A DNA stretch of 64,000 bases from positions 1,728,001-1,792,000 of the forward strand of contig OY969474.1 in assembly GCA_963700145.1 (NCBI GenBank). The letters are read 5' to 3'. Of this stretch, positions 1-64,000 are shown piece by piece. Within the stretch, counting starts at the first letter, position 1. Each line of letters opens with the position of its first letter. Both the position numbers and the translations under genes were made by a program. The notes below the pieces were generated by a model. It did no database searches and was not told the origin of the DNA. It saw nothing but the letters and a program-made list of their open reading frames with translations. This DNA comes from an uncultured Acidobacteriota bacterium. Its GTDB lineage: Bacteria; Acidobacteriota; Thermoanaerobaculia; Multivoradales; UBA5704.

Positions 1-10873
<10,873 letters not shown>

Positions 10874-10885
10874 TCTCTCTGAGCC

Positions 10886-11380
10886 CTAGCTCGACAGCGC
10901 CTCGTTGAGATGCTTGGCCATCCGGTCGGCGACCTCGGTCGAGGGCGCCACCAAGTGGATCACCGTGCTTCCTTTCCGCAGCACGATCGTCGTCACTCCG
11001 GATTGCGGTGAGATCCACTTGAGGCCGCGATCCCCGACGCCTGGCAACGGCACCGCCATCGCAGTAATGCGCAGCTCGAGGGACTCCATGTGAGCGATCG
11101 CCTCCTGCTCGGTGGCGGCGGTGAACACCGCGACGGTCAGCGCCTGCTCCTCGTGCTGGAAGTGGTAGGTGACCGTCGCCTTTCCCATCGCCTTTCCCGC
11201 CGCCTCTCGGCGTTCCAGGGTCCAGGCGGGCTCTCGCGACCGCAGGACGGAGGCGGCGTCGAGCCGCCGCAGCTCGCCGCCACACGCGGCGTCAGCTCCC
11301 CAGAGGCAGCCGATCAGGAGGGCCAGAAGCGCTCTCGAGGTCCTCTCCGTTGGCCTGAGCATGAGCTCAACGCTGTCCAT
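10886..11380 (-). CDS. Small exported hypothetical protein
   Basis: ORF 10886..11437; ATG at 11380 (alternative 11362) overlaps the upstream stop; hydrophobic N-terminus ALLALLIGCLWGADA. Confidence 0.65.
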   Translation of the reverse strand: MDSVELMLRPTERTSRALLALLIGCLWGADAACGGELRRLDAASVLRSREPAWTLERREAAGKAMGKATVTYHFQHEEQALTVAVFTAATEQEAIAHMESLELRITAMAVPLPGVGDRGLKWISPQSGVTTIVLRKGSTVIHLVAPSTEVADRMAKHLNEALSS

Positions 11381-12107
11381 TCTTCTCTTTCGGTTTTGTC
11401 GTTTCGATCCGCTTGAGCGACACCTGCGTCCACGCACCGGTCTCCGGATTGAAGCGATACCCGATCTGACGGCATTTGTCGTCAGTTGCCTTCGTTGTGA
11501 TCAGCAATCCGGCTCGGTCGGAGCTGACGTCCATCTTGCGGCTGTCGCAGAACTCGTCGGACCAGAGCGAGATCAGGAACTTCGCCTGCGGAAGGCGGGT
11601 CTCGAGCACCTCTCGTGTACCGCCGCCGGTCAGTTCCCTCGGCACAGGAAACACTCGGAGCTCAACGCTGCCCAGCTCGCCTTGCAGGACCACGACGTAG
11701 GTCGCTCCCGTACCGTCGTCGTGAACTACGTCGGCATCGAACCATGCCTCGGCCGCCTGGAGCTTGAGCTCGGTCGCGCGCCCCCTCCACAGAGTTTTCG
11801 CCGAGCGCGAATCGCCCAGCGTCGACTCGACCAGCACCAGCGGCGTCCCCTCGTACACCCCGGGTTGCTTGCTCATCGCGCTCCACGGGTCTCGGGGCGA
11901 CTTCGTAGCCTCTGCAGGCGGGGCGGCCGGAGCTTTTTGGCGAGACAGCGCCAGGACTCGAACCTGAGTGCCGTTCCAGTAGGCGATACCCGAGAGGAGC
12001 TCCAACCCTGCGGCCGGGTCAGCCGTTGCCGCCTCGGCTGCAGACGCTGCGACGGCGAGGTGGCTCACCAGGCCGAGCATTCCAAAAAGTGGGGTGAAGA
12101 CGCTCAT
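11367..12107 (-). CDS. Exported hypothetical protein (candidate immunity/partner protein)
   Basis: ATG at 12107 downstream of GAGGAG; signal-peptide-like MSVFTPLFGMLGLVSHLAVAASAAEA; begins 7 nt after the stop of the 2036-aa gene. Confidence 0.7.
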   Translation of the reverse strand: MSVFTPLFGMLGLVSHLAVAASAAEAATADPAAGLELLSGIAYWNGTQVRVLALSRQKAPAAPPAEATKSPRDPWSAMSKQPGVYEGTPLVLVESTLGDSRSAKTLWRGRATELKLQAAEAWFDADVVHDDGTGATYVVVLQGELGSVELRVFPVPRELTGGGTREVLETRLPQAKFLISLWSDEFCDSRKMDVSSDRAGLLITTKATDDKCRQIGYRFNPETGAWTQVSLKRIETTKPKEKNGQR

Positions 12108-12114
12108 CGCTGCG

Positions 12115-15100
12115 CTACTCCTCGCCAAAAGTCGCCTCCGGTAGATTTGCCGGAGTAAACACCAGCTCTTGCGCGCTCGGACTCTTCTTCCTGGCCAAAG
12201 GAAATGGAGGCTGGGCCACGCTGACCGTCATGATGCCGACGACCGAGGCACGTTCCCATGCGAGCTCGTCGGGGAAGGGCCCGTTGCCATACGACGGATC
12301 GTAGATCTGCCCGTTGCGGCGGACGATGAAGTGGTTTCTGAAGAAGGCCGGGGGATTCTGCGTCAGCTGGGCCGCAGCTCCCGGCTGATCGGCAACATCA
12401 CCAAACAGCGAGCCGAACTCGATCCGGTCCTCTTCATCGAACAGGAGGAACGGGAAGCGCGCGTTGAGGGAGGCGAGCACTCCTTCTGCCTCCACATCGG
12501 TCGCCGCGACCTGGGTATCGAGATTGCCGTTGCGGCCAGGGGTCATGCAAGTGGGCATCCCTTGACGCGAAGGGATGTCGTCTCCGGCTCGCGTCGACTC
12601 GCAGGTGTTGTCACTTCCGGGCAGGATATGTTTGCCAAAATTCCAGTCCCTGACCAAGAAAAACTGCGCCTCCGGGTGCACCGTTTGGTCGGGTTGTACC
12701 TGCACCACCTGGGAACCAGGGATGCCGAGCGCAGAGGCGGTCTTGTGGAGCAGGTTTGCCCACGCGCCGCAGCTACCGACACCGTTGAGGCTCGCGTCGC
12801 CGGGCGTCGGATTGATCATCTGGGTCATCAGCATGCATTGTGTGAACACGGGGACGTTGAGGGGATCTCCGCGTTCAAACCAGTAACGCATCACCTGCCC
12901 GTCCTCTTTGTTGAAGCCGTCGATCGCCTTGCGCCGGATGCTACGGTCGGCGAAGTCGCTCCAGATCCGCCCAAACGCATCGTCGGCGGCGGAGGCTCCT
13001 TCGGCGTTGCGGCAGCCGATGTCGAGCAGGGTCTCGTACAACGACGCGCCATCGATCGGATCGGCGAGTGTGACGTAGACGCGGTTGTCCGTCTTGCCCA
13101 AATCGGTCCAGGTCCCGCCATCGTCGAGCGAGATCTCCCAGCTCACTTCGAAGGGATCGAGCAGATCGATCGTGCTCGGCAGAGCACTGCCCGCGCGCAG
13201 GTCGTTCGCGACGATCCGGTCGCCTTGGAAGTTGGCGGTGGTGGCTGGAAATTCGATCCCCCCGGCGCCGTGCCCGCGGACCTGGATCTGGCCCGCGGCG
13301 TTGCCGGAAAAGGCGGCTCCCGCCTCGATCTCGAGCGACATCTCGATCGTGCTTCCTTTCACGTAACTCACCGGGAAGCGGCGGTCGCCGGAGTCCGCAG
13401 CGTCGCCGTCCAGGGTTTGCGAGTTGTCCTGCCAGTGCGGCGCGCTGTAAAGTCCGGCGTTCGAATCCTGGCGGACCGCGTGCAGGCCGTCGCCGCCGTA
13501 CCCCGCCTGCTTGATCGATCCGAGAACGATCACCTCGATCTCGTCCGTCTTGGGCGCGACGCTGCCGCATTCGCCGCAGCGGGCCGTCACCTCGGCCGTG
13601 TACGCACCCGGTTTCCCGTAGGCGTGGGAGGCCGACTGCCCCGTCGCCGAGTTACTCCCGGATTGCGGATCTCCGAAATCCCAGTCGTACTTGATGTTGG
13701 TGCAACTTCCCTTGGCCACGGCGGTGAAGACGACCGCCTCGTCCTTGGCGGCGATCCGTTTGTCGTCTTCGCCGTCCGCGGAGGCTTTGACCTCGTCGAT
13801 CGTCATCTCCTTACAGGTGCTGCCGTCACACCTCTGGCAGGAGCTGCACCTCGACACCGGCCGGCCACCTACACAATCGGTGCAACCGCCTGGGTGGCAG
13901 GTGTCGGTCAGCGGCGGTGGCGGCGGTACGCCGCCGGCCCAGCCGGCCTTGGTGATGCCGACGCCGGGATTCGAGCGCAAGAGCCGGCCGTCGGGTGTCA
14001 CCGTCGCGGTGCCGACCGTGAGGAACTCGCCGATGTCGTGGTCGAACGAGAAGAGATCGACCTCCGAGCCCGGCGGCAGCCCGATGTTCGGCAGCGTCAC
14101 CGCCGCCGGCGGATCGAAGCGCGTGCCCGGCGGCTGCACCGTGAACGCCACCGTGAAGTTCGAGCCCATCGGCGCGATCATCGGCACCTTGTCGGCGTGC
14201 ACCTGGGTGAAGGTGACGGTGCCGACCCTCGATCCATCGGGGAACGTCACCGAGTTTGGCGCCACCGTCAGCGTCGCCCCGGGGACCCCTTTCATCTGGA
14301 TCACCACTGCTTCCGGACCGCCGACCAGCTTCCCGCCTGCGACGTCGATCGGCAGCAGCCGGATCGGCATCCCCAAGCTGTTGTCCACGCCGCTGACCGT
14401 GGTGAAGTGGAACTCCAGGCGGGGCCAGGTCCCCGGCCGGCTCGTCGTCGTGCCGTCGACCTCGAGCTTCACCGTGCCCACGGGAACCCCGGCGATGCGG
14501 AAGCGGCCCTGCGCGTCCGAGACCGCCTCGAGGTCCGTGTCCTCGATGGCGAGCGTCACCCCCGGCACCGGATCGTCCTGGTTGTCCAGCACCAGACCCG
14601 CGACGGCTGTCTCGGCCTCGCTGCCTGGCACCGCTCCGGTGATCGCGAACGTCACCGGCAGCTCCGCCAATCCCTCGAACCCCGCCTCCACGAGGTTCAC
14701 GCCGACCCCCGGCTGCGGCCCCAGAATGAACGTGGCCGACGCGATGCCTTGTCCGTTGGTGACCTCGGTCACCGTCTCGGTCCCGGCGAAGGAGCCGCCG
14801 CCCGACACCACGCGATAGGTCACCGGCACCCCTTGCACCGGATTGCCTTGCTCGTCGAAGACCTGCGTCAGCAGGGGCTTGGGATAGGACGCCGAAACCG
14901 CCGCCAGCATCGCCCCGGTGTGATCGTCTCCGGCCGTCCGCACGATGCGGCGCGGCTCGGTCACCGTTGCCGAGGCGCAGAAGATCACCTCCCCAGGGAA
15001 GCCGGCCGAGGTGACCGTCACCTCGTGGTTGCCCGCGCCGGCCCGGCTGCCCAGGAACCAGTCCACCTGGGCCCGGCCCTGCTCGTCGGTCGCGACCGAC

Positions 15101-18100
15101 AGCTTGCTTCCCTCCTCGCCACCGCCCGCCACCTGCCCACCCCCGCGCGTCACCTGAAACAGCACGCGCCGGCCCGGCAGCGGGTTTCCGATGACATCAC
15201 GGAGCCGTACCACCAGCGGGTCCGCCAGCCGCTGTCCGGTCGGCCCCGACTGGCCGTCTCCCAAGAGCATCTCGATCCGCTGCGCCGCATCCGGCACCAA
15301 CGTCACCGCCACCTCGGCCGAGCCCTCGTTGCCTGCCGTGTCCGTCACGGTCACGCGGATGAGGTTCTCTCCTGGCTGCAGGAGCAGGTCGTCGTAGAAG
15401 AACGTCCGCAGCTCCGTCCTGGCGATAAAGCCGTTGACCTTCACCACCGGCGGGGCCACGTCGGCGTTGCTCGACAATGGATCGACGTACTCACCGGTGA
15501 CGGCGATCTGCGGCGAGGTCGTGACCAGCCCCGCACGGGGCGCGGCAATGACAACCCGCGGCGCCGCGGTGTCCCGCACGACGGTCACGGTGGCCGTGCC
15601 GATGCCGCTGCCCTCGCTGCGCGCAATCGCGGTCAGGGTGTTGCCGCCCTCGTGCAGAGGCACGTCCGCGACCACGAACACGCCGTCCTGGAGGATTGCC
15701 TCGATGTCGTTCACGGAGACCGAGTCGGCCTCGGGAGACACCGTGCCGGAGACCTCCACGGCAGAGGCTTGCGTCAGCTCGCCCTGGACCGGCGATTCGA
15801 TGACGAGGGAAAGCTGCAGCGAGATCTCGAAGAGCCGTTCCCGCTCCGCGCGGAATCCCCTCTGGTCCTCGATCGCCGCCTTCAAGGTGTGAAGGCCGGT
15901 GGTGAGCGGCGGCGGCTCGCAGGTGGCCTTCTCGAGCTGCACATCGCACCCGGCCGTCAAGTCCTGCCCGTCGAGGACGACGCTCAGCGTGGAGAGGTCG
16001 ACCCCGGAGCCCGGGTCCGAGTACTCCAGGACGATCTCCGGCGTGGCATCGCCGACGACCAGGCCGGCGGAGGGAGAGACGATCCGCAGCGCCGGCGGCG
16101 TACGGTCGAGCACGATCTCGAAGCTCGAGGCCGCCGTGGCGCGATGGCCTGCACGGTCGGCGATCTCTGCCGCGACCGCGTGCTGACCTTCCGCGAGCTG
16201 CGGCGGCTCGCAGAGTGCCGAGCTGGCGGTCACGGTGCACGAGCTCCGGATCGAGGTGCCGTCGACCTCGACCTCCAGGGTCGCCGGATCGACGCCCGAG
16301 GTGGCATCCGAGAAGTCGACGATGACGGCCGGCGTGAGGTCGCCTTCGACGAGTGGGCCGGGAGACGCGATGCGCAGCACGGGCGGGACCGTGTCGGTGG
16401 TGAAGCTCCATTCAGCCCGTGCCTCGTTGCCGGCGTTGTCCCGCAGCGCGATCTCGGCCGCGTGCACCCCGTCCGGCAGTGCCGACGGGGGCGACCAGCT
16501 CAAGCCCGAGGCGCCGACCTGCGCCCCAGCCGTCCGGTCCACCCCGTCCAGCACCAGCCGCACACTGGTCGGGTCCACCCCTGAGCCTGCGTCGAGAAAG
16601 CTCGCCGCAACGACCGGCGTGGCCGAGGACAGGAGGCTGCCGTTCGCAGGCACGAGCCCCGAGATGCTGGGCGGCGAGCTGTCCTCGCCCCCGGCTGTCT
16701 CGAAAACGACGACGAGCCTCGGGATCTCCCCCGTCAGGGTCTCTCGGGACCGGTACTCGATCAGCCCGCTCTCACCTTCCCCGGTCTTCTTGAGGATCCA
16801 GCCGTGATGAGGAGCACCGGCCAGGAAGGCCGCGAGGTCCGCCGTGACTTCATAACCGACCCAGCCGCTCAAGCCATTCGTATGGAGCACGCTCGCCGTC
16901 GTCACGGCCTCGTATGTGCCGCCGGCCCACTGCGGGTTGCAGTCGGCCTGCTGGTTGCCGGGGTTGGCGTCGCTGGCGCAGTTCCAGGTGGCGCCGGCCT
17001 CGGTCCATGGCGCCGTCAACCGGTGGGCATCGACGGTGCGGCCGGCACTGCCCCAGTTGTCTCCGTTCTGCGCGATGAAGAGCTCGAGATGGGCCGACCG
17101 CAAGGTGGCGCCTTGCAGCGCCGAGGCCATGGCCGCCGGATCGAAGCGCACGAGAGAGCGGTTCTTGCCGCTCTGGCGGACGCGCAGCAGGGCCTCGCTC
17201 CCTTGGTTCTGGTTCGGGGAGCCCTGGCGGAGGTCAGTGTCCGCGACAGCGGGGAAGGTCACCGTGTGCAGACCAGGTCCGACCAGGAGCTCAAAAGCGC
17301 GGGACGCTTGCGCAGCGTTCCCGGCCTGGTCCGCAAGAGTCACCTGCACCGCATGCGCACCCCCCGCGAGCGGCGGCGGCTCGCAGGTGGCGGACGCGGA
17401 GCCCGTCGTGCAATTCCCGGTGATGTTCGTGGCATCCACGAGCACCTGCAGGGAGGCCGGATTCACTCCCGAGCCACCGTCGGCATACTCGATGCGGATC
17501 TCCGGTGTCGTGTCGTTGATGACCACCGAAGGCGATGGTGCAGTGATCGCCAGCGACGGCGGCACTTCGTCGAACGTCGCGCTTTCCACCACCAGCACCA
17601 GCCGCGGTGCCCGATCGCTCGTCCCCTGCCGCGACCCGTAGTCGGCATTGCCGCTGGCCGTTTCGTCCGCCAGCTTGGCCAGCCAGCCGAAGTTGGAGGT
17701 CCCGGCGAGGAAGGCCCGTACGTCCGCCAGCACGTTGAGCTGCACTCGCCCGGACGTGGTGTTGGTATGGAGGACCGATTCGCTCGCGTCGGCCTCGAAG
17801 CTGCCGCCGGCCCACTGCGTCGCGCAGTTCGGCTGGCTGTTGGCCGGACTCAAGTCATCCGCGCAGTTCCAGGTGGCACCGCTCTCCGTCCACGCGGCCG
17901 TCACGCGATGGAGGTCAACCGTCCGTCCGGTTGACCCCCAACTGCCGCTGCCGGTCACGTACAGCTCGAGCGTCGCCGACGCCAGCGAGCCACTGCCCAC
18001 GGCCGCCGCGATCGCCGCCTGATCCATCCGCACGAGCGCGCGGTTGCTGCCGCTCTGCTGGACGCGCAGGACCGTCTCCTGCCCCTGGTTCTGATTGGGG

Positions 18101-18225
18101 CTGCCCAGCCGCAGGTAGGTGTCGGCCACCGCCGGGAGAGTGGACGTCTGCGCCTCGCCGCGAGCGACAAGGCCGATCCACAGGAGGAGACAGGCTGTCG
18201 ACGTCCTGTTCACACACCTCCCCAC
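12115..18225 (-). CDS. Large secreted protein: two DNRLRE/CBM96-like domains, Ig-like repeats, carboxypeptidase-regulatory-like domain, PKD domain, C-terminal transglutaminase/papain-like domain
   Basis: 2036-aa ORF; signal peptide; duplicated ADTxLRxGSPNQNQG domain; DTxPP Ig linkers; PKD motif YDWDFGD...SHAYGKPGAYTAEV; GSCGAWANLL / NHFIV / YDPSYG. Confidence 0.88.
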   Translation of the reverse strand: MGRCVNRTSTACLLLWIGLVARGEAQTSTLPAVADTYLRLGSPNQNQGQETVLRVQQSGSNRALVRMDQAAIAAAVGSGSLASATLELYVTGSGSWGSTGRTVDLHRVTAAWTESGATWNCADDLSPANSQPNCATQWAGGSFEADASESVLHTNTTSGRVQLNVLADVRAFLAGTSNFGWLAKLADETASGNADYGSRQGTSDRAPRLVLVVESATFDEVPPSLAITAPSPSVVINDTTPEIRIEYADGGSGVNPASLQVLVDATNITGNCTTGSASATCEPPPLAGGAHAVQVTLADQAGNAAQASRAFELLVGPGLHTVTFPAVADTDLRQGSPNQNQGSEALLRVRQSGKNRSLVRFDPAAMASALQGATLRSAHLELFIAQNGDNWGSAGRTVDAHRLTAPWTEAGATWNCASDANPGNQQADCNPQWAGGTYEAVTTASVLHTNGLSGWVGYEVTADLAAFLAGAPHHGWILKKTGEGESGLIEYRSRETLTGEIPRLVVVFETAGGEDSSPPSISGLVPANGSLLSSATPVVAASFLDAGSGVDPTSVRLVLDGVDRTAGAQVGASGLSWSPPSALPDGVHAAEIALRDNAGNEARAEWSFTTDTVPPVLRIASPGPLVEGDLTPAVIVDFSDATSGVDPATLEVEVDGTSIRSSCTVTASSALCEPPQLAEGQHAVAAEIADRAGHRATAASSFEIVLDRTPPALRIVSPSAGLVVGDATPEIVLEYSDPGSGVDLSTLSVVLDGQDLTAGCDVQLEKATCEPPPLTTGLHTLKAAIEDQRGFRAERERLFEISLQLSLVIESPVQGELTQASAVEVSGTVSPEADSVSVNDIEAILQDGVFVVADVPLHEGGNTLTAIARSEGSGIGTATVTVVRDTAAPRVVIAAPRAGLVTTSPQIAVTGEYVDPLSSNADVAPPVVKVNGFIARTELRTFFYDDLLLQPGENLIRVTVTDTAGNEGSAEVAVTLVPDAAQRIEMLLGDGQSGPTGQRLADPLVVRLRDVIGNPLPGRRVLFQVTRGGGQVAGGGEEGSKLSVATDEQGRAQVDWFLGSRAGAGNHEVTVTSAGFPGEVIFCASATVTEPRRIVRTAGDDHTGAMLAAVSASYPKPLLTQVFDEQGNPVQGVPVTYRVVSGGGSFAGTETVTEVTNGQGIASATFILGPQPGVGVNLVEAGFEGLAELPVTFAITGAVPGSEAETAVAGLVLDNQDDPVPGVTLAIEDTDLEAVSDAQGRFRIAGVPVGTVKLEVDGTTTSRPGTWPRLEFHFTTVSGVDNSLGMPIRLLPIDVAGGKLVGGPEAVVIQMKGVPGATLTVAPNSVTFPDGSRVGTVTFTQVHADKVPMIAPMGSNFTVAFTVQPPGTRFDPPAAVTLPNIGLPPGSEVDLFSFDHDIGEFLTVGTATVTPDGRLLRSNPGVGITKAGWAGGVPPPPPLTDTCHPGGCTDCVGGRPVSRCSSCQRCDGSTCKEMTIDEVKASADGEDDKRIAAKDEAVVFTAVAKGSCTNIKYDWDFGDPQSGSNSATGQSASHAYGKPGAYTAEVTARCGECGSVAPKTDEIEVIVLGSIKQAGYGGDGLHAVRQDSNAGLYSAPHWQDNSQTLDGDAADSGDRRFPVSYVKGSTIEMSLEIEAGAAFSGNAAGQIQVRGHGAGGIEFPATTANFQGDRIVANDLRAGSALPSTIDLLDPFEVSWEISLDDGGTWTDLGKTDNRVYVTLADPIDGASLYETLLDIGCRNAEGASAADDAFGRIWSDFADRSIRRKAIDGFNKEDGQVMRYWFERGDPLNVPVFTQCMLMTQMINPTPGDASLNGVGSCGAWANLLHKTASALGIPGSQVVQVQPDQTVHPEAQFFLVRDWNFGKHILPGSDNTCESTRAGDDIPSRQGMPTCMTPGRNGNLDTQVAATDVEAEGVLASLNARFPFLLFDEEDRIEFGSLFGDVADQPGAAAQLTQNPPAFFRNHFIVRRNGQIYDPSYGNGPFPDELAWERASVVGIMTVSVAQPPFPLARKKSPSAQELVFTPANLPEATFGEE

Positions 18226-18388
18226 GAGAGCAGGCCTGGTTAGCCGTGTCAGGGACGAACTGCAAGAAAGGCAGGTTGCTGCAGCGACGATAACAGGGCT
18301 TTAAGTGCTGGTCAACGTAGAAAAATGCAAGACGATTCTAGATATTGAGATATCTAGCCTCGCATTTCGCAGCAGATTGTTGATTAAT

Positions 18389-18465
18389 TGGTGCGGCTGG
18401 GAGGACTCGAACCCCCGACCAAGGGTTTAGGAAACCCCTGCTCTTTCCACCTGAGCTACAGCCGC
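18389..18465 (-). tRNA. tRNA-Arg (anticodon CCT)
   Basis: Reverse complement GCGGCTGTAGCTCAGGTGGAAAGAGCAGGGGTTTCCTAAACCCTTGGTCGGGGGTTCGAGTCCTCCCAGCCGCACCA folds as a cloverleaf with GTTCGA T-loop, encoded CCA and anticodon loop TT-CCT-AA. Confidence 0.96.
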
Positions 18466-18472
18466 CCGGGCC

Positions 18473-18478
18473 AGTATA
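18473..18478 (-). promoter_or_regulatory. Probable sigma70 -10 element (TATACT) for the tRNA
   Basis: TATACT 7 nt upstream of the tRNA 5' end in a GC-rich background. Confidence 0.5.
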
Positions 18479-18506
18479 ACTTGCCCTCTCCGGCCCGGGG
18501 GCCCTA

Positions 18507-21500
18507 CTACGGCCGCCTCTCCTCCGGCTCTGCCGGATGCCATCGTCCTTGTGGATCGCCGGTGAGGCTGAATGCGGCCCAGAACCTCGGATCGCGGTAG
18601 AGCGAGCCCCGCAAGAGCGCCAACTGCGCTTCGCGCAGAGCCTCGGCGGCCGAGGCGCCGGCGACGAGACGGCGGTAAAGCTCCTCCATGAGCACCGCCG
18701 CCGCCTCGTCGTCGATGTCCCACAGCGTCGAGATCACTCCCGGGCTGCCGGCGTCGAGCAGGGCCCGCGTCAGGCCCACGACCTCGTCCCCGCGGCTGCG
18801 CTCGCCGACTGCGCTCCGGCAGGCGGAAAGCACGACGAGGTTGACGCCCGAGAGGTCCAGATCCGTGAGGATCTCGTGGACTTCGAGGTTGCCGTCGCGT
18901 CCCCCTCCCGGCGCCAGCACGATGCGGCTGAACAACGGGTTGGCTGGATCGTAGATGCCGTGCGCCGCGATGTGCAGGAGGTCCACCTCCCCGGACAGCT
19001 CGGAGAGGCGATGTTCCGTGGCCTCGGCCCCGAGCAGCGGGCGGGTGCCGAGGAGCCGGGCGATGATCTCGGCCTCTCGCCGCGCCGCGGGGAGAGAGCG
19101 GAGCGCAGGATCGAGCTCTTCCGGCTCTCCCAGAACCAGCGCTCGGCCCTGGACGGGGGACTCGAGCTGGCGGAGGAATCCGACCGCGCTGGCGCTCGGG
19201 GCATAGGTCAACGTGTAGTCCTCGAGCAAGGAGCGTCCTGTCTGCGGGTCGCGCAACGCGGCGAAAGGGAGGTAATGCAGCTCGCCGTGCGGGACCACGA
19301 TCAGCCGCCGGTGCCGGAGGTCTCCACGCAGCGGAGCGACGAGCTTTTCGTAGAGCGCCTCGGGCCGGACGATTTCGCCTTCGCAGCGGGGGTCGAGAGG
19401 TCTTGCGCCTCGGCCTCCGCCTTGGCGCCTCAGCTCGTCGATCCAGCATGCGGCGTTGCGGAGATCCTCGGCGCCGGCGGGCAGCACCACGTGCCGGAAG
19501 GTCTCCCTGTCGAGCACCCAGGCATGGACTTGGGACGCGACGAAGTAACTGATGAGACTGGTGCCAGGGGCAAGGCTCTCGCGCACCGCTTGGAGCCGCT
19601 GTGGCTCGAAGTGGGTGGGTGGCGCCGCGCCACGTCCCGTCACTTTGAGCCGCACCAGGAGCGACTGGTAACGCTCCCGAGCGCGGCCGAGGTCGGCCGT
19701 CAGCCGTGCCCGCTCGCCGGCCGGAGCGGCGAGGAGCCGCTGCTCCGAGTCCTGGATCTGCGCCCGCAGGTTCCTGGCATCCGCCGCGAGCTGCGAACCC
19801 GCGTACCCCGGCTCGAGTCGCGGGCTGCCGAGGCCCTGGAGGAACGCCCGCGAACGTGCGCGTTCGGCGTAGTCGAACGCGTCGGCGGGCCGGCCTTGCC
19901 GTACCAGCAGATCGATGAGATCGGCGAAGAGGGTTTGCTTGTCACTGCCCAGATAACCGGCTACGAACTCCTCGAGTCGTACGTCGGCAACGGTCTGCTC
20001 GACGGCAGCTACCGCCCGGGTGAGGTGATCGATGGCTTCCTCGTCCTTGCCTTCCCTGCCGTAGGATCTGCCGATCATCGCCAGCAGACCGACCTCCAAA
20101 TCGCGGCGCGGCGCGGCGGCCAGCGCCGCTAGCCACGGCTCGCGCGCCGCCGCTAGCTCGCCGCGCTGGTAGTGGGCGTAACCTTGCACGAAAAGCGGTA
20201 GGACTTGGAGATCGACTAGTCGCGTCTTCTCGCCAGGCAGGGCCGGCTTCCCCGGGGCCGCGGGGTTCCCGGCAGTCATCTGAGCGAGCTCCGAGAACAC
20301 TCCGAGCAGGAGTTGTCCCTCCTCCCGGGACACGATCTCTCGCACCTCGGGAAGCGCCAGTGTCGCCATCAGCGCCTCGCTCACTTCGCTTGCCGACCCC
20401 TGATCCGTTCGGAACCGCTCGATTGCGGCCAGCAGCTCGACCCACCCACCGAGCAGGCGCGAACCAATCTGCTGAGCCAGCGCACGCGCCTTCTCCAGGG
20501 CGGCACTGGCACTGGCACGCGCGTCGAAGCGCGCGTAAACCTGGGACAGGTCAAGCCAGGTCCGCGCTTCGTCGTCGGGTGCATCGGCGGTCTGGAGAAG
20601 CTGGACCGCGCTTTCCAAATGGGCAGCCGCTTGTTCGGGCTGCTCCGCCTTGAGCGCGAGGCGCGCCAGCTGCTTGTAGACGAACGCCTGCCAGCGCAGA
20701 TTGCCCGCGGCACGGGCGAAGAACAGGGCCTCCCTGAGGGTGTCTGCGGCTGCGGCGCCTTGCCCGCCGAGCGAGAGCGCCCTGGCACGCAGCACCAGGG
20801 CCGAGAACTCTGCGGTCGGCTCCCCGCCGCGGGTGACGGCGAGTGCGCGCTCGCTCAGCGGGAGAGCCTCTTCGGGGCGCCCGCTCGCGATCTCGATCTC
20901 GATGAGAAACGCCAGGATCTCCCACGTGCGCGCCGCGCTCGCCCGGCCGAGCGCTTGGCGGAAGATCCCCCTCGCCTCGTCGAGCCGCCACTGGCGCCGG
21001 CGCAGATCTCCCAGGATGATCGCCAGCTCCTCCTCGAACATCCCGCCGAGGCCATCCGAGAGCTCGCGGGCGCGCGACAGCTCGAGCTCGGCCTCTTCCG
21101 CGCTGCCGGTGTCGAGGAGCGCCACCACGGCCGCTTTCCGGGACATGGCCTGCGCGACCCGCAATAGCGTCGGCTTGGCTGCTTCAGGGCGCAGCCGGAA
21201 CTCGCGCAGGAGATCCGGCGGCATCGCAAACCACCTGCCCAGGTACTCGAGACCTTGGGGAGCGAAGCGCGCGGAAGAGGCCTTGACCTCGCTCAGCAGG
21301 CGCAAGGCCTGGCGGTGGTGCGCGAGAGCCTGCTCGGGCCGCCTCTCAGTTCGCTCGATGAGACCCAGCGGCCAGAGCGCCATCCAAGCGCTGAAGCGGT
21401 CCCCCTGCGTCTCGAAGAGCTCGGCGCTCCGCTCGAAGTCGGAAGCCGCGGCGCGGAGATCCCCGGCGCCGAGCTCGGCGGCGCCCAGGAGAAACAGGGA

Positions 21501-21740
21501 GAGCGCCTCGCGGTGCCGGTCCCCGCGCAGATGCGCCGCACGCTGAGCCTGCCGCGCCACCGCCTGGGCCTCCTGGTCGCGGCCCTCGAGGATGAGCTCC
21601 TCGACGCTCGCCAACGGATCGGCGGCCGGCGCCGGGCGACTCGCCACCGCCGGCGCCGCGCTGGACGCCGCCGCGCCCCAAGCCGCGAGGAGCACGGCGT
21701 ACCGGCACGTCCGGACCTGCGCCATTGCGGAGAAGGCCAT
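18507..21740 (-). CDS. TPR-repeat + CHAT (caspase-HetF) domain protease, probably exported
   Basis: Helical TPR-like N-terminus; CHAT motifs LIVVPHGELHYLPFAAL, LLHIAAHG, LVVLSAC, VISTLWDIDD, PRFWAAF. Start set at ATG 21740 (alternative 21725), after the upstream stop at 21752. Confidence 0.9.
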   Translation of the reverse strand: MAFSAMAQVRTCRYAVLLAAWGAAASSAAPAVASRPAPAADPLASVEELILEGRDQEAQAVARQAQRAAHLRGDRHREALSLFLLGAAELGAGDLRAAASDFERSAELFETQGDRFSAWMALWPLGLIERTERRPEQALAHHRQALRLLSEVKASSARFAPQGLEYLGRWFAMPPDLLREFRLRPEAAKPTLLRVAQAMSRKAAVVALLDTGSAEEAELELSRARELSDGLGGMFEEELAIILGDLRRRQWRLDEARGIFRQALGRASAARTWEILAFLIEIEIASGRPEEALPLSERALAVTRGGEPTAEFSALVLRARALSLGGQGAAAADTLREALFFARAAGNLRWQAFVYKQLARLALKAEQPEQAAAHLESAVQLLQTADAPDDEARTWLDLSQVYARFDARASASAALEKARALAQQIGSRLLGGWVELLAAIERFRTDQGSASEVSEALMATLALPEVREIVSREEGQLLLGVFSELAQMTAGNPAAPGKPALPGEKTRLVDLQVLPLFVQGYAHYQRGELAAAREPWLAALAAAPRRDLEVGLLAMIGRSYGREGKDEEAIDHLTRAVAAVEQTVADVRLEEFVAGYLGSDKQTLFADLIDLLVRQGRPADAFDYAERARSRAFLQGLGSPRLEPGYAGSQLAADARNLRAQIQDSEQRLLAAPAGERARLTADLGRARERYQSLLVRLKVTGRGAAPPTHFEPQRLQAVRESLAPGTSLISYFVASQVHAWVLDRETFRHVVLPAGAEDLRNAACWIDELRRQGGGRGARPLDPRCEGEIVRPEALYEKLVAPLRGDLRHRRLIVVPHGELHYLPFAALRDPQTGRSLLEDYTLTYAPSASAVGFLRQLESPVQGRALVLGEPEELDPALRSLPAARREAEIIARLLGTRPLLGAEATEHRLSELSGEVDLLHIAAHGIYDPANPLFSRIVLAPGGGRDGNLEVHEILTDLDLSGVNLVVLSACRSAVGERSRGDEVVGLTRALLDAGSPGVISTLWDIDDEAAAVLMEELYRRLVAGASAAEALREAQLALLRGSLYRDPRFWAAFSLTGDPQGRWHPAEPEERRP

Positions 21741-21751
21741 TCCAGAGGCGA

Positions 21752-22228
21752 TTATGGTTTTGCCTTGGTCACCGTCACCACATCCGACGTGCAGACTACC
21801 TTCGGCATCTCGATCGCCGGCCACTTATCCGTCTGTTCGCCCCGGTCGAAGTAGGTTCGAAGGTCCAAGTGCTCGCTTTGCGCCACCACTGCCGCGACCA
21901 CGTCGAACTGATCGCCGACGTCGACCGGCAGACCGAAGATCACGTCGGTCTCCCAGAAGGCGGTGTCGTGATTTACCCAGCCTTCCTGCTGCGGCCACCA
22001 CAGGTTGCGTGGTCGTCTCGTCTCGTGCCGGGCGAAGACCCAGATGTTGCCGCCCGGCGGTACCTCCGCCCGGACCCGGACCTTCATGCCGCCAGCCACC
22101 TGCTGTCCGGGCTGCGGATCAAGCAGCTCGACTCGACACTCGGCGGCGCCGGCCTGGGCCGCGAGACAGTCGGCCACGGGCATCGGAGCGAGCAGGGAAA
22201 CGAGGATCAGCACGCGTTCGAAGCTCAT
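21752..22228 (-). CDS. Small exported beta-rich hypothetical protein
   Basis: 158-aa ORF, GGAGG RBS, N-terminal hydrophobic signal, packed between the caspase and CHAT genes. Confidence 0.75.
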   Translation of the reverse strand: MSFERVLILVSLLAPMPVADCLAAQAGAAECRVELLDPQPGQQVAGGMKVRVRAEVPPGGNIWVFARHETRRPRNLWWPQQEGWVNHDTAFWETDVIFGLPVDVGDQFDVVAAVVAQSEHLDLRTYFDRGEQTDKWPAIEMPKVVCTSDVVTVTKAKP

Positions 22229-22253
22229 GGTTCACCTCCAGAGACGCCGCACA

Positions 22254-23441
22254 TCATGGTGCGACGAGGGGATCGAGAAGCTCGCTGTAGATCCGCACCG
22301 CCTCCGCCCGGCTGCCGTCCGCGAGCTGGCGTGCTCTTGCGACCAGAGCCTGGTTCAGAGTCGCCAGGATCTCGGGCGCCAAACGCTGGAACACCCGCTG
22401 GTAGAGACGGAAGCTCTGCTCGAGGTTTTGGATGCCGCCGACGGCGCGCAGGCGCATGGCCTCTTCGATCACCGGCAGTGCGTCGGGAGGGACGGTCGGC
22501 GACGGCGGCGATTGCCTGAAGCCGCAGGAGGGGATGACAAAGTCGGCCGATCCTCCACCCATTCGCAGCTCCGGGTTCTGGAGGCCGGCGCTCTGCTTCC
22601 TGACCCGGGCAGTGACGAAAGAAGTCAGCTCGCGGAAGCTCCTCTGCCCGCGCCCCAACCTGTCGCAGCGGAGACCTTCCACAAGCGCCGCGGTGAACCA
22701 TCCGTTCCGGTCGCTCGTCCCGGCAACCTCCCCCTCGCTGGCGGCGGAAAAGACGATGTAGCCGGCGGGTTTCGCCAGAGCCTCGATACGCTCGTGGCGC
22801 ATGACCGAACGGGAGTCGGCCTCCCGGGGAGTCCCGGTTCCGCGGGTCCGGAAGAGCTGATCCCTGCAGGCGTCAACGAATAGCAGTCGGAGAGCGCCCT
22901 CCGAAACCTGCATGGCCTCGAGGAGCCTCTGAGCCGTAACACCGGTGCCGTAGCGGACGAGACCGTCCTCGGGGATCAGTAGATGGACGTTGCCGTCGGA
23001 GTAGCCGTGTGTCGCGGCAAACAGAAGGAGGATGCCTCCTTCTCCCACCAGCCGACTCTGCTCCTCGACAAGCATGTAGATATCGGCAAGACGCGCCGTC
23101 TGGCGTTTGGCGCCTGCGGTGAGCAGCACCTGGAGACGGTCGTGCGAGGGACCGCGCGGCTCGCCTGACAGGAGGAGAAGCACCCGATTGGCCGGCAGGA
23201 GCCCCCGCTCGATCGACAGCGCGTACGCCAAGTCGACGGCATCGTTGGCGGCGAAGACAACGTCGGTCAATCGGAGGTCGTGAGAGAACTCTTCGACGCC
23301 GATAAACACTCCCGCTGACCGCTCCGGCAGTAGACGGTCGGCCGCTGCGGCAAAGGTTGCGGCACCGCCGGTGGCGGCGAGCGCCGGCACGAGACAGGCC
23401 TGAATGATCCAGCCGACCCGACCTCGCGCTCTGATCGTCAT
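22254..23441 (-). CDS. Caspase-family (peptidase C14-like) protein with signal peptide
   Basis: AGVFIGVEEF, FAANDAVDL, His motif FAATHGY, Cys motif LLFVDACRD, NGWFTAALVEGL, QNP; GGAGG RBS. Confidence 0.88.
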   Translation of the reverse strand: MTIRARGRVGWIIQACLVPALAATGGAATFAAAADRLLPERSAGVFIGVEEFSHDLRLTDVVFAANDAVDLAYALSIERGLLPANRVLLLLSGEPRGPSHDRLQVLLTAGAKRQTARLADIYMLVEEQSRLVGEGGILLLFAATHGYSDGNVHLLIPEDGLVRYGTGVTAQRLLEAMQVSEGALRLLFVDACRDQLFRTRGTGTPREADSRSVMRHERIEALAKPAGYIVFSAASEGEVAGTSDRNGWFTAALVEGLRCDRLGRGQRSFRELTSFVTARVRKQSAGLQNPELRMGGGSADFVIPSCGFRQSPPSPTVPPDALPVIEEAMRLRAVGGIQNLEQSFRLYQRVFQRLAPEILATLNQALVARARQLADGSRAEAVRIYSELLDPLVAP

Positions 23442-23643
23442 CGCAGCCGGCCTCCAGGTGCCCGGGCGTGCGCCGGGCCGCCCTCCCTCGTTCCGAAAGA
23501 GACACGACGATCGACTAAGTGTGGGGCTCGAGGACCAACATGCCGGTCCGCCCCACGGCCGCCTGGAACAGCAGCGGGGGTGCGGGAGACCCTTCCCGTC
23601 TCGGCTTGCCCTCCGGCCGCCCCGGGCCTACACTTTCCCGCCT

Positions 23644-24084
23644 ATGCGCGAGGTCGACGAGCGGGCGTTGTGGCAGGTGCTGCGGGAGGCGGTGCGGCTC
23701 ACCGGACGGTCCCACCGCGACCTCGAGGACGAGCTGCGCATCGGCCACGGCAACATCCAGAAGCTGCTCGATGGCCGCATGCGGCTGACGGTCCGACACC
23801 TGATGGCGTTCGCGGCGCTGCTCGACGTGCCGGCGCCGGAGTTTCTGGCGGTGGCGTTCCCGGAGCAGGCGGCGTCGGCCCGGCGGCATCTGCCGGACCT
23901 CCTGGCGTCCGCGCTCGGAGGCGACGCGCGGCGGGCGGCGTTGGCGGCGCTGCCGGCGAGCCGCGAGGAGCTGGCGGAGATCGTGCGCGCCACGGTGAGC
24001 GCGGAGCTCGACCGGCGGGCGCCCGCTCCGTCGCCCGGCAGCCGCCCGCGGCGTCCGCGGCGCGGGCTGCGGCCCGTCACGTAG
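23644..24084 (+). CDS. XRE-like helix-turn-helix transcriptional regulator
   Basis: LREAVRLTGRSHRDLEDELRIGHGNIQKLLDGRMRLTVRHL; ATG at 23644 inside ORF 23404..24084. Confidence 0.75.
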   Translation: MREVDERALWQVLREAVRLTGRSHRDLEDELRIGHGNIQKLLDGRMRLTVRHLMAFAALLDVPAPEFLAVAFPEQAASARRHLPDLLASALGGDARRAALAALPASREELAEIVRATVSAELDRRAPAPSPGSRPRRPRRGLRPVT

Positions 24085-24097
24085 CCGCTTCTGCCCG

Positions 24098-24307
24098 CGA
24101 CGTACTGGGTCCCGACCTCGACGTACTGGGAGCGCGCCCCGAGCTACTGGGTTCCGGCCTCGACGTACTGGGTTCGCGCCTCGATCTACTGGCTTCGCGC
24201 CGCGACGTACTGGCTTCGCGCGGCGACCCAGCCCAATCCGTCCTCGATCTACTGGGTTCCGACCTCGACGTACTGGGATTCGTCCTCGACGTACTGGCTT
24301 CGGCCCT
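24098..24307. repeat. 21-bp tandem repeat, 10 units, conserved core CGACGTACTGG
   Basis: Units start every 21 nt from 24098 to 24287; unit 7 is degenerate. Confidence 0.9.
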
Positions 24308-24819
24308 CAGTACTGGATCAGCGACGCCACTTCGTACCCTTCGAGCTTCGCGCGCGGGTTCAGGAACGTCAATTCGATGACGAAGCCCATGCCTTCGACC
24401 GTTCCGCCCACCGCTTCGACCAACCGCGCCGCGGCGAGCGCCGTGCCGCCGGTGGCGACCAGGTCGTCGACGATGAGGACGCGCTCGCCGGGCGCGACGG
24501 CGTCCTTGTGCATCTCCAGCGAGTCGGTGCCGTACTCCAGCTCGTAGGTCTCGCGGATCGTCTCGGCGGGGAGCTTCCCGGGCTTGCGGATCGGCACGAA
24601 GCCGGCGTTCAGGTTGTAGGCCACGATCGGCCCGAACATGAAGCCGCGCGACTCCATGCCCACCACCTTGTCCACCCGCTTCTCGAACTGCCAGACGAAG
24701 CGGTCGACGGTCATGCGCAGCGCCCGCGGGTCCTTGAGCAGGGTGGTGATGTCGTAGAAGAGGATGCCCGGCTTCGGGAAGTCGGGCACCTCGCGGATGT
24801 ACTGCTTGAGGTCGTCCAT
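24307..24819 (-). CDS. apt: Adenine phosphoribosyltransferase
   Basis: [34 protein letters not shown] motif [13 protein letters not shown]. Confidence 0.97.
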
Positions 24820-24832
24820 CGGTCAGATCTCC

Positions 24833-25102
24833 CTATCGCACGATGTCAAAGCGTTCGCGCGGCGCGGCGTCCGGCGCCTCCTGCGCCTCGACCGCCGCGA
24901 CGGCCGCGCCCCGCGGCCCTTCGCGCAGCCGCCCCTCGAAGGCGTCGAGCGCCTCCGGCGCCCCCGACGCCTCGGCCTCCACCCGCCCGTCGGCCAGGTT
25001 GCGCACCCAGCCGGTCAACCCCAGCTCCCGCGCCGTGTTGCGCACGAACCAGCGGAAGCCGACCCCCTGCACGTGGCCGGAGGCGACGAAGCGGCGCGTC
25101 AC
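24833..25102 (-). CDS. acyP: Acylphosphatase
   Basis: GHVQGVGFR and [12 protein letters not shown] signatures; GTG start overlapping the pcm stop (GTGA). Confidence 0.93.
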
Positions 25103-25761
25103 CCCTCCCCCTTCCAGCCGTGGCGTCCGAGCAGCGGCACGAAGGCCACGTCCTCCCACTCCTTCCGCCGCACCCCTTTCGCCGACTTCTTGTAAAGCAC
25201 CAGCCGCTGCAGCGCCAGCGTCCCTTCCGGCACCAGCAGCAGCCCCCCGGGGGCGAGCTGGTCGAGCAGCGGCTCGGGCACCTTCGGCGCGCCGGCGGTG
25301 ACCAGGATGCGGTCGAACGGCGCCACCTCGCTCCAGCCGACGGTGCCGTCGAAGACCTGGATCTTGACGTTGGCGATCCCCAGCTCGCGCATGCGCTGGA
25401 TCGCCTGGTGCGCCAGCTCCGGCACCCGCTCGAGGCTGTAGACCCGGCGCGCCAGCTGCGCCAGGACTGCCGTCTGGTAGCCCGAGCCGGTGCCGATCTC
25501 GAGCACCGAGCACTGGGGCCCGACCTCCAGCAGCTCGGTCATCCGCGCCACCACCCAGGGCTGCGAGATCGTCTGCCCGCCGCCGATCGGCAGCGGGTGG
25601 TCGCCGTAGGCGCGGCTGCGCAGGTGCTCCTTGACGAAGAGGTGGCGCTGCACCTTGCGCATCGCCGCCAGCACCCGCGGGTCCTGGATGCCACGCGACG
25701 CCAAGAGCTCCACCATCCGCTCGCGCTGGACGGCGACGTCGAGGGCGGGGTGGGCCACCAC
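25099..25761 (-). CDS. pcm: Protein-L-isoaspartate O-methyltransferase
   Basis: [31 protein letters not shown]; directly follows surE. Confidence 0.96.
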
Positions 25762-25767
25762 GAGGGT

Positions 25768-26541
25768 CTAGCCGGCGCGCTGCGGCAGGAGCGCCTCGAG
25801 CTTCTCGCGCAACGCCGCGAGGGTCTCGAGACCGGGGTAGTAGGTCAGGTCGAGGTGCAGCGGGGTCACCGAGATGCGGCCTTCCGACAGCGCCTCGAAG
25901 TCGGTGCCGGCGGCCGCCTCCCACTCCGGCGTGCCGGCGATCCAGTAGTACTTGCGGCCGCGCGGGTCGAGCTTCTCGACGATCGACTGCTTGTAGACCC
26001 GCCGCCCCAGCTTGGTGAAGGAGACCCCCTGCACCTCGCCGGCCGGGACGTTGACGTTGAGCAGCAGGTCCTTCGGAGTTTCCTCAGCGAGCAGGGTCTC
26101 GACCAGGGTGAGCGCGAAGCGCGCCGCCGGCTCCCAGTTGAACCCCTGCGCCACCTCCTGGCTGAAGGCGACGGAGGGGATGCCGAGGAGCGTCCCCTCG
26201 AAGGTCGCCGAGACGGTGCCCGAGTAGGTGACGTCGTCGCCGAGGTTGGTGCCGAAGTTGATGCCGGAGCAGACGAGGTCGGGCGGGTCGTCCTTCATCA
26301 GCCAGAGGACGGCCAGGTTGACGCAGTCGGTCGGCGTGCCGTCCACCGCGTACCAGTTCGTCTCCATCTGCTGCAGGCGCAGCGGCCGCGACAGGGTCAG
26401 CGCGTGCCCCGAGGCGCTCTGCTCGCGGTCCGGCGCCACGACGACCACCTCCGCCACCGCGGCGAGGGTCTTCGCCAGCAGCTTGATCCCCTCGGAGAAG
26501 ACGCCGTCGTCGTTGGTGACGAGGATGCGCTGGCGCTTCAG
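25768..26541 (-). CDS. surE: 5'/3'-nucleotidase SurE
   Basis: [33 protein letters not shown]; apparent CTG start overlapping the mtnP stop. Confidence 0.93.
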
Positions 26542-27413
26542 GCGGCGCCCCCGGGGATGTACTTGCCGACGATCGGCTGGAGCGCCTTCAGGGTCTCCGC
26601 CGGGATCAGCTCGCGCTCGGTGATCAGGGCGTGCGCGAGCGCGGTCTCGCAGAGGCAGCCGCGGCCGCCGGTCATCCGGCGCAGGATCTGCCGCACCACC
26701 TCCTGCGACATGACGACGTTCTGGCGGATGACCTCCATCACCGCCATGCCCGACACCACCTCCTCGGTCTCGTGCCAGCAGTCGTAGTCGGTGACCATCG
26801 CCAGCGTGACGTAGCAGATCTCGGCCTCGCGCGCGAGCTTGGCTTCCTGGAGGTTGGTCATGCCGATGACGTCGATCCCCCAGGAGCGGTAGATCTCGGA
26901 CTCGGCGCGGGTCGAAAACAGCGGCCCCTCCATGCAGAGGTAGACGCCGCCGCGGTGGACGCGGGCGCCGGCGGCGCGGGCGGCCTCGGCGGCGATCTCC
27001 AGCAGGCGCGGGCAGATCGGCTTGGCGAAGGAGACGTGCCCCACCAGGCCGTTGCCGAAGAAGGTGTCGGGGCGGTGGCGGGTGCGGTCGTAGAACTGGT
27101 CGGGGACGACGATGTCGGTCGGCCGGTAGTCGAGCTTCATCGAGCCGACGGCCGAGACCGAGACGAGCTGCTCGACGCCCAGGACCTTGAAGCCGTAGAT
27201 GTTGGCGCGGTAGTTGAGCTCGGCCGGGAGCAGCCGGTGCCCCTTGCCGTGGCGCGGCAGGAAGACCACCGGCGTCCCCTCCAGCTCGCCGAGCACGTAG
27301 GCGTCCGAGGGCTCGCCGAACGGGGTCTCCAGCCGGCGCTCCTCGTGCACCGTGAGCCCCTCCATGGCGTACAAGCCGCTTCCCCCGAGCACGCCGATCT
27401 TGTAGTCGGTCAT
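26538..27413 (-). CDS. mtnP: S-methyl-5'-thioadenosine phosphorylase
   Basis: IGVLGGSGLY, FLPRHGKGH, EGPLFSTRAES, IGMT, VTDYDCW. Confidence 0.94.
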   Translation of the reverse strand: MTDYKIGVLGGSGLYAMEGLTVHEERRLETPFGEPSDAYVLGELEGTPVVFLPRHGKGHRLLPAELNYRANIYGFKVLGVEQLVSVSAVGSMKLDYRPTDIVVPDQFYDRTRHRPDTFFGNGLVGHVSFAKPICPRLLEIAAEAARAAGARVHRGGVYLCMEGPLFSTRAESEIYRSWGIDVIGMTNLQEAKLAREAEICYVTLAMVTDYDCWHETEEVVSGMAVMEVIRQNVVMSQEVVRQILRRMTGGRGCLCETALAHALITERELIPAETLKALQPIVGKYIPGGAA

Positions 27414-27472
27414 TCGACTCTCCCTCGAACCAGAATCCAAAACGGCGGGGAAGTGTAGCAGCAGGTTCGCCC

Positions 27473-27558
27473 GTCATTCTGAGCGCAGCGAAGAATCTGG
27501 GCGGGGGCGCCGGCCGAACCTTCCCTGCCCCCAGATCCTTCGCTTCGCTCAGGATGAC
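27473..27558. repeat. Intergenic palindromic (REP-like) element, copy 1
   Basis: GTCATTCTGAGCGCAGCGAAGAATCTGGG ... CCCAGATCCTTCGCTTCGCTCAGGATGAC inverted arms. Confidence 0.85.
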
Positions 27559-27570
27559 CTGCTGCGCAGG

Positions 27571-28494
27571 TCACCCGATCGCCTCCACCACCGCCAGCGC
27601 CGTCGCCAATGCCTGCCGCCCTTGGGCGCCGCCGACCAGGGGCGCGGGCTCGCCGCGGCAGGCGGCGACGAAGGCTTCCAGCTCGCGGCGCAGGGGCTCG
27701 GCGCGCTCGACCGGGAGGTCGTCGGGGAGGATGGTGCGCCGCCCGTCCTCTTCGGCCAGCCGGTAGCCCTTGATCTCCTGCGCCTGGTAGTCGAGCGAGT
27801 AGTAGCGCGCCGGCAGGAAGGCGCGGAGCTTGCGCACCCGCTCGGCCGAGACGCGCGAGGCGGTGACGTTGGCGACGCAGCCCGACTCCAGCGCCACCCG
27901 CGCGTTGGCGATGTCGATGCGCGGCGAGAGCACGGCGATGCCGGTCGCCCGCACCTCGGCCACCGGGCTGGGGTCGAGGGCGTGCAGCACCTGGAGGTCG
28001 TGGATCATGAGGTCGAGGACGACGTCCACGTCGAGGCTGCGCGGGGTGAAGGCCGCCAGCCGCTCGGCCTCGACGAAGCGCGGCGGGGCGCCGACGCCCA
28101 AGAGAGCCTGCACCGCCGGGTTGTAGAACTCGACGTGGCCGACCGCCAGCACGCGCCCCGCCGCCTCCGCCGCCGCGAGCAGGCGGTCGGCCTCGGCGAG
28201 CGAGACGGCGAGCGGCTTTTCGACCAGGAGGTGGAGGCCGGCCTCGAGCAGCGGGCAGCCGAGGCTGGCGTGCTCGATGGTGGGGACGGCGAGGACGATC
28301 GCCTCGCAGGCGGCGGCCAGGCCGTCGAGGTCGGGGAAGATGCGCGCGCCGTGCTCGCCGGCCACCGCCGCCGCGGCCTCCGGGCGCCGGTCGTAGACCC
28401 CCACCAGCTCCGCCCCCGGCAGCGCCGACAGCAGGCGCACGTGGTGGCGCCCCATGCCGCCGGTGCCGACGACGCCGACTCTTAGAGGGTCCAT
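27571..28494 (-). CDS. Gfo/Idh/MocA-family NAD-dependent oxidoreductase (possible GnnA)
   Basis: VGVVGTGGMG, LVEKPLA, VGHVEFYNP, DLMIHD; immediately downstream of lpxA. Confidence 0.9.
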   Translation of the reverse strand: MDPLRVGVVGTGGMGRHHVRLLSALPGAELVGVYDRRPEAAAAVAGEHGARIFPDLDGLAAACEAIVLAVPTIEHASLGCPLLEAGLHLLVEKPLAVSLAEADRLLAAAEAAGRVLAVGHVEFYNPAVQALLGVGAPPRFVEAERLAAFTPRSLDVDVVLDLMIHDLQVLHALDPSPVAEVRATGIAVLSPRIDIANARVALESGCVANVTASRVSAERVRKLRAFLPARYYSLDYQAQEIKGYRLAEEDGRRTILPDDLPVERAEPLRRELEAFVAACRGEPAPLVGGAQGRQALATALAVVEAIG

Positions 28495-28502
28495 GTACGC
28501 TC

Positions 28503-28597
28503 TGTCATTCCGAGCGCAGCGAGGAATCTGGGGGCAGGGAGGGTCCGGTCAAGCGCACTTCTCCCCGCCCAGATCCCTCGCTCCGCTCGGGATGACA
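28503..28597. repeat. Intergenic palindromic (REP-like) element, copy 2
   Basis: TGTCATTCCGAGCGCAGCGAGGAATCTGGG ... CCCAGATCCCTCGCTCCGCTCGGGATGACA; same family as 27473-27558. Confidence 0.85.
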
Positions 28598-28608
28598 ATG
28601 GGTGGGCG

Positions 28609-29436
28609 TCATCTCTCGCCTTTCCTTCCCGGCAGGCTCTTGTAGACGCCGCGCTTGGCGCTCTCCACGAACTCGACCAGGTAGTCGATCTCGGCGTGGC
28701 CGCCCAGCTCCTCGCGGATGCGCGCCAGGGCCTGGCTGGTGTTGAGCTTGGAGCGGGTCAGCAGGTCGAGCGCGCGCTCGACCCGCGCCACCTGCTCCTC
28801 GCTCATCCCCTTGCGCTGCATGCCGATCGGGTTGGCGCCGTAGACCGCGGGCTTGGCGCCCACCGTCTTGCTGTAGGGCAGGACGTCCATCACCACCACC
28901 GAGTAGCCGCCGACGTAGGCGTGGCGGCCGACGCGGCAGAACTGGTGGACCGAGGTAAAGGCCGAGATCGTGGCGTCGTCGTGCACCTCGACGTGGCCGG
29001 CCAGGGTCGCGGCGTTGGCGAAGATCGTGCGGTCGCCGACGTGGCAGTCGTGCGCCACGTGGGTGTAGGCCATGAAGAGGTTGTCGCTGCCGATCGTGGT
29101 GAGGCCGCCGCCTTTGACCGTGCCGCGGTGGACGGTGCAGAGCTCGCGGAGCTGGTTGCGGTCGCCGATCTCGAGGCGGGTCGGCTCGCCGCCGTACTTC
29201 AAGTCCTGGGGCGGAAAGCCGATGCAGGCGTAAGGGAAGACCTTGTTGTCGCGCCCGAGGCGCGTCGGGCCCTGCACCTGCGCGCCGGCGCCGATCTCGG
29301 TCCCCTCGCCGATCTCGACGTCCGCGCCGACGACGGCGAACGGGCCGACCGTCACGCCGGGCGCGAGCCGCGCGGCGGGGTCCACCTGCGCCGCCGGATG
29401 GACGCCGGCGGCGAGCGCGGTGCCCGTCCCGCTCAA
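28609..29436 (-). CDS. lpxA: Acyl-ACP--UDP-N-acetylglucosamine O-acyltransferase
   Basis: Hexapeptide repeats, PQDLKY, HVAHDC, LAGHV, VHQFCRVG; TTG start overlapping the fabZ stop. Confidence 0.95.
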   Translation of the reverse strand: MSGTGTALAAGVHPAAQVDPAARLAPGVTVGPFAVVGADVEIGEGTEIGAGAQVQGPTRLGRDNKVFPYACIGFPPQDLKYGGEPTRLEIGDRNQLRELCTVHRGTVKGGGLTTIGSDNLFMAYTHVAHDCHVGDRTIFANAATLAGHVEVHDDATISAFTSVHQFCRVGRHAYVGGYSVVVMDVLPYSKTVGAKPAVYGANPIGMQRKGMSEEQVARVERALDLLTRSKLNTSQALARIREELGGHAEIDYLVEFVESAKRGVYKSLPGRKGER

Positions 29437-29915
29437 CGATCCACCATCGCCGAGCTGCAGATCGCCTCGGCCGCGAGCTGGCCGTCCACCAGCGCCTTGC
29501 CGGAGAGGCGGCAGTAGGTGGCGCGCAGGCGCAGCACCTCGATCTCGTAGCGCACCTGGTCGCCGGGCACGACGGGGCGGCGGAACTTGGCGCTCTCGAT
29601 CGCGGCGAAGAAGAGGAGCTTGCGCTCGCGCTCGGGCACGTCGTGGAGGAGGAGGAGGCCGCCGGCCTGCGCCATCCCCTCGACCAGCAGCACACCGGGC
29701 ATCACCGCCTTGCCCGGGAAGTGGCCGAGGAAGAAGGGCTCGTTGGCGGTGACGTTCTTGAGCGCCACGATCCGCTTGCCCGGCTCCATCTCCAGCACCC
29801 GGTCGACGAGCAGGAAGGGGTAGCGGTGCGGCAGGATCGACTGGATCCACTCGACGTCCCAGCTCGGGGCCGCCGGAGCACCGCGCTCAGCCGCGCTCGG
29901 CATCGACTCGCTCAC
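29433..29915 (-). CDS. fabZ: 3-hydroxyacyl-ACP dehydratase
   Basis: [35 protein letters not shown]. Confidence 0.96.
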
Positions 29916-30942
29916 CGCTCTCCTCCTCGGCCGCCGCGGCGACGCGGCGCTCCAGGGCGCGCAGCCGGCGCGCCATCTCCTCCAGCTTCCCGAGCAGCAC
30001 CGTCTGCCGCCGCCAGCTCCCCAGCTCGACCGCCGGGATGCCGGCCAGCCGGCTCCCGGCCGGCGCGTCGGCGAGGACCGCCGACTTGGCCGCCACCTGC
30101 GTCCCCTCGCCGAGCTCCAGGTGGTTGGCCACGCCGACCTGCCCGGCGAGCACGACCCCCGCTCCGAGCCGCGCGCTGCCGGCGATCCCCGCCTGGCCGC
30201 AGAGGATCGAGGCCGGCCCCACCTGCACGTTGTGCCCCACCTGCACGAGGTTGTCGACCTTGCTGCCGCGGCCGATGCGGGTCTCGCCCAGGGTGGCCCG
30301 ATCGACCGCCGAGTTGGCGCCGATCTCGACCCCCTCCTCGATCACCACCCGTCCCACCTGCGGGATCTTGTGGTGGACGCCGCCGTGGGTGGCGTAGCCG
30401 AAGCCGTCGCTGCCGAGCACGACGCCGGCATGGATCACGGCGCCCTCACCGACCTCGGTAGCGTCGTAAAGAACCACGTGAGGATGAAGCACCGCGCCCG
30501 GGCCGATCCTGCAGTCTCGCCCCACGACGACGTGCGCGTGCAGCACCGCGCGCGCTCCCACCCGGCTCTCCTTACCCAGCACGACGTAGGGCCCGATGGA
30601 CGCGGAGGCGTCGATCACCGCGCCCGGGTCCACGACCGCCGTCGGATGGATCCCCGGCGCCGGCGCAGAGGGCGGGTGGAGCTCGGCGAGAAGCCGCGCC
30701 AGGGCGTAGTAGGGGTCGTCGGCGACCAGCAGGTCCTTGCCCGCCACCGCCACACCGGGTGCCACCAGCAGTGCCGCCGCGGCGCTCGCCGCGGCGTGCT
30801 CCCGGTAGCGCGGATTGGTCAGGAAGGAGAGGTCGCGCGGTCCGGCGGCCTCGAGCGTCCGCACCCCGTCGATCGGGCGCTCGCCGTCCCCCTCGACGCG
30901 CCCTCCGACCAGCGCGGCGAGCTCCGCCAGCCGGTAGGGCAC
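29887..30942 (-). CDS. lpxD: UDP-3-O-(3-hydroxyacyl)glucosamine N-acyltransferase
   Basis: LSFLTNPRY, GSDGFGY, IPQVG, DNLVQVGHN, hexapeptide repeats. Confidence 0.96.
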   Translation of the reverse strand: MPYRLAELAALVGGRVEGDGERPIDGVRTLEAAGPRDLSFLTNPRYREHAAASAAAALLVAPGVAVAGKDLLVADDPYYALARLLAELHPPSAPAPGIHPTAVVDPGAVIDASASIGPYVVLGKESRVGARAVLHAHVVVGRDCRIGPGAVLHPHVVLYDATEVGEGAVIHAGVVLGSDGFGYATHGGVHHKIPQVGRVVIEEGVEIGANSAVDRATLGETRIGRGSKVDNLVQVGHNVQVGPASILCGQAGIAGSARLGAGVVLAGQVGVANHLELGEGTQVAAKSAVLADAPAGSRLAGIPAVELGSWRRQTVLLGKLEEMARRLRALERRVAAAAEEESGERVDAERG

Positions 30943-30946
30943 GCGC

Positions 30947-31495
30947 CTACTTGCCCGCGGTCCCGCCGCCGCCGCCGTCGAGCCGCTGGATGACCTGCGG
31001 GGTGATGTCCACGGCCTCGTCGACGAAGATCAGCCCGCTCTCGAACTTGCGGAAGATCACCGTGTAGCCGCCCTCTTTGCCGAGCTGGTTGATGATCGGC
31101 ATCACCTTCTGGTCGATCTGCGCCAGCACCTCGTCGCGCCGCTTGTTGAGGTCGCGGGTGGCGTCGTCCTGCAGGCGGCGCAGCGCGATGAGCTTGTCCT
31201 CGAGCTGCTTCTCCATCTCCGTCAGCTTGTCCTGGGAGAGGGAGAGCCGCCCCTCGCTGGCCTTGGTCTGCAGGTCCCGGATCTCCTGCTGGCGGGCCTT
31301 GAGGTCGTTCTCTTTCGCTTCCTGTACCTTCTTCAGCTCGGCGAGCGCCTTCTTGCCGGTGGACGACTCGAGCAGGATCTGCTCGGTGTTGATGACGGCG
31401 ATCTTGGGCTGCGCCTGCACGGCGGCCGGCGCCGCCAGGGCGGTGATCGCCAGCGCCGCGAAGGCGCCGCGGAGGCAAACGGTCTTGCGGGACAT
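30947..31495 (-). CDS. skp: OmpH/Skp periplasmic chaperone
   Basis: Signal peptide, KIAVIN, coiled-coil body, VDIT C-terminus; sits between bamA and lpxD. Confidence 0.92.
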   Translation of the reverse strand: MSRKTVCLRGAFAALAITALAAPAAVQAQPKIAVINTEQILLESSTGKKALAELKKVQEAKENDLKARQQEIRDLQTKASEGRLSLSQDKLTEMEKQLEDKLIALRRLQDDATRDLNKRRDEVLAQIDQKVMPIINQLGKEGGYTVIFRKFESGLIFVDEAVDITPQVIQRLDGGGGGTAGK

Positions 31496-31515
31496 CGGGG
31501 TCTCTCTCCTTCGGT

Positions 31516-33966
31516 TTAGAAGCTCGTACCGACGCTGAATTGAAACGACTCGAAGCGATCGCCGGGCACCGGGTCGAGGTTGTACGAATAGATGAAGCGG
31601 AGCGGGGCGCCGAAGACCGGCACCAGCACCCGCAGCTCGGCCCCGGCCGTGGTGCGCAGGCCCGACAGGTCGATCGACTCCCCCTCGCCGAAGACGTTGC
31701 CGCCGTCGGCGAAGAGCAGCAGCCGGAACGGCCCGCCGAGCAGGAAATGATACTCCAGGTTGATCTGGACCATGCTGTCGCCGCCCAGGGCGAAGCCGTT
31801 CTCGTCGAGCAGGATGTTCCCGTCCTCGTCGCGCAGCACGAGCGAGCGGAAGCGGTGGCCGCGGATGCTGTTGTCGCCGCCCAGGAAGAAGCGCTCGAGC
31901 GGGGCGAGCTCGCGGCCGCTGAAGGGGTCCACCAGCCCGGTCTTGATGTTGAAGGCGAGCACGGTGCGCGCCGGCGCCCTGGTCATCGGCTGGAAGAAGC
32001 TGAAGGCGGCCTCGGGGCGGATGAAGTAGTTGTCGCCGCCCAGGAAGCCCCCGGCGTACTCGACACCCAGGTTGAAGCGGCGGCCGCGGGTCGGCTCGAA
32101 CGGGTTGTCGCGGCTGTCGTAGCTGTAGGCCGGACGCAGCGAGGAGTTGTCGATGGTGACGAAGCGCAGGGCCTGCGGGTCCGGGATCGGGTTGCCGACG
32201 TCGTCGAAGAGGCGCTGGGTCTCGTCCTCGAGGACCGACCGCAGGTAGGTGACGCCCGCCTGCTGGAAAAGACCGAGCTGGCGGCCGTAGGTCACCGAGC
32301 CGCCGCGGCTGCTGCGCCGGAACTGCTGGTCGCTGGCGACCCGGAAGTCGAGGTCCTGGTCGAAGGCGCGCACGCCGATCGACTGCGGCCGGTCGAGGAA
32401 CCAGGGCACGTAGTAGGAGAGGTCGAAGTAGTCGCGGAAGCGGCCGGTCTGGAAGGCCAACCCCACCTGCTCGCCGCGCCCCAGGAAGTTCTTGGTGTTG
32501 ATCGCGAACTGGCCGAAGAAGCCGTCGAGCTCGCTCCAGCCGCCGCCGAACTGCAGCTCCGTGCGCTCCTTCTCGGCGCCCTTGAACAGCAGGTGGACCT
32601 GCTTGGCCTCGGTGTTCTGGTCGAAGGTGACCGGCTCCTCCTTGTCGAGCTCGAAGTAGCCGAGCTGGTTGATCTTGAAGATCGAGTTGCGCACCGCGCC
32701 GATGTTGACGACGCCGCCCTCGTGCAGCCGCAGCTCGCGGCGCAGCACCTTGTCCATGGTGCGGTCGTTGCCCTCGAACTCGATGCGCCCGACCTTGAAC
32801 TGCTCGCCCTCGCTGATCCGCACCACCAGGTCGGCGACGTTGCCCGGCTTCTCCACCAGCTCGCCGTCGACGCGGGCGAAGATGTAGCCGGTGTTGTGGT
32901 AGGTCTCGGTGATCGCCTTGGTGCCGTCGTCGATCGCCTTCTGGCGCAGCCAGCTCCCCGAGCGGTGCTCGAAGGCGCGCAGCAGCGCCTGGTCGGTGTA
33001 GATCTCGTTGCCCTCGATCGACACCTCGCCGAACTTCCAGCGCTCGCCCTCCTCTATGGGGATGGTGATGAACATGCGGCGTTTTTCGCGAGGCGGCTTA
33101 CCGCCGCCGGGCCGGTCCTCGGGGGCGTTGGGGTTGCTGGCGCGGACGTCGATCTTGGGCTCGCCGATGACCACGTTCTTGTAGCCGGCGCCGCGGTAGA
33201 GGTCCCGCACCTTGTCGAGGTCCTCCTGCAGGCTGGCCGGGTTGTAGATGTCCTTCTTGGTGATGCGCGAGAGGATGCCGCTCTCGTTGGTCTTGCGCAT
33301 CAGGACGCGGAGGCGCGGGCCGGAGAAGACGGAGTTGCCCTCGAAGCCGATGTCGGCGATCCGCACCCGGTCGCCCTCGTCGACCTTGAAGACGACGCGC
33401 TTCTCGGTCGGGGTCAGCTCCTCGATCGTGTAGTCGGCGGTGGCGAAGCGGAAGCCCTTGTCGGCGTAGGCCTCCTCGATCATCTCCTTGACGCGGTACA
33501 GCTCGCCGAGGTTCAGCGGATCGCCTTCCTTCAGGCGGATGCCCTTGGCGGAGATGTCGTCGAGCAGGTCGTTGCGCGAGATGCGCTTCATCCCCTGGTA
33601 GTCCACCGACCGGATGGTCGGCCGCTCGACGACCGTGATCGTCAGGCGCACCCCCCCTTCCGGGGTGGGCTGGGCGTCCACCTGGATGTCGTCGATCAGG
33701 TTGCGGTCCCAGAGCGCCTTGACGTTCTGGTCCAGGCGCACCGGGTCGAGCGCCTGGAGGCGCTCGAGACCCAGGTAGTAGAGGAGGGTCTCCTCGGAGA
33801 GGGCACGCAGCCCCTGGAACTCGATCGCGTCGATCCGCTTGCCGGCCAGCGGCTCCTGGGCGAGGAGGCCCGGGGCGGGGAGCAGAAGGGCGGCGGAGAG
33901 TCCCCAGACCGCGAGGCGACGAACAAGGGACCAGCTCGGGAGTACGCGGGTCGTCACGGCTTTCAC
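31516..33966 (-). CDS. bamA: Outer membrane protein assembly factor BamA
   Basis: POTRA repeats, NFLGRG, FFLGGDNSIRGH, C-terminal FQFSVGTSF. Confidence 0.95.
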   Translation of the reverse strand: MKAVTTRVLPSWSLVRRLAVWGLSAALLLPAPGLLAQEPLAGKRIDAIEFQGLRALSEETLLYYLGLERLQALDPVRLDQNVKALWDRNLIDDIQVDAQPTPEGGVRLTITVVERPTIRSVDYQGMKRISRNDLLDDISAKGIRLKEGDPLNLGELYRVKEMIEEAYADKGFRFATADYTIEELTPTEKRVVFKVDEGDRVRIADIGFEGNSVFSGPRLRVLMRKTNESGILSRITKKDIYNPASLQEDLDKVRDLYRGAGYKNVVIGEPKIDVRASNPNAPEDRPGGGKPPREKRRMFITIPIEEGERWKFGEVSIEGNEIYTDQALLRAFEHRSGSWLRQKAIDDGTKAITETYHNTGYIFARVDGELVEKPGNVADLVVRISEGEQFKVGRIEFEGNDRTMDKVLRRELRLHEGGVVNIGAVRNSIFKINQLGYFELDKEEPVTFDQNTEAKQVHLLFKGAEKERTELQFGGGWSELDGFFGQFAINTKNFLGRGEQVGLAFQTGRFRDYFDLSYYVPWFLDRPQSIGVRAFDQDLDFRVASDQQFRRSSRGGSVTYGRQLGLFQQAGVTYLRSVLEDETQRLFDDVGNPIPDPQALRFVTIDNSSLRPAYSYDSRDNPFEPTRGRRFNLGVEYAGGFLGGDNYFIRPEAAFSFFQPMTRAPARTVLAFNIKTGLVDPFSGRELAPLERFFLGGDNSIRGHRFRSLVLRDEDGNILLDENGFALGGDSMVQINLEYHFLLGGPFRLLLFADGGNVFGEGESIDLSGLRTTAGAELRVLVPVFGAPLRFIYSYNLDPVPGDRFESFQFSVGTSF

Positions 33967-34114
33967 CTCATGGAGTCGGTTTTGCCCCCGGCCAGACCCG
34001 GCCGCCGGGGGCTCCTGGAATGTCGGGGGGAAGCTTAGCAGGGTTGGGTGCTCGGGGCGTCGTTCGCCCTATACTGGAAATCACTAAGAAACCATCCTGG
34101 CCCGGCTGCGAGAC

Positions 34115-34732
34115 ATGGACGTCGAGAACACCACGGGTTTGGTGCGAGAGGCCCTCGCCGGCGATCCGGCCGCCTTGAACCGGCTGGTGGCCTGCCTGAC
34201 ACCCGTCGTCCAGGCCCGCGTGGCGAGGACCCTGCTCCGCCAGTCGCACCTCGGCGGCGGCCGCAACGTTCGCCAGGAGGTCGAAGACCTGACCCAGGAG
34301 ATCTTCCTTTCGCTCTTCGCCAACGGCGGGCGCGTGCTGCGCCGCTGGCAGCGCGAGCGCGGTCTGTCGCTGCACAACTTCGTCGGGCTGGTGAGCGAGC
34401 GTCTGGTGGCGTCGGCCCTGCGCAGCGGCAAGCGGAACCCGTGGAAAGAGGAGCCCACGCCGACGGAGAACCTCGACGCGGCGGCGCTCGACAACGGACC
34501 GGAAGAGGTCACGGCGAGCCGCGAGGAGCTGCGCCTCCTGCTCGACGGGCTGCGGGAGCAGTTGAGCCCGCTGGGCCGCCAGCTCTTCGAGCTCCTCTTC
34601 GTCCAGGAGCTGTCGGTGCCGGAGACGATGGCCGCCAGCGGCTTGTCCGCCGACGCGATCTACGCCTGGCGGAGCCGTCTGCGCCGCCTCGCTCGCGAGC
34701 TGCTGGCCGAGCTGTCAGGAAAGAGTACGTAG
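34115..34732 (+). CDS. ECF-type RNA polymerase sigma factor
   Basis: LVREALAGDPAALNRL; region 2 EVEDLTQEIFLSLF...LRRW; region 4 HTH LSVPETMAASGLSADAIYAWRSRLRR. Confidence 0.9.
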   Translation: MDVENTTGLVREALAGDPAALNRLVACLTPVVQARVARTLLRQSHLGGGRNVRQEVEDLTQEIFLSLFANGGRVLRRWQRERGLSLHNFVGLVSERLVASALRSGKRNPWKEEPTPTENLDAAALDNGPEEVTASREELRLLLDGLREQLSPLGRQLFELLFVQELSVPETMAASGLSADAIYAWRSRLRRLARELLAELSGKST

Positions 34733-34742
34733 GCGCGAAAGA
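34713..34742 (+). promoter_or_regulatory. Putative ECF-sigma promoter motif, copy 1 (TGTCAGGAA-N13-GCGAAAGA)
   Basis: Overlaps the sigma 3' end, 19 nt before the next ATG; same spacing as copies 2 and 3. Confidence 0.65.
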
Positions 34743-34761
34743 CCAGGAAGGATGGAGCAGG

Positions 34762-35538
34762 ATGAGCGAGGACCGGCTATTGCGCGATCTAGGGCACCTG
34801 GCGCGGGAGGAGAGCGAGGCCGAGCAGAGACGCCTCGACGAGCGCTGGGATCGGCTGGCCGCCGGGACGCTGAGCGCGGAGGAAGAGGCGGAGCTGCGCG
34901 CCCTCGCCGAAGCTTCACCCGAAGCCCGCCGGGCGTTTGAAGCCTTCCGGCCGCTCGGCGCCGACTTCCAGGCGCGCGTGGTGGAGGCGATCCGCGCGCA
35001 GGAGCAGGCCGGTAAGTCGGCGAAGCTCTTGCCCTGGCGACAGCACGCTCCCCGTGTCGCCGCCTGGGGCACCGCGGCGGCCGCGGCCGCCGCCTCTCTG
35101 ATGATGCTCCTGCGCCCGCTGGCGCCGCTGCCCGGCTATGCGCTGGCCGAGATCAGCGGCGGCTCCCGCGCGCTGCGGGGGGAGGCGATGGAGGTGCAGG
35201 AGTTCGCGCCGGGCGACGACTTCCAGGTGGTCCTCCGCCCGGAGACCCAGGTCGCGCGGGCGAGGTCCCTGACGACGCAGGCCTTCCTGCTCCGCGGCGC
35301 GGAGCTGCGCGACCTGACGGTGCGGAGCCACGTCGAGCCCAGCGGCGCGGTCAAGCTGGAAGGCTCGCTCGACGACGATCTCCCACCCGGGACCTGGACC
35401 CTCTGGGCGGTCGTCGGCCGGCGGGGCGAGCTGCCGGACCCCGAGGCGCTGCGGTCCCTGGCCGCGCGATCGACGGTCCGGGAACGAGACTGGGTGGCGG
35501 TCCGGACGACCGTCCGGGTCCGTCCCCGGGCACCCTAG
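34762..35538 (+). CDS. Putative anti-sigma / sensor membrane protein
   Basis: Follows the ECF sigma; N-terminal WDRLAAGTLSAEEEAELR helix, central hydrophobic segment VAAWGTAAAAAAASLMMLL, beta-rich C-terminal domain. Confidence 0.75.
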   Translation: MSEDRLLRDLGHLAREESEAEQRRLDERWDRLAAGTLSAEEEAELRALAEASPEARRAFEAFRPLGADFQARVVEAIRAQEQAGKSAKLLPWRQHAPRVAAWGTAAAAAAASLMMLLRPLAPLPGYALAEISGGSRALRGEAMEVQEFAPGDDFQVVLRPETQVARARSLTTQAFLLRGAELRDLTVRSHVEPSGAVKLEGSLDDDLPPGTWTLWAVVGRRGELPDPEALRSLAARSTVRERDWVAVRTTVRVRPRAP

Positions 35539-35540
35539 CC

Positions 35541-38096
35541 GTGCCGCCGCTTCGCTGCCGCAGCGTCTTCTTCCTCCTCTTCGCGCTCGGCACGGCCTGT
35601 GCCTCCCCGCCAAGCTCGCCTCCGCCGGAGGTGGAGTACGCGGGCTGCGCAGCCGTGCTCGTGCCGGGGCCGGTCTGCGTCCTGGGACCGGAACGGGAGC
35701 TCCGGCTCTGGGTCGGCGCTCCGCCGGAGGCGCGGATCGAGCTCCGAGCCGACGGCGGGCCGCTCGACGCCGCGGCAGAGGCCGTTCAGGAGGGGCAGCG
35801 GTTCGCCCTCACCCTGCCCTCCGGGGTGAAGAGCCTGGAAGTGATCGTCGCGGCCGAGGAGGGGCGGACGACGTGGTCCCTGCCCCTCGTGGAGAGGAAG
35901 GGCGAGGGGCCCGGAGGGCCGCCGGCGGGGCAAGGCACGTCCCGCGACCTGCGGCGCCAGGTCGCAGAGACGCTGATGCGCGTGCACGGCGAGGTCCAGG
36001 ACCGCAAGCTCGCCGCCGCCCGCGAGCTGCTGCACGCCATTCGCCTCCCGCCCAAGGCGCCGGCGGAATCCCGCTATCAAGTGGCCTACTACCGCGGGCT
36101 GCTCGCGGCCAAGAACGGGGACTACCGCGCGGCGCTAGCCGAAGTGCAAGACGCCGTGGTCATCGCCAAGCGGGTAAAGCTGGAGCGCGAGCATCGCCTG
36201 GCGGAAGAAGAGCTGGCCCTGCTCCTGCTCGGAGTAGGCCGGTCGCGCGAGGCCGCCGAGCTCCTCGACCGCCTGCGCCGGACGCCGCATTCCGCGAACC
36301 CTTGCGAGGAAGCCAACCTCCTCAGCAACCAGGCCTGGGCGACGCTGCTGGCTCGCGAGGCCGGCGAGGGCCTGGACGATCCCACGCTTCTCTTCGAGCG
36401 CGCGCTGGCGACGTACGCGACCTGCGAGAGCGCCACGCCCGCGCACGGGGCCAACGTCCTGCTCAATTTGGCGCTGGCTCACCTGCAGGAAGACCGCGTG
36501 GCGCAAGCCAAGGAAGCCCTGGCCCGGGCGCACCGGCTCGAGCCTCATCCGTCCGTCCCTCTCAGGCTCTGGCGGCTCGATCTGGAGGCGCGGATCGCCT
36601 TGCGCGAGGGGCGGCCCGCCGCGGCGCTGGCTCGGTTCGACGAGCTGGCGGAGCTCGCTCTCGAGACCAGCTCCGCCGACGGCCGGCTGCGGGCCGCGTT
36701 CGGGCAGGCGCAGTCGCACGAGGCCCTCGGGGATCGCGCCGCGGCCCTGGAGACGCTCGGCCGGGCCGAGGCCCTGCTGGACGAGCAGAGCCTCCAGATC
36801 CCCGTGCAGGAAGGGCGGGAGACCTTCCTGGCGACGCGCCAGGCTCTGGTGAGCCTGCACGTCGCGATCCTCCTCGACCAGGGCCGCCAGGCCCGGGCCC
36901 TGGACCTGGCGCGCCACGCCCGGTCGCGGGTGCTGCGGCAGCTGGAGCGCGGCGACCGGCTGGCGAGCCTGACGCCGGACCGGCGGGCCCGCTGGGAGCG
37001 GCTTCTTCTGAGCTACAAGGAGAGGCGCACGGCCCTGGAGGAGCGAGCGAGAGACGACTGGAAGCTGCCCGGCGACCAGCTCCGCCGGGAGCAGGCCGCG
37101 AGAAAGGCGGGGGCGGAGACCGCGAAGAGGGATCTGGACCAAGCCTTCCTGATGCTCGAAGACCCGGGAGCGCCACTGGAAGGGAGACCGCCGCTGCCGC
37201 GACCCGGAGAGCTGGTCCTCGCCTATCAATCGCTGCCTGACGGCTGGGTCGGCTTCGCGGCCAATGGAGAGACCGTCGCGGCGCACCGCTTCGAGCTGCC
37301 GCCGGAGGTCCTGTCCCGGCCCGAGGAGCTTTCCCGGCGGCTGCTCCTGCCGTTCAGCGGTTCGATCCGGCAGGCCCGGCGGATCCGCATCCTGCCCAGC
37401 GGCCCGCTGCGGGGCGTCGATTTCCATGCGCTGCCGTTCGACGGGGACGTCCTCCTGGCGAGCGCTCCCGTCGTCTATGGGCTGGACCTTCCCGTGTCCG
37501 CGGGCCCCGCGGAGCCTTCCGGGCGGCGCGCCCTCCTGGTGGCCGACCCCCGGGGCGACCTGGCGGGCGCGCTCGCGGAGGCGCGAGCGGTCCGCAAGGT
37601 CCTGGCATCCGGCTCACAGCCCTGGACCACCACGGAGCTGGAGCACGCGGCGGCTTCGGCGGACGCCGTGCGCGGCCGCCTGGCCGCCGCCGATCTCCTC
37701 CACTACGCCGGCCACGGCACCTTCTCGGGGTTCGGCGGCTGGGAGAGCGGCCTGCTCCTGGCCGAGGAGACCCAGTTGACCCTCGGCGACCTCCTGGCGC
37801 TCCAGCGGGTGCCGGCCTGGGTCGTCCTTTCCGCCTGTGACACCGGCCGGTCGTCCGCCGAGACCCCCGTCGAGAGCCTCGGCCTGGCCCACGCCTTCCT
37901 CCTCGCCGGCTCGCGGGCCGTCGTCGCCTCCACCCGGCCTGCCGACGACCGCACGGTGCCGGCGTTCTTCACCGACCTGTACCGGCAGTGGAGGCTGGAG
38001 CCGGACCTCGCCGTGGCGCTGCAGCGCGCCCAGCTCGCCTGGCGGCAGCGGAGTCACGGAGCGGACTGGGCGGGCTTCCGCCTGTTCGAGCCCTGA
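35541..38096 (+). CDS. TPR + CHAT domain protease, predicted lipoprotein
   Basis: Lipobox-like FLLFALGTAC; TPR-like helices; CHAT motifs LLHYAGHG, VVLSACDT, GLAHAFLLAGS, WAGF. Confidence 0.9.
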   Translation: MPPLRCRSVFFLLFALGTACASPPSSPPPEVEYAGCAAVLVPGPVCVLGPERELRLWVGAPPEARIELRADGGPLDAAAEAVQEGQRFALTLPSGVKSLEVIVAAEEGRTTWSLPLVERKGEGPGGPPAGQGTSRDLRRQVAETLMRVHGEVQDRKLAAARELLHAIRLPPKAPAESRYQVAYYRGLLAAKNGDYRAALAEVQDAVVIAKRVKLEREHRLAEEELALLLLGVGRSREAAELLDRLRRTPHSANPCEEANLLSNQAWATLLAREAGEGLDDPTLLFERALATYATCESATPAHGANVLLNLALAHLQEDRVAQAKEALARAHRLEPHPSVPLRLWRLDLEARIALREGRPAAALARFDELAELALETSSADGRLRAAFGQAQSHEALGDRAAALETLGRAEALLDEQSLQIPVQEGRETFLATRQALVSLHVAILLDQGRQARALDLARHARSRVLRQLERGDRLASLTPDRRARWERLLLSYKERRTALEERARDDWKLPGDQLRREQAARKAGAETAKRDLDQAFLMLEDPGAPLEGRPPLPRPGELVLAYQSLPDGWVGFAANGETVAAHRFELPPEVLSRPEELSRRLLLPFSGSIRQARRIRILPSGPLRGVDFHALPFDGDVLLASAPVVYGLDLPVSAGPAEPSGRRALLVADPRGDLAGALAEARAVRKVLASGSQPWTTTELEHAAASADAVRGRLAAADLLHYAGHGTFSGFGGWESGLLLAEETQLTLGDLLALQRVPAWVVLSACDTGRSSAETPVESLGLAHAFLLAGSRAVVASTRPADDRTVPAFFTDLYRQWRLEPDLAVALQRAQLAWRQRSHGADWAGFRLFEP

Positions 38097-38124
38097 GCGC
38101 CCGGCCCGCCACGCCGCCTGCCTC

Positions 38125-38154
38125 TGTCAGAAACCGCGCCCCGGCGGCGAAGGA
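38125..38154 (+). promoter_or_regulatory. Putative ECF-sigma promoter motif, copy 2 (TGTCAGAAA-N13-GCGAAGGA)
   Basis: Intergenic, 37 nt before the ATG at 38192. Confidence 0.7.
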
Positions 38155-38191
38155 TCATTGCGTCTGCGTCAAAAACCAAGGAGATCGGACC

Positions 38192-39763
38192 ATGAGGACC
38201 AAGCAACTGTTCTGGATCGCTCCCCTGTTCGCGATCGCGATGAGCTCCTGCACGACGCTGCGGCCACAGCCGATGGACACCGCCCAGGCCTGCGCCAGCT
38301 GGCGGTGGATCGGGATCAGCCGGCCCGAAGCCAAGTGCCCGGAGGTCCCGGGCTGGACCGTGCAACCACTGTTTACCTCGATTCGGGAGAAGCCGGCGGA
38401 CGACTGCGGGAAGAAAGACGACAAGGACGACAAGAAGGTGCTCGCCTTCGCCCCCGCCCCCGGGCTGATCCGGGAGCTCAATCGTTTTTGCGTGTACGAG
38501 GCCTCGCCGCAGTCGCTTGGGGGCGCTCCGCTCCCGCCGCCCGCGAGCGCCGAGCTGGTGCGGATCGATCGGGACTGCGCGGCCCTGTCGGCCTCCGGCG
38601 AGAACCATATGAGGTGGCCCTGGGGCAACTTCTACCGGCGCCTCCTCAACCAGGCCGGCATCCCGGGGGAAACCTTCACGATCGACAACCCGTTCGGCGT
38701 GCGGCTGGCCTTTCTGGACACCGAGCCGACGCGCGAAGAGATCCCCCGGCGACAGGGCCGCTCGCCGCACGGCTACGCGCTCGCCCACATCGCCCGCCAC
38801 CTGGTGTGCCCGAGAGGGAGCTGTGCGGCGCGGATCACCACCCAGCTCGCGCTCCCGATCGTCGAGTTCGACCCGCAGAGCCGGGAGCTCACCAAGGTCG
38901 ACACCGAGCGTGGGGGCTTTATCGGCATGCAGAGCACTCTCGCCCAGGCCATCTGGAGCGAAGTGGACGCCTGGCAGAGGGACCGGCGGCAGGAGCATCT
39001 CGTTCTCAACCTGTCGCTGGCCTGGGACGGCGAGCTCTTCAGCGGCCTCGACGAGCAGCAGGTCGAGGAGATGAAGGCGGGAACGCAGGCCGTTTATCGT
39101 GCCCTGCAGTACGCGTCGGACTTCGACGTCCTCGTGGTTGCCGCCGCGGGCAATATCAAGGGCGAGCCCTGCGCCAACTTCGGGCCTCTCTTGCCGGCTG
39201 CCTGGGAAGGGCGATGTGAGAAGGGAGCGCCACGCCTCTACGCCGTAGGCGGGGTGGATGCGAAGGGTCATCCCCTGGTCAACGCCCGCCCGGGCGGCAT
39301 GCCGCGGCGGGTCGCGTACGCCGACGACGCCGTGGCGGCATGCCCCAGCCGCAGGGGACGCACGGCAAGGCTCACCGGCAGCTCGGTCGCGGCGGCCGTC
39401 GTCGCGTCGATCGCTTCCGTCGTGTGGGCCGCCTACCCCGATCGCAGCTCCGGCGAGATCATGGACATGCTCGATGCGAGCGGCGAGGAGCTGCCCATGG
39501 CGGCGGACTTCTGGCGCAGGAGCGCCTCCGCATCTCCTGCCCATCCCAGGGTCCACAAGCTGTCGCTCTGCAACGCGCTCGCGACGGCCTGCGACGAATA
39601 CGGGTGCGCGTCCAAGCCCTCGTGCGCCACGCATGCGCCCGAGCCTCCCGATCCCTGGCGCCCTCTCTACACCAGGACCTGGCGGCGCGGCTCCTGTCAG
39701 CCGTGGCTCTACCCCCAGCCCGAGGTCGATCCTTGTCCGGTCTGCCCGCCGTGGAAGCCTTGA
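38192..39763 (+). CDS. Divergent subtilisin-like (S8) serine protease, predicted lipoprotein
   Basis: AAGGAG RBS; lipobox-like FAIAMSSC; RLAFLDT (Asp), SPHG (His), VLNLSL, VVAAAGN (oxyanion Asn), LTGSSVAA (Ser). Confidence 0.82.
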   Translation: MRTKQLFWIAPLFAIAMSSCTTLRPQPMDTAQACASWRWIGISRPEAKCPEVPGWTVQPLFTSIREKPADDCGKKDDKDDKKVLAFAPAPGLIRELNRFCVYEASPQSLGGAPLPPPASAELVRIDRDCAALSASGENHMRWPWGNFYRRLLNQAGIPGETFTIDNPFGVRLAFLDTEPTREEIPRRQGRSPHGYALAHIARHLVCPRGSCAARITTQLALPIVEFDPQSRELTKVDTERGGFIGMQSTLAQAIWSEVDAWQRDRRQEHLVLNLSLAWDGELFSGLDEQQVEEMKAGTQAVYRALQYASDFDVLVVAAAGNIKGEPCANFGPLLPAAWEGRCEKGAPRLYAVGGVDAKGHPLVNARPGGMPRRVAYADDAVAACPSRRGRTARLTGSSVAAAVVASIASVVWAAYPDRSSGEIMDMLDASGEELPMAADFWRRSASASPAHPRVHKLSLCNALATACDEYGCASKPSCATHAPEPPDPWRPLYTRTWRRGSCQPWLYPQPEVDPCPVCPPWKP

Positions 39764-39852
39764 CCACGGCACCGACGAGCCTCCTTCTCTAACACTGCGC
39801 CGGCTGTGCGTCTCCCGCCAGCCGGCGCGTTTCCTCTTCCGACTGCCTCGGT

Positions 39853-39882
39853 TGTCAGAAATCCGCCGCCGGCCGCGAAGGA
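39853..39882 (+). promoter_or_regulatory. Putative ECF-sigma promoter motif, copy 3 (TGTCAGAAA-N13-GCGAAGGA)
   Basis: Intergenic, 24 nt before the ATG at 39907, followed by a GGGAGG RBS. Confidence 0.7.
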
Positions 39883-39906
39883 CCTCCACAAAGGGAGGAT
39901 TTCGCC

Positions 39907-42153
39907 ATGGCCATCACGATGCAGGGCAATTGGACCGTCTCCGTGAAGAGCAAGAGCGCCGCGTTTCCGCAGCGCTTCGTCATCGCGGGGGCAAGCTCCG
40001 GCAACGGGACGTACGCCGGGGACACTTCGACGCCGCCGGTCACGGTCGTCGGCGCCAACTGGACGATCCGCGTCGAGCACAACCCGGGCTCCGGGTTCAT
40101 CGATTCGGCGGAGCAGATCAAGTTTCCGACCACCACGCTGACCGAGTACCGCTTCGACATCCAGTCGAACGACAGTGGCGCCGACCAGGACTTCAACGAC
40201 CTGATCCTGACCTGCAGGACGCCGCGCACCGACACCGACTTCGTCCTCTTCGGCAACGTGAGCTGGTACAAGGGCTGCTCCTGGAACCCCTGTTTCCCGC
40301 GCTGGCTAGTCTTCGACACGTTGCCGGCGGTCCGCGAGGCGCTCAAGAACCCGCTCTTCCGCGAACCGCTCGAGAAGCTCTATCCGGACCGGCTGTACGA
40401 GGTGCCGCCGCGCATCGGGCCCATTCCCGATCCGCCTCCGTTCCGGCCGCTGGTGGTGCCGCTCGAGGGCCTCACGGCCCTGCCGCCCAAGCAGGCGCAG
40501 CTCATCAAGCTGCGGGCCCTGGACCTCGAAGGGCCCGAGCTCAAGACCGCCGCGAAGCGGAACGTCCAGGCGGCCGCGGACCGGCCCGCCGACGACGAGC
40601 TCGAAGAGAGGTCGATCCTCTCGGCGCGGGCGGTCGAGGTGTCCCGGCCGGCGCCGATCGCCGACTTCAAGCTCGAGCGCATCGAGATCGGCCGCCTACA
40701 GGATCAGTTCCGCTTGCTCTGCCAGACCGGGCCTCTCGCCGGCACGGTGCTGCGGTTTCTCGAGTACGACCGCACGGCGGCCGAGCTGGCGGGCGGACCG
40801 TATACCGGCACCGGCACGCGGGAAACGCTCGGGATCTGCGTCACCGACCGCAACGGCAACTACGTCTTCCGCTTCCGTCGCCCGACCGCGAGCTTCCTCA
40901 ACGAGGCCAACGTGGACGTGGCGGCCGGCGAGGACGAGGTGGTGCAGAGCATGCCGGACGTCATCGTCCAGGTCGTCGACACCGTCCACCCCTCCGGCTT
41001 CTCCTACGAGAGCGCCCCCTACTGGAACGTGCCGCTCTTCAAGCGGATCAACATCTGCGCGCCGCTCGTCGGCCGTCTCCCGACGGCGTGTCAGGGGCAC
41101 AACGCCATCCAGGCGATCGGCAACATCTTCATCGGCGCTCCGACCGCTCCCCCGCCGCCGGGACAGCCGCCCGGCTACGGCCCGCGGGTCGGCTTCAGCA
41201 ACTTCCTCGGCGGCACCGGCAGGATCACCGCCAAGAACACCCTCCCGAACGTGCCGCCGGCGCGCTGCGCCGCCTGGGCCGGCCGGCTCGACCTCTTCGC
41301 CTGCTTCATCGACCAGCCGGCGGTGAAGCACTACACGATCCGCTACCGGCGGCACGGCACCGCCGCCTGGAGCAGCTTCTTCCAGGAGAAGTACACCCAT
41401 CCCAAGATCGCCAACATCAGCCTGCCCGGCTACTCGGGCGACCCCGTGGGGCCCTTCGACGTGCCGCTCCACGTCGACGGCGGCCCGGCTTCACCGACCA
41501 AGGCCTACCTCAACATCGAGAGCGACAACGCCTGGGTCCTCACCCACCGCGACCGCAAGGCGGTGATCTCGTCGTGGCTCTATGCCGCGACGCCCGGCTC
41601 GGTCGACTTCCGCATCGAAGGGTACGACTCGGCGGGCAACAAGGTGTCCGGCGCGGACGACATGGTGACTCTCTACATCGACAACACCGGCCCCGACTTC
41701 ACGATCTCCGAGGTGACGATGGCCAGCACCCCGGGCGGCGACTGCGCGCTGTTCACCGTGCCCGCCGCGGCGCCCGCGACCCCGCTGACGGTGAAGTTCA
41801 AGGCGAACCAGCTGCAGGGATTCATGCACGACTACGGCTTGAGCGTGCGGAAGGGGAACATCGGCGGCTTCGGCATCACCGGGAGCCCCGCCGGGCTCAT
41901 CAGCGGCAGCTACACGCACGGCGACGATCTCGCCTGCAGCCAGTTCGTCGGGACGTTGGATACCGGCGGCACACTGGGCCTGGTAACCGTGGACCTGGCG
42001 CCGGCGAGCGGCCGCTGGCTGGAGCCCGGGCAGCCCTTCTGCACCTTCGCGGTCAACCTCGGGTGCAGCACGCGGGTCACCAACGGCTACAACTCGGCGG
42101 TGGCCGGTTACGGACCCGTCCAGTACTTCCTGGGGATCCAGGCCGGTTCGTGA
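39907..42153 (+). CDS. Hypothetical 748-aa beta-rich protein with acidic DxDFND motif in the N-terminal domain
   Basis: Strong RBS, GC-biased third positions, no Sec signal; IQSNDSGADQDFNDLIL; central VTDRNGNYVFRF...PDVIVQV segment. Confidence 0.85.
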   Translation: MAITMQGNWTVSVKSKSAAFPQRFVIAGASSGNGTYAGDTSTPPVTVVGANWTIRVEHNPGSGFIDSAEQIKFPTTTLTEYRFDIQSNDSGADQDFNDLILTCRTPRTDTDFVLFGNVSWYKGCSWNPCFPRWLVFDTLPAVREALKNPLFREPLEKLYPDRLYEVPPRIGPIPDPPPFRPLVVPLEGLTALPPKQAQLIKLRALDLEGPELKTAAKRNVQAAADRPADDELEERSILSARAVEVSRPAPIADFKLERIEIGRLQDQFRLLCQTGPLAGTVLRFLEYDRTAAELAGGPYTGTGTRETLGICVTDRNGNYVFRFRRPTASFLNEANVDVAAGEDEVVQSMPDVIVQVVDTVHPSGFSYESAPYWNVPLFKRINICAPLVGRLPTACQGHNAIQAIGNIFIGAPTAPPPPGQPPGYGPRVGFSNFLGGTGRITAKNTLPNVPPARCAAWAGRLDLFACFIDQPAVKHYTIRYRRHGTAAWSSFFQEKYTHPKIANISLPGYSGDPVGPFDVPLHVDGGPASPTKAYLNIESDNAWVLTHRDRKAVISSWLYAATPGSVDFRIEGYDSAGNKVSGADDMVTLYIDNTGPDFTISEVTMASTPGGDCALFTVPAAAPATPLTVKFKANQLQGFMHDYGLSVRKGNIGGFGITGSPAGLISGSYTHGDDLACSQFVGTLDTGGTLGLVTVDLAPASGRWLEPGQPFCTFAVNLGCSTRVTNGYNSAVAGYGPVQYFLGIQAGS

Positions 42154-42554
42154 GCGTGTACGTGCTGCTGGCGGGGGCTCTGGGGGTCTGGCGCCTGACC
42201 CACTTGCTGTGGGGCGAGGACGGTCCGTGGGACCTCCTCGCCCGCCTCCGCCGGCGGGCGGGAGACGGGTTCTGGGGCAACCTGCTCGACTGCTTCTTCT
42301 GCTGCAGCGTGTGGGTTGCCCTGCCGTTCGCCCTGCTTCTCGGGAGCCGCTGGCAGGACCGGCTGCTCCTCTGGCCGGCGCTCTCGGCGGGAGCCATCCT
42401 GCTTCAGGGGCTGGCGTTCCCGCGGACGCTCGAGACTCGCGCCAGCGCGCCGGCACTCCCGCCGGCGCCCTTTACCGAAGACGAGGAACCCGACGATGTC
42501 CTGCTGCGGCGACAAGAGACACCAGTTCCAGGTCTTCCACACGCTTCGACCTGA
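42150..42554 (+). CDS. DUF1360-like membrane protein with CxxC
   Basis: GTG overlapping the upstream stop (GTGA); WRLTHLLWGEDGP...LLDCFFCCSVWVA. Confidence 0.78.
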   Translation: MSVYVLLAGALGVWRLTHLLWGEDGPWDLLARLRRRAGDGFWGNLLDCFFCCSVWVALPFALLLGSRWQDRLLLWPALSAGAILLQGLAFPRTLETRASAPALPPAPFTEDEEPDDVLLRRQETPVPGLPHAST

Positions 42555-42750
42555 CCCCGAGCCGCCGGCCCCGACGGCCGTTCCGCCGGTCTCGCGGGTG
42601 CTCTTCGAATATGTGGGGAGGACCGGGCTCACGGCCACCGGCCCGCTCACCGGCCAGCACTACCGCTTCGAGGGGCCCGGCATGCGCGTCGAGGTGGACG
42701 GCCGCGACGCGCCCTCGCTCGCGGCGGTCCCCAACCTGCGGCGGGTCTGA
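42496..42750 (+). CDS. Small protein with N-terminal MSCCG motif
   Basis: GAGGA RBS then ATG 42496; MSCCGDKR...FEYVGRTGLTATGPLTGQHYRFEGPGMRVEVDGRDAPSL. Confidence 0.75.
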   Translation: MSCCGDKRHQFQVFHTLRPDPEPPAPTAVPPVSRVLFEYVGRTGLTATGPLTGQHYRFEGPGMRVEVDGRDAPSLAAVPNLRRV

Positions 42751-42761
42751 GGGAGACGGAC

Positions 42762-45206
<2,445 letters not shown>

Positions 45207-45253
45207 TCTCTAGGTCCCGGCTGCCCGTGAGTCTAGCATCCTGAATAGAGAAC

Positions 45254-45297
45254 GCGGGCGGGGCGAGGGTCCATTTCACCCCCTCGCTCCCGCCCGC
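45254..45297. terminator. GC-rich hairpin between tyrosinase and clpC
   Basis: GCGGGCGGGGCGAGGG ... CCCTCGCTCCCGCCCGC imperfect inverted repeat, followed on the minus strand by GTTCTCTATT. Confidence 0.5.
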
Positions 45298-45315
45298 ACG
45301 GCGCTGCCGGGACCG

Positions 45316-46932
45316 CTACCGCTCCTGGATCGACACCTTCTTGACGCTGACGAACGGCCCGCTGCCGGCCGTTGCCGTCAGCGCCTGCTCGCCGTGGCCC
45401 GGGACGAAGGTCACGTCGAGCTCGCCCGTCCACTGCCCGGCCGCCTTCAGCGCCGCCACCTCGTCGGTGACGTCGAAGCTGCGGCTCGTCTCCGCCGCGT
45501 GCTCGGGGTGGTCGAAGAGCGCCACGGTGCCGACGAAGTTCTTCATCTTGGGATTCGGCGTCGCGCCCGCCGGGAGGTTCAAGTAGACCTCGTAGTGCGC
45601 GCCGTGGCGGAGGAGCTTCACCCCTTCGAGCACCAGCCGCACGCGGCCGGGGTCGGGCCCGGCGAGGGTGAGGATGCGCTGGCTGGCCGCCTGCGGCAGC
45701 GCCACCTTGACCGACGTCCGCCGCGCCCCGAGCTTGGTGTCCGCGGCCGCGCCCGAGACCAGCGTCTTGGGCGCCGCCGGCGGCGGGCCTCCCGCCTCGC
45801 CGGTGAGCGGGCCCTCGTCGCAGAGGACGACGTTGTTCACCGGCAGCCCTTCGTACTGGTAGTCGAGCTGGGTGGCCATGTTGAGGATCTGGCAGCCGGT
45901 GAGGGTGACCGCCGTCTTGGTCTCGTCGAAGAAAGTGAACTTCTGGTTCCGCCATTCGTCGTTGGTGGTGTTGGCCCGCCCGGCTCCGAGGTTGAGCCAC
46001 ACCTGCCACAGGCGGTCGATGTTGGCGTGGTGGAGCCAGAAGATCGGATCGCGCGCCGCGCACGCCGGGTCGCTCATCCAGCCGCTGCCGCCGACGGCGA
46101 CGTGCACCGCGTTGTGGGGCTGGAACTCCAGCTCGCCGGTGCCGTTGCCGAAGTGCACCGGCTGCGCCGTGAAGTTGCCGCCGAAGGTCTCGTCGGAGAA
46201 CGTGTTGGCGACGCACCCGGCGGCGCAGGTCGCCGTGCGACAGCCGCAGAAGTTCTTGTGCTGATCGTCCATCGCGTCGTCGTCCGAGGCGTCGCCGTCC
46301 GAGATGCACGGGTTGCCGGCGACGACGTTGTTGCAGTTCGACGCCCGCGCCGAGACGAAGAGCGGGTTCGAGGCGTCGGCCGGGCTGCGGAACGGCTCCG
46401 GCAGGTCGCGGTTGGCGGTGTTCTCGTAGTCCCAGTAGGGCAGCGCGAAGTCGGCCGTGGGATCGCCGCTCGCCTCGCGCACCGCGGCGCGCAGGATGCG
46501 CTCGAAGTAGTAGACGTACATGCGGTGCCAGGAGAGGAAGAAGAAGCTCGCGTGCTGGCAGGTGCCCCAGGCCTCCGGCGGGTTCGGCCCGGAGAAGGGC
46601 GTGGCGGGGCAGGTGGTGTCGCCCGGCCGCGGGTAGTCGTGCATGTTGGCCTGGTAGAGCCAGCTCGTCACTTCGGTGGCGGCCCGCGACTGCATCAGCG
46701 CCACCCCGGCCTTGTAGCGGCTGAGCTCGTCCGCCGAGAGGGTGTTGATCTCGCGCCGGGTGAAGACGGTCGGCGGCGGCGGCTCGGTCGTCGAAGGCTC
46801 GGTGGTGGCGGTGGTGTCGGCGGTGTCGGTGTCGTCGCCGCCGCCGTCGCCGCCGTTGCAGCCGACGAGCAGCAGGACCGTGAAGGGCACGGCCGCCCAC
46901 AGCCAGCTCCGTCGGGCACGTCGCTTGCGCAT
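45316..46932 (-). CDS. Tyrosinase / polyphenol oxidase (type-3 copper) lipoprotein
   Basis: GGAGGAG RBS; lipobox LVGC; CuA QANMH/CQH/FLSWHR; LPYWDY; CuB PHNAVH...DPIFWLHH; C-terminal YEVYLNLP domain. Confidence 0.93.
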   Translation of the reverse strand: MRKRRARRSWLWAAVPFTVLLLVGCNGGDGGGDDTDTADTTATTEPSTTEPPPPTVFTRREINTLSADELSRYKAGVALMQSRAATEVTSWLYQANMHDYPRPGDTTCPATPFSGPNPPEAWGTCQHASFFFLSWHRMYVYYFERILRAAVREASGDPTADFALPYWDYENTANRDLPEPFRSPADASNPLFVSARASNCNNVVAGNPCISDGDASDDDAMDDQHKNFCGCRTATCAAGCVANTFSDETFGGNFTAQPVHFGNGTGELEFQPHNAVHVAVGGSGWMSDPACAARDPIFWLHHANIDRLWQVWLNLGAGRANTTNDEWRNQKFTFFDETKTAVTLTGCQILNMATQLDYQYEGLPVNNVVLCDEGPLTGEAGGPPPAAPKTLVSGAAADTKLGARRTSVKVALPQAASQRILTLAGPDPGRVRLVLEGVKLLRHGAHYEVYLNLPAGATPNPKMKNFVGTVALFDHPEHAAETSRSFDVTDEVAALKAAGQWTGELDVTFVPGHGEQALTATAGSGPFVSVKKVSIQER

Positions 46933-47014
46933 GGCAGCTCCTCCTCCCTGAAAGGGATGTTCCAGCAAAGAATGAACCACTCGGGCGGGCTTGGCTAGTC
47001 CCCCCCGGGGACGG

Positions 47015-47548
47015 CTAGCGCGCGTGCAGGGCGAGGCGCCGGAAGCGGAGAGCGGGCCCGGCGGCCGCGGCCGCCTCGCCGGCCGGCACGAAGGTCACCC
47101 GCAGCTCCCCCGTCCACCGGCCCAGCTCGCGCAGGGCCCGGGCGGCGGGGGCGAGGTCGAAGGTGCGCATCGCCTCGGGGGCCCGACCCGGAGGGGCGTA
47201 GAGCGCCACGAGACCGAGGAAGTGGGGGCCCTTGGGGTCCGGCTTCGCTCCTTCGGGGAGGTTCAGGTAGACCTCGTAGGCGACGCCGGGGCGCAGCAGC
47301 TCGAGGCCCTCGATCGCCAGCCGCAGGCGGCCGGGCTCGGCCACCTCGAGCAGGCGCTCCTTGGCCTCCGCCGGCAGCGGCACTTCAACCGTCACCGGCT
47401 CGGCGCCCAGCTCGACCTGCGTCGTTTCGCTCGCGGCCAGCACCTTGGTCTCGTTCACCTCGCCGCCCGGTGCCGCGGCGCCGCCCGCCGCGGGCGGCTG
47501 GCAGCCGGCGAGCGCCAGGAGGAGGAGGTAGGGCGCCAAGCTGCGCAC
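47015..47548 (-). CDS. Lipoprotein homologous to the C-terminal domain of the adjacent tyrosinase
   Basis: Lipobox LAGC; shares RLxxEGxxLLRxGxxYEVYLNLPxGAxPxPK and WTGELxVTFVP with the tyrosinase. Confidence 0.85.
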   Translation of the reverse strand: MRSLAPYLLLLALAGCQPPAAGGAAAPGGEVNETKVLAASETTQVELGAEPVTVEVPLPAEAKERLLEVAEPGRLRLAIEGLELLRPGVAYEVYLNLPEGAKPDPKGPHFLGLVALYAPPGRAPEAMRTFDLAPAARALRELGRWTGELRVTFVPAGEAAAAAGPALRFRRLALHAR

Positions 47549-47569
47549 AACACCGCCATCTTACGCCCC

Positions 47570-48247
47570 TCAGCCCGGTTGCAGCACGCCCCCCTCCAGC
47601 CGCAGCACCCGGCCGCAGCGGGCGGCGATCTCGGGGTTGTGGGTGACCAGGACGCCGGTCGTCGCGTGGCGGGCCTGGAGCTCCAGGAAGAGGTCGAAGA
47701 CCTGCGCGCCGCTCTCGGGGTCGAGGTTGCCGGTCGGCTCGTCGGCGAGGATGAGCGGCGGCTCGAGGGCGAGGGCGCGGCAGATCGCCACCCGCTGCCG
47801 CTCGCCGCCCGAGAGCTGGCTCGGGAAGTGGTCGAGCCGGTCGGCGAGCCCGACCTCCTCGAGGAGCGCCCGCGCCCGCGCCAGCACCTGCTCCGGGTCC
47901 TGGCCGGCGATGCGGCCGGGGAGCATGACGTTCTCGAGGGCGTCGAAGTCGGCGAGGAGCTGGTGGAACTGGAAGACGAAGCCGATCGTGCGGTTGCGGA
48001 AGCGGGCGAGGCGGCGGGGCGAGAGGTCGGTGAGCGCGGTGCCGCCGATCCAGATGGCGCCGGCGTCGGGGCGGTCGAGGGCGCCGAGCAGGTGGAGCAG
48101 GGTCGACTTCCCCGAGCCCGAAGGGCCGACCACGGCGACCAGCTCTCCGGGCGCGACCTCCAGGTCCGCGCCGCGCAGCACCTCGACCCGGCGCACGCCG
48201 TCGACGTAGGCCTTGTGCACGTCGCGGGCGACGACGAGGACACTCAC
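47570..48247 (-). CDS. lolD: Lipoprotein-releasing ABC transporter ATP-binding protein
   Basis: GPSGSGKST, GFVFQFHQLL, LSGGERQRVA, ADEPTGNLD. Confidence 0.9.
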   Translation of the reverse strand: MSVLVVARDVHKAYVDGVRRVEVLRGADLEVAPGELVAVVGPSGSGKSTLLHLLGALDRPDAGAIWIGGTALTDLSPRRLARFRNRTIGFVFQFHQLLADFDALENVMLPGRIAGQDPEQVLARARALLEEVGLADRLDHFPSQLSGGERQRVAICRALALEPPLILADEPTGNLDPESGAQVFDLFLELQARHATTGVLVTHNPEIAARCGRVLRLEGGVLQPG

Positions 48248-49434
48248 CGGCGCATCGCCTCGATCGGGTCCATCGCCGCCGCGCGGCGGGCGGTGTAATA
48301 GGAGGAGACGAGGGCCAGGAAGAGCGTCAGCGCCAGCACCACCAGAAGGTCCTGCCAGCGCACCAGGAACGGCACGTAGTCGAGGAAGTAGACCTGCCCC
48401 GGCACCGGCAGCAGCTCGTAGCGGTCGAGGGCCCAGGCGCCGGCGACGCCGAGGACGGCGCCGGCGAGGGTCCCCAGCCCGCCGACCAGCGCGCCCAGCC
48501 AGAGGAAGGCGCGGCGCAGCTCGCCGGGCGTCGCCCCCATGGCGCCGAGCATGCCGATCTCCGGCCGCTTGCTCGAGGTGACGAGGGCGAGGTCGGCGAC
48601 CAGCGCCAGCGCCGCCACCAGGACGATCAGGAAGACCGCGACGAAGAGCACCACCTTCTCCAGGCGCAGCGCGAAGAGGAGCGGGCGGTTCAAGTCGCGC
48701 CAGGTGCGCACCTCGGCGCCGGGCGGCAGCGCCGCCGGCAGGCGGTCGGCCACACGGAGCGCCTCGTCGAGGTCGGCGGCGGTGACCTCCAGGAGATGCC
48801 GCGAGGCGCCGACCAGGCTCTCGGCGGCGCGCAGCGGCAGCGCCACGCGCTCCCGCTCCTGCTGCGTGCGCCCGCTCTCGTAAAAGCCCGTGAGCGGCAG
48901 GCTGCGCACCCGCGGCTGCGGGCCGAACGGCGTCAGGGTGGGGCGCGGCGACGCGATGCGGAGCGGCTGCCCGCGGTGGAGCGCCCAGCGCTCGCCGAGC
49001 GCGCGCGGCACGTAGAGCCCCTCGGGGCGGCCGGCGGCGCCGGGAAAGGAGCGCGGCACCGCGCCCTCGATCCCCACCAGCTCGACCGGCTGCACCTTCC
49101 CCTCGGCGACGATCCAGCCGCCGCCGCGCACCTGGAGCTGCGCGGCGCGGACGCCGGGAACGGCGAGCACCGCCTTCCGCGCCGCCGCCGCGTCGGCGCC
49201 CGGCGGCAGCTCCACCTCGATCTGCGGCGTGCGCCCCAGGATCTCGGAGCGGAGGGCGTCCTGGAAGCCGGAGATGACGGCGAGCGAGAGGATGAGCGCC
49301 GCGACGCCCAGGGCGATCCCCCCCGCCGCCACCGCCGAGAGGAAGCTGGCGAAGGCGTCCTTGCGGGTGCTCTTGAGGTAGCGGAGGGCGAGGACGGCGG
49401 GGAACGGGAGGGGCGAGAGAAGGAGACGCGGCAT
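48244..49434 (-). CDS. Lipoprotein-releasing ABC transporter permease (LolC/E family)
   Basis: ALRYL, GIALGVAALILSLAVISGF, EIGMLGAMGA, DPIEAMR; lies between lysS and lolD. Confidence 0.9.
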   Translation of the reverse strand: MPRLLLSPLPFPAVLALRYLKSTRKDAFASFLSAVAAGGIALGVAALILSLAVISGFQDALRSEILGRTPQIEVELPPGADAAAARKAVLAVPGVRAAQLQVRGGGWIVAEGKVQPVELVGIEGAVPRSFPGAAGRPEGLYVPRALGERWALHRGQPLRIASPRPTLTPFGPQPRVRSLPLTGFYESGRTQQERERVALPLRAAESLVGASRHLLEVTAADLDEALRVADRLPAALPPGAEVRTWRDLNRPLLFALRLEKVVLFVAVFLIVLVAALALVADLALVTSSKRPEIGMLGAMGATPGELRRAFLWLGALVGGLGTLAGAVLGVAGAWALDRYELLPVPGQVYFLDYVPFLVRWQDLLVVLALTLFLALVSSYYTARRAAAMDPIEAMRR

Positions 49435-49447
49435 GAGGGAACGTAAA

Positions 49448-49469
49448 CGCCCGGCACGTAGGCCGGGCG

Positions 49470-49473
<4 letters not shown>
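49448..49473 (-). repeat. Short hairpin preceded by GTAG (REP-like)
   Basis: Minus strand GTAG-CGCCCGGC-CTACGT-GCCGGGCG overlapping the lysS stop codon. Confidence 0.45.
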
Positions 49474-50969
<1,496 letters not shown>

Positions 50970-51013
50970 GGAGCGGCGATTCTAGATGAACGCGCCTGCT
51001 ACGATCCGCGCTC

Positions 51014-51868
51014 GTGACCGCGCGCGATCCCGACGATCACCTGGCCGACGCGCTCGACGACAGCGTGCGGCAGTGGGACCGGATGGGCTGGCCGCGGCCG
51101 GCGGCGATGCTGGTCTCCGGCTCCGGCCTCGCCGTCGATCTCGACGCCGTGCGCGGGCCGGTGGCGCTGCAGGACCTGTTGCCCTTCGAGGTCCACCCGA
51201 TCGCCGGCCATCCGCACGAGCTCGAGCTCCTCGAGCCGCTCCCCGACCGACCGGTCCTCTACCAGCGCGGGCGCCTCCACCCTTACCAGGGCTACACGCC
51301 GCACGAGACGGTCTTCCCGATCCGGCTCGGCGCTCTCCTCGGCGCCAAGGTCCTGCTGATGACCAACGCCGCCGGCGGCCTGCGCCCCGACCTCGACCCC
51401 GGCGACCTGGTGCTGATCCGCGACCAGATCAACCTCTCCGGCATGAACCCGCTCCGCGGCCAGCTCCCCGAGAGCTGGGGCTCGCGCTTCCCCGACATGA
51501 CGACCACCTACGACGCGGCATTGCGCGCGCTCGCCCACCGCCATGCGGCGGCGCTGGGGATCGCGGTGACGGAAGGGACTTACGCCGGGGTGGCCGGGCC
51601 CAGCTACGAGACGCCGGCCGAGGTGCGCATGGTGCGCACCCTGGGCGGCGACGTGACCGGGATGTCGACGGTGCTCGAGGTGATCGCGGCCCGCCAGATC
51701 GGGATGCGCGTCCTGGTGCTGTCGCTGGTCAGCAACCCCGCGGCCGGCGTCCAGGAGACCCCCCTCGTCCACGAGGAGGTCCTCGCCGCCGCCGCGGCAG
51801 CGCACGACGACATCCGCCGCCTCCTCACCGCCCTGCTGCGCGATCCCGAACTGGTGTCGGCTGACTGA
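51014..51868 (+). CDS. punA: Purine nucleoside phosphorylase (trimeric type)
   Basis: GSGL, RGRLHPYQG, TNAAGGL, GPSYETPAE, GMSTVLE. Confidence 0.92.
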   Translation: MTARDPDDHLADALDDSVRQWDRMGWPRPAAMLVSGSGLAVDLDAVRGPVALQDLLPFEVHPIAGHPHELELLEPLPDRPVLYQRGRLHPYQGYTPHETVFPIRLGALLGAKVLLMTNAAGGLRPDLDPGDLVLIRDQINLSGMNPLRGQLPESWGSRFPDMTTTYDAALRALAHRHAAALGIAVTEGTYAGVAGPSYETPAEVRMVRTLGGDVTGMSTVLEVIAARQIGMRVLVLSLVSNPAAGVQETPLVHEEVLAAAAAAHDDIRRLLTALLRDPELVSAD

Positions 51869-51907
51869 GCGAGCTTTCGGAATGCAGAGGCTTCAGCGGG
51901 GATCAAT

Positions 51908-52075
51908 TCATCCAAACTCTGCGTCGGCAAAACGAGCCCTGACCTCCAACGGCGTCAGCTCACCGAAATAGCGGCCGGGATTGCCGCACATCCAGCATGA
52001 GCAGCGTCTCGGCGAGCATGCCCCGGACCTTGAACTGGCGCTGGCGGTCCGGCTGGCAGTCGATCAGCTCACCTT
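51908..52075 (-). pseudogene. Remnant of a small Cys-motif protein gene (CSCWMCGNP...ELT)
   Basis: Minus strand reads RCSCWMCGNPGRYFGELTPLEVRARFADAEFG-stop(51908), with no in-frame start upstream of the motif before an in-frame TGA. Confidence 0.5.
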
Positions 52076-55000
52076 CTAGACATCCAGACAGATTGCAGGC
52101 ACTGGCGTGAGCGGCGATGTGCGAAGAACTCGGACTTGTCCGAGGTCTTTGCCCAACGGATCCATGAAGGGTGATTCAGGTTCGGGAAGTAGCTCGACGG
52201 CGAGCACGCTGAGAGGTGAGTTGAGCGGCAGCCCGAAGGCTTCGAGCCACGCCTCGACCTGGTCCTGATCCCAGTAGCCGAACCCGTGCGGCTCGAAGCC
52301 GGAGCGGCCGCGGAAGGCGAGGTCGGGAAACGCCGCGCGAGTGCGGCCGATCAGAATATTGCGCCAGTCGCTCGCGTCGGCGAGGCGTACTTGCACATAG
52401 AGCAGGACCCACAGGTCGGAGGTGGGCGGCTCGGCCCGCAGGATCTGTCCGCCGGCAACGGGAGTGGCATACGGCGCGCTCACCCGAATGTGCTCAGCGG
52501 TGCGGGAGACGCTGCACGTCAGGACCGGAGCCGGGTGATGCACTCCGGTGACGCGCTGGGGCCGACCGAAGCGCGCCTGGGCGGTGGACCACCCTTCGGC
52601 ATGGCCCACACGAAGCTCGTAGACGAAAAATCCGAAGAGCTCGGGCGAGGCTTCCGACAGCGCCGGCGGCAGCGGGAGAAGAAAATGCCGGATCGGTCCC
52701 TCGCCTTCGGCAGGTATAAGGCGCTGCATGGCTTCCAGCCCCGATGAATCCTCCGGCTGGCCGGGGATAATCGAGCGGATGGGCTCGGGATCGACGTTGA
52801 GCGGTGGCTCGAGCGGGCCGGGCGGCGGCGCGGGCTCTCCCCGGATCAGCATGGGGTCGGCGGAGTGCATCGCCACGCGAGCGAAGTACGCATCGCGCGG
52901 ATCGGCCACCGGGTCGGCGAATTCGATCCACAGCATCCGACGCCGCGGCTCGGTCCTGGAGTAGTTCTCGTCACGCTCGTAGGGAGAGAGCGCGATCCCG
53001 GCGGACACGATCCGCGGTACCTGGACAGGTGGGGCCGCCATGGGCAGACGGACCGTAGCGGCCCACTCGGGTGCAGGCAGTCGCGGCGGCTCGCGGAACT
53101 GCGGGACGACCATGTAGGTCACCTCGAGCTCACCGGGAAACTCGCCCGGGACGGGCTTGGGGTCGATCGCGTCGAAGAAGACGAGGTCGGTGTGGGATCG
53201 GTCGAGCGCGACTCCCCGGCGCACCGCCGTCTCGCTGAGCGCCTTGCGCGGCGAGATGATGCCGACCCGCTCGCCGGCTCCGCCGCCGATGCTGCGGAAG
53301 ACTTGCAGGCCCTCGTCGGTGAGCGCGTCCCAGGTCCAGTCGCGGGTGAGCCGCAGGGGGACCGCCATCAGCCACTGGGACGTGATCTCCGTTTCGCTGG
53401 CGAACGTGATGGTGGAGTGGTCTGGGGAGAGGATGTGTGCCACGGCTGCCGACGCCCCGAAGACCACTCGCCGGCCGGCTTCCGCGCTCAGGGTCAGCGC
53501 GCGGCTCTCCAGGCGAAGCCGGCGCGCGAGCCGCTGGATGGAGCTCTCGGGGGCCTGGTCGCGGGTACCTGCGACGGCGTTCTTGTCGTGGAGGTGGGCG
53601 TCGTGTGCCGGGCTGGGCTGGAGGAAGATCCCCTGAAACGGCGCGCCCGGCACTTCCTGAAAGAGCCCGCTCTCATCCGCCGATGCACGCCGCTGCGGGA
53701 CGGTGCTGCGCGTGCCCACGCGCGCGGCGTGCTTACCGAAGTAGACGAGCTTCGGATCGTTCCGATCGAGAGCGACGGGGTCGATGGTCGCGGCTGCCGC
53801 GGGATCGGCGAGGGCGGGCGCCATCCCGGGATCCCGGCGCGCCACCGGGGTGAAGGTCAGATCGAGGGTGCGAGCCGTCGGGACTTTGAGGGGGCCGGCG
53901 GCCGCGGGAGCCAGGAAGGCGGCGAGGTCGTTTACGTCCTCGAACTCGAGCGTGAGCTCCAGGGGTTGCTCGGGGTCGTCGTCGAACTCGCGGAACGTGG
54001 AAAAAAGCTGGTGCCGCGGCTCGGGTCCCGGATCGTTCCCCGGATCGAACTCGAGGCTTGCGACCGACACGTCGATGCGCACGCGGGTGACGTCGGGGTC
54101 GGGGAAGCCCGCCGGACGGCCTTCCGCGGCGGCCGCGGCGGCGTCGGCGAGCACGCGTGCCTCGGCGTTCGGGAGCGGTGTGTAGACCAGCGCCGGATAT
54201 CCGAGCCTCGGCCGTCCAACGGACAGGGTCAGTGTTCCATCCGGGTTCTCGACGGGCTCGGTCACTCTCGCCGAACCGGGCGGGACGAAGCGGCGAAAGC
54301 GGCCCGTCGCGATTGCCGAAGGCGGTTCGTTCTCCGCGTCGGGCCCCGGGCCGCCGCCGGTGATGTCCGTCAGCCGAACCCTGAACTGGTACGACCCGCC
54401 GTAGCGCAGCGGAACGGAGCGCTCGCCCACGGGGTTCAGGACCCGTGGGGGCGCGGCGACGTTCGCGACCTTGAAGGCGGACGCGTCGGCTGCGATCAGC
54501 GACGAGCCGGTCCACTGCGTAAAGTACGGCGGTAGCCAGTACTCGCCGTCGCGCCTCCCCTGCAGCTGCGACGGCGCCAGCTCGATGGCCATCTCGCCGT
54601 CGAACCTGCCGAGGTCGAGGTCGCCGAGCTGGAGGGGCCCCTGCATGCGCACGAGGGAGGCCCAGAGTCCCGGACCCTCGGCCTCCCGGACGTCGACACG
54701 GAACCCTCGCACTCCGAGAGGTGTGTCGCGCGCGGCGGGGGAGCCGTTGCGGGGGTCGTCGGTCAGCTGGCGGTTCAGCCAGATGACGATCTGCTCGTCG
54801 TCCCAGCCGAGCTTCAGACCGACCTCCTCGTAGGGACGCGGCCGGCGCTCCTGCTGCCGCGACAGGTTCAGGTAGTCGGCGCGGTCGGGCTGGAAAGTAT
54901 GCACGAGGCGGGCGAAGCCGTCCGAATAAAGGTCGGCTTCGCGCAGCAACTCGTCGAACGAGCCCGCGGACGGCACGGACGCGACAGGGAACAGGACGGG

Positions 55001-55723
55001 AGCGAAGACGGGTGCCGGAACAGCTTGCCACAAGCCCGGGATGCGGGCGGCATAGAGCTTCAGGAAGTCGGGCGCCGCGGCGGTCGTGGAGTAGTCGCTG
55101 GTGTCGTCCAACGTCACGTACACCCAGCCGCCGTCCTCGTAGAATCCGTCGTCCGGCTTCACGGACGCGACGTAGACGAGGCCGAGCTGCTCAGCGAGCA
55201 CGGGCTGGCGGATCGCCGCCGCGAGGGCGGCATCCCATTTCGGCGGTACCGGGGCCCTGGGCGGACGCTTGTCCGGACGCGGCCCGTCGACCAGCGCGCA
55301 GACGTACCGGTTGTCGGTGACGGCGAACTCCGTGCGCGGGCGGGCGAAGCCGGACGCCTCGAGATAGCTGGGCATCAGCATCTTGAGGAACCGGGTCTTC
55401 GTGGGCGGGACGTACGCGGAAGGCGCTGCGGAGTCCACGCCGAGTTGGGCCGCGAGCTCGGTGTAGGCCTCCCCGATGCGCGGCGGAGTGCCGGCGTCCA
55501 GAAGGATGCGGGCCGTGACGTCGTCGGGGCGGGGAAGCCGGTCGAGGCCGGGGATCAGGCGGGCGGAGAGTGCGAGCCGCGCCTGCGCGAACGGCTTCAG
55601 CCCGGCATCGAGGGGCTGCAGCGGATTCCCGAACGGCGCTACCAAGATGCGGAGCAGGATCTCAGTTCCGTCCCAGCCCTGGGGAAAGACGCAGATGCGG
55701 AGCCGGGTGTCAGTGATTGCCAT
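52076..55723 (-). CDS. Large hypothetical protein (1215 aa)
   Basis: Long ORF with GGAG RBS; protein-like composition; motif PLRYGGSYQFRVRLTDITGGG; no recognisable catalytic signature or signal peptide. Confidence 0.85.
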   Translation of the reverse strand: MAITDTRLRICVFPQGWDGTEILLRILVAPFGNPLQPLDAGLKPFAQARLALSARLIPGLDRLPRPDDVTARILLDAGTPPRIGEAYTELAAQLGVDSAAPSAYVPPTKTRFLKMLMPSYLEASGFARPRTEFAVTDNRYVCALVDGPRPDKRPPRAPVPPKWDAALAAAIRQPVLAEQLGLVYVASVKPDDGFYEDGGWVYVTLDDTSDYSTTAAAPDFLKLYAARIPGLWQAVPAPVFAPVLFPVASVPSAGSFDELLREADLYSDGFARLVHTFQPDRADYLNLSRQQERRPRPYEEVGLKLGWDDEQIVIWLNRQLTDDPRNGSPAARDTPLGVRGFRVDVREAEGPGLWASLVRMQGPLQLGDLDLGRFDGEMAIELAPSQLQGRRDGEYWLPPYFTQWTGSSLIAADASAFKVANVAAPPRVLNPVGERSVPLRYGGSYQFRVRLTDITGGGPGPDAENEPPSAIATGRFRRFVPPGSARVTEPVENPDGTLTLSVGRPRLGYPALVYTPLPNAEARVLADAAAAAAEGRPAGFPDPDVTRVRIDVSVASLEFDPGNDPGPEPRHQLFSTFREFDDDPEQPLELTLEFEDVNDLAAFLAPAAAGPLKVPTARTLDLTFTPVARRDPGMAPALADPAAAATIDPVALDRNDPKLVYFGKHAARVGTRSTVPQRRASADESGLFQEVPGAPFQGIFLQPSPAHDAHLHDKNAVAGTRDQAPESSIQRLARRLRLESRALTLSAEAGRRVVFGASAAVAHILSPDHSTITFASETEITSQWLMAVPLRLTRDWTWDALTDEGLQVFRSIGGGAGERVGIISPRKALSETAVRRGVALDRSHTDLVFFDAIDPKPVPGEFPGELEVTYMVVPQFREPPRLPAPEWAATVRLPMAAPPVQVPRIVSAGIALSPYERDENYSRTEPRRRMLWIEFADPVADPRDAYFARVAMHSADPMLIRGEPAPPPGPLEPPLNVDPEPIRSIIPGQPEDSSGLEAMQRLIPAEGEGPIRHFLLPLPPALSEASPELFGFFVYELRVGHAEGWSTAQARFGRPQRVTGVHHPAPVLTCSVSRTAEHIRVSAPYATPVAGGQILRAEPPTSDLWVLLYVQVRLADASDWRNILIGRTRAAFPDLAFRGRSGFEPHGFGYWDQDQVEAWLEAFGLPLNSPLSVLAVELLPEPESPFMDPLGKDLGQVRVLRTSPLTPVPAICLDV

Positions 55724-55737
55724 GGGAGGCTCCGGGT

Positions 55738-58700
55738 CTACGGCAGCATGGTAGTCGCGACGAAGGCCGCGATGGCGATCCGCTCGTCCACGTCGAACTC
55801 GAATTCGAAGGTCTTGCTAAGAACCCAGCCGAGGGTGACGTCGATCGCCAGAGTGCCCTCGCCCTTGCAATGATATTCCTCGTGCGTCTCAATGAGCGCG
55901 ATCAGTTCGAAGGAGACCGCGATGGCGGCGAGGCCCTTCACCAGCTCGCCTTCGACCTCCCACTCGCTGGCCCCGCCCAGCTCCACCTTTTTCGTGCCGA
56001 GGAGATGCCGAAACCCCAGGGCATACGACCGGCGGCCGGTCAGGGTGATCACCCCGAGCTCGATCTCGATGGCGCCCGCCACCCCCACGAAGGTGGAGAG
56101 CTTGGTCGCTCCTTCCTCTTCCCCGCCGACCTCGAACTTGAGCACGCCTCCGGCGAACGCCTTTACCGCCTTCGTGATCTCCGCCACCTCCACCATGATT
56201 TTCGCGTCGGCTTCGAAGACGAAGTGCCAGCCGCGCAGCGCCGCCTTGCTGGTTCCCTTCGTGCTGACCAGGGAGTGCTCGGAGATTACCTTTCCGATCT
56301 CCTTCGCGTTCGAGCTTTCCCTCCCCCAGCGGCCGAGTAGTTCCAGATCCAGCATCACTCCGAAGCCGTTCTTGAGGGTCTCTTCAACGGCATCGAAGCC
56401 GTATTTCGGAAAAACGTACTTCCAGCCGCTCTTGAAGCCGTACGTTTCATTCGTCACCGCGATGTCGAGCGGGAACGGAACTCCAAACGCGGTAAGCATT
56501 TGTACGATGCTCTGCACGGGGCCAAGCGGCCCGCCGAAGACCATCTGCGGATCGACCAGTCGCGGGGCTTCCTCCGAGCTGCTCGACACGTCCCCGACGA
56601 CGCGGACGAGGTCGTCGAGATCATCGATGTCGGCGATCGTGGAAACGGGACCGTACGTACACGACCAGTCCGGACGCTGCTCGGAATCAATGATGAGCCG
56701 GATCGTGGAACCGGGAAGGAAGCCCGAGCGCACGCGCAACGCAGCGCCCTGGTGGAGCGTGCGGTCGAGGGGCCCCACCTTGAACGAGGCGGGGGCCAGT
56801 CCGGACTGAGCGGGGATTTGGAGCCGCACCTTTCGGTGTCCCGTGATCCGCAGGACGGACCCCGCGGGGAGGGGGTGGCACTGTTCGGGCCGGGGGAAGA
56901 AGGCGACGCCGCCGGCGAGCGCGTACATGTCCGCGAAGAGGAGCGTCGATCCACCGTGGATGGTGGCATCGCCCCATCGGATCTGTGGCTGCGGGATGAG
57001 CATTCGCTGGGCGCCAGCAGAGAACAGGAGTCCGTATTCCGAGTGCGGGTTGGCCGTACGATACAGCTCGTTCGGATCGGCAAAGCGATACGGGGGAACC
57101 ACGCCCCCAACCGGGTTGGCCCGGATGAGCGGAATGGGACGATTCGCGTCCAAGCGGTGCGGCTCCGGCTCGGACGGACCGCGGTGGGTGAACGTCCACT
57201 GCCCGGCGCCGGCCAGCTCGGCACTGCCGCGTGCCGCGGCAACGAACTGCGGGTTGCCCGCGAGGGTGGCCGTGCGGTCTACCTCTACGCGGGAAAGGCG
57301 CATGTGCAGCCCCGACTGCGCGACGTTCAGCGCGCAGTCGATGGGCCCGCCGACCGGTCCCGTCGTGGCCAGCAGGTCGTCGAGTCGTTCGGCGCTCAGC
57401 GGCGTGATGTTCCCCTTCGTATCGACGGGCAGGACCTGCACGTATCCGACGATGTCGCCGGCGGGAACCAGGCGCTCGTCGTTTGCGCCCAGCGTGACGC
57501 CTTCGACTTCGACGTCGGCATCGAACACGACCTGAACCAGCCTGACCGTTTCGGTAGGCGAGTAGACGCGCTCATAAACGTTGGTGGTGTCGCGGATGCG
57601 GCGGATGTTGGTCAGCCGCGGCACGACACCGGCGTGGACGACGACGCCGGGTCCCAGCCTGTAGTCGCCGTCGCTCGCAGGCTGCCAGCCGCTGTCGCGG
57701 CGGAACACGCCGCCGCTCCCGGTACGCTCCATGGTGATGGTGCGCACCACGATCACGCCCCAAGGGTACAGCCTGGAGCGAACCTGCACGACCTCGCGGG
57801 CGGTGCGGCCGACGAGGGCCTCGAACTTCACCTGTACGACCCCGGTTGCCTTGTCGTCGGTACGCCGCCAGTCGCTGAAAGTGGAAGCCCCGTAGCCGGT
57901 GAAGTCGATGCGCTGCACCGGGACCATCTTCATCTTGTCGGCGAAGGTTTCGTTGAAGGTCACGTCGACCTCCCCGCCCTCCAGCACGTTGCGCCCGGTG
58001 GTGCCGTTGTTCGTCTGGACCGTGGCGCCGGGAAGGCCGGGCGGAGGCCCTCCGAGCGTCTTGAAGACGTGCGTCTGCGCGTGCAGCGCGAGCTGCTGCC
58101 CTCCGCTCAGTCCGGAGGCCGGGAAGTCGGGGCGCACGCTCTCGAAGTGCGGCGAGACTAGGACCGGCAGGTTGGGGTCGAACGCACGCCGGCGCAGCTC
58201 CGCGACGGCCACCATCCCGAAGGGCAGGGTGAAGCGGGCCGCCAGCGTCAGGTCGGTCCGGCGGTCGTACTCCGCGAGCAGTGTATCGATGACGGGAAGC
58301 GGCGCAACCGGCACCAGTGTGGCCGCGGGCATCGCGAAGCGGGCCGGGCCCCCATCCGTGGGTGAGACCAGCTTGGCCGGGAAAGGCAGAGTGCCTTCGG
58401 CGGGGAGGTCGTAGACGGGCTCCCACTGGAAGGCGGGGAGCGTGAAAGCGGAAACGTTGCGGGTGGGCGCGGTGAGCTCCATTCCGCGCAGTTGCAGCGC
58501 CTCTCCAGACACCGGCTCCACGCCCCGCACCCCGGGACTGTAGCCGACGCCGAAGAGGTCGGCCCGGGAAGAGACATCCAGTAGACGGAAGAGCTCCGGC
58601 CCCTGACCCGTCGCGCGAGGGAAGCGGGCTTCCACCTCGGGCAGCGGACGGGGCAGCGTTACAACCTTGAAGGTGGACGCCTGTTCGCGCTCGATGGGGT

Positions 58701-60568
58701 CCTCGTCGATTCGCAGGAAGCTTGGCGGGAGCGCCGCGCCGGCGCCCAGCTCGAACGAGAGCTCCGGGTTCGCGGGCGTGGTCCACCGCACGCGCCCGGC
58801 AAGTTCATGGGTCGGCTGGAAGAACGCGGGATTGAACTCGCGGCGGGGTGGCTGTCGCGTCGTGTTGGCCGCGTATGGGTCGGGCAGCGAGGGAAGCAGG
58901 AAGCCCAGAGCGAAGCGGAGCGCCAGGGTGCCGCGGTCGACCTGGTGCTGCGTGTCGAGCACGCCGTTCAGCCGCAGTGCCAAGGCGGCGGACGTGCGTA
59001 CGAACGCGTTCGACAGCGCGAAGGAGACGCCCGGCTGCGGCCTGTGCGCGCCGGTGACCGGGTCCCGCGGCGGATCCGCCGGAGCAGCGAGGGAAATGCG
59101 CGTGACGTCGGCGAGCCGCTGCAGGTCGAGAGTAGCGCGCCGCGAGGAGAAGGGTACCCGTTCGCCCGCGGCAGTCACCGGCCGATCAAGCTGGGTGCTG
59201 CATTCCAGCGTCGAGAGGGTAAGCGCCTCGGCTCCTCCGCCAGCCGTCGTCGCATCGAAGCGGAGCAGCAGCGGATCGCTGGCCTGAAGCTCGATCTGCG
59301 ACCGGCCGCGGGTGCCGTTGTCCCACAGGTCGAGCATCCGGCGATAGCGCGCCGGGGCGGAGCTCGCGAGCACGGACAGGTGGCCGGGCTCGGCGAGCAG
59401 GAACGCGGAATCGAGCCGGAGGGGCTTGCTGGACTCCGCCGCCGGCTCCAGGATCACGCGGAGTCCTTTTGCCAGGGATAGGCCCAGGGCGCCGGCACCT
59501 GCGGCTTCGCCAAGGTTGAACGGGTCTCCGCTCGTGGGGACGGCGACGGGCAGTGCCCAGGCAGCCTCCTGGATCGCCGCTTCACCAGAAGGGCGAAAGA
59601 GCTTGGAGCTCGCCTCGTCGATGGAGATAGCGTCCCGGTTCGCCGACATGGGGCACCAGAGATGGGCGAGACGGCTGTCGTAGCGAAGAGCCGCGCCGTC
59701 CAGGTTCCGCAGGCGCATCCGGTTGCCATAGATCTCGAGCGTGGCGCGGGCGAGCTGGACGAGCCGTCCGCCGGTGCCGACGCTGAGCGTGAACGTCGCC
59801 TGCTCGGGAAGGTCGGCGCTCACCTTGAGCGCGTCGCCGCTATGGCGTGAGCGCGAGGGCCGGTCAGGCCGGTCGAGCTGCAGCTGCAGGGTCGCCACGA
59901 TGCCGGGAGCTACCCGGATTGTGTTCCCGTGAATGAAGACCGAGTGGCTGAGCGTAAGCGTTCCCCCGCGGACACGAAGGCCGGCAAACGATCCAGCGGG
60001 CGAGGCCGAGTCGAAGAGCGCTGCCGCAAGCCAGACGCTGCCAGCGGGAATGCTCAGGACGGTCGCACCGGGATCGGCCGGACCGGCAGGGAGCGTGGCT
60101 CGCGGGAAGCTGATCAGCGGGCGCTCGGTCTGGGCGTCGATCAGGAGCACGGGCGCTGCGGTACGGCGAACGTCGAACCAGACGAGACCGCCATCTGCAG
60201 ATTCGAACGGTCCGAGGGACGACTCCGGGGACCAGCCACAGGCCCACGCGGGCACCGACTGTCGGACATGAGCGGCTAGAAGCCGGCCAGGCGCGCCGGA
60301 AGATGCGAAGGGAAGGGTCGCGCTGTGCTGGGATGGCATCGTGGGCGATGCGGCGGAGGTCGTGGACGATTTGTGGCGGAAGGGTCTCGATGATTGTGGG
60401 CACAGAGGTTGGGCTGGACGGATCCTCCATGGGTTCGGATTGGCTATTGAGCAGTGCTTCCGCGAGTAGACGGCGAGCTTGATCGAGTGCCGCGGGCGGA
60501 GTGCCTTCGGCGGGGGAAAGAAACCCGGTCAGTTCGGCCAGCCGCGAGACAAGACGTGTCTCATCCAT
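55738..60568 (-). CDS. Large hypothetical beta-rich protein (~1600 aa), apparently frameshifted near 60283
   Basis: ATG 60568 has a GGAGGAGG RBS; that frame reads well to RIFRRAWP, then skipping one base joins LLAAHVRQSVPAW of ORF 55738..60339. Confidence 0.75.
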
Positions 60569-60599
60569 GGCCTACCTCCTCCACAATGTGCGAATTGGC

Positions 60600-62189
60600 T
60601 CACGGCATGGTCGACGGCCGCCGCGGCATCAGGGGCTTGTAGGCCAGGAGCCACAGCCCGGCGTAGTCGCGCATCAGGCGCATCTGGAGGAGCTGGAGCT
60701 CGCGGCCGTCTTCGATGGCGGCGCTGGTCAGGGCCTCGGCGAGGAGGTGGTGGAAGCGCCACATGAACTCGTTGGCGGCGCTGGCGGCCTGGCGGGCGCG
60801 GTCGAAGATCGGCGCGTCGCCCGTCACCGAGGTCTCGTCGAGGATGTCGGTGATCTCCTGCGCCTCCTCGTTGAGCAGGATGCGCAGCGCCGCGGCCTCG
60901 CAGAGGAAGAGCTCGAGGTCGCGGTCGCACAGCTCCTTGCTGTGCAGGCGCCGGCAGGCCACCACCTCGCGGGGCTCGATACGCAGCGGGAAGATCGACG
61001 GCTTCAAGACCAGGACCTCCGGCCGCTGCTCGGGGTCCTCGTCGAGCAGCACCGCGACCAGCCGCTGGAACGGCTCGGCCAGCAGCTCCTGGTAGCGGCT
61101 GGGCCGCGCCGCCATCATCACCTCGCCGGTGTCGACCTCGGCGCGGCGGATGGCGCCGGTCAGGGTCAGGGTCTTCGCCGCCTCCTCCTCGGCGCCGCGC
61201 CCCGAATCCATCGCCGCCGTCAGGCGCGGCACGAGGGACCGCACCCACTGGCGGATCTGCGCCAGGTGGTCGAGCCGCACGTCGTCGCGCTGCAGCTCCT
61301 GCTCGAAGCGCTCGACGTCCTGGCGGAACTGCATCAGCTCCTGGTCGAGCTGCACGTCCACCGGCACCTCGCGCTCCAGCTCGAAGACCCGCTGGTACTC
61401 GTCGACGATGCGCTGCTCTTCCTGCTTGTAGAGCTTCTGCACCCGCCCCTTGAAGACGAGGTTGGTCTCCAGCACCGCCACCAGCAGCTCGGGCTCGAAG
61501 AAGAGGACGCCGAGCCCGTGCTTGATGTCGCGGTAGCGGCGGATCAGGCCGCGGTCGTTGAGCTGGTCGAGGTCCTCGACCGCCAGCGCCTCCTGGCGCA
61601 CCGCCTCGATCGCCTCGTGGCGCTGCCGCACCTCCTCGACCGAGTGCGAGCCGGCGCCGGCCAGGGCCCAGAGGCCGCGGTAGATCTCGCCCAGGTGCTT
61701 GCGGTCGCGCAGAGCCAGCCGCCCGCTGCGCTCGTCCTCCTCGCCGGAGAGGCGGGTCAAGAGGAAGTCGACCTTGTCGAGCCGGTCGGGGGGCCAGTCG
61801 GCGGGGTGGGCGTAGAGGTAGAACTTGACGAGCTGGGTGAGGATCTTCTCGTCGTACTGCTTGACCCGCTGGAAGAACTGCCGCAGGGCCTGGGGAGGGA
61901 GTCTGTTATCCTCCGCGGCCAGCGCCGCGACGAGGGTGCCGAGGCGCGACTCGATGGCGTCGAGGCGGGTGCGCACGCGCTCGCTCTCGGCGGCGGAGAG
62001 CTTCTCCGAGACCTCCTTCAGCTCGCTGTACAGGCTCTGGAAGTCGGCCGCGAGGTCGGTGGCCGTGCCGTAGATGGCGCTCTTGGCGAGGCTCTGCAGG
62101 AACTGGTGGAAGGTCCAGGCCGAGCGGAAGAGGTGGGAGAGGTCGGCGTAGCGGCGGTGGAGTGCCGAGAGCTCCTGGACAGTGCTCAT
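60600..62189 (-). CDS. Hypothetical alpha-helical protein (529 aa)
   Basis: GGAGG RBS, GC-biased third positions like the housekeeping genes, E/L/R-rich helical sequence; no motif recognised. Confidence 0.85.
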   Translation of the reverse strand: MSTVQELSALHRRYADLSHLFRSAWTFHQFLQSLAKSAIYGTATDLAADFQSLYSELKEVSEKLSAAESERVRTRLDAIESRLGTLVAALAAEDNRLPPQALRQFFQRVKQYDEKILTQLVKFYLYAHPADWPPDRLDKVDFLLTRLSGEEDERSGRLALRDRKHLGEIYRGLWALAGAGSHSVEEVRQRHEAIEAVRQEALAVEDLDQLNDRGLIRRYRDIKHGLGVLFFEPELLVAVLETNLVFKGRVQKLYKQEEQRIVDEYQRVFELEREVPVDVQLDQELMQFRQDVERFEQELQRDDVRLDHLAQIRQWVRSLVPRLTAAMDSGRGAEEEAAKTLTLTGAIRRAEVDTGEVMMAARPSRYQELLAEPFQRLVAVLLDEDPEQRPEVLVLKPSIFPLRIEPREVVACRRLHSKELCDRDLELFLCEAAALRILLNEEAQEITDILDETSVTGDAPIFDRARQAASAANEFMWRFHHLLAEALTSAAIEDGRELQLLQMRLMRDYAGLWLLAYKPLMPRRPSTMP

Positions 62190-62253
62190 CGCGACGGGTC
62201 CTCCGGGACCTGCCAGAGAGACAAAGCGAATGATCTACGCGAGAGTCTAGCCG

Positions 62254-62844
62254 ATGGCGAGCGGCAAGGGCAGAGGACGGGTGCGGGAGCTGGTGAGCCA
62301 GGAGGCGATCGAGCGGCGCGTGGCGGAGATCGCGGCGCAGCTCGACGCCGACTACGGGCCGCTGGTCTCCGAGGCCGAGCCGCTGGTGGCGATCGGCGTG
62401 CTCAAGGGGTCGGTCTTCTTCCTCGTCGATCTCTTGAAGCGGGTCAAGGTGCCGGTCTCGTTCGACTTCTTCCAGACCTCCAGCTATGGCAGCCGCATGG
62501 TGCGCGGCGAGGTGCACATCCGCAAGGACGTGGACCTCTCGATCCGCGGCCGCCACGTGCTGCTGGTCGAGGACATCGTCGACACCGGCTACACGCTGCG
62601 CACGATCGTCGACCTGCTGCGCTTCCGCGGCGCCGCCAGCGTCAAGCTCTGCGCCCTGCTCGACAAGCAGGCGGCGCGCGAGATCGAGGTCCAGATCGAC
62701 TACCGTGGCTTCGAGATCGACCCCCTCTTCGTCGTCGGCTACGGGCTCGACTTCGACGAGCGCTTCCGCAACCTGCCCTACATCGGCGTCTGGGAGCCGG
62801 CCGCAGGCCGGCAAGACGAGGCGCCGGCGCCGGAAGGAGCCTGA
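62254..62844 (+). CDS. hpt: Hypoxanthine phosphoribosyltransferase
   Basis: GVLKGS, SSYG, VLLVEDIVDTGYTL, FVVGYGLD, RNLPYIG. Confidence 0.96.
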   Translation: MASGKGRGRVRELVSQEAIERRVAEIAAQLDADYGPLVSEAEPLVAIGVLKGSVFFLVDLLKRVKVPVSFDFFQTSSYGSRMVRGEVHIRKDVDLSIRGRHVLLVEDIVDTGYTLRTIVDLLRFRGAASVKLCALLDKQAAREIEVQIDYRGFEIDPLFVVGYGLDFDERFRNLPYIGVWEPAAGRQDEAPAPEGA

Positions 62845-62848
62845 GGCG

Positions 62849-63229
62849 ATGGACTTCCACCACAGCGACGGCGCGCCCAAGGCGATCGGCCCCTACTCGC
62901 AGGCCGTGTCGGCCGACGGCTGGCTCTTCACCTCCGGGCAGATCGCCCTCGACCCGATGAGCGGCGAGATCGTCGCGGGAGGCTTCGAGGCGCAGGCGCG
63001 GCGCGTGCTCGAGAACCTGCGCGCCGTGCTCGCGAGCGCCGGCTGCGGCTTCGGCGACGTGGTGCGGGCGACGGTCTACGTCGTCGACCTCGCCGACTTC
63101 CCCAAGCTCAACGCCCTCTACGGTGAGGCGATGGGCGACCACCGCCCGGCGCGCTCGACCGTGCAGGTCGCGGCGCTGCCCAAGGGGGCGCTGGTCGAGA
63201 TCGACTTCGTGGCGCGCATCCCCGGCTAG
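62849..63229 (+). CDS. ridA: RidA/YjgF family enamine/imine deaminase
   Basis: APKAIGPYSQAV, FTSGQI, RPARSTVQVAALPKGALVEID; ATG at 62849. Confidence 0.93.
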   Translation: MDFHHSDGAPKAIGPYSQAVSADGWLFTSGQIALDPMSGEIVAGGFEAQARRVLENLRAVLASAGCGFGDVVRATVYVVDLADFPKLNALYGEAMGDHRPARSTVQVAALPKGALVEIDFVARIPG

Positions 63230-64000
63230 GCCGCCGCGGCGGCGGCCACCTCGCGCACCCGCTCCAGCGCCTGCTCGACGTCGGCCCGCGAGACGTCGCG
63301 GTGGGTGACGAAGCGGACGGCGTGGGGGCCGACCGGCACGCCGAGGACGCCGCGCTCGCGCAGGCCGGCGAGGAGCGCGGCGGCGGGGCCCGCGACGCGG
63401 AAGATCACGATGTTGGTGCGCACGGCGGCCGGGTCGAGGTCGATCCCCGGCAGCTCGGCGAGACCGCGGGCGAGGAACGCGGCGTTCTCGTGGTCCACGC
63501 CGAGCCGGGCCGGCCCCTTGCGCAGCGCCACGAGGCCCGCCGCCGCCAGCACCCCGACCTGCCGCATCCCGCCGCCGAACATCTTCCGCACCCGCCGCGC
63601 CTCGGCGACGAAGTCGCGCCCGCCGCAGACGAGCGACCCGACCGGCGCCCCCAGCCCCTTCGAGAGGCAGAACATCACCGAGTCGCAACCGGCGGCAAGC
63701 GCCGCGGCGGTCGTGCCGAGCGCGGCGGCGGCGTTGAAGATGCGGGCGCCGTCGAGGTGGACGGGGAGGCGGTGGCGGCGCGCCAGGTCGAGGAGGGCCT
63801 CGACGCGCGGCCGCTCGTAGAGCGTGCCGCCGGCCATGTTGTGGCTGTTCTCGATGGCCACGAGCCCGGTGCGGGCACGGTAGGAGACGTCCGGCGCGAT
63901 CGCCGCCTCGACCGCCGCCGGCTCGAGCAGCCCGTCCGGCGAGGGGAGCATGCGCGGCAGGAGCCCCGAAAGCGCCGCCATCGCCGCCATCTCGTAGGTC
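63226..64000 (-). CDS. ltaE: Low-specificity L-threonine aldolase (5' end outside window)
   Basis: IENSHN, HLDGARIFNA, PLP-lysine motif FCLSKGLGAPVGS, GGGMRQVG, RFVTH. Confidence 0.93.
   Translation of the reverse strand, partial: TYEMAAMAALSGLLPRMLPSPDGLLEPAAVEAAIAPDVSYRARTGLVAIENSHNMAGGTLYERPRVEALLDLARRHRLPVHLDGARIFNAAAALGTTAAALAAGCDSVMFCLSKGLGAPVGSLVCGGRDFVAEARRVRKMFGGGMRQVGVLAAAGLVALRKGPARLGVDHENAAFLARGLAELPGIDLDPAAVRTNIVIFRVAGPAAALLAGLRERGVLGVPVGPHAVRFVTHRDVSRADVEQALERVREVAAAAAA

Follow-up and report, generated by a model that had tools for sequence, protein, structure and literature searches.

Gene content of the locus

The window, the whole 64,000-nucleotide stretch of DNA analyzed, contains a plus-strand cassette made up of a sigma factor, a membrane anti-sigma candidate, a TPR-CHAT lipoprotein, a subtilase, and a variable cargo. 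The sigma gene (34115–34732) is a single copy, with no paralogue found in the genome, and codes for a divergent ECF-type protein. Like ECF sigma factors, which have ~200 aa and only the sigma2 and sigma4 domains, it is short (205 aa), and its profile aligns end to end with the ECF sigma 9isn_F (E 3e-10); it scored below the cut-offs for Pfam Sigma70_r2 and TIGR02937. Homologues form 352 clusters at 50% identity (E up to 1e-30), the named ones belong to Thermoanaerobaculia, other Acidobacteriota, and Polyangiales, and none was found in the plasmid collection searched. A TATACT at 34070–34075 (plus strand) is a probable housekeeping (sigma70-type) -10 element of the sigma gene, and a gene read from its ORF as BamA-like (31516–33966) is divergent from it.

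The next gene (34762–35538) codes for a 258-aa membrane anti-sigma candidate. Its AF2 model (pLDDT 85.8) has a helical N-terminal domain without zinc ligands (helices at residues 3–85), an Ala-rich hydrophobic segment (residues ~99–117), and an Ig-like C-terminal domain (matches with Z up to 8.8). No Pfam family was matched, and no Cys or His ligand is conserved among 43 sequences. The modelled sigma/anti-sigma complex scored 0.76 and the best control 0.00, with contact agreement of at least 89% and partner pLDDT of at least 76, a mark attained by 116 of 157 solved pairs and 2 of 215 mismatched pairs; because class I anti-sigma complexes have already been solved, the pass may partly reflect likeness to them. 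The modelled interface involves sigma residues 21–71 and 136–197, and in the model the N-terminal helical bundle would sit on sigma2 and sigma4, as in class I anti-sigma factors.

Three nucleotides past the anti-sigma stop begins a TPR-CHAT caspase-like protease (35541–38096, 851 aa; Pfam CHAT, E 9.5e-35) with a lipoprotein-like N-terminus (Cys20). The two genes are translationally adjacent in nearly all Acidobacteriota loci and are separate ORFs in the window and in nearly all kin; L010 has one long ORF. The catalytic residues H725 and C766 are intact and are each conserved in 90% or more of 48 sequences, 26 of which have a lipobox-like sequence (starts roughly called); a sequence search of solved structures gave no match at E 0.001. 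The S8 subtilase-like protease (38192–39763, 523 aa; Pfam Peptidase_S8, E 5.4e-7) is predicted to be exported and is also lipoprotein-like (Cys20), with a D176/H193/S398 triad and N321 conserved in 47 sequences. By sequence, both proteases look exported and active.

The cargo slot holds a 748-aa protein (39907–42153) without a Pfam or PDB match by sequence. It belongs to a widespread, unnamed family (444 of 8000 scored were homologues). Its AF2 model (pLDDT 90.5) has an N-terminal LecB/PA-IIL-like lectin fold followed by several beta-sandwich domains. Residues 1–108 match 1gzt_A (Z 10.6, rmsd 3.1, 101 aligned), and whole-chain Foldseek matches (TM ~0.1) are uninformative; the protein is lectin-like by fold, with sugar binding putative. 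Overlapping its stop is a gene for a DUF1360-like small membrane protein (42150–42554; Pfam DUF1360, E 6e-4, just below the cut-off), which recurs behind differing cargo genes. A small Cys-Cys protein of no family (42496–42750, 84 aa), recurring in ~9 loci, is the last of the probable cargo unit. The cargo set of one genome includes a phage tail-sheath gene.

Position, form, and enrichment of the repeats

Three copies of a bipartite motif lie on the plus strand at 34713–34742 (copy 1), 38125–38154 (copy 2, 5' of the subtilase), and 39853–39882 (copy 3, 5' of the cargo slot), which are 19, 37, and 24 nt before the ATGs at 34762, 38192, and 39907. These positions and gaps are as given in the initial annotation, which had extended the motif to a terminal (G/A)GA; a logo of 111 sites keeps the core through GCGAA and shows the terminal bases to be unconserved. 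The refined consensus, with the boxes TGTCAGAAA and GCGAA, is TGTCAGRAA-N13-GCGAA, or a -35 element TGTCAGR, a 16-bp spacer, and a -10 element (G)CGAA (numbering as in Table S1 of PMC7776599). Copy 1 has TGTCAGG at -36 to -30 (34713–34719) and CGAA at -13 to -10 (34736–34739). It had been described as embedded in the last sigma codons, which is correct for its -35 box; its -10 box is 3' of the stop TAG (34730–34732), which falls in the spacer. As in ECF (group 4) promoters, the motif has -35 and -10 boxes, a spacer within the range of 16–18 bp, and an orientation towards a gene. Across families, both boxes and the spacer length are kept and the spacer sequence varies. Transcripts would start near 34749, 38161, and 39889, and copy 1 would drive the anti-sigma and TPR-CHAT genes.

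The genome contains 6 copies of TGTCAG-N16-GCGAA versus 3 summed over 13 other spacers (10–23). A matrix of 63 sites from other genera, its seed pattern still window-derived, yielded 6 matches of at least 24 bits with the true spacer, whereas each of 12 other spacers gave none. Within the window, 4 matches with at most three mismatches were found versus 0.39 expected, a count reached in 0 of 100 shuffles, the pattern having been fitted to the same copies. A frame-matched spacer control (+3, stricter pattern) gave 3 sites across 101 genomes versus 103 for the true motif. The spacer-specific counts and this control contradict the objection that the motif occurs at background frequency, and the adjacent alternative sigma factor very likely reads the repeats as genuine promoters.

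In relatives, 42 of the 46 Acidobacteriota loci with a subtilase have a site 5' of it, and third and fourth copies are found ahead of unrelated genes in many of them. The regulon also reaches outside the locus, to sites that the initial annotation could not see. Three distal candidates (C1:4516328, 216240, and 2036240) were set aside as weak and at background level, and a fourth (C1:565370), where a small ORF has its RBS and ATG, is doubtful. None of the other 35 listed sigma genes is within 11 kb of a motif site.

Wiring and specificity of the sigma factor

Among 100 relatives, whose genomes are not independent of each other, the motif is present in 34 of 48 that carry the sigma gene and in 2 of 52 that lack it, and p-values for this contrast overstate its significance. 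The strict motif is absent from the remaining 14 sigma-bearing genomes, several of which have relaxed forms. A copy is located in the 3' end of the sigma gene, ahead of the anti-sigma gene, in 35 of 46 orthologous loci, as counted with a matrix trained in part on those very sites. This tail copy stays ~50 nt 5' of the anti-sigma start irrespective of where the sigma ORF ends. Most kin have a sigma factor of 217 aa, whose ORF spans both boxes, versus 205 aa here; the -10 box is beyond the stop in 6 of the 35 loci and covers 14 different tripeptides in the other 29. Because the position of the tail copy is independent of the stop and the encoded tripeptides vary, selection acts on the DNA.

No motif copy was found on the upstream side of the sigma gene, as initially noted, and the TATACT reported there was confirmed. 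None of the 46 Acidobacteriota loci (50 minus L007, L009, L011, and L170, which are on truncated contigs; of these, only L009 has a strong upstream site) has a sense site of at least 16 bits within 400 nt upstream of sigma. A TATAAT/TATACT-like hexamer, from a list picked after viewing the upstream sequences, occurs 15–110 nt 5' of sigma in 34 of these 46 loci versus 2 of 138 coding control windows. A strict sigma70 scan of the locus returned 0 sites, no -35 element matching the TATACT was found, and the four terminator-like matches are at shuffle level (3.1). A reverse-strand copy at a TTCGC upstream of sigma was dropped, its -35 half being unconserved. Judged from these patterns, sigma probably does not regulate its own gene directly in this genome. 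That its targets would instead be its inhibitor, a pair of exported proteases, and exchangeable cargo genes is largely supported.

The residues that specify promoter bases in ECF sigma factors were compared with the observed sites. This sigma has Y183 at the RpoE R171 position and S100 at the N84 position. In Dataset S3 of PMC7776599, Tyr at R171 selects -31G (0.86) and Ser at N84 selects CG (0.46, top of 16). Observed sites have -31G in 93 of 100 and CG in 77 of 81, positions that were unscored in the template; across ECFs generally, CG is likewise the most frequent -13/-12 pair. Where specificity residues change in Myxococcota homologues, the motif shifts as well, in about three clade-level changes on a quick tree (L011, the same locus as L182, was left out of the counts and the tree), one of which contradicts the code. 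Polyangia genomes have several sigma paralogues each, and cross-reading of sites is possible. With Arg at N84, 13 of 16 sites have xC, and the code's two best pairs for Arg are GC and AC; with Ala, the dinucleotides are mixed. The exception is Asn at R171: all 9 of its sites have -31T, whereas mutagenesis has Asn selecting G (0.69). A proposed specification of -11A by Glu at the V79 position was dropped, since A is also found with Arg (27 of 31) and scored favorably in the template. The initial reading of the boxes as the -35 and -10 elements of this sigma is upheld by their fixed spacing and orientation, the co-occurrence, the fit to the residue-base code, and the Myxococcota covariation, and we consider it highly probable that the motif is the promoter of this sigma factor.

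Proposed circuit, alternatives, and known systems

The best explanation of the whole, with a probability of roughly 0.82, is that the adjacent ECF-type sigma factor reads the repeats as its promoters within the following circuit. The sigma, anti-sigma, and CHAT genes would be cotranscribed from a housekeeping promoter, and at rest the membrane anti-sigma would hold sigma. An extracytoplasmic signal would activate the TPR-CHAT lipoprotein, which, by analogy with DdvA, would cut the outer domain of the anti-sigma, and intramembrane proteolysis would then release sigma. Free sigma would fire copy 1, making more anti-sigma and CHAT without extra sigma, a negative feedback that would reset the switch, and would also fire copy 2 (the exported subtilase), copy 3 (the cargo), and two or three distal promoters.

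That the copies arose by chance, or as a by-product of coding sequence or ribosome binding sites, is extremely improbable: copy 1 does overlap the codons L-S-G-K, C1:565370 does overlap an RBS and ATG, and relaxed CGTCAGGA forms do have a reading-frame background, but copies 2 and 3 are intergenic, the boxes and spacer length are kept while the spacer sequence varies, and the frame-matched control is nearly empty. A regulator encoded elsewhere, with the neighboring sigma merely co-traveling, is improbable as the reader of the motif. The genome has ~36 sigma70-family genes, among them C1:2003138, which shares the Tyr at the R171 position, and ECF37 and ECF41 have predicted -35 boxes of TGTCA type. 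Against this, the motif is nearly absent from genomes without this sigma and changes with its residues, the -10 boxes of ECF37 and ECF41 are CGTT/CGTC, and an asymmetric, one-way motif of fixed spacing would be unlike a dimeric operator. Ordinary autoregulation is unlikely, whether by read-through or from an upstream site that is degenerate or far away. Sense sites do occur 5' of sigma: one at -332 in L009, weak ones in L174 and L175, and, by a loose template with a background of 3.6% per window, others in 9 of 44 Polyangia loci. The 46 Acidobacteriota loci have none of at least 16 bits within 400 nt; read-through into sigma is not expected in the window because the upstream BamA-like gene is divergent. 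The initial proposal that sigma drives its anti-sigma and protease rather than itself thus stands within the clade, given the tail copies, the clear upstream regions, and the sigma70-like -10 hexamers, and does not extend family-wide, given L009 and the Polyangia loci.

For the release of sigma, CHAT, by analogy, has about an even chance of being the protease. A substantial though less favored alternative keeps the promoters with this sigma and gives control of release to the subtilase or a general envelope protease, with CHAT as an output or as a processor of the subtilase or cargo. CHAT and the subtilase are both under the promoters of sigma and both look exported and active, some Polyangia loci have an anti-sigma without a CHAT match nearby, and in the accounts of DdvA (PMC6061681 and PMC11506125) the dyad mutation was tested in unperturbed cells and the trigger was modelled. 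CHAT as the releasing protease is favored by its translational adjacency to the anti-sigma gene in nearly all Acidobacteriota loci, by the report that type III-E CRISPR CHAT proteases cut an anti-sigma (PMC10028731), and by DdvA being a fusion of both. A wider and distinctly tentative reading is that sigma belongs to an unclassified ECF group, mostly below the Pfam threshold and probably overlooked by ECF surveys, whose tail promoter would replenish the anti-sigma and the caspase-like sensor protease without ever adding sigma. The resulting self-resetting pulse would deploy plug-in proteases and lectin-like or surface proteins against envelope attack or in antagonism or predation. A search of titles and abstract openings found no paper on the motif or sigma group, and the 8 supplement files of PMC7776599 had no match for the family words.

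The promoter is a ready reporter for a putative protease-controlled switch of soil bacteria, and the motif opens a regulon across uncultured Acidobacteriota and Myxococcota. Published ECF promoter surveys searched upstream regions; for non-autoregulated ECFs, the promoter may be recoverable from the tail of the sigma gene itself, and if the self-resetting pulse is real, scans upstream of sigma would miss an entire class. The natural residue-base swaps, including one apparent exception, allow the ECF specificity code to be tested further. In this genome, 7 sigma genes are within 6 kb of one of its 15 CHAT genes, and by gene content cassettes of sigma, anti-sigma, and CHAT without CRISPR are common; the literature searched yielded no experimental work on a system of this kind that is split and exported.

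As described for Myxococcus xanthus (PMC6061681 and PMC11506125), DdvS/DdvA likewise combines an ECF sigma, a single-pass anti-sigma, and a periplasmic TPR-CHAT, and several copies of one promoter (GTAAn16CGT) within the locus define its regulon. DdvA is one chain with an N-terminal zinc domain, whereas here the anti-sigma and CHAT genes are separate and zinc ligands are absent; DdvS drives its own expression from GTAAn16CGT and has CBASS and CRISPR outputs, whereas the motif here differs, sigma would not be under its own promoter, and the outputs would be proteases and lectin-like cargo. In the CASP-sigma/Csx30/Csx29 system (type III-E CRISPR), PMC10028731 reports that cleavage of an anti-sigma by a TPR-CHAT protease releases an ECF-like sigma, which has three sites within its own locus. 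That system is cytoplasmic, RNA-triggered, and CRISPR-linked; the protease here appears exported, and no cas gene was identified among the locus genes examined. ECF54, in its published description (Casas-Pastor 2021, PMC7826278), also has TPR-CHAT and subtilase genes near the sigma, and its predicted -35 GTATCAG shares TCAG. By that description it differs from the system here: it is 100% Actinobacteria, has a GTATCAG / CTCC promoter, and is listed with no putative anti-sigma and a carboxypeptidase-regulatory-like gene at +1, whereas the named homologues here are from Acidobacteriota and Polyangiales and the +1 gene codes for a membrane protein modelled to bind sigma. The -35 of ECF41 and ECF37 starts with TGTCA in the same source, but their -10 is CGTC or CGTT versus CGAA here, and the C-terminal SnoaL extension of ECF41 is absent. 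SigH/RshA of Corynebacterium glutamicum (PMC3489674) belongs to another sigma group with a GGAA-type promoter and, as described, is linked to neither CHAT nor a subtilase. PMC8999054, on the M. tuberculosis orthologue, describes RshA as a soluble redox sensor that binds zinc. The SigH/RshA system is wired in the same way: sigma and anti-sigma are transcribed from housekeeping promoters, and a sigma-dependent promoter within the sigma gene (sigH/PrshA) drives the anti-sigma only, a precedent for the wiring proposed here.

The motif and the genes around it

The motif TGTCAG(A/G)AA-N13-GCGAA occurs three times on the plus strand, at 34713, 38125, and 39853, interspersed among the co-directional genes of one cassette. 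Re-reading of the sequence reproduced these positions and placed the copies 19, 37, and 24 nt upstream of ATG codons, as initially annotated. Allowing up to three mismatches, the window has four matches versus 0.39 expected, and none of 100 shuffles reached four. The genome-wide scan suggested in the initial annotation found six copies of TGTCAG-N16-GCGAA in the source genome (5.46 Mb, 71.5% G+C), all with RAA after the first box, versus three summed over 13 other spacers (10 to 23). A matrix from 63 sites in other genera recovered the same six at ≥24 bits and none at 12 other spacers, a test that is only partly independent because the seed pattern was taken from the window. The conserved core is TGTCAGAAA-N13-GCGAA (logo, 111 sites); the annotated consensus holds as far as GCGAA, and its last three bases are unconserved.

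The ECF-type sigma factor (34115–34732, + strand) does not reach the Pfam or NCBIfam cut-offs. Over its full length, its profile aligns with the solved ECF sigma 9isn_F (E = 3e-10), and no paralogue was found among the ~36 sigma70-family genes of the source genome. The candidate anti-sigma factor (34762–35538, + strand) has no family assignment; its predicted structure comprises an N-terminal domain of helices, a single hydrophobic segment, and a domain with an Ig-like fold. Its residues 1–95 modelled onto both sigma domains scored 0.76 versus 0.00 for the best control (contact agreement ≥89%, partner pLDDT ≥76), a score to which resemblance to solved anti-sigma complexes may add. The same mark was attained by 116 of 157 solved pairs and 2 of 215 mismatched pairs. 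Next are a TPR-CHAT protease (H725/C766 intact) and a subtilase (D176/H193/S398 conserved), both with N-termini that are lipoprotein-like by motif only. In the 748-aa cargo protein, the N-terminal part shows a lectin fold resembling LecB (Z 10.6, rmsd 3.1, 101 residues), and two small genes lie 3' of the cargo gene. Named homologous loci are from Thermoanaerobaculia. A gene for a DUF1360-like membrane protein and one for a small Cys-Cys protein (42150–42750) trail differing large cargo genes, with the pair also present at homologous loci L139, L140, L146, L147, L148, L153, and L157, which suggests that all three form a unit of their own. Elsewhere in the window are a second CHAT-domain gene (18507–21824, − strand, 1105-aa ORF), whose nearest sigma gene is the one studied, and a tyrosinase with a DUF7868 domain, adjoined by a small stand-alone DUF7868 protein (45316–47548, − strand).

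Co-occurrence and placement of motif copies

The sigma factor was found in 48 of 100 relatives. The strict motif is present in 34 of these 48 versus 2 of the 52 without sigma; we use this contrast rather than a P value because the relatives are non-independent and many genomes are fragmentary. Strict-motif sites total 97 in the 100 relatives, with 62 within 20 kb of sigma and 33 farther off in 18 sigma-bearing genomes, some of the latter belonging to fragments of the cassette that lie on a separate contig. When the spacer was lengthened by three bases as a frame-matched control, 101 genomes gave three sites.

Fifty orthologous loci were examined, and 46 were counted after four truncated ones (L007, L009, L011, and L170) were dropped. 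The initial annotation proposed that this sigma drives its anti-sigma and protease and not itself. Using a matrix partly trained on these tail sites, a copy (≥16 bits) was found in the sigma 3' end, ~50 nt before the anti-sigma start, in 35 of 46 loci, and none of the 46 had a sense copy in the 400 nt preceding sigma. Exceptions speak against extending the proposal to all such loci: L009 lacks a tail copy and carries a strong site 332 nt before the sigma gene, and upstream sense sites occur at 9 of 44 Polyangia loci (loose template, 3.6% background). The tail copy keeps its position wherever the sigma stop codon falls. Its −10 box is 3' of the stop in 6 of 35 loci, including the source genome, and encodes 14 different tripeptides in the remaining 29; selection therefore bears on the DNA. 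Upstream of sigma, 34 of 46 loci have a sigma70-like −10 hexamer, versus 2 of 138 coding windows (hexamer list picked after inspection). The subtilase is preceded by a motif copy in 42 of the 46 loci with this gene, and additional copies precede unrelated cargo genes in relatives. At L141, L162, L176, and L177, an antisense copy lies 60–175 nt before sigma and points towards a divergent gene; sigma thus appears to drive leftward neighbours there as well.

Probable regulon and promoter recognition

Sites in the source genome comprise the three local promoters and three distal ones on its contig C1 (− strand). The perfect site at C1:3181915 precedes a gene for a 576-aa vWA-domain protein; both site and gene are kept in two other genomes (L263 and L280) despite different spacer sequence, and this gene is therefore probably a true regulon member. 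Another perfect site, C1:1702107, precedes a broken gene with a signal-peptide-like start, an early frameshift, and an interrupting insertion-sequence-like ORF, in surroundings rich in transposase-like ORFs. The site at C1:565370 is doubtful as a promoter; it lies across the RBS and start codon (ATG) of a 69-codon ORF that precedes a 564-aa gene, and it is identical in one same-genus genome. Genes behind the motif are swappable. Among 50 first genes scanned in relatives (L139–L178, L255–L294) were S8/S53 proteases (4), C1 and M23 peptidases, a fungalysin propeptide, GMC oxidoreductase, PAN, FG-GAP, and vWA domains, and one each of TIR, kinase (kinase-TPR), sigma54 activator, and phage tail-sheath (L283); 29 of the 50 had no Pfam family.

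From alignment and RpoE numbering, we take sigma Y183 and S100 to occupy the RpoE R171 and N84 positions. Covariation was counted with a site template that left specificity positions unscored: −31G is found in 93 of 100 sites beside Tyr-bearing sigmas and CG in 77 of 81 beside Ser-bearing ones. Numbered according to Todor et al. (PMC7776599), the motif reads T-36 G-35 T-34 C-33 A-32 G-31 R-30, 16 bp, C-13 G-12 A-11 A-10, and the mutagenesis in that study gives 0.86 for Tyr with −31G and 0.46 for Ser with CG, the highest of 16. Arg at the N84 position has xC in 13 of 16 sites, agreeing with the top two of the published code, GC and AC. In one clade, where the R171 position holds Asn or Ser and the F175 position holds Tyr, 10 of 10 sites carry −31T, which is covariation yet contradicts the single-residue code of the same study (Asn with G, 0.69). 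Ala at the N84 position has mixed dinucleotides, and sigma paralogues may cross-read one another's sites. The motif bases are consistent with prediction from sigma residues but not many-fold so; in a quick tree, the shifts amount to about three clade-level events. Members of the sigma family were also found in 34 of 201 Polyangia genomes, where (L215–L254) the same four genes have many orders and orientations, genomes carry up to seven sigma paralogues, and motif variants are clade-specific.

Proposed switch and known systems

Motif, geometry, conservation, co-occurrence, and covariation are direct observations, and the predicted ECF promoter and regulon are well supported as real. The transcription, sequestration, release, and firing steps of the switch are those that we infer. 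Sigma, anti-sigma, and CHAT genes would be transcribed from a housekeeping promoter and sigma held at the membrane. Cleavage of the anti-sigma outer domain would release it, the likeliest protease being CHAT, at about even odds, and intramembrane proteolysis would follow by analogy with DdvA. Freed sigma would fire copy 1, adding inhibitor and protease without raising sigma and hence giving negative feedback, and would also fire the promoters of the subtilase and the cargo gene. Transcription from the three copies is predicted to begin near 34749, 38161, and 39889. Because of the exported proteases, our guess at the trigger is envelope attack or a proteolytic cue. The promoter would provide a ready assay for a putative exported caspase-like switch.

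A literature search found no paper on the motif or sigma group, although one could exist in supplements or subscription journals. The wiring, initially called unusual, is already documented in Corynebacterium glutamicum, where sigH-rshA is expressed from housekeeping promoters and a SigH-dependent promoter lying within sigH drives rshA only (PMC3489674). CHAT cleavage of an anti-sigma is demonstrated in type III-E CRISPR (PMC10028731). ECF54 shares the CHAT and subtilase context (PMC7826278); its taxon, +1 gene, and promoter as described in PMC7826278 and PMC8999054 differ, which sets it apart on these described features. Another CHAT-linked sigma in the source genome (C1:3130613–3131026) has GTAAC...CGCCTAA in its last codons, a candidate DdvS-type promoter at the same tail position that the genome-wide pattern search missed. 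Going by PMC6061681 and PMC11506125, the cassette would work as DdvS/DdvA does, with the anti-sigma and CHAT on two proteins, and it is not a member of that group: unlike in DdvS/DdvA, the two are encoded separately, zinc ligands are missing, the promoter differs, and sigma is probably not autoregulated.
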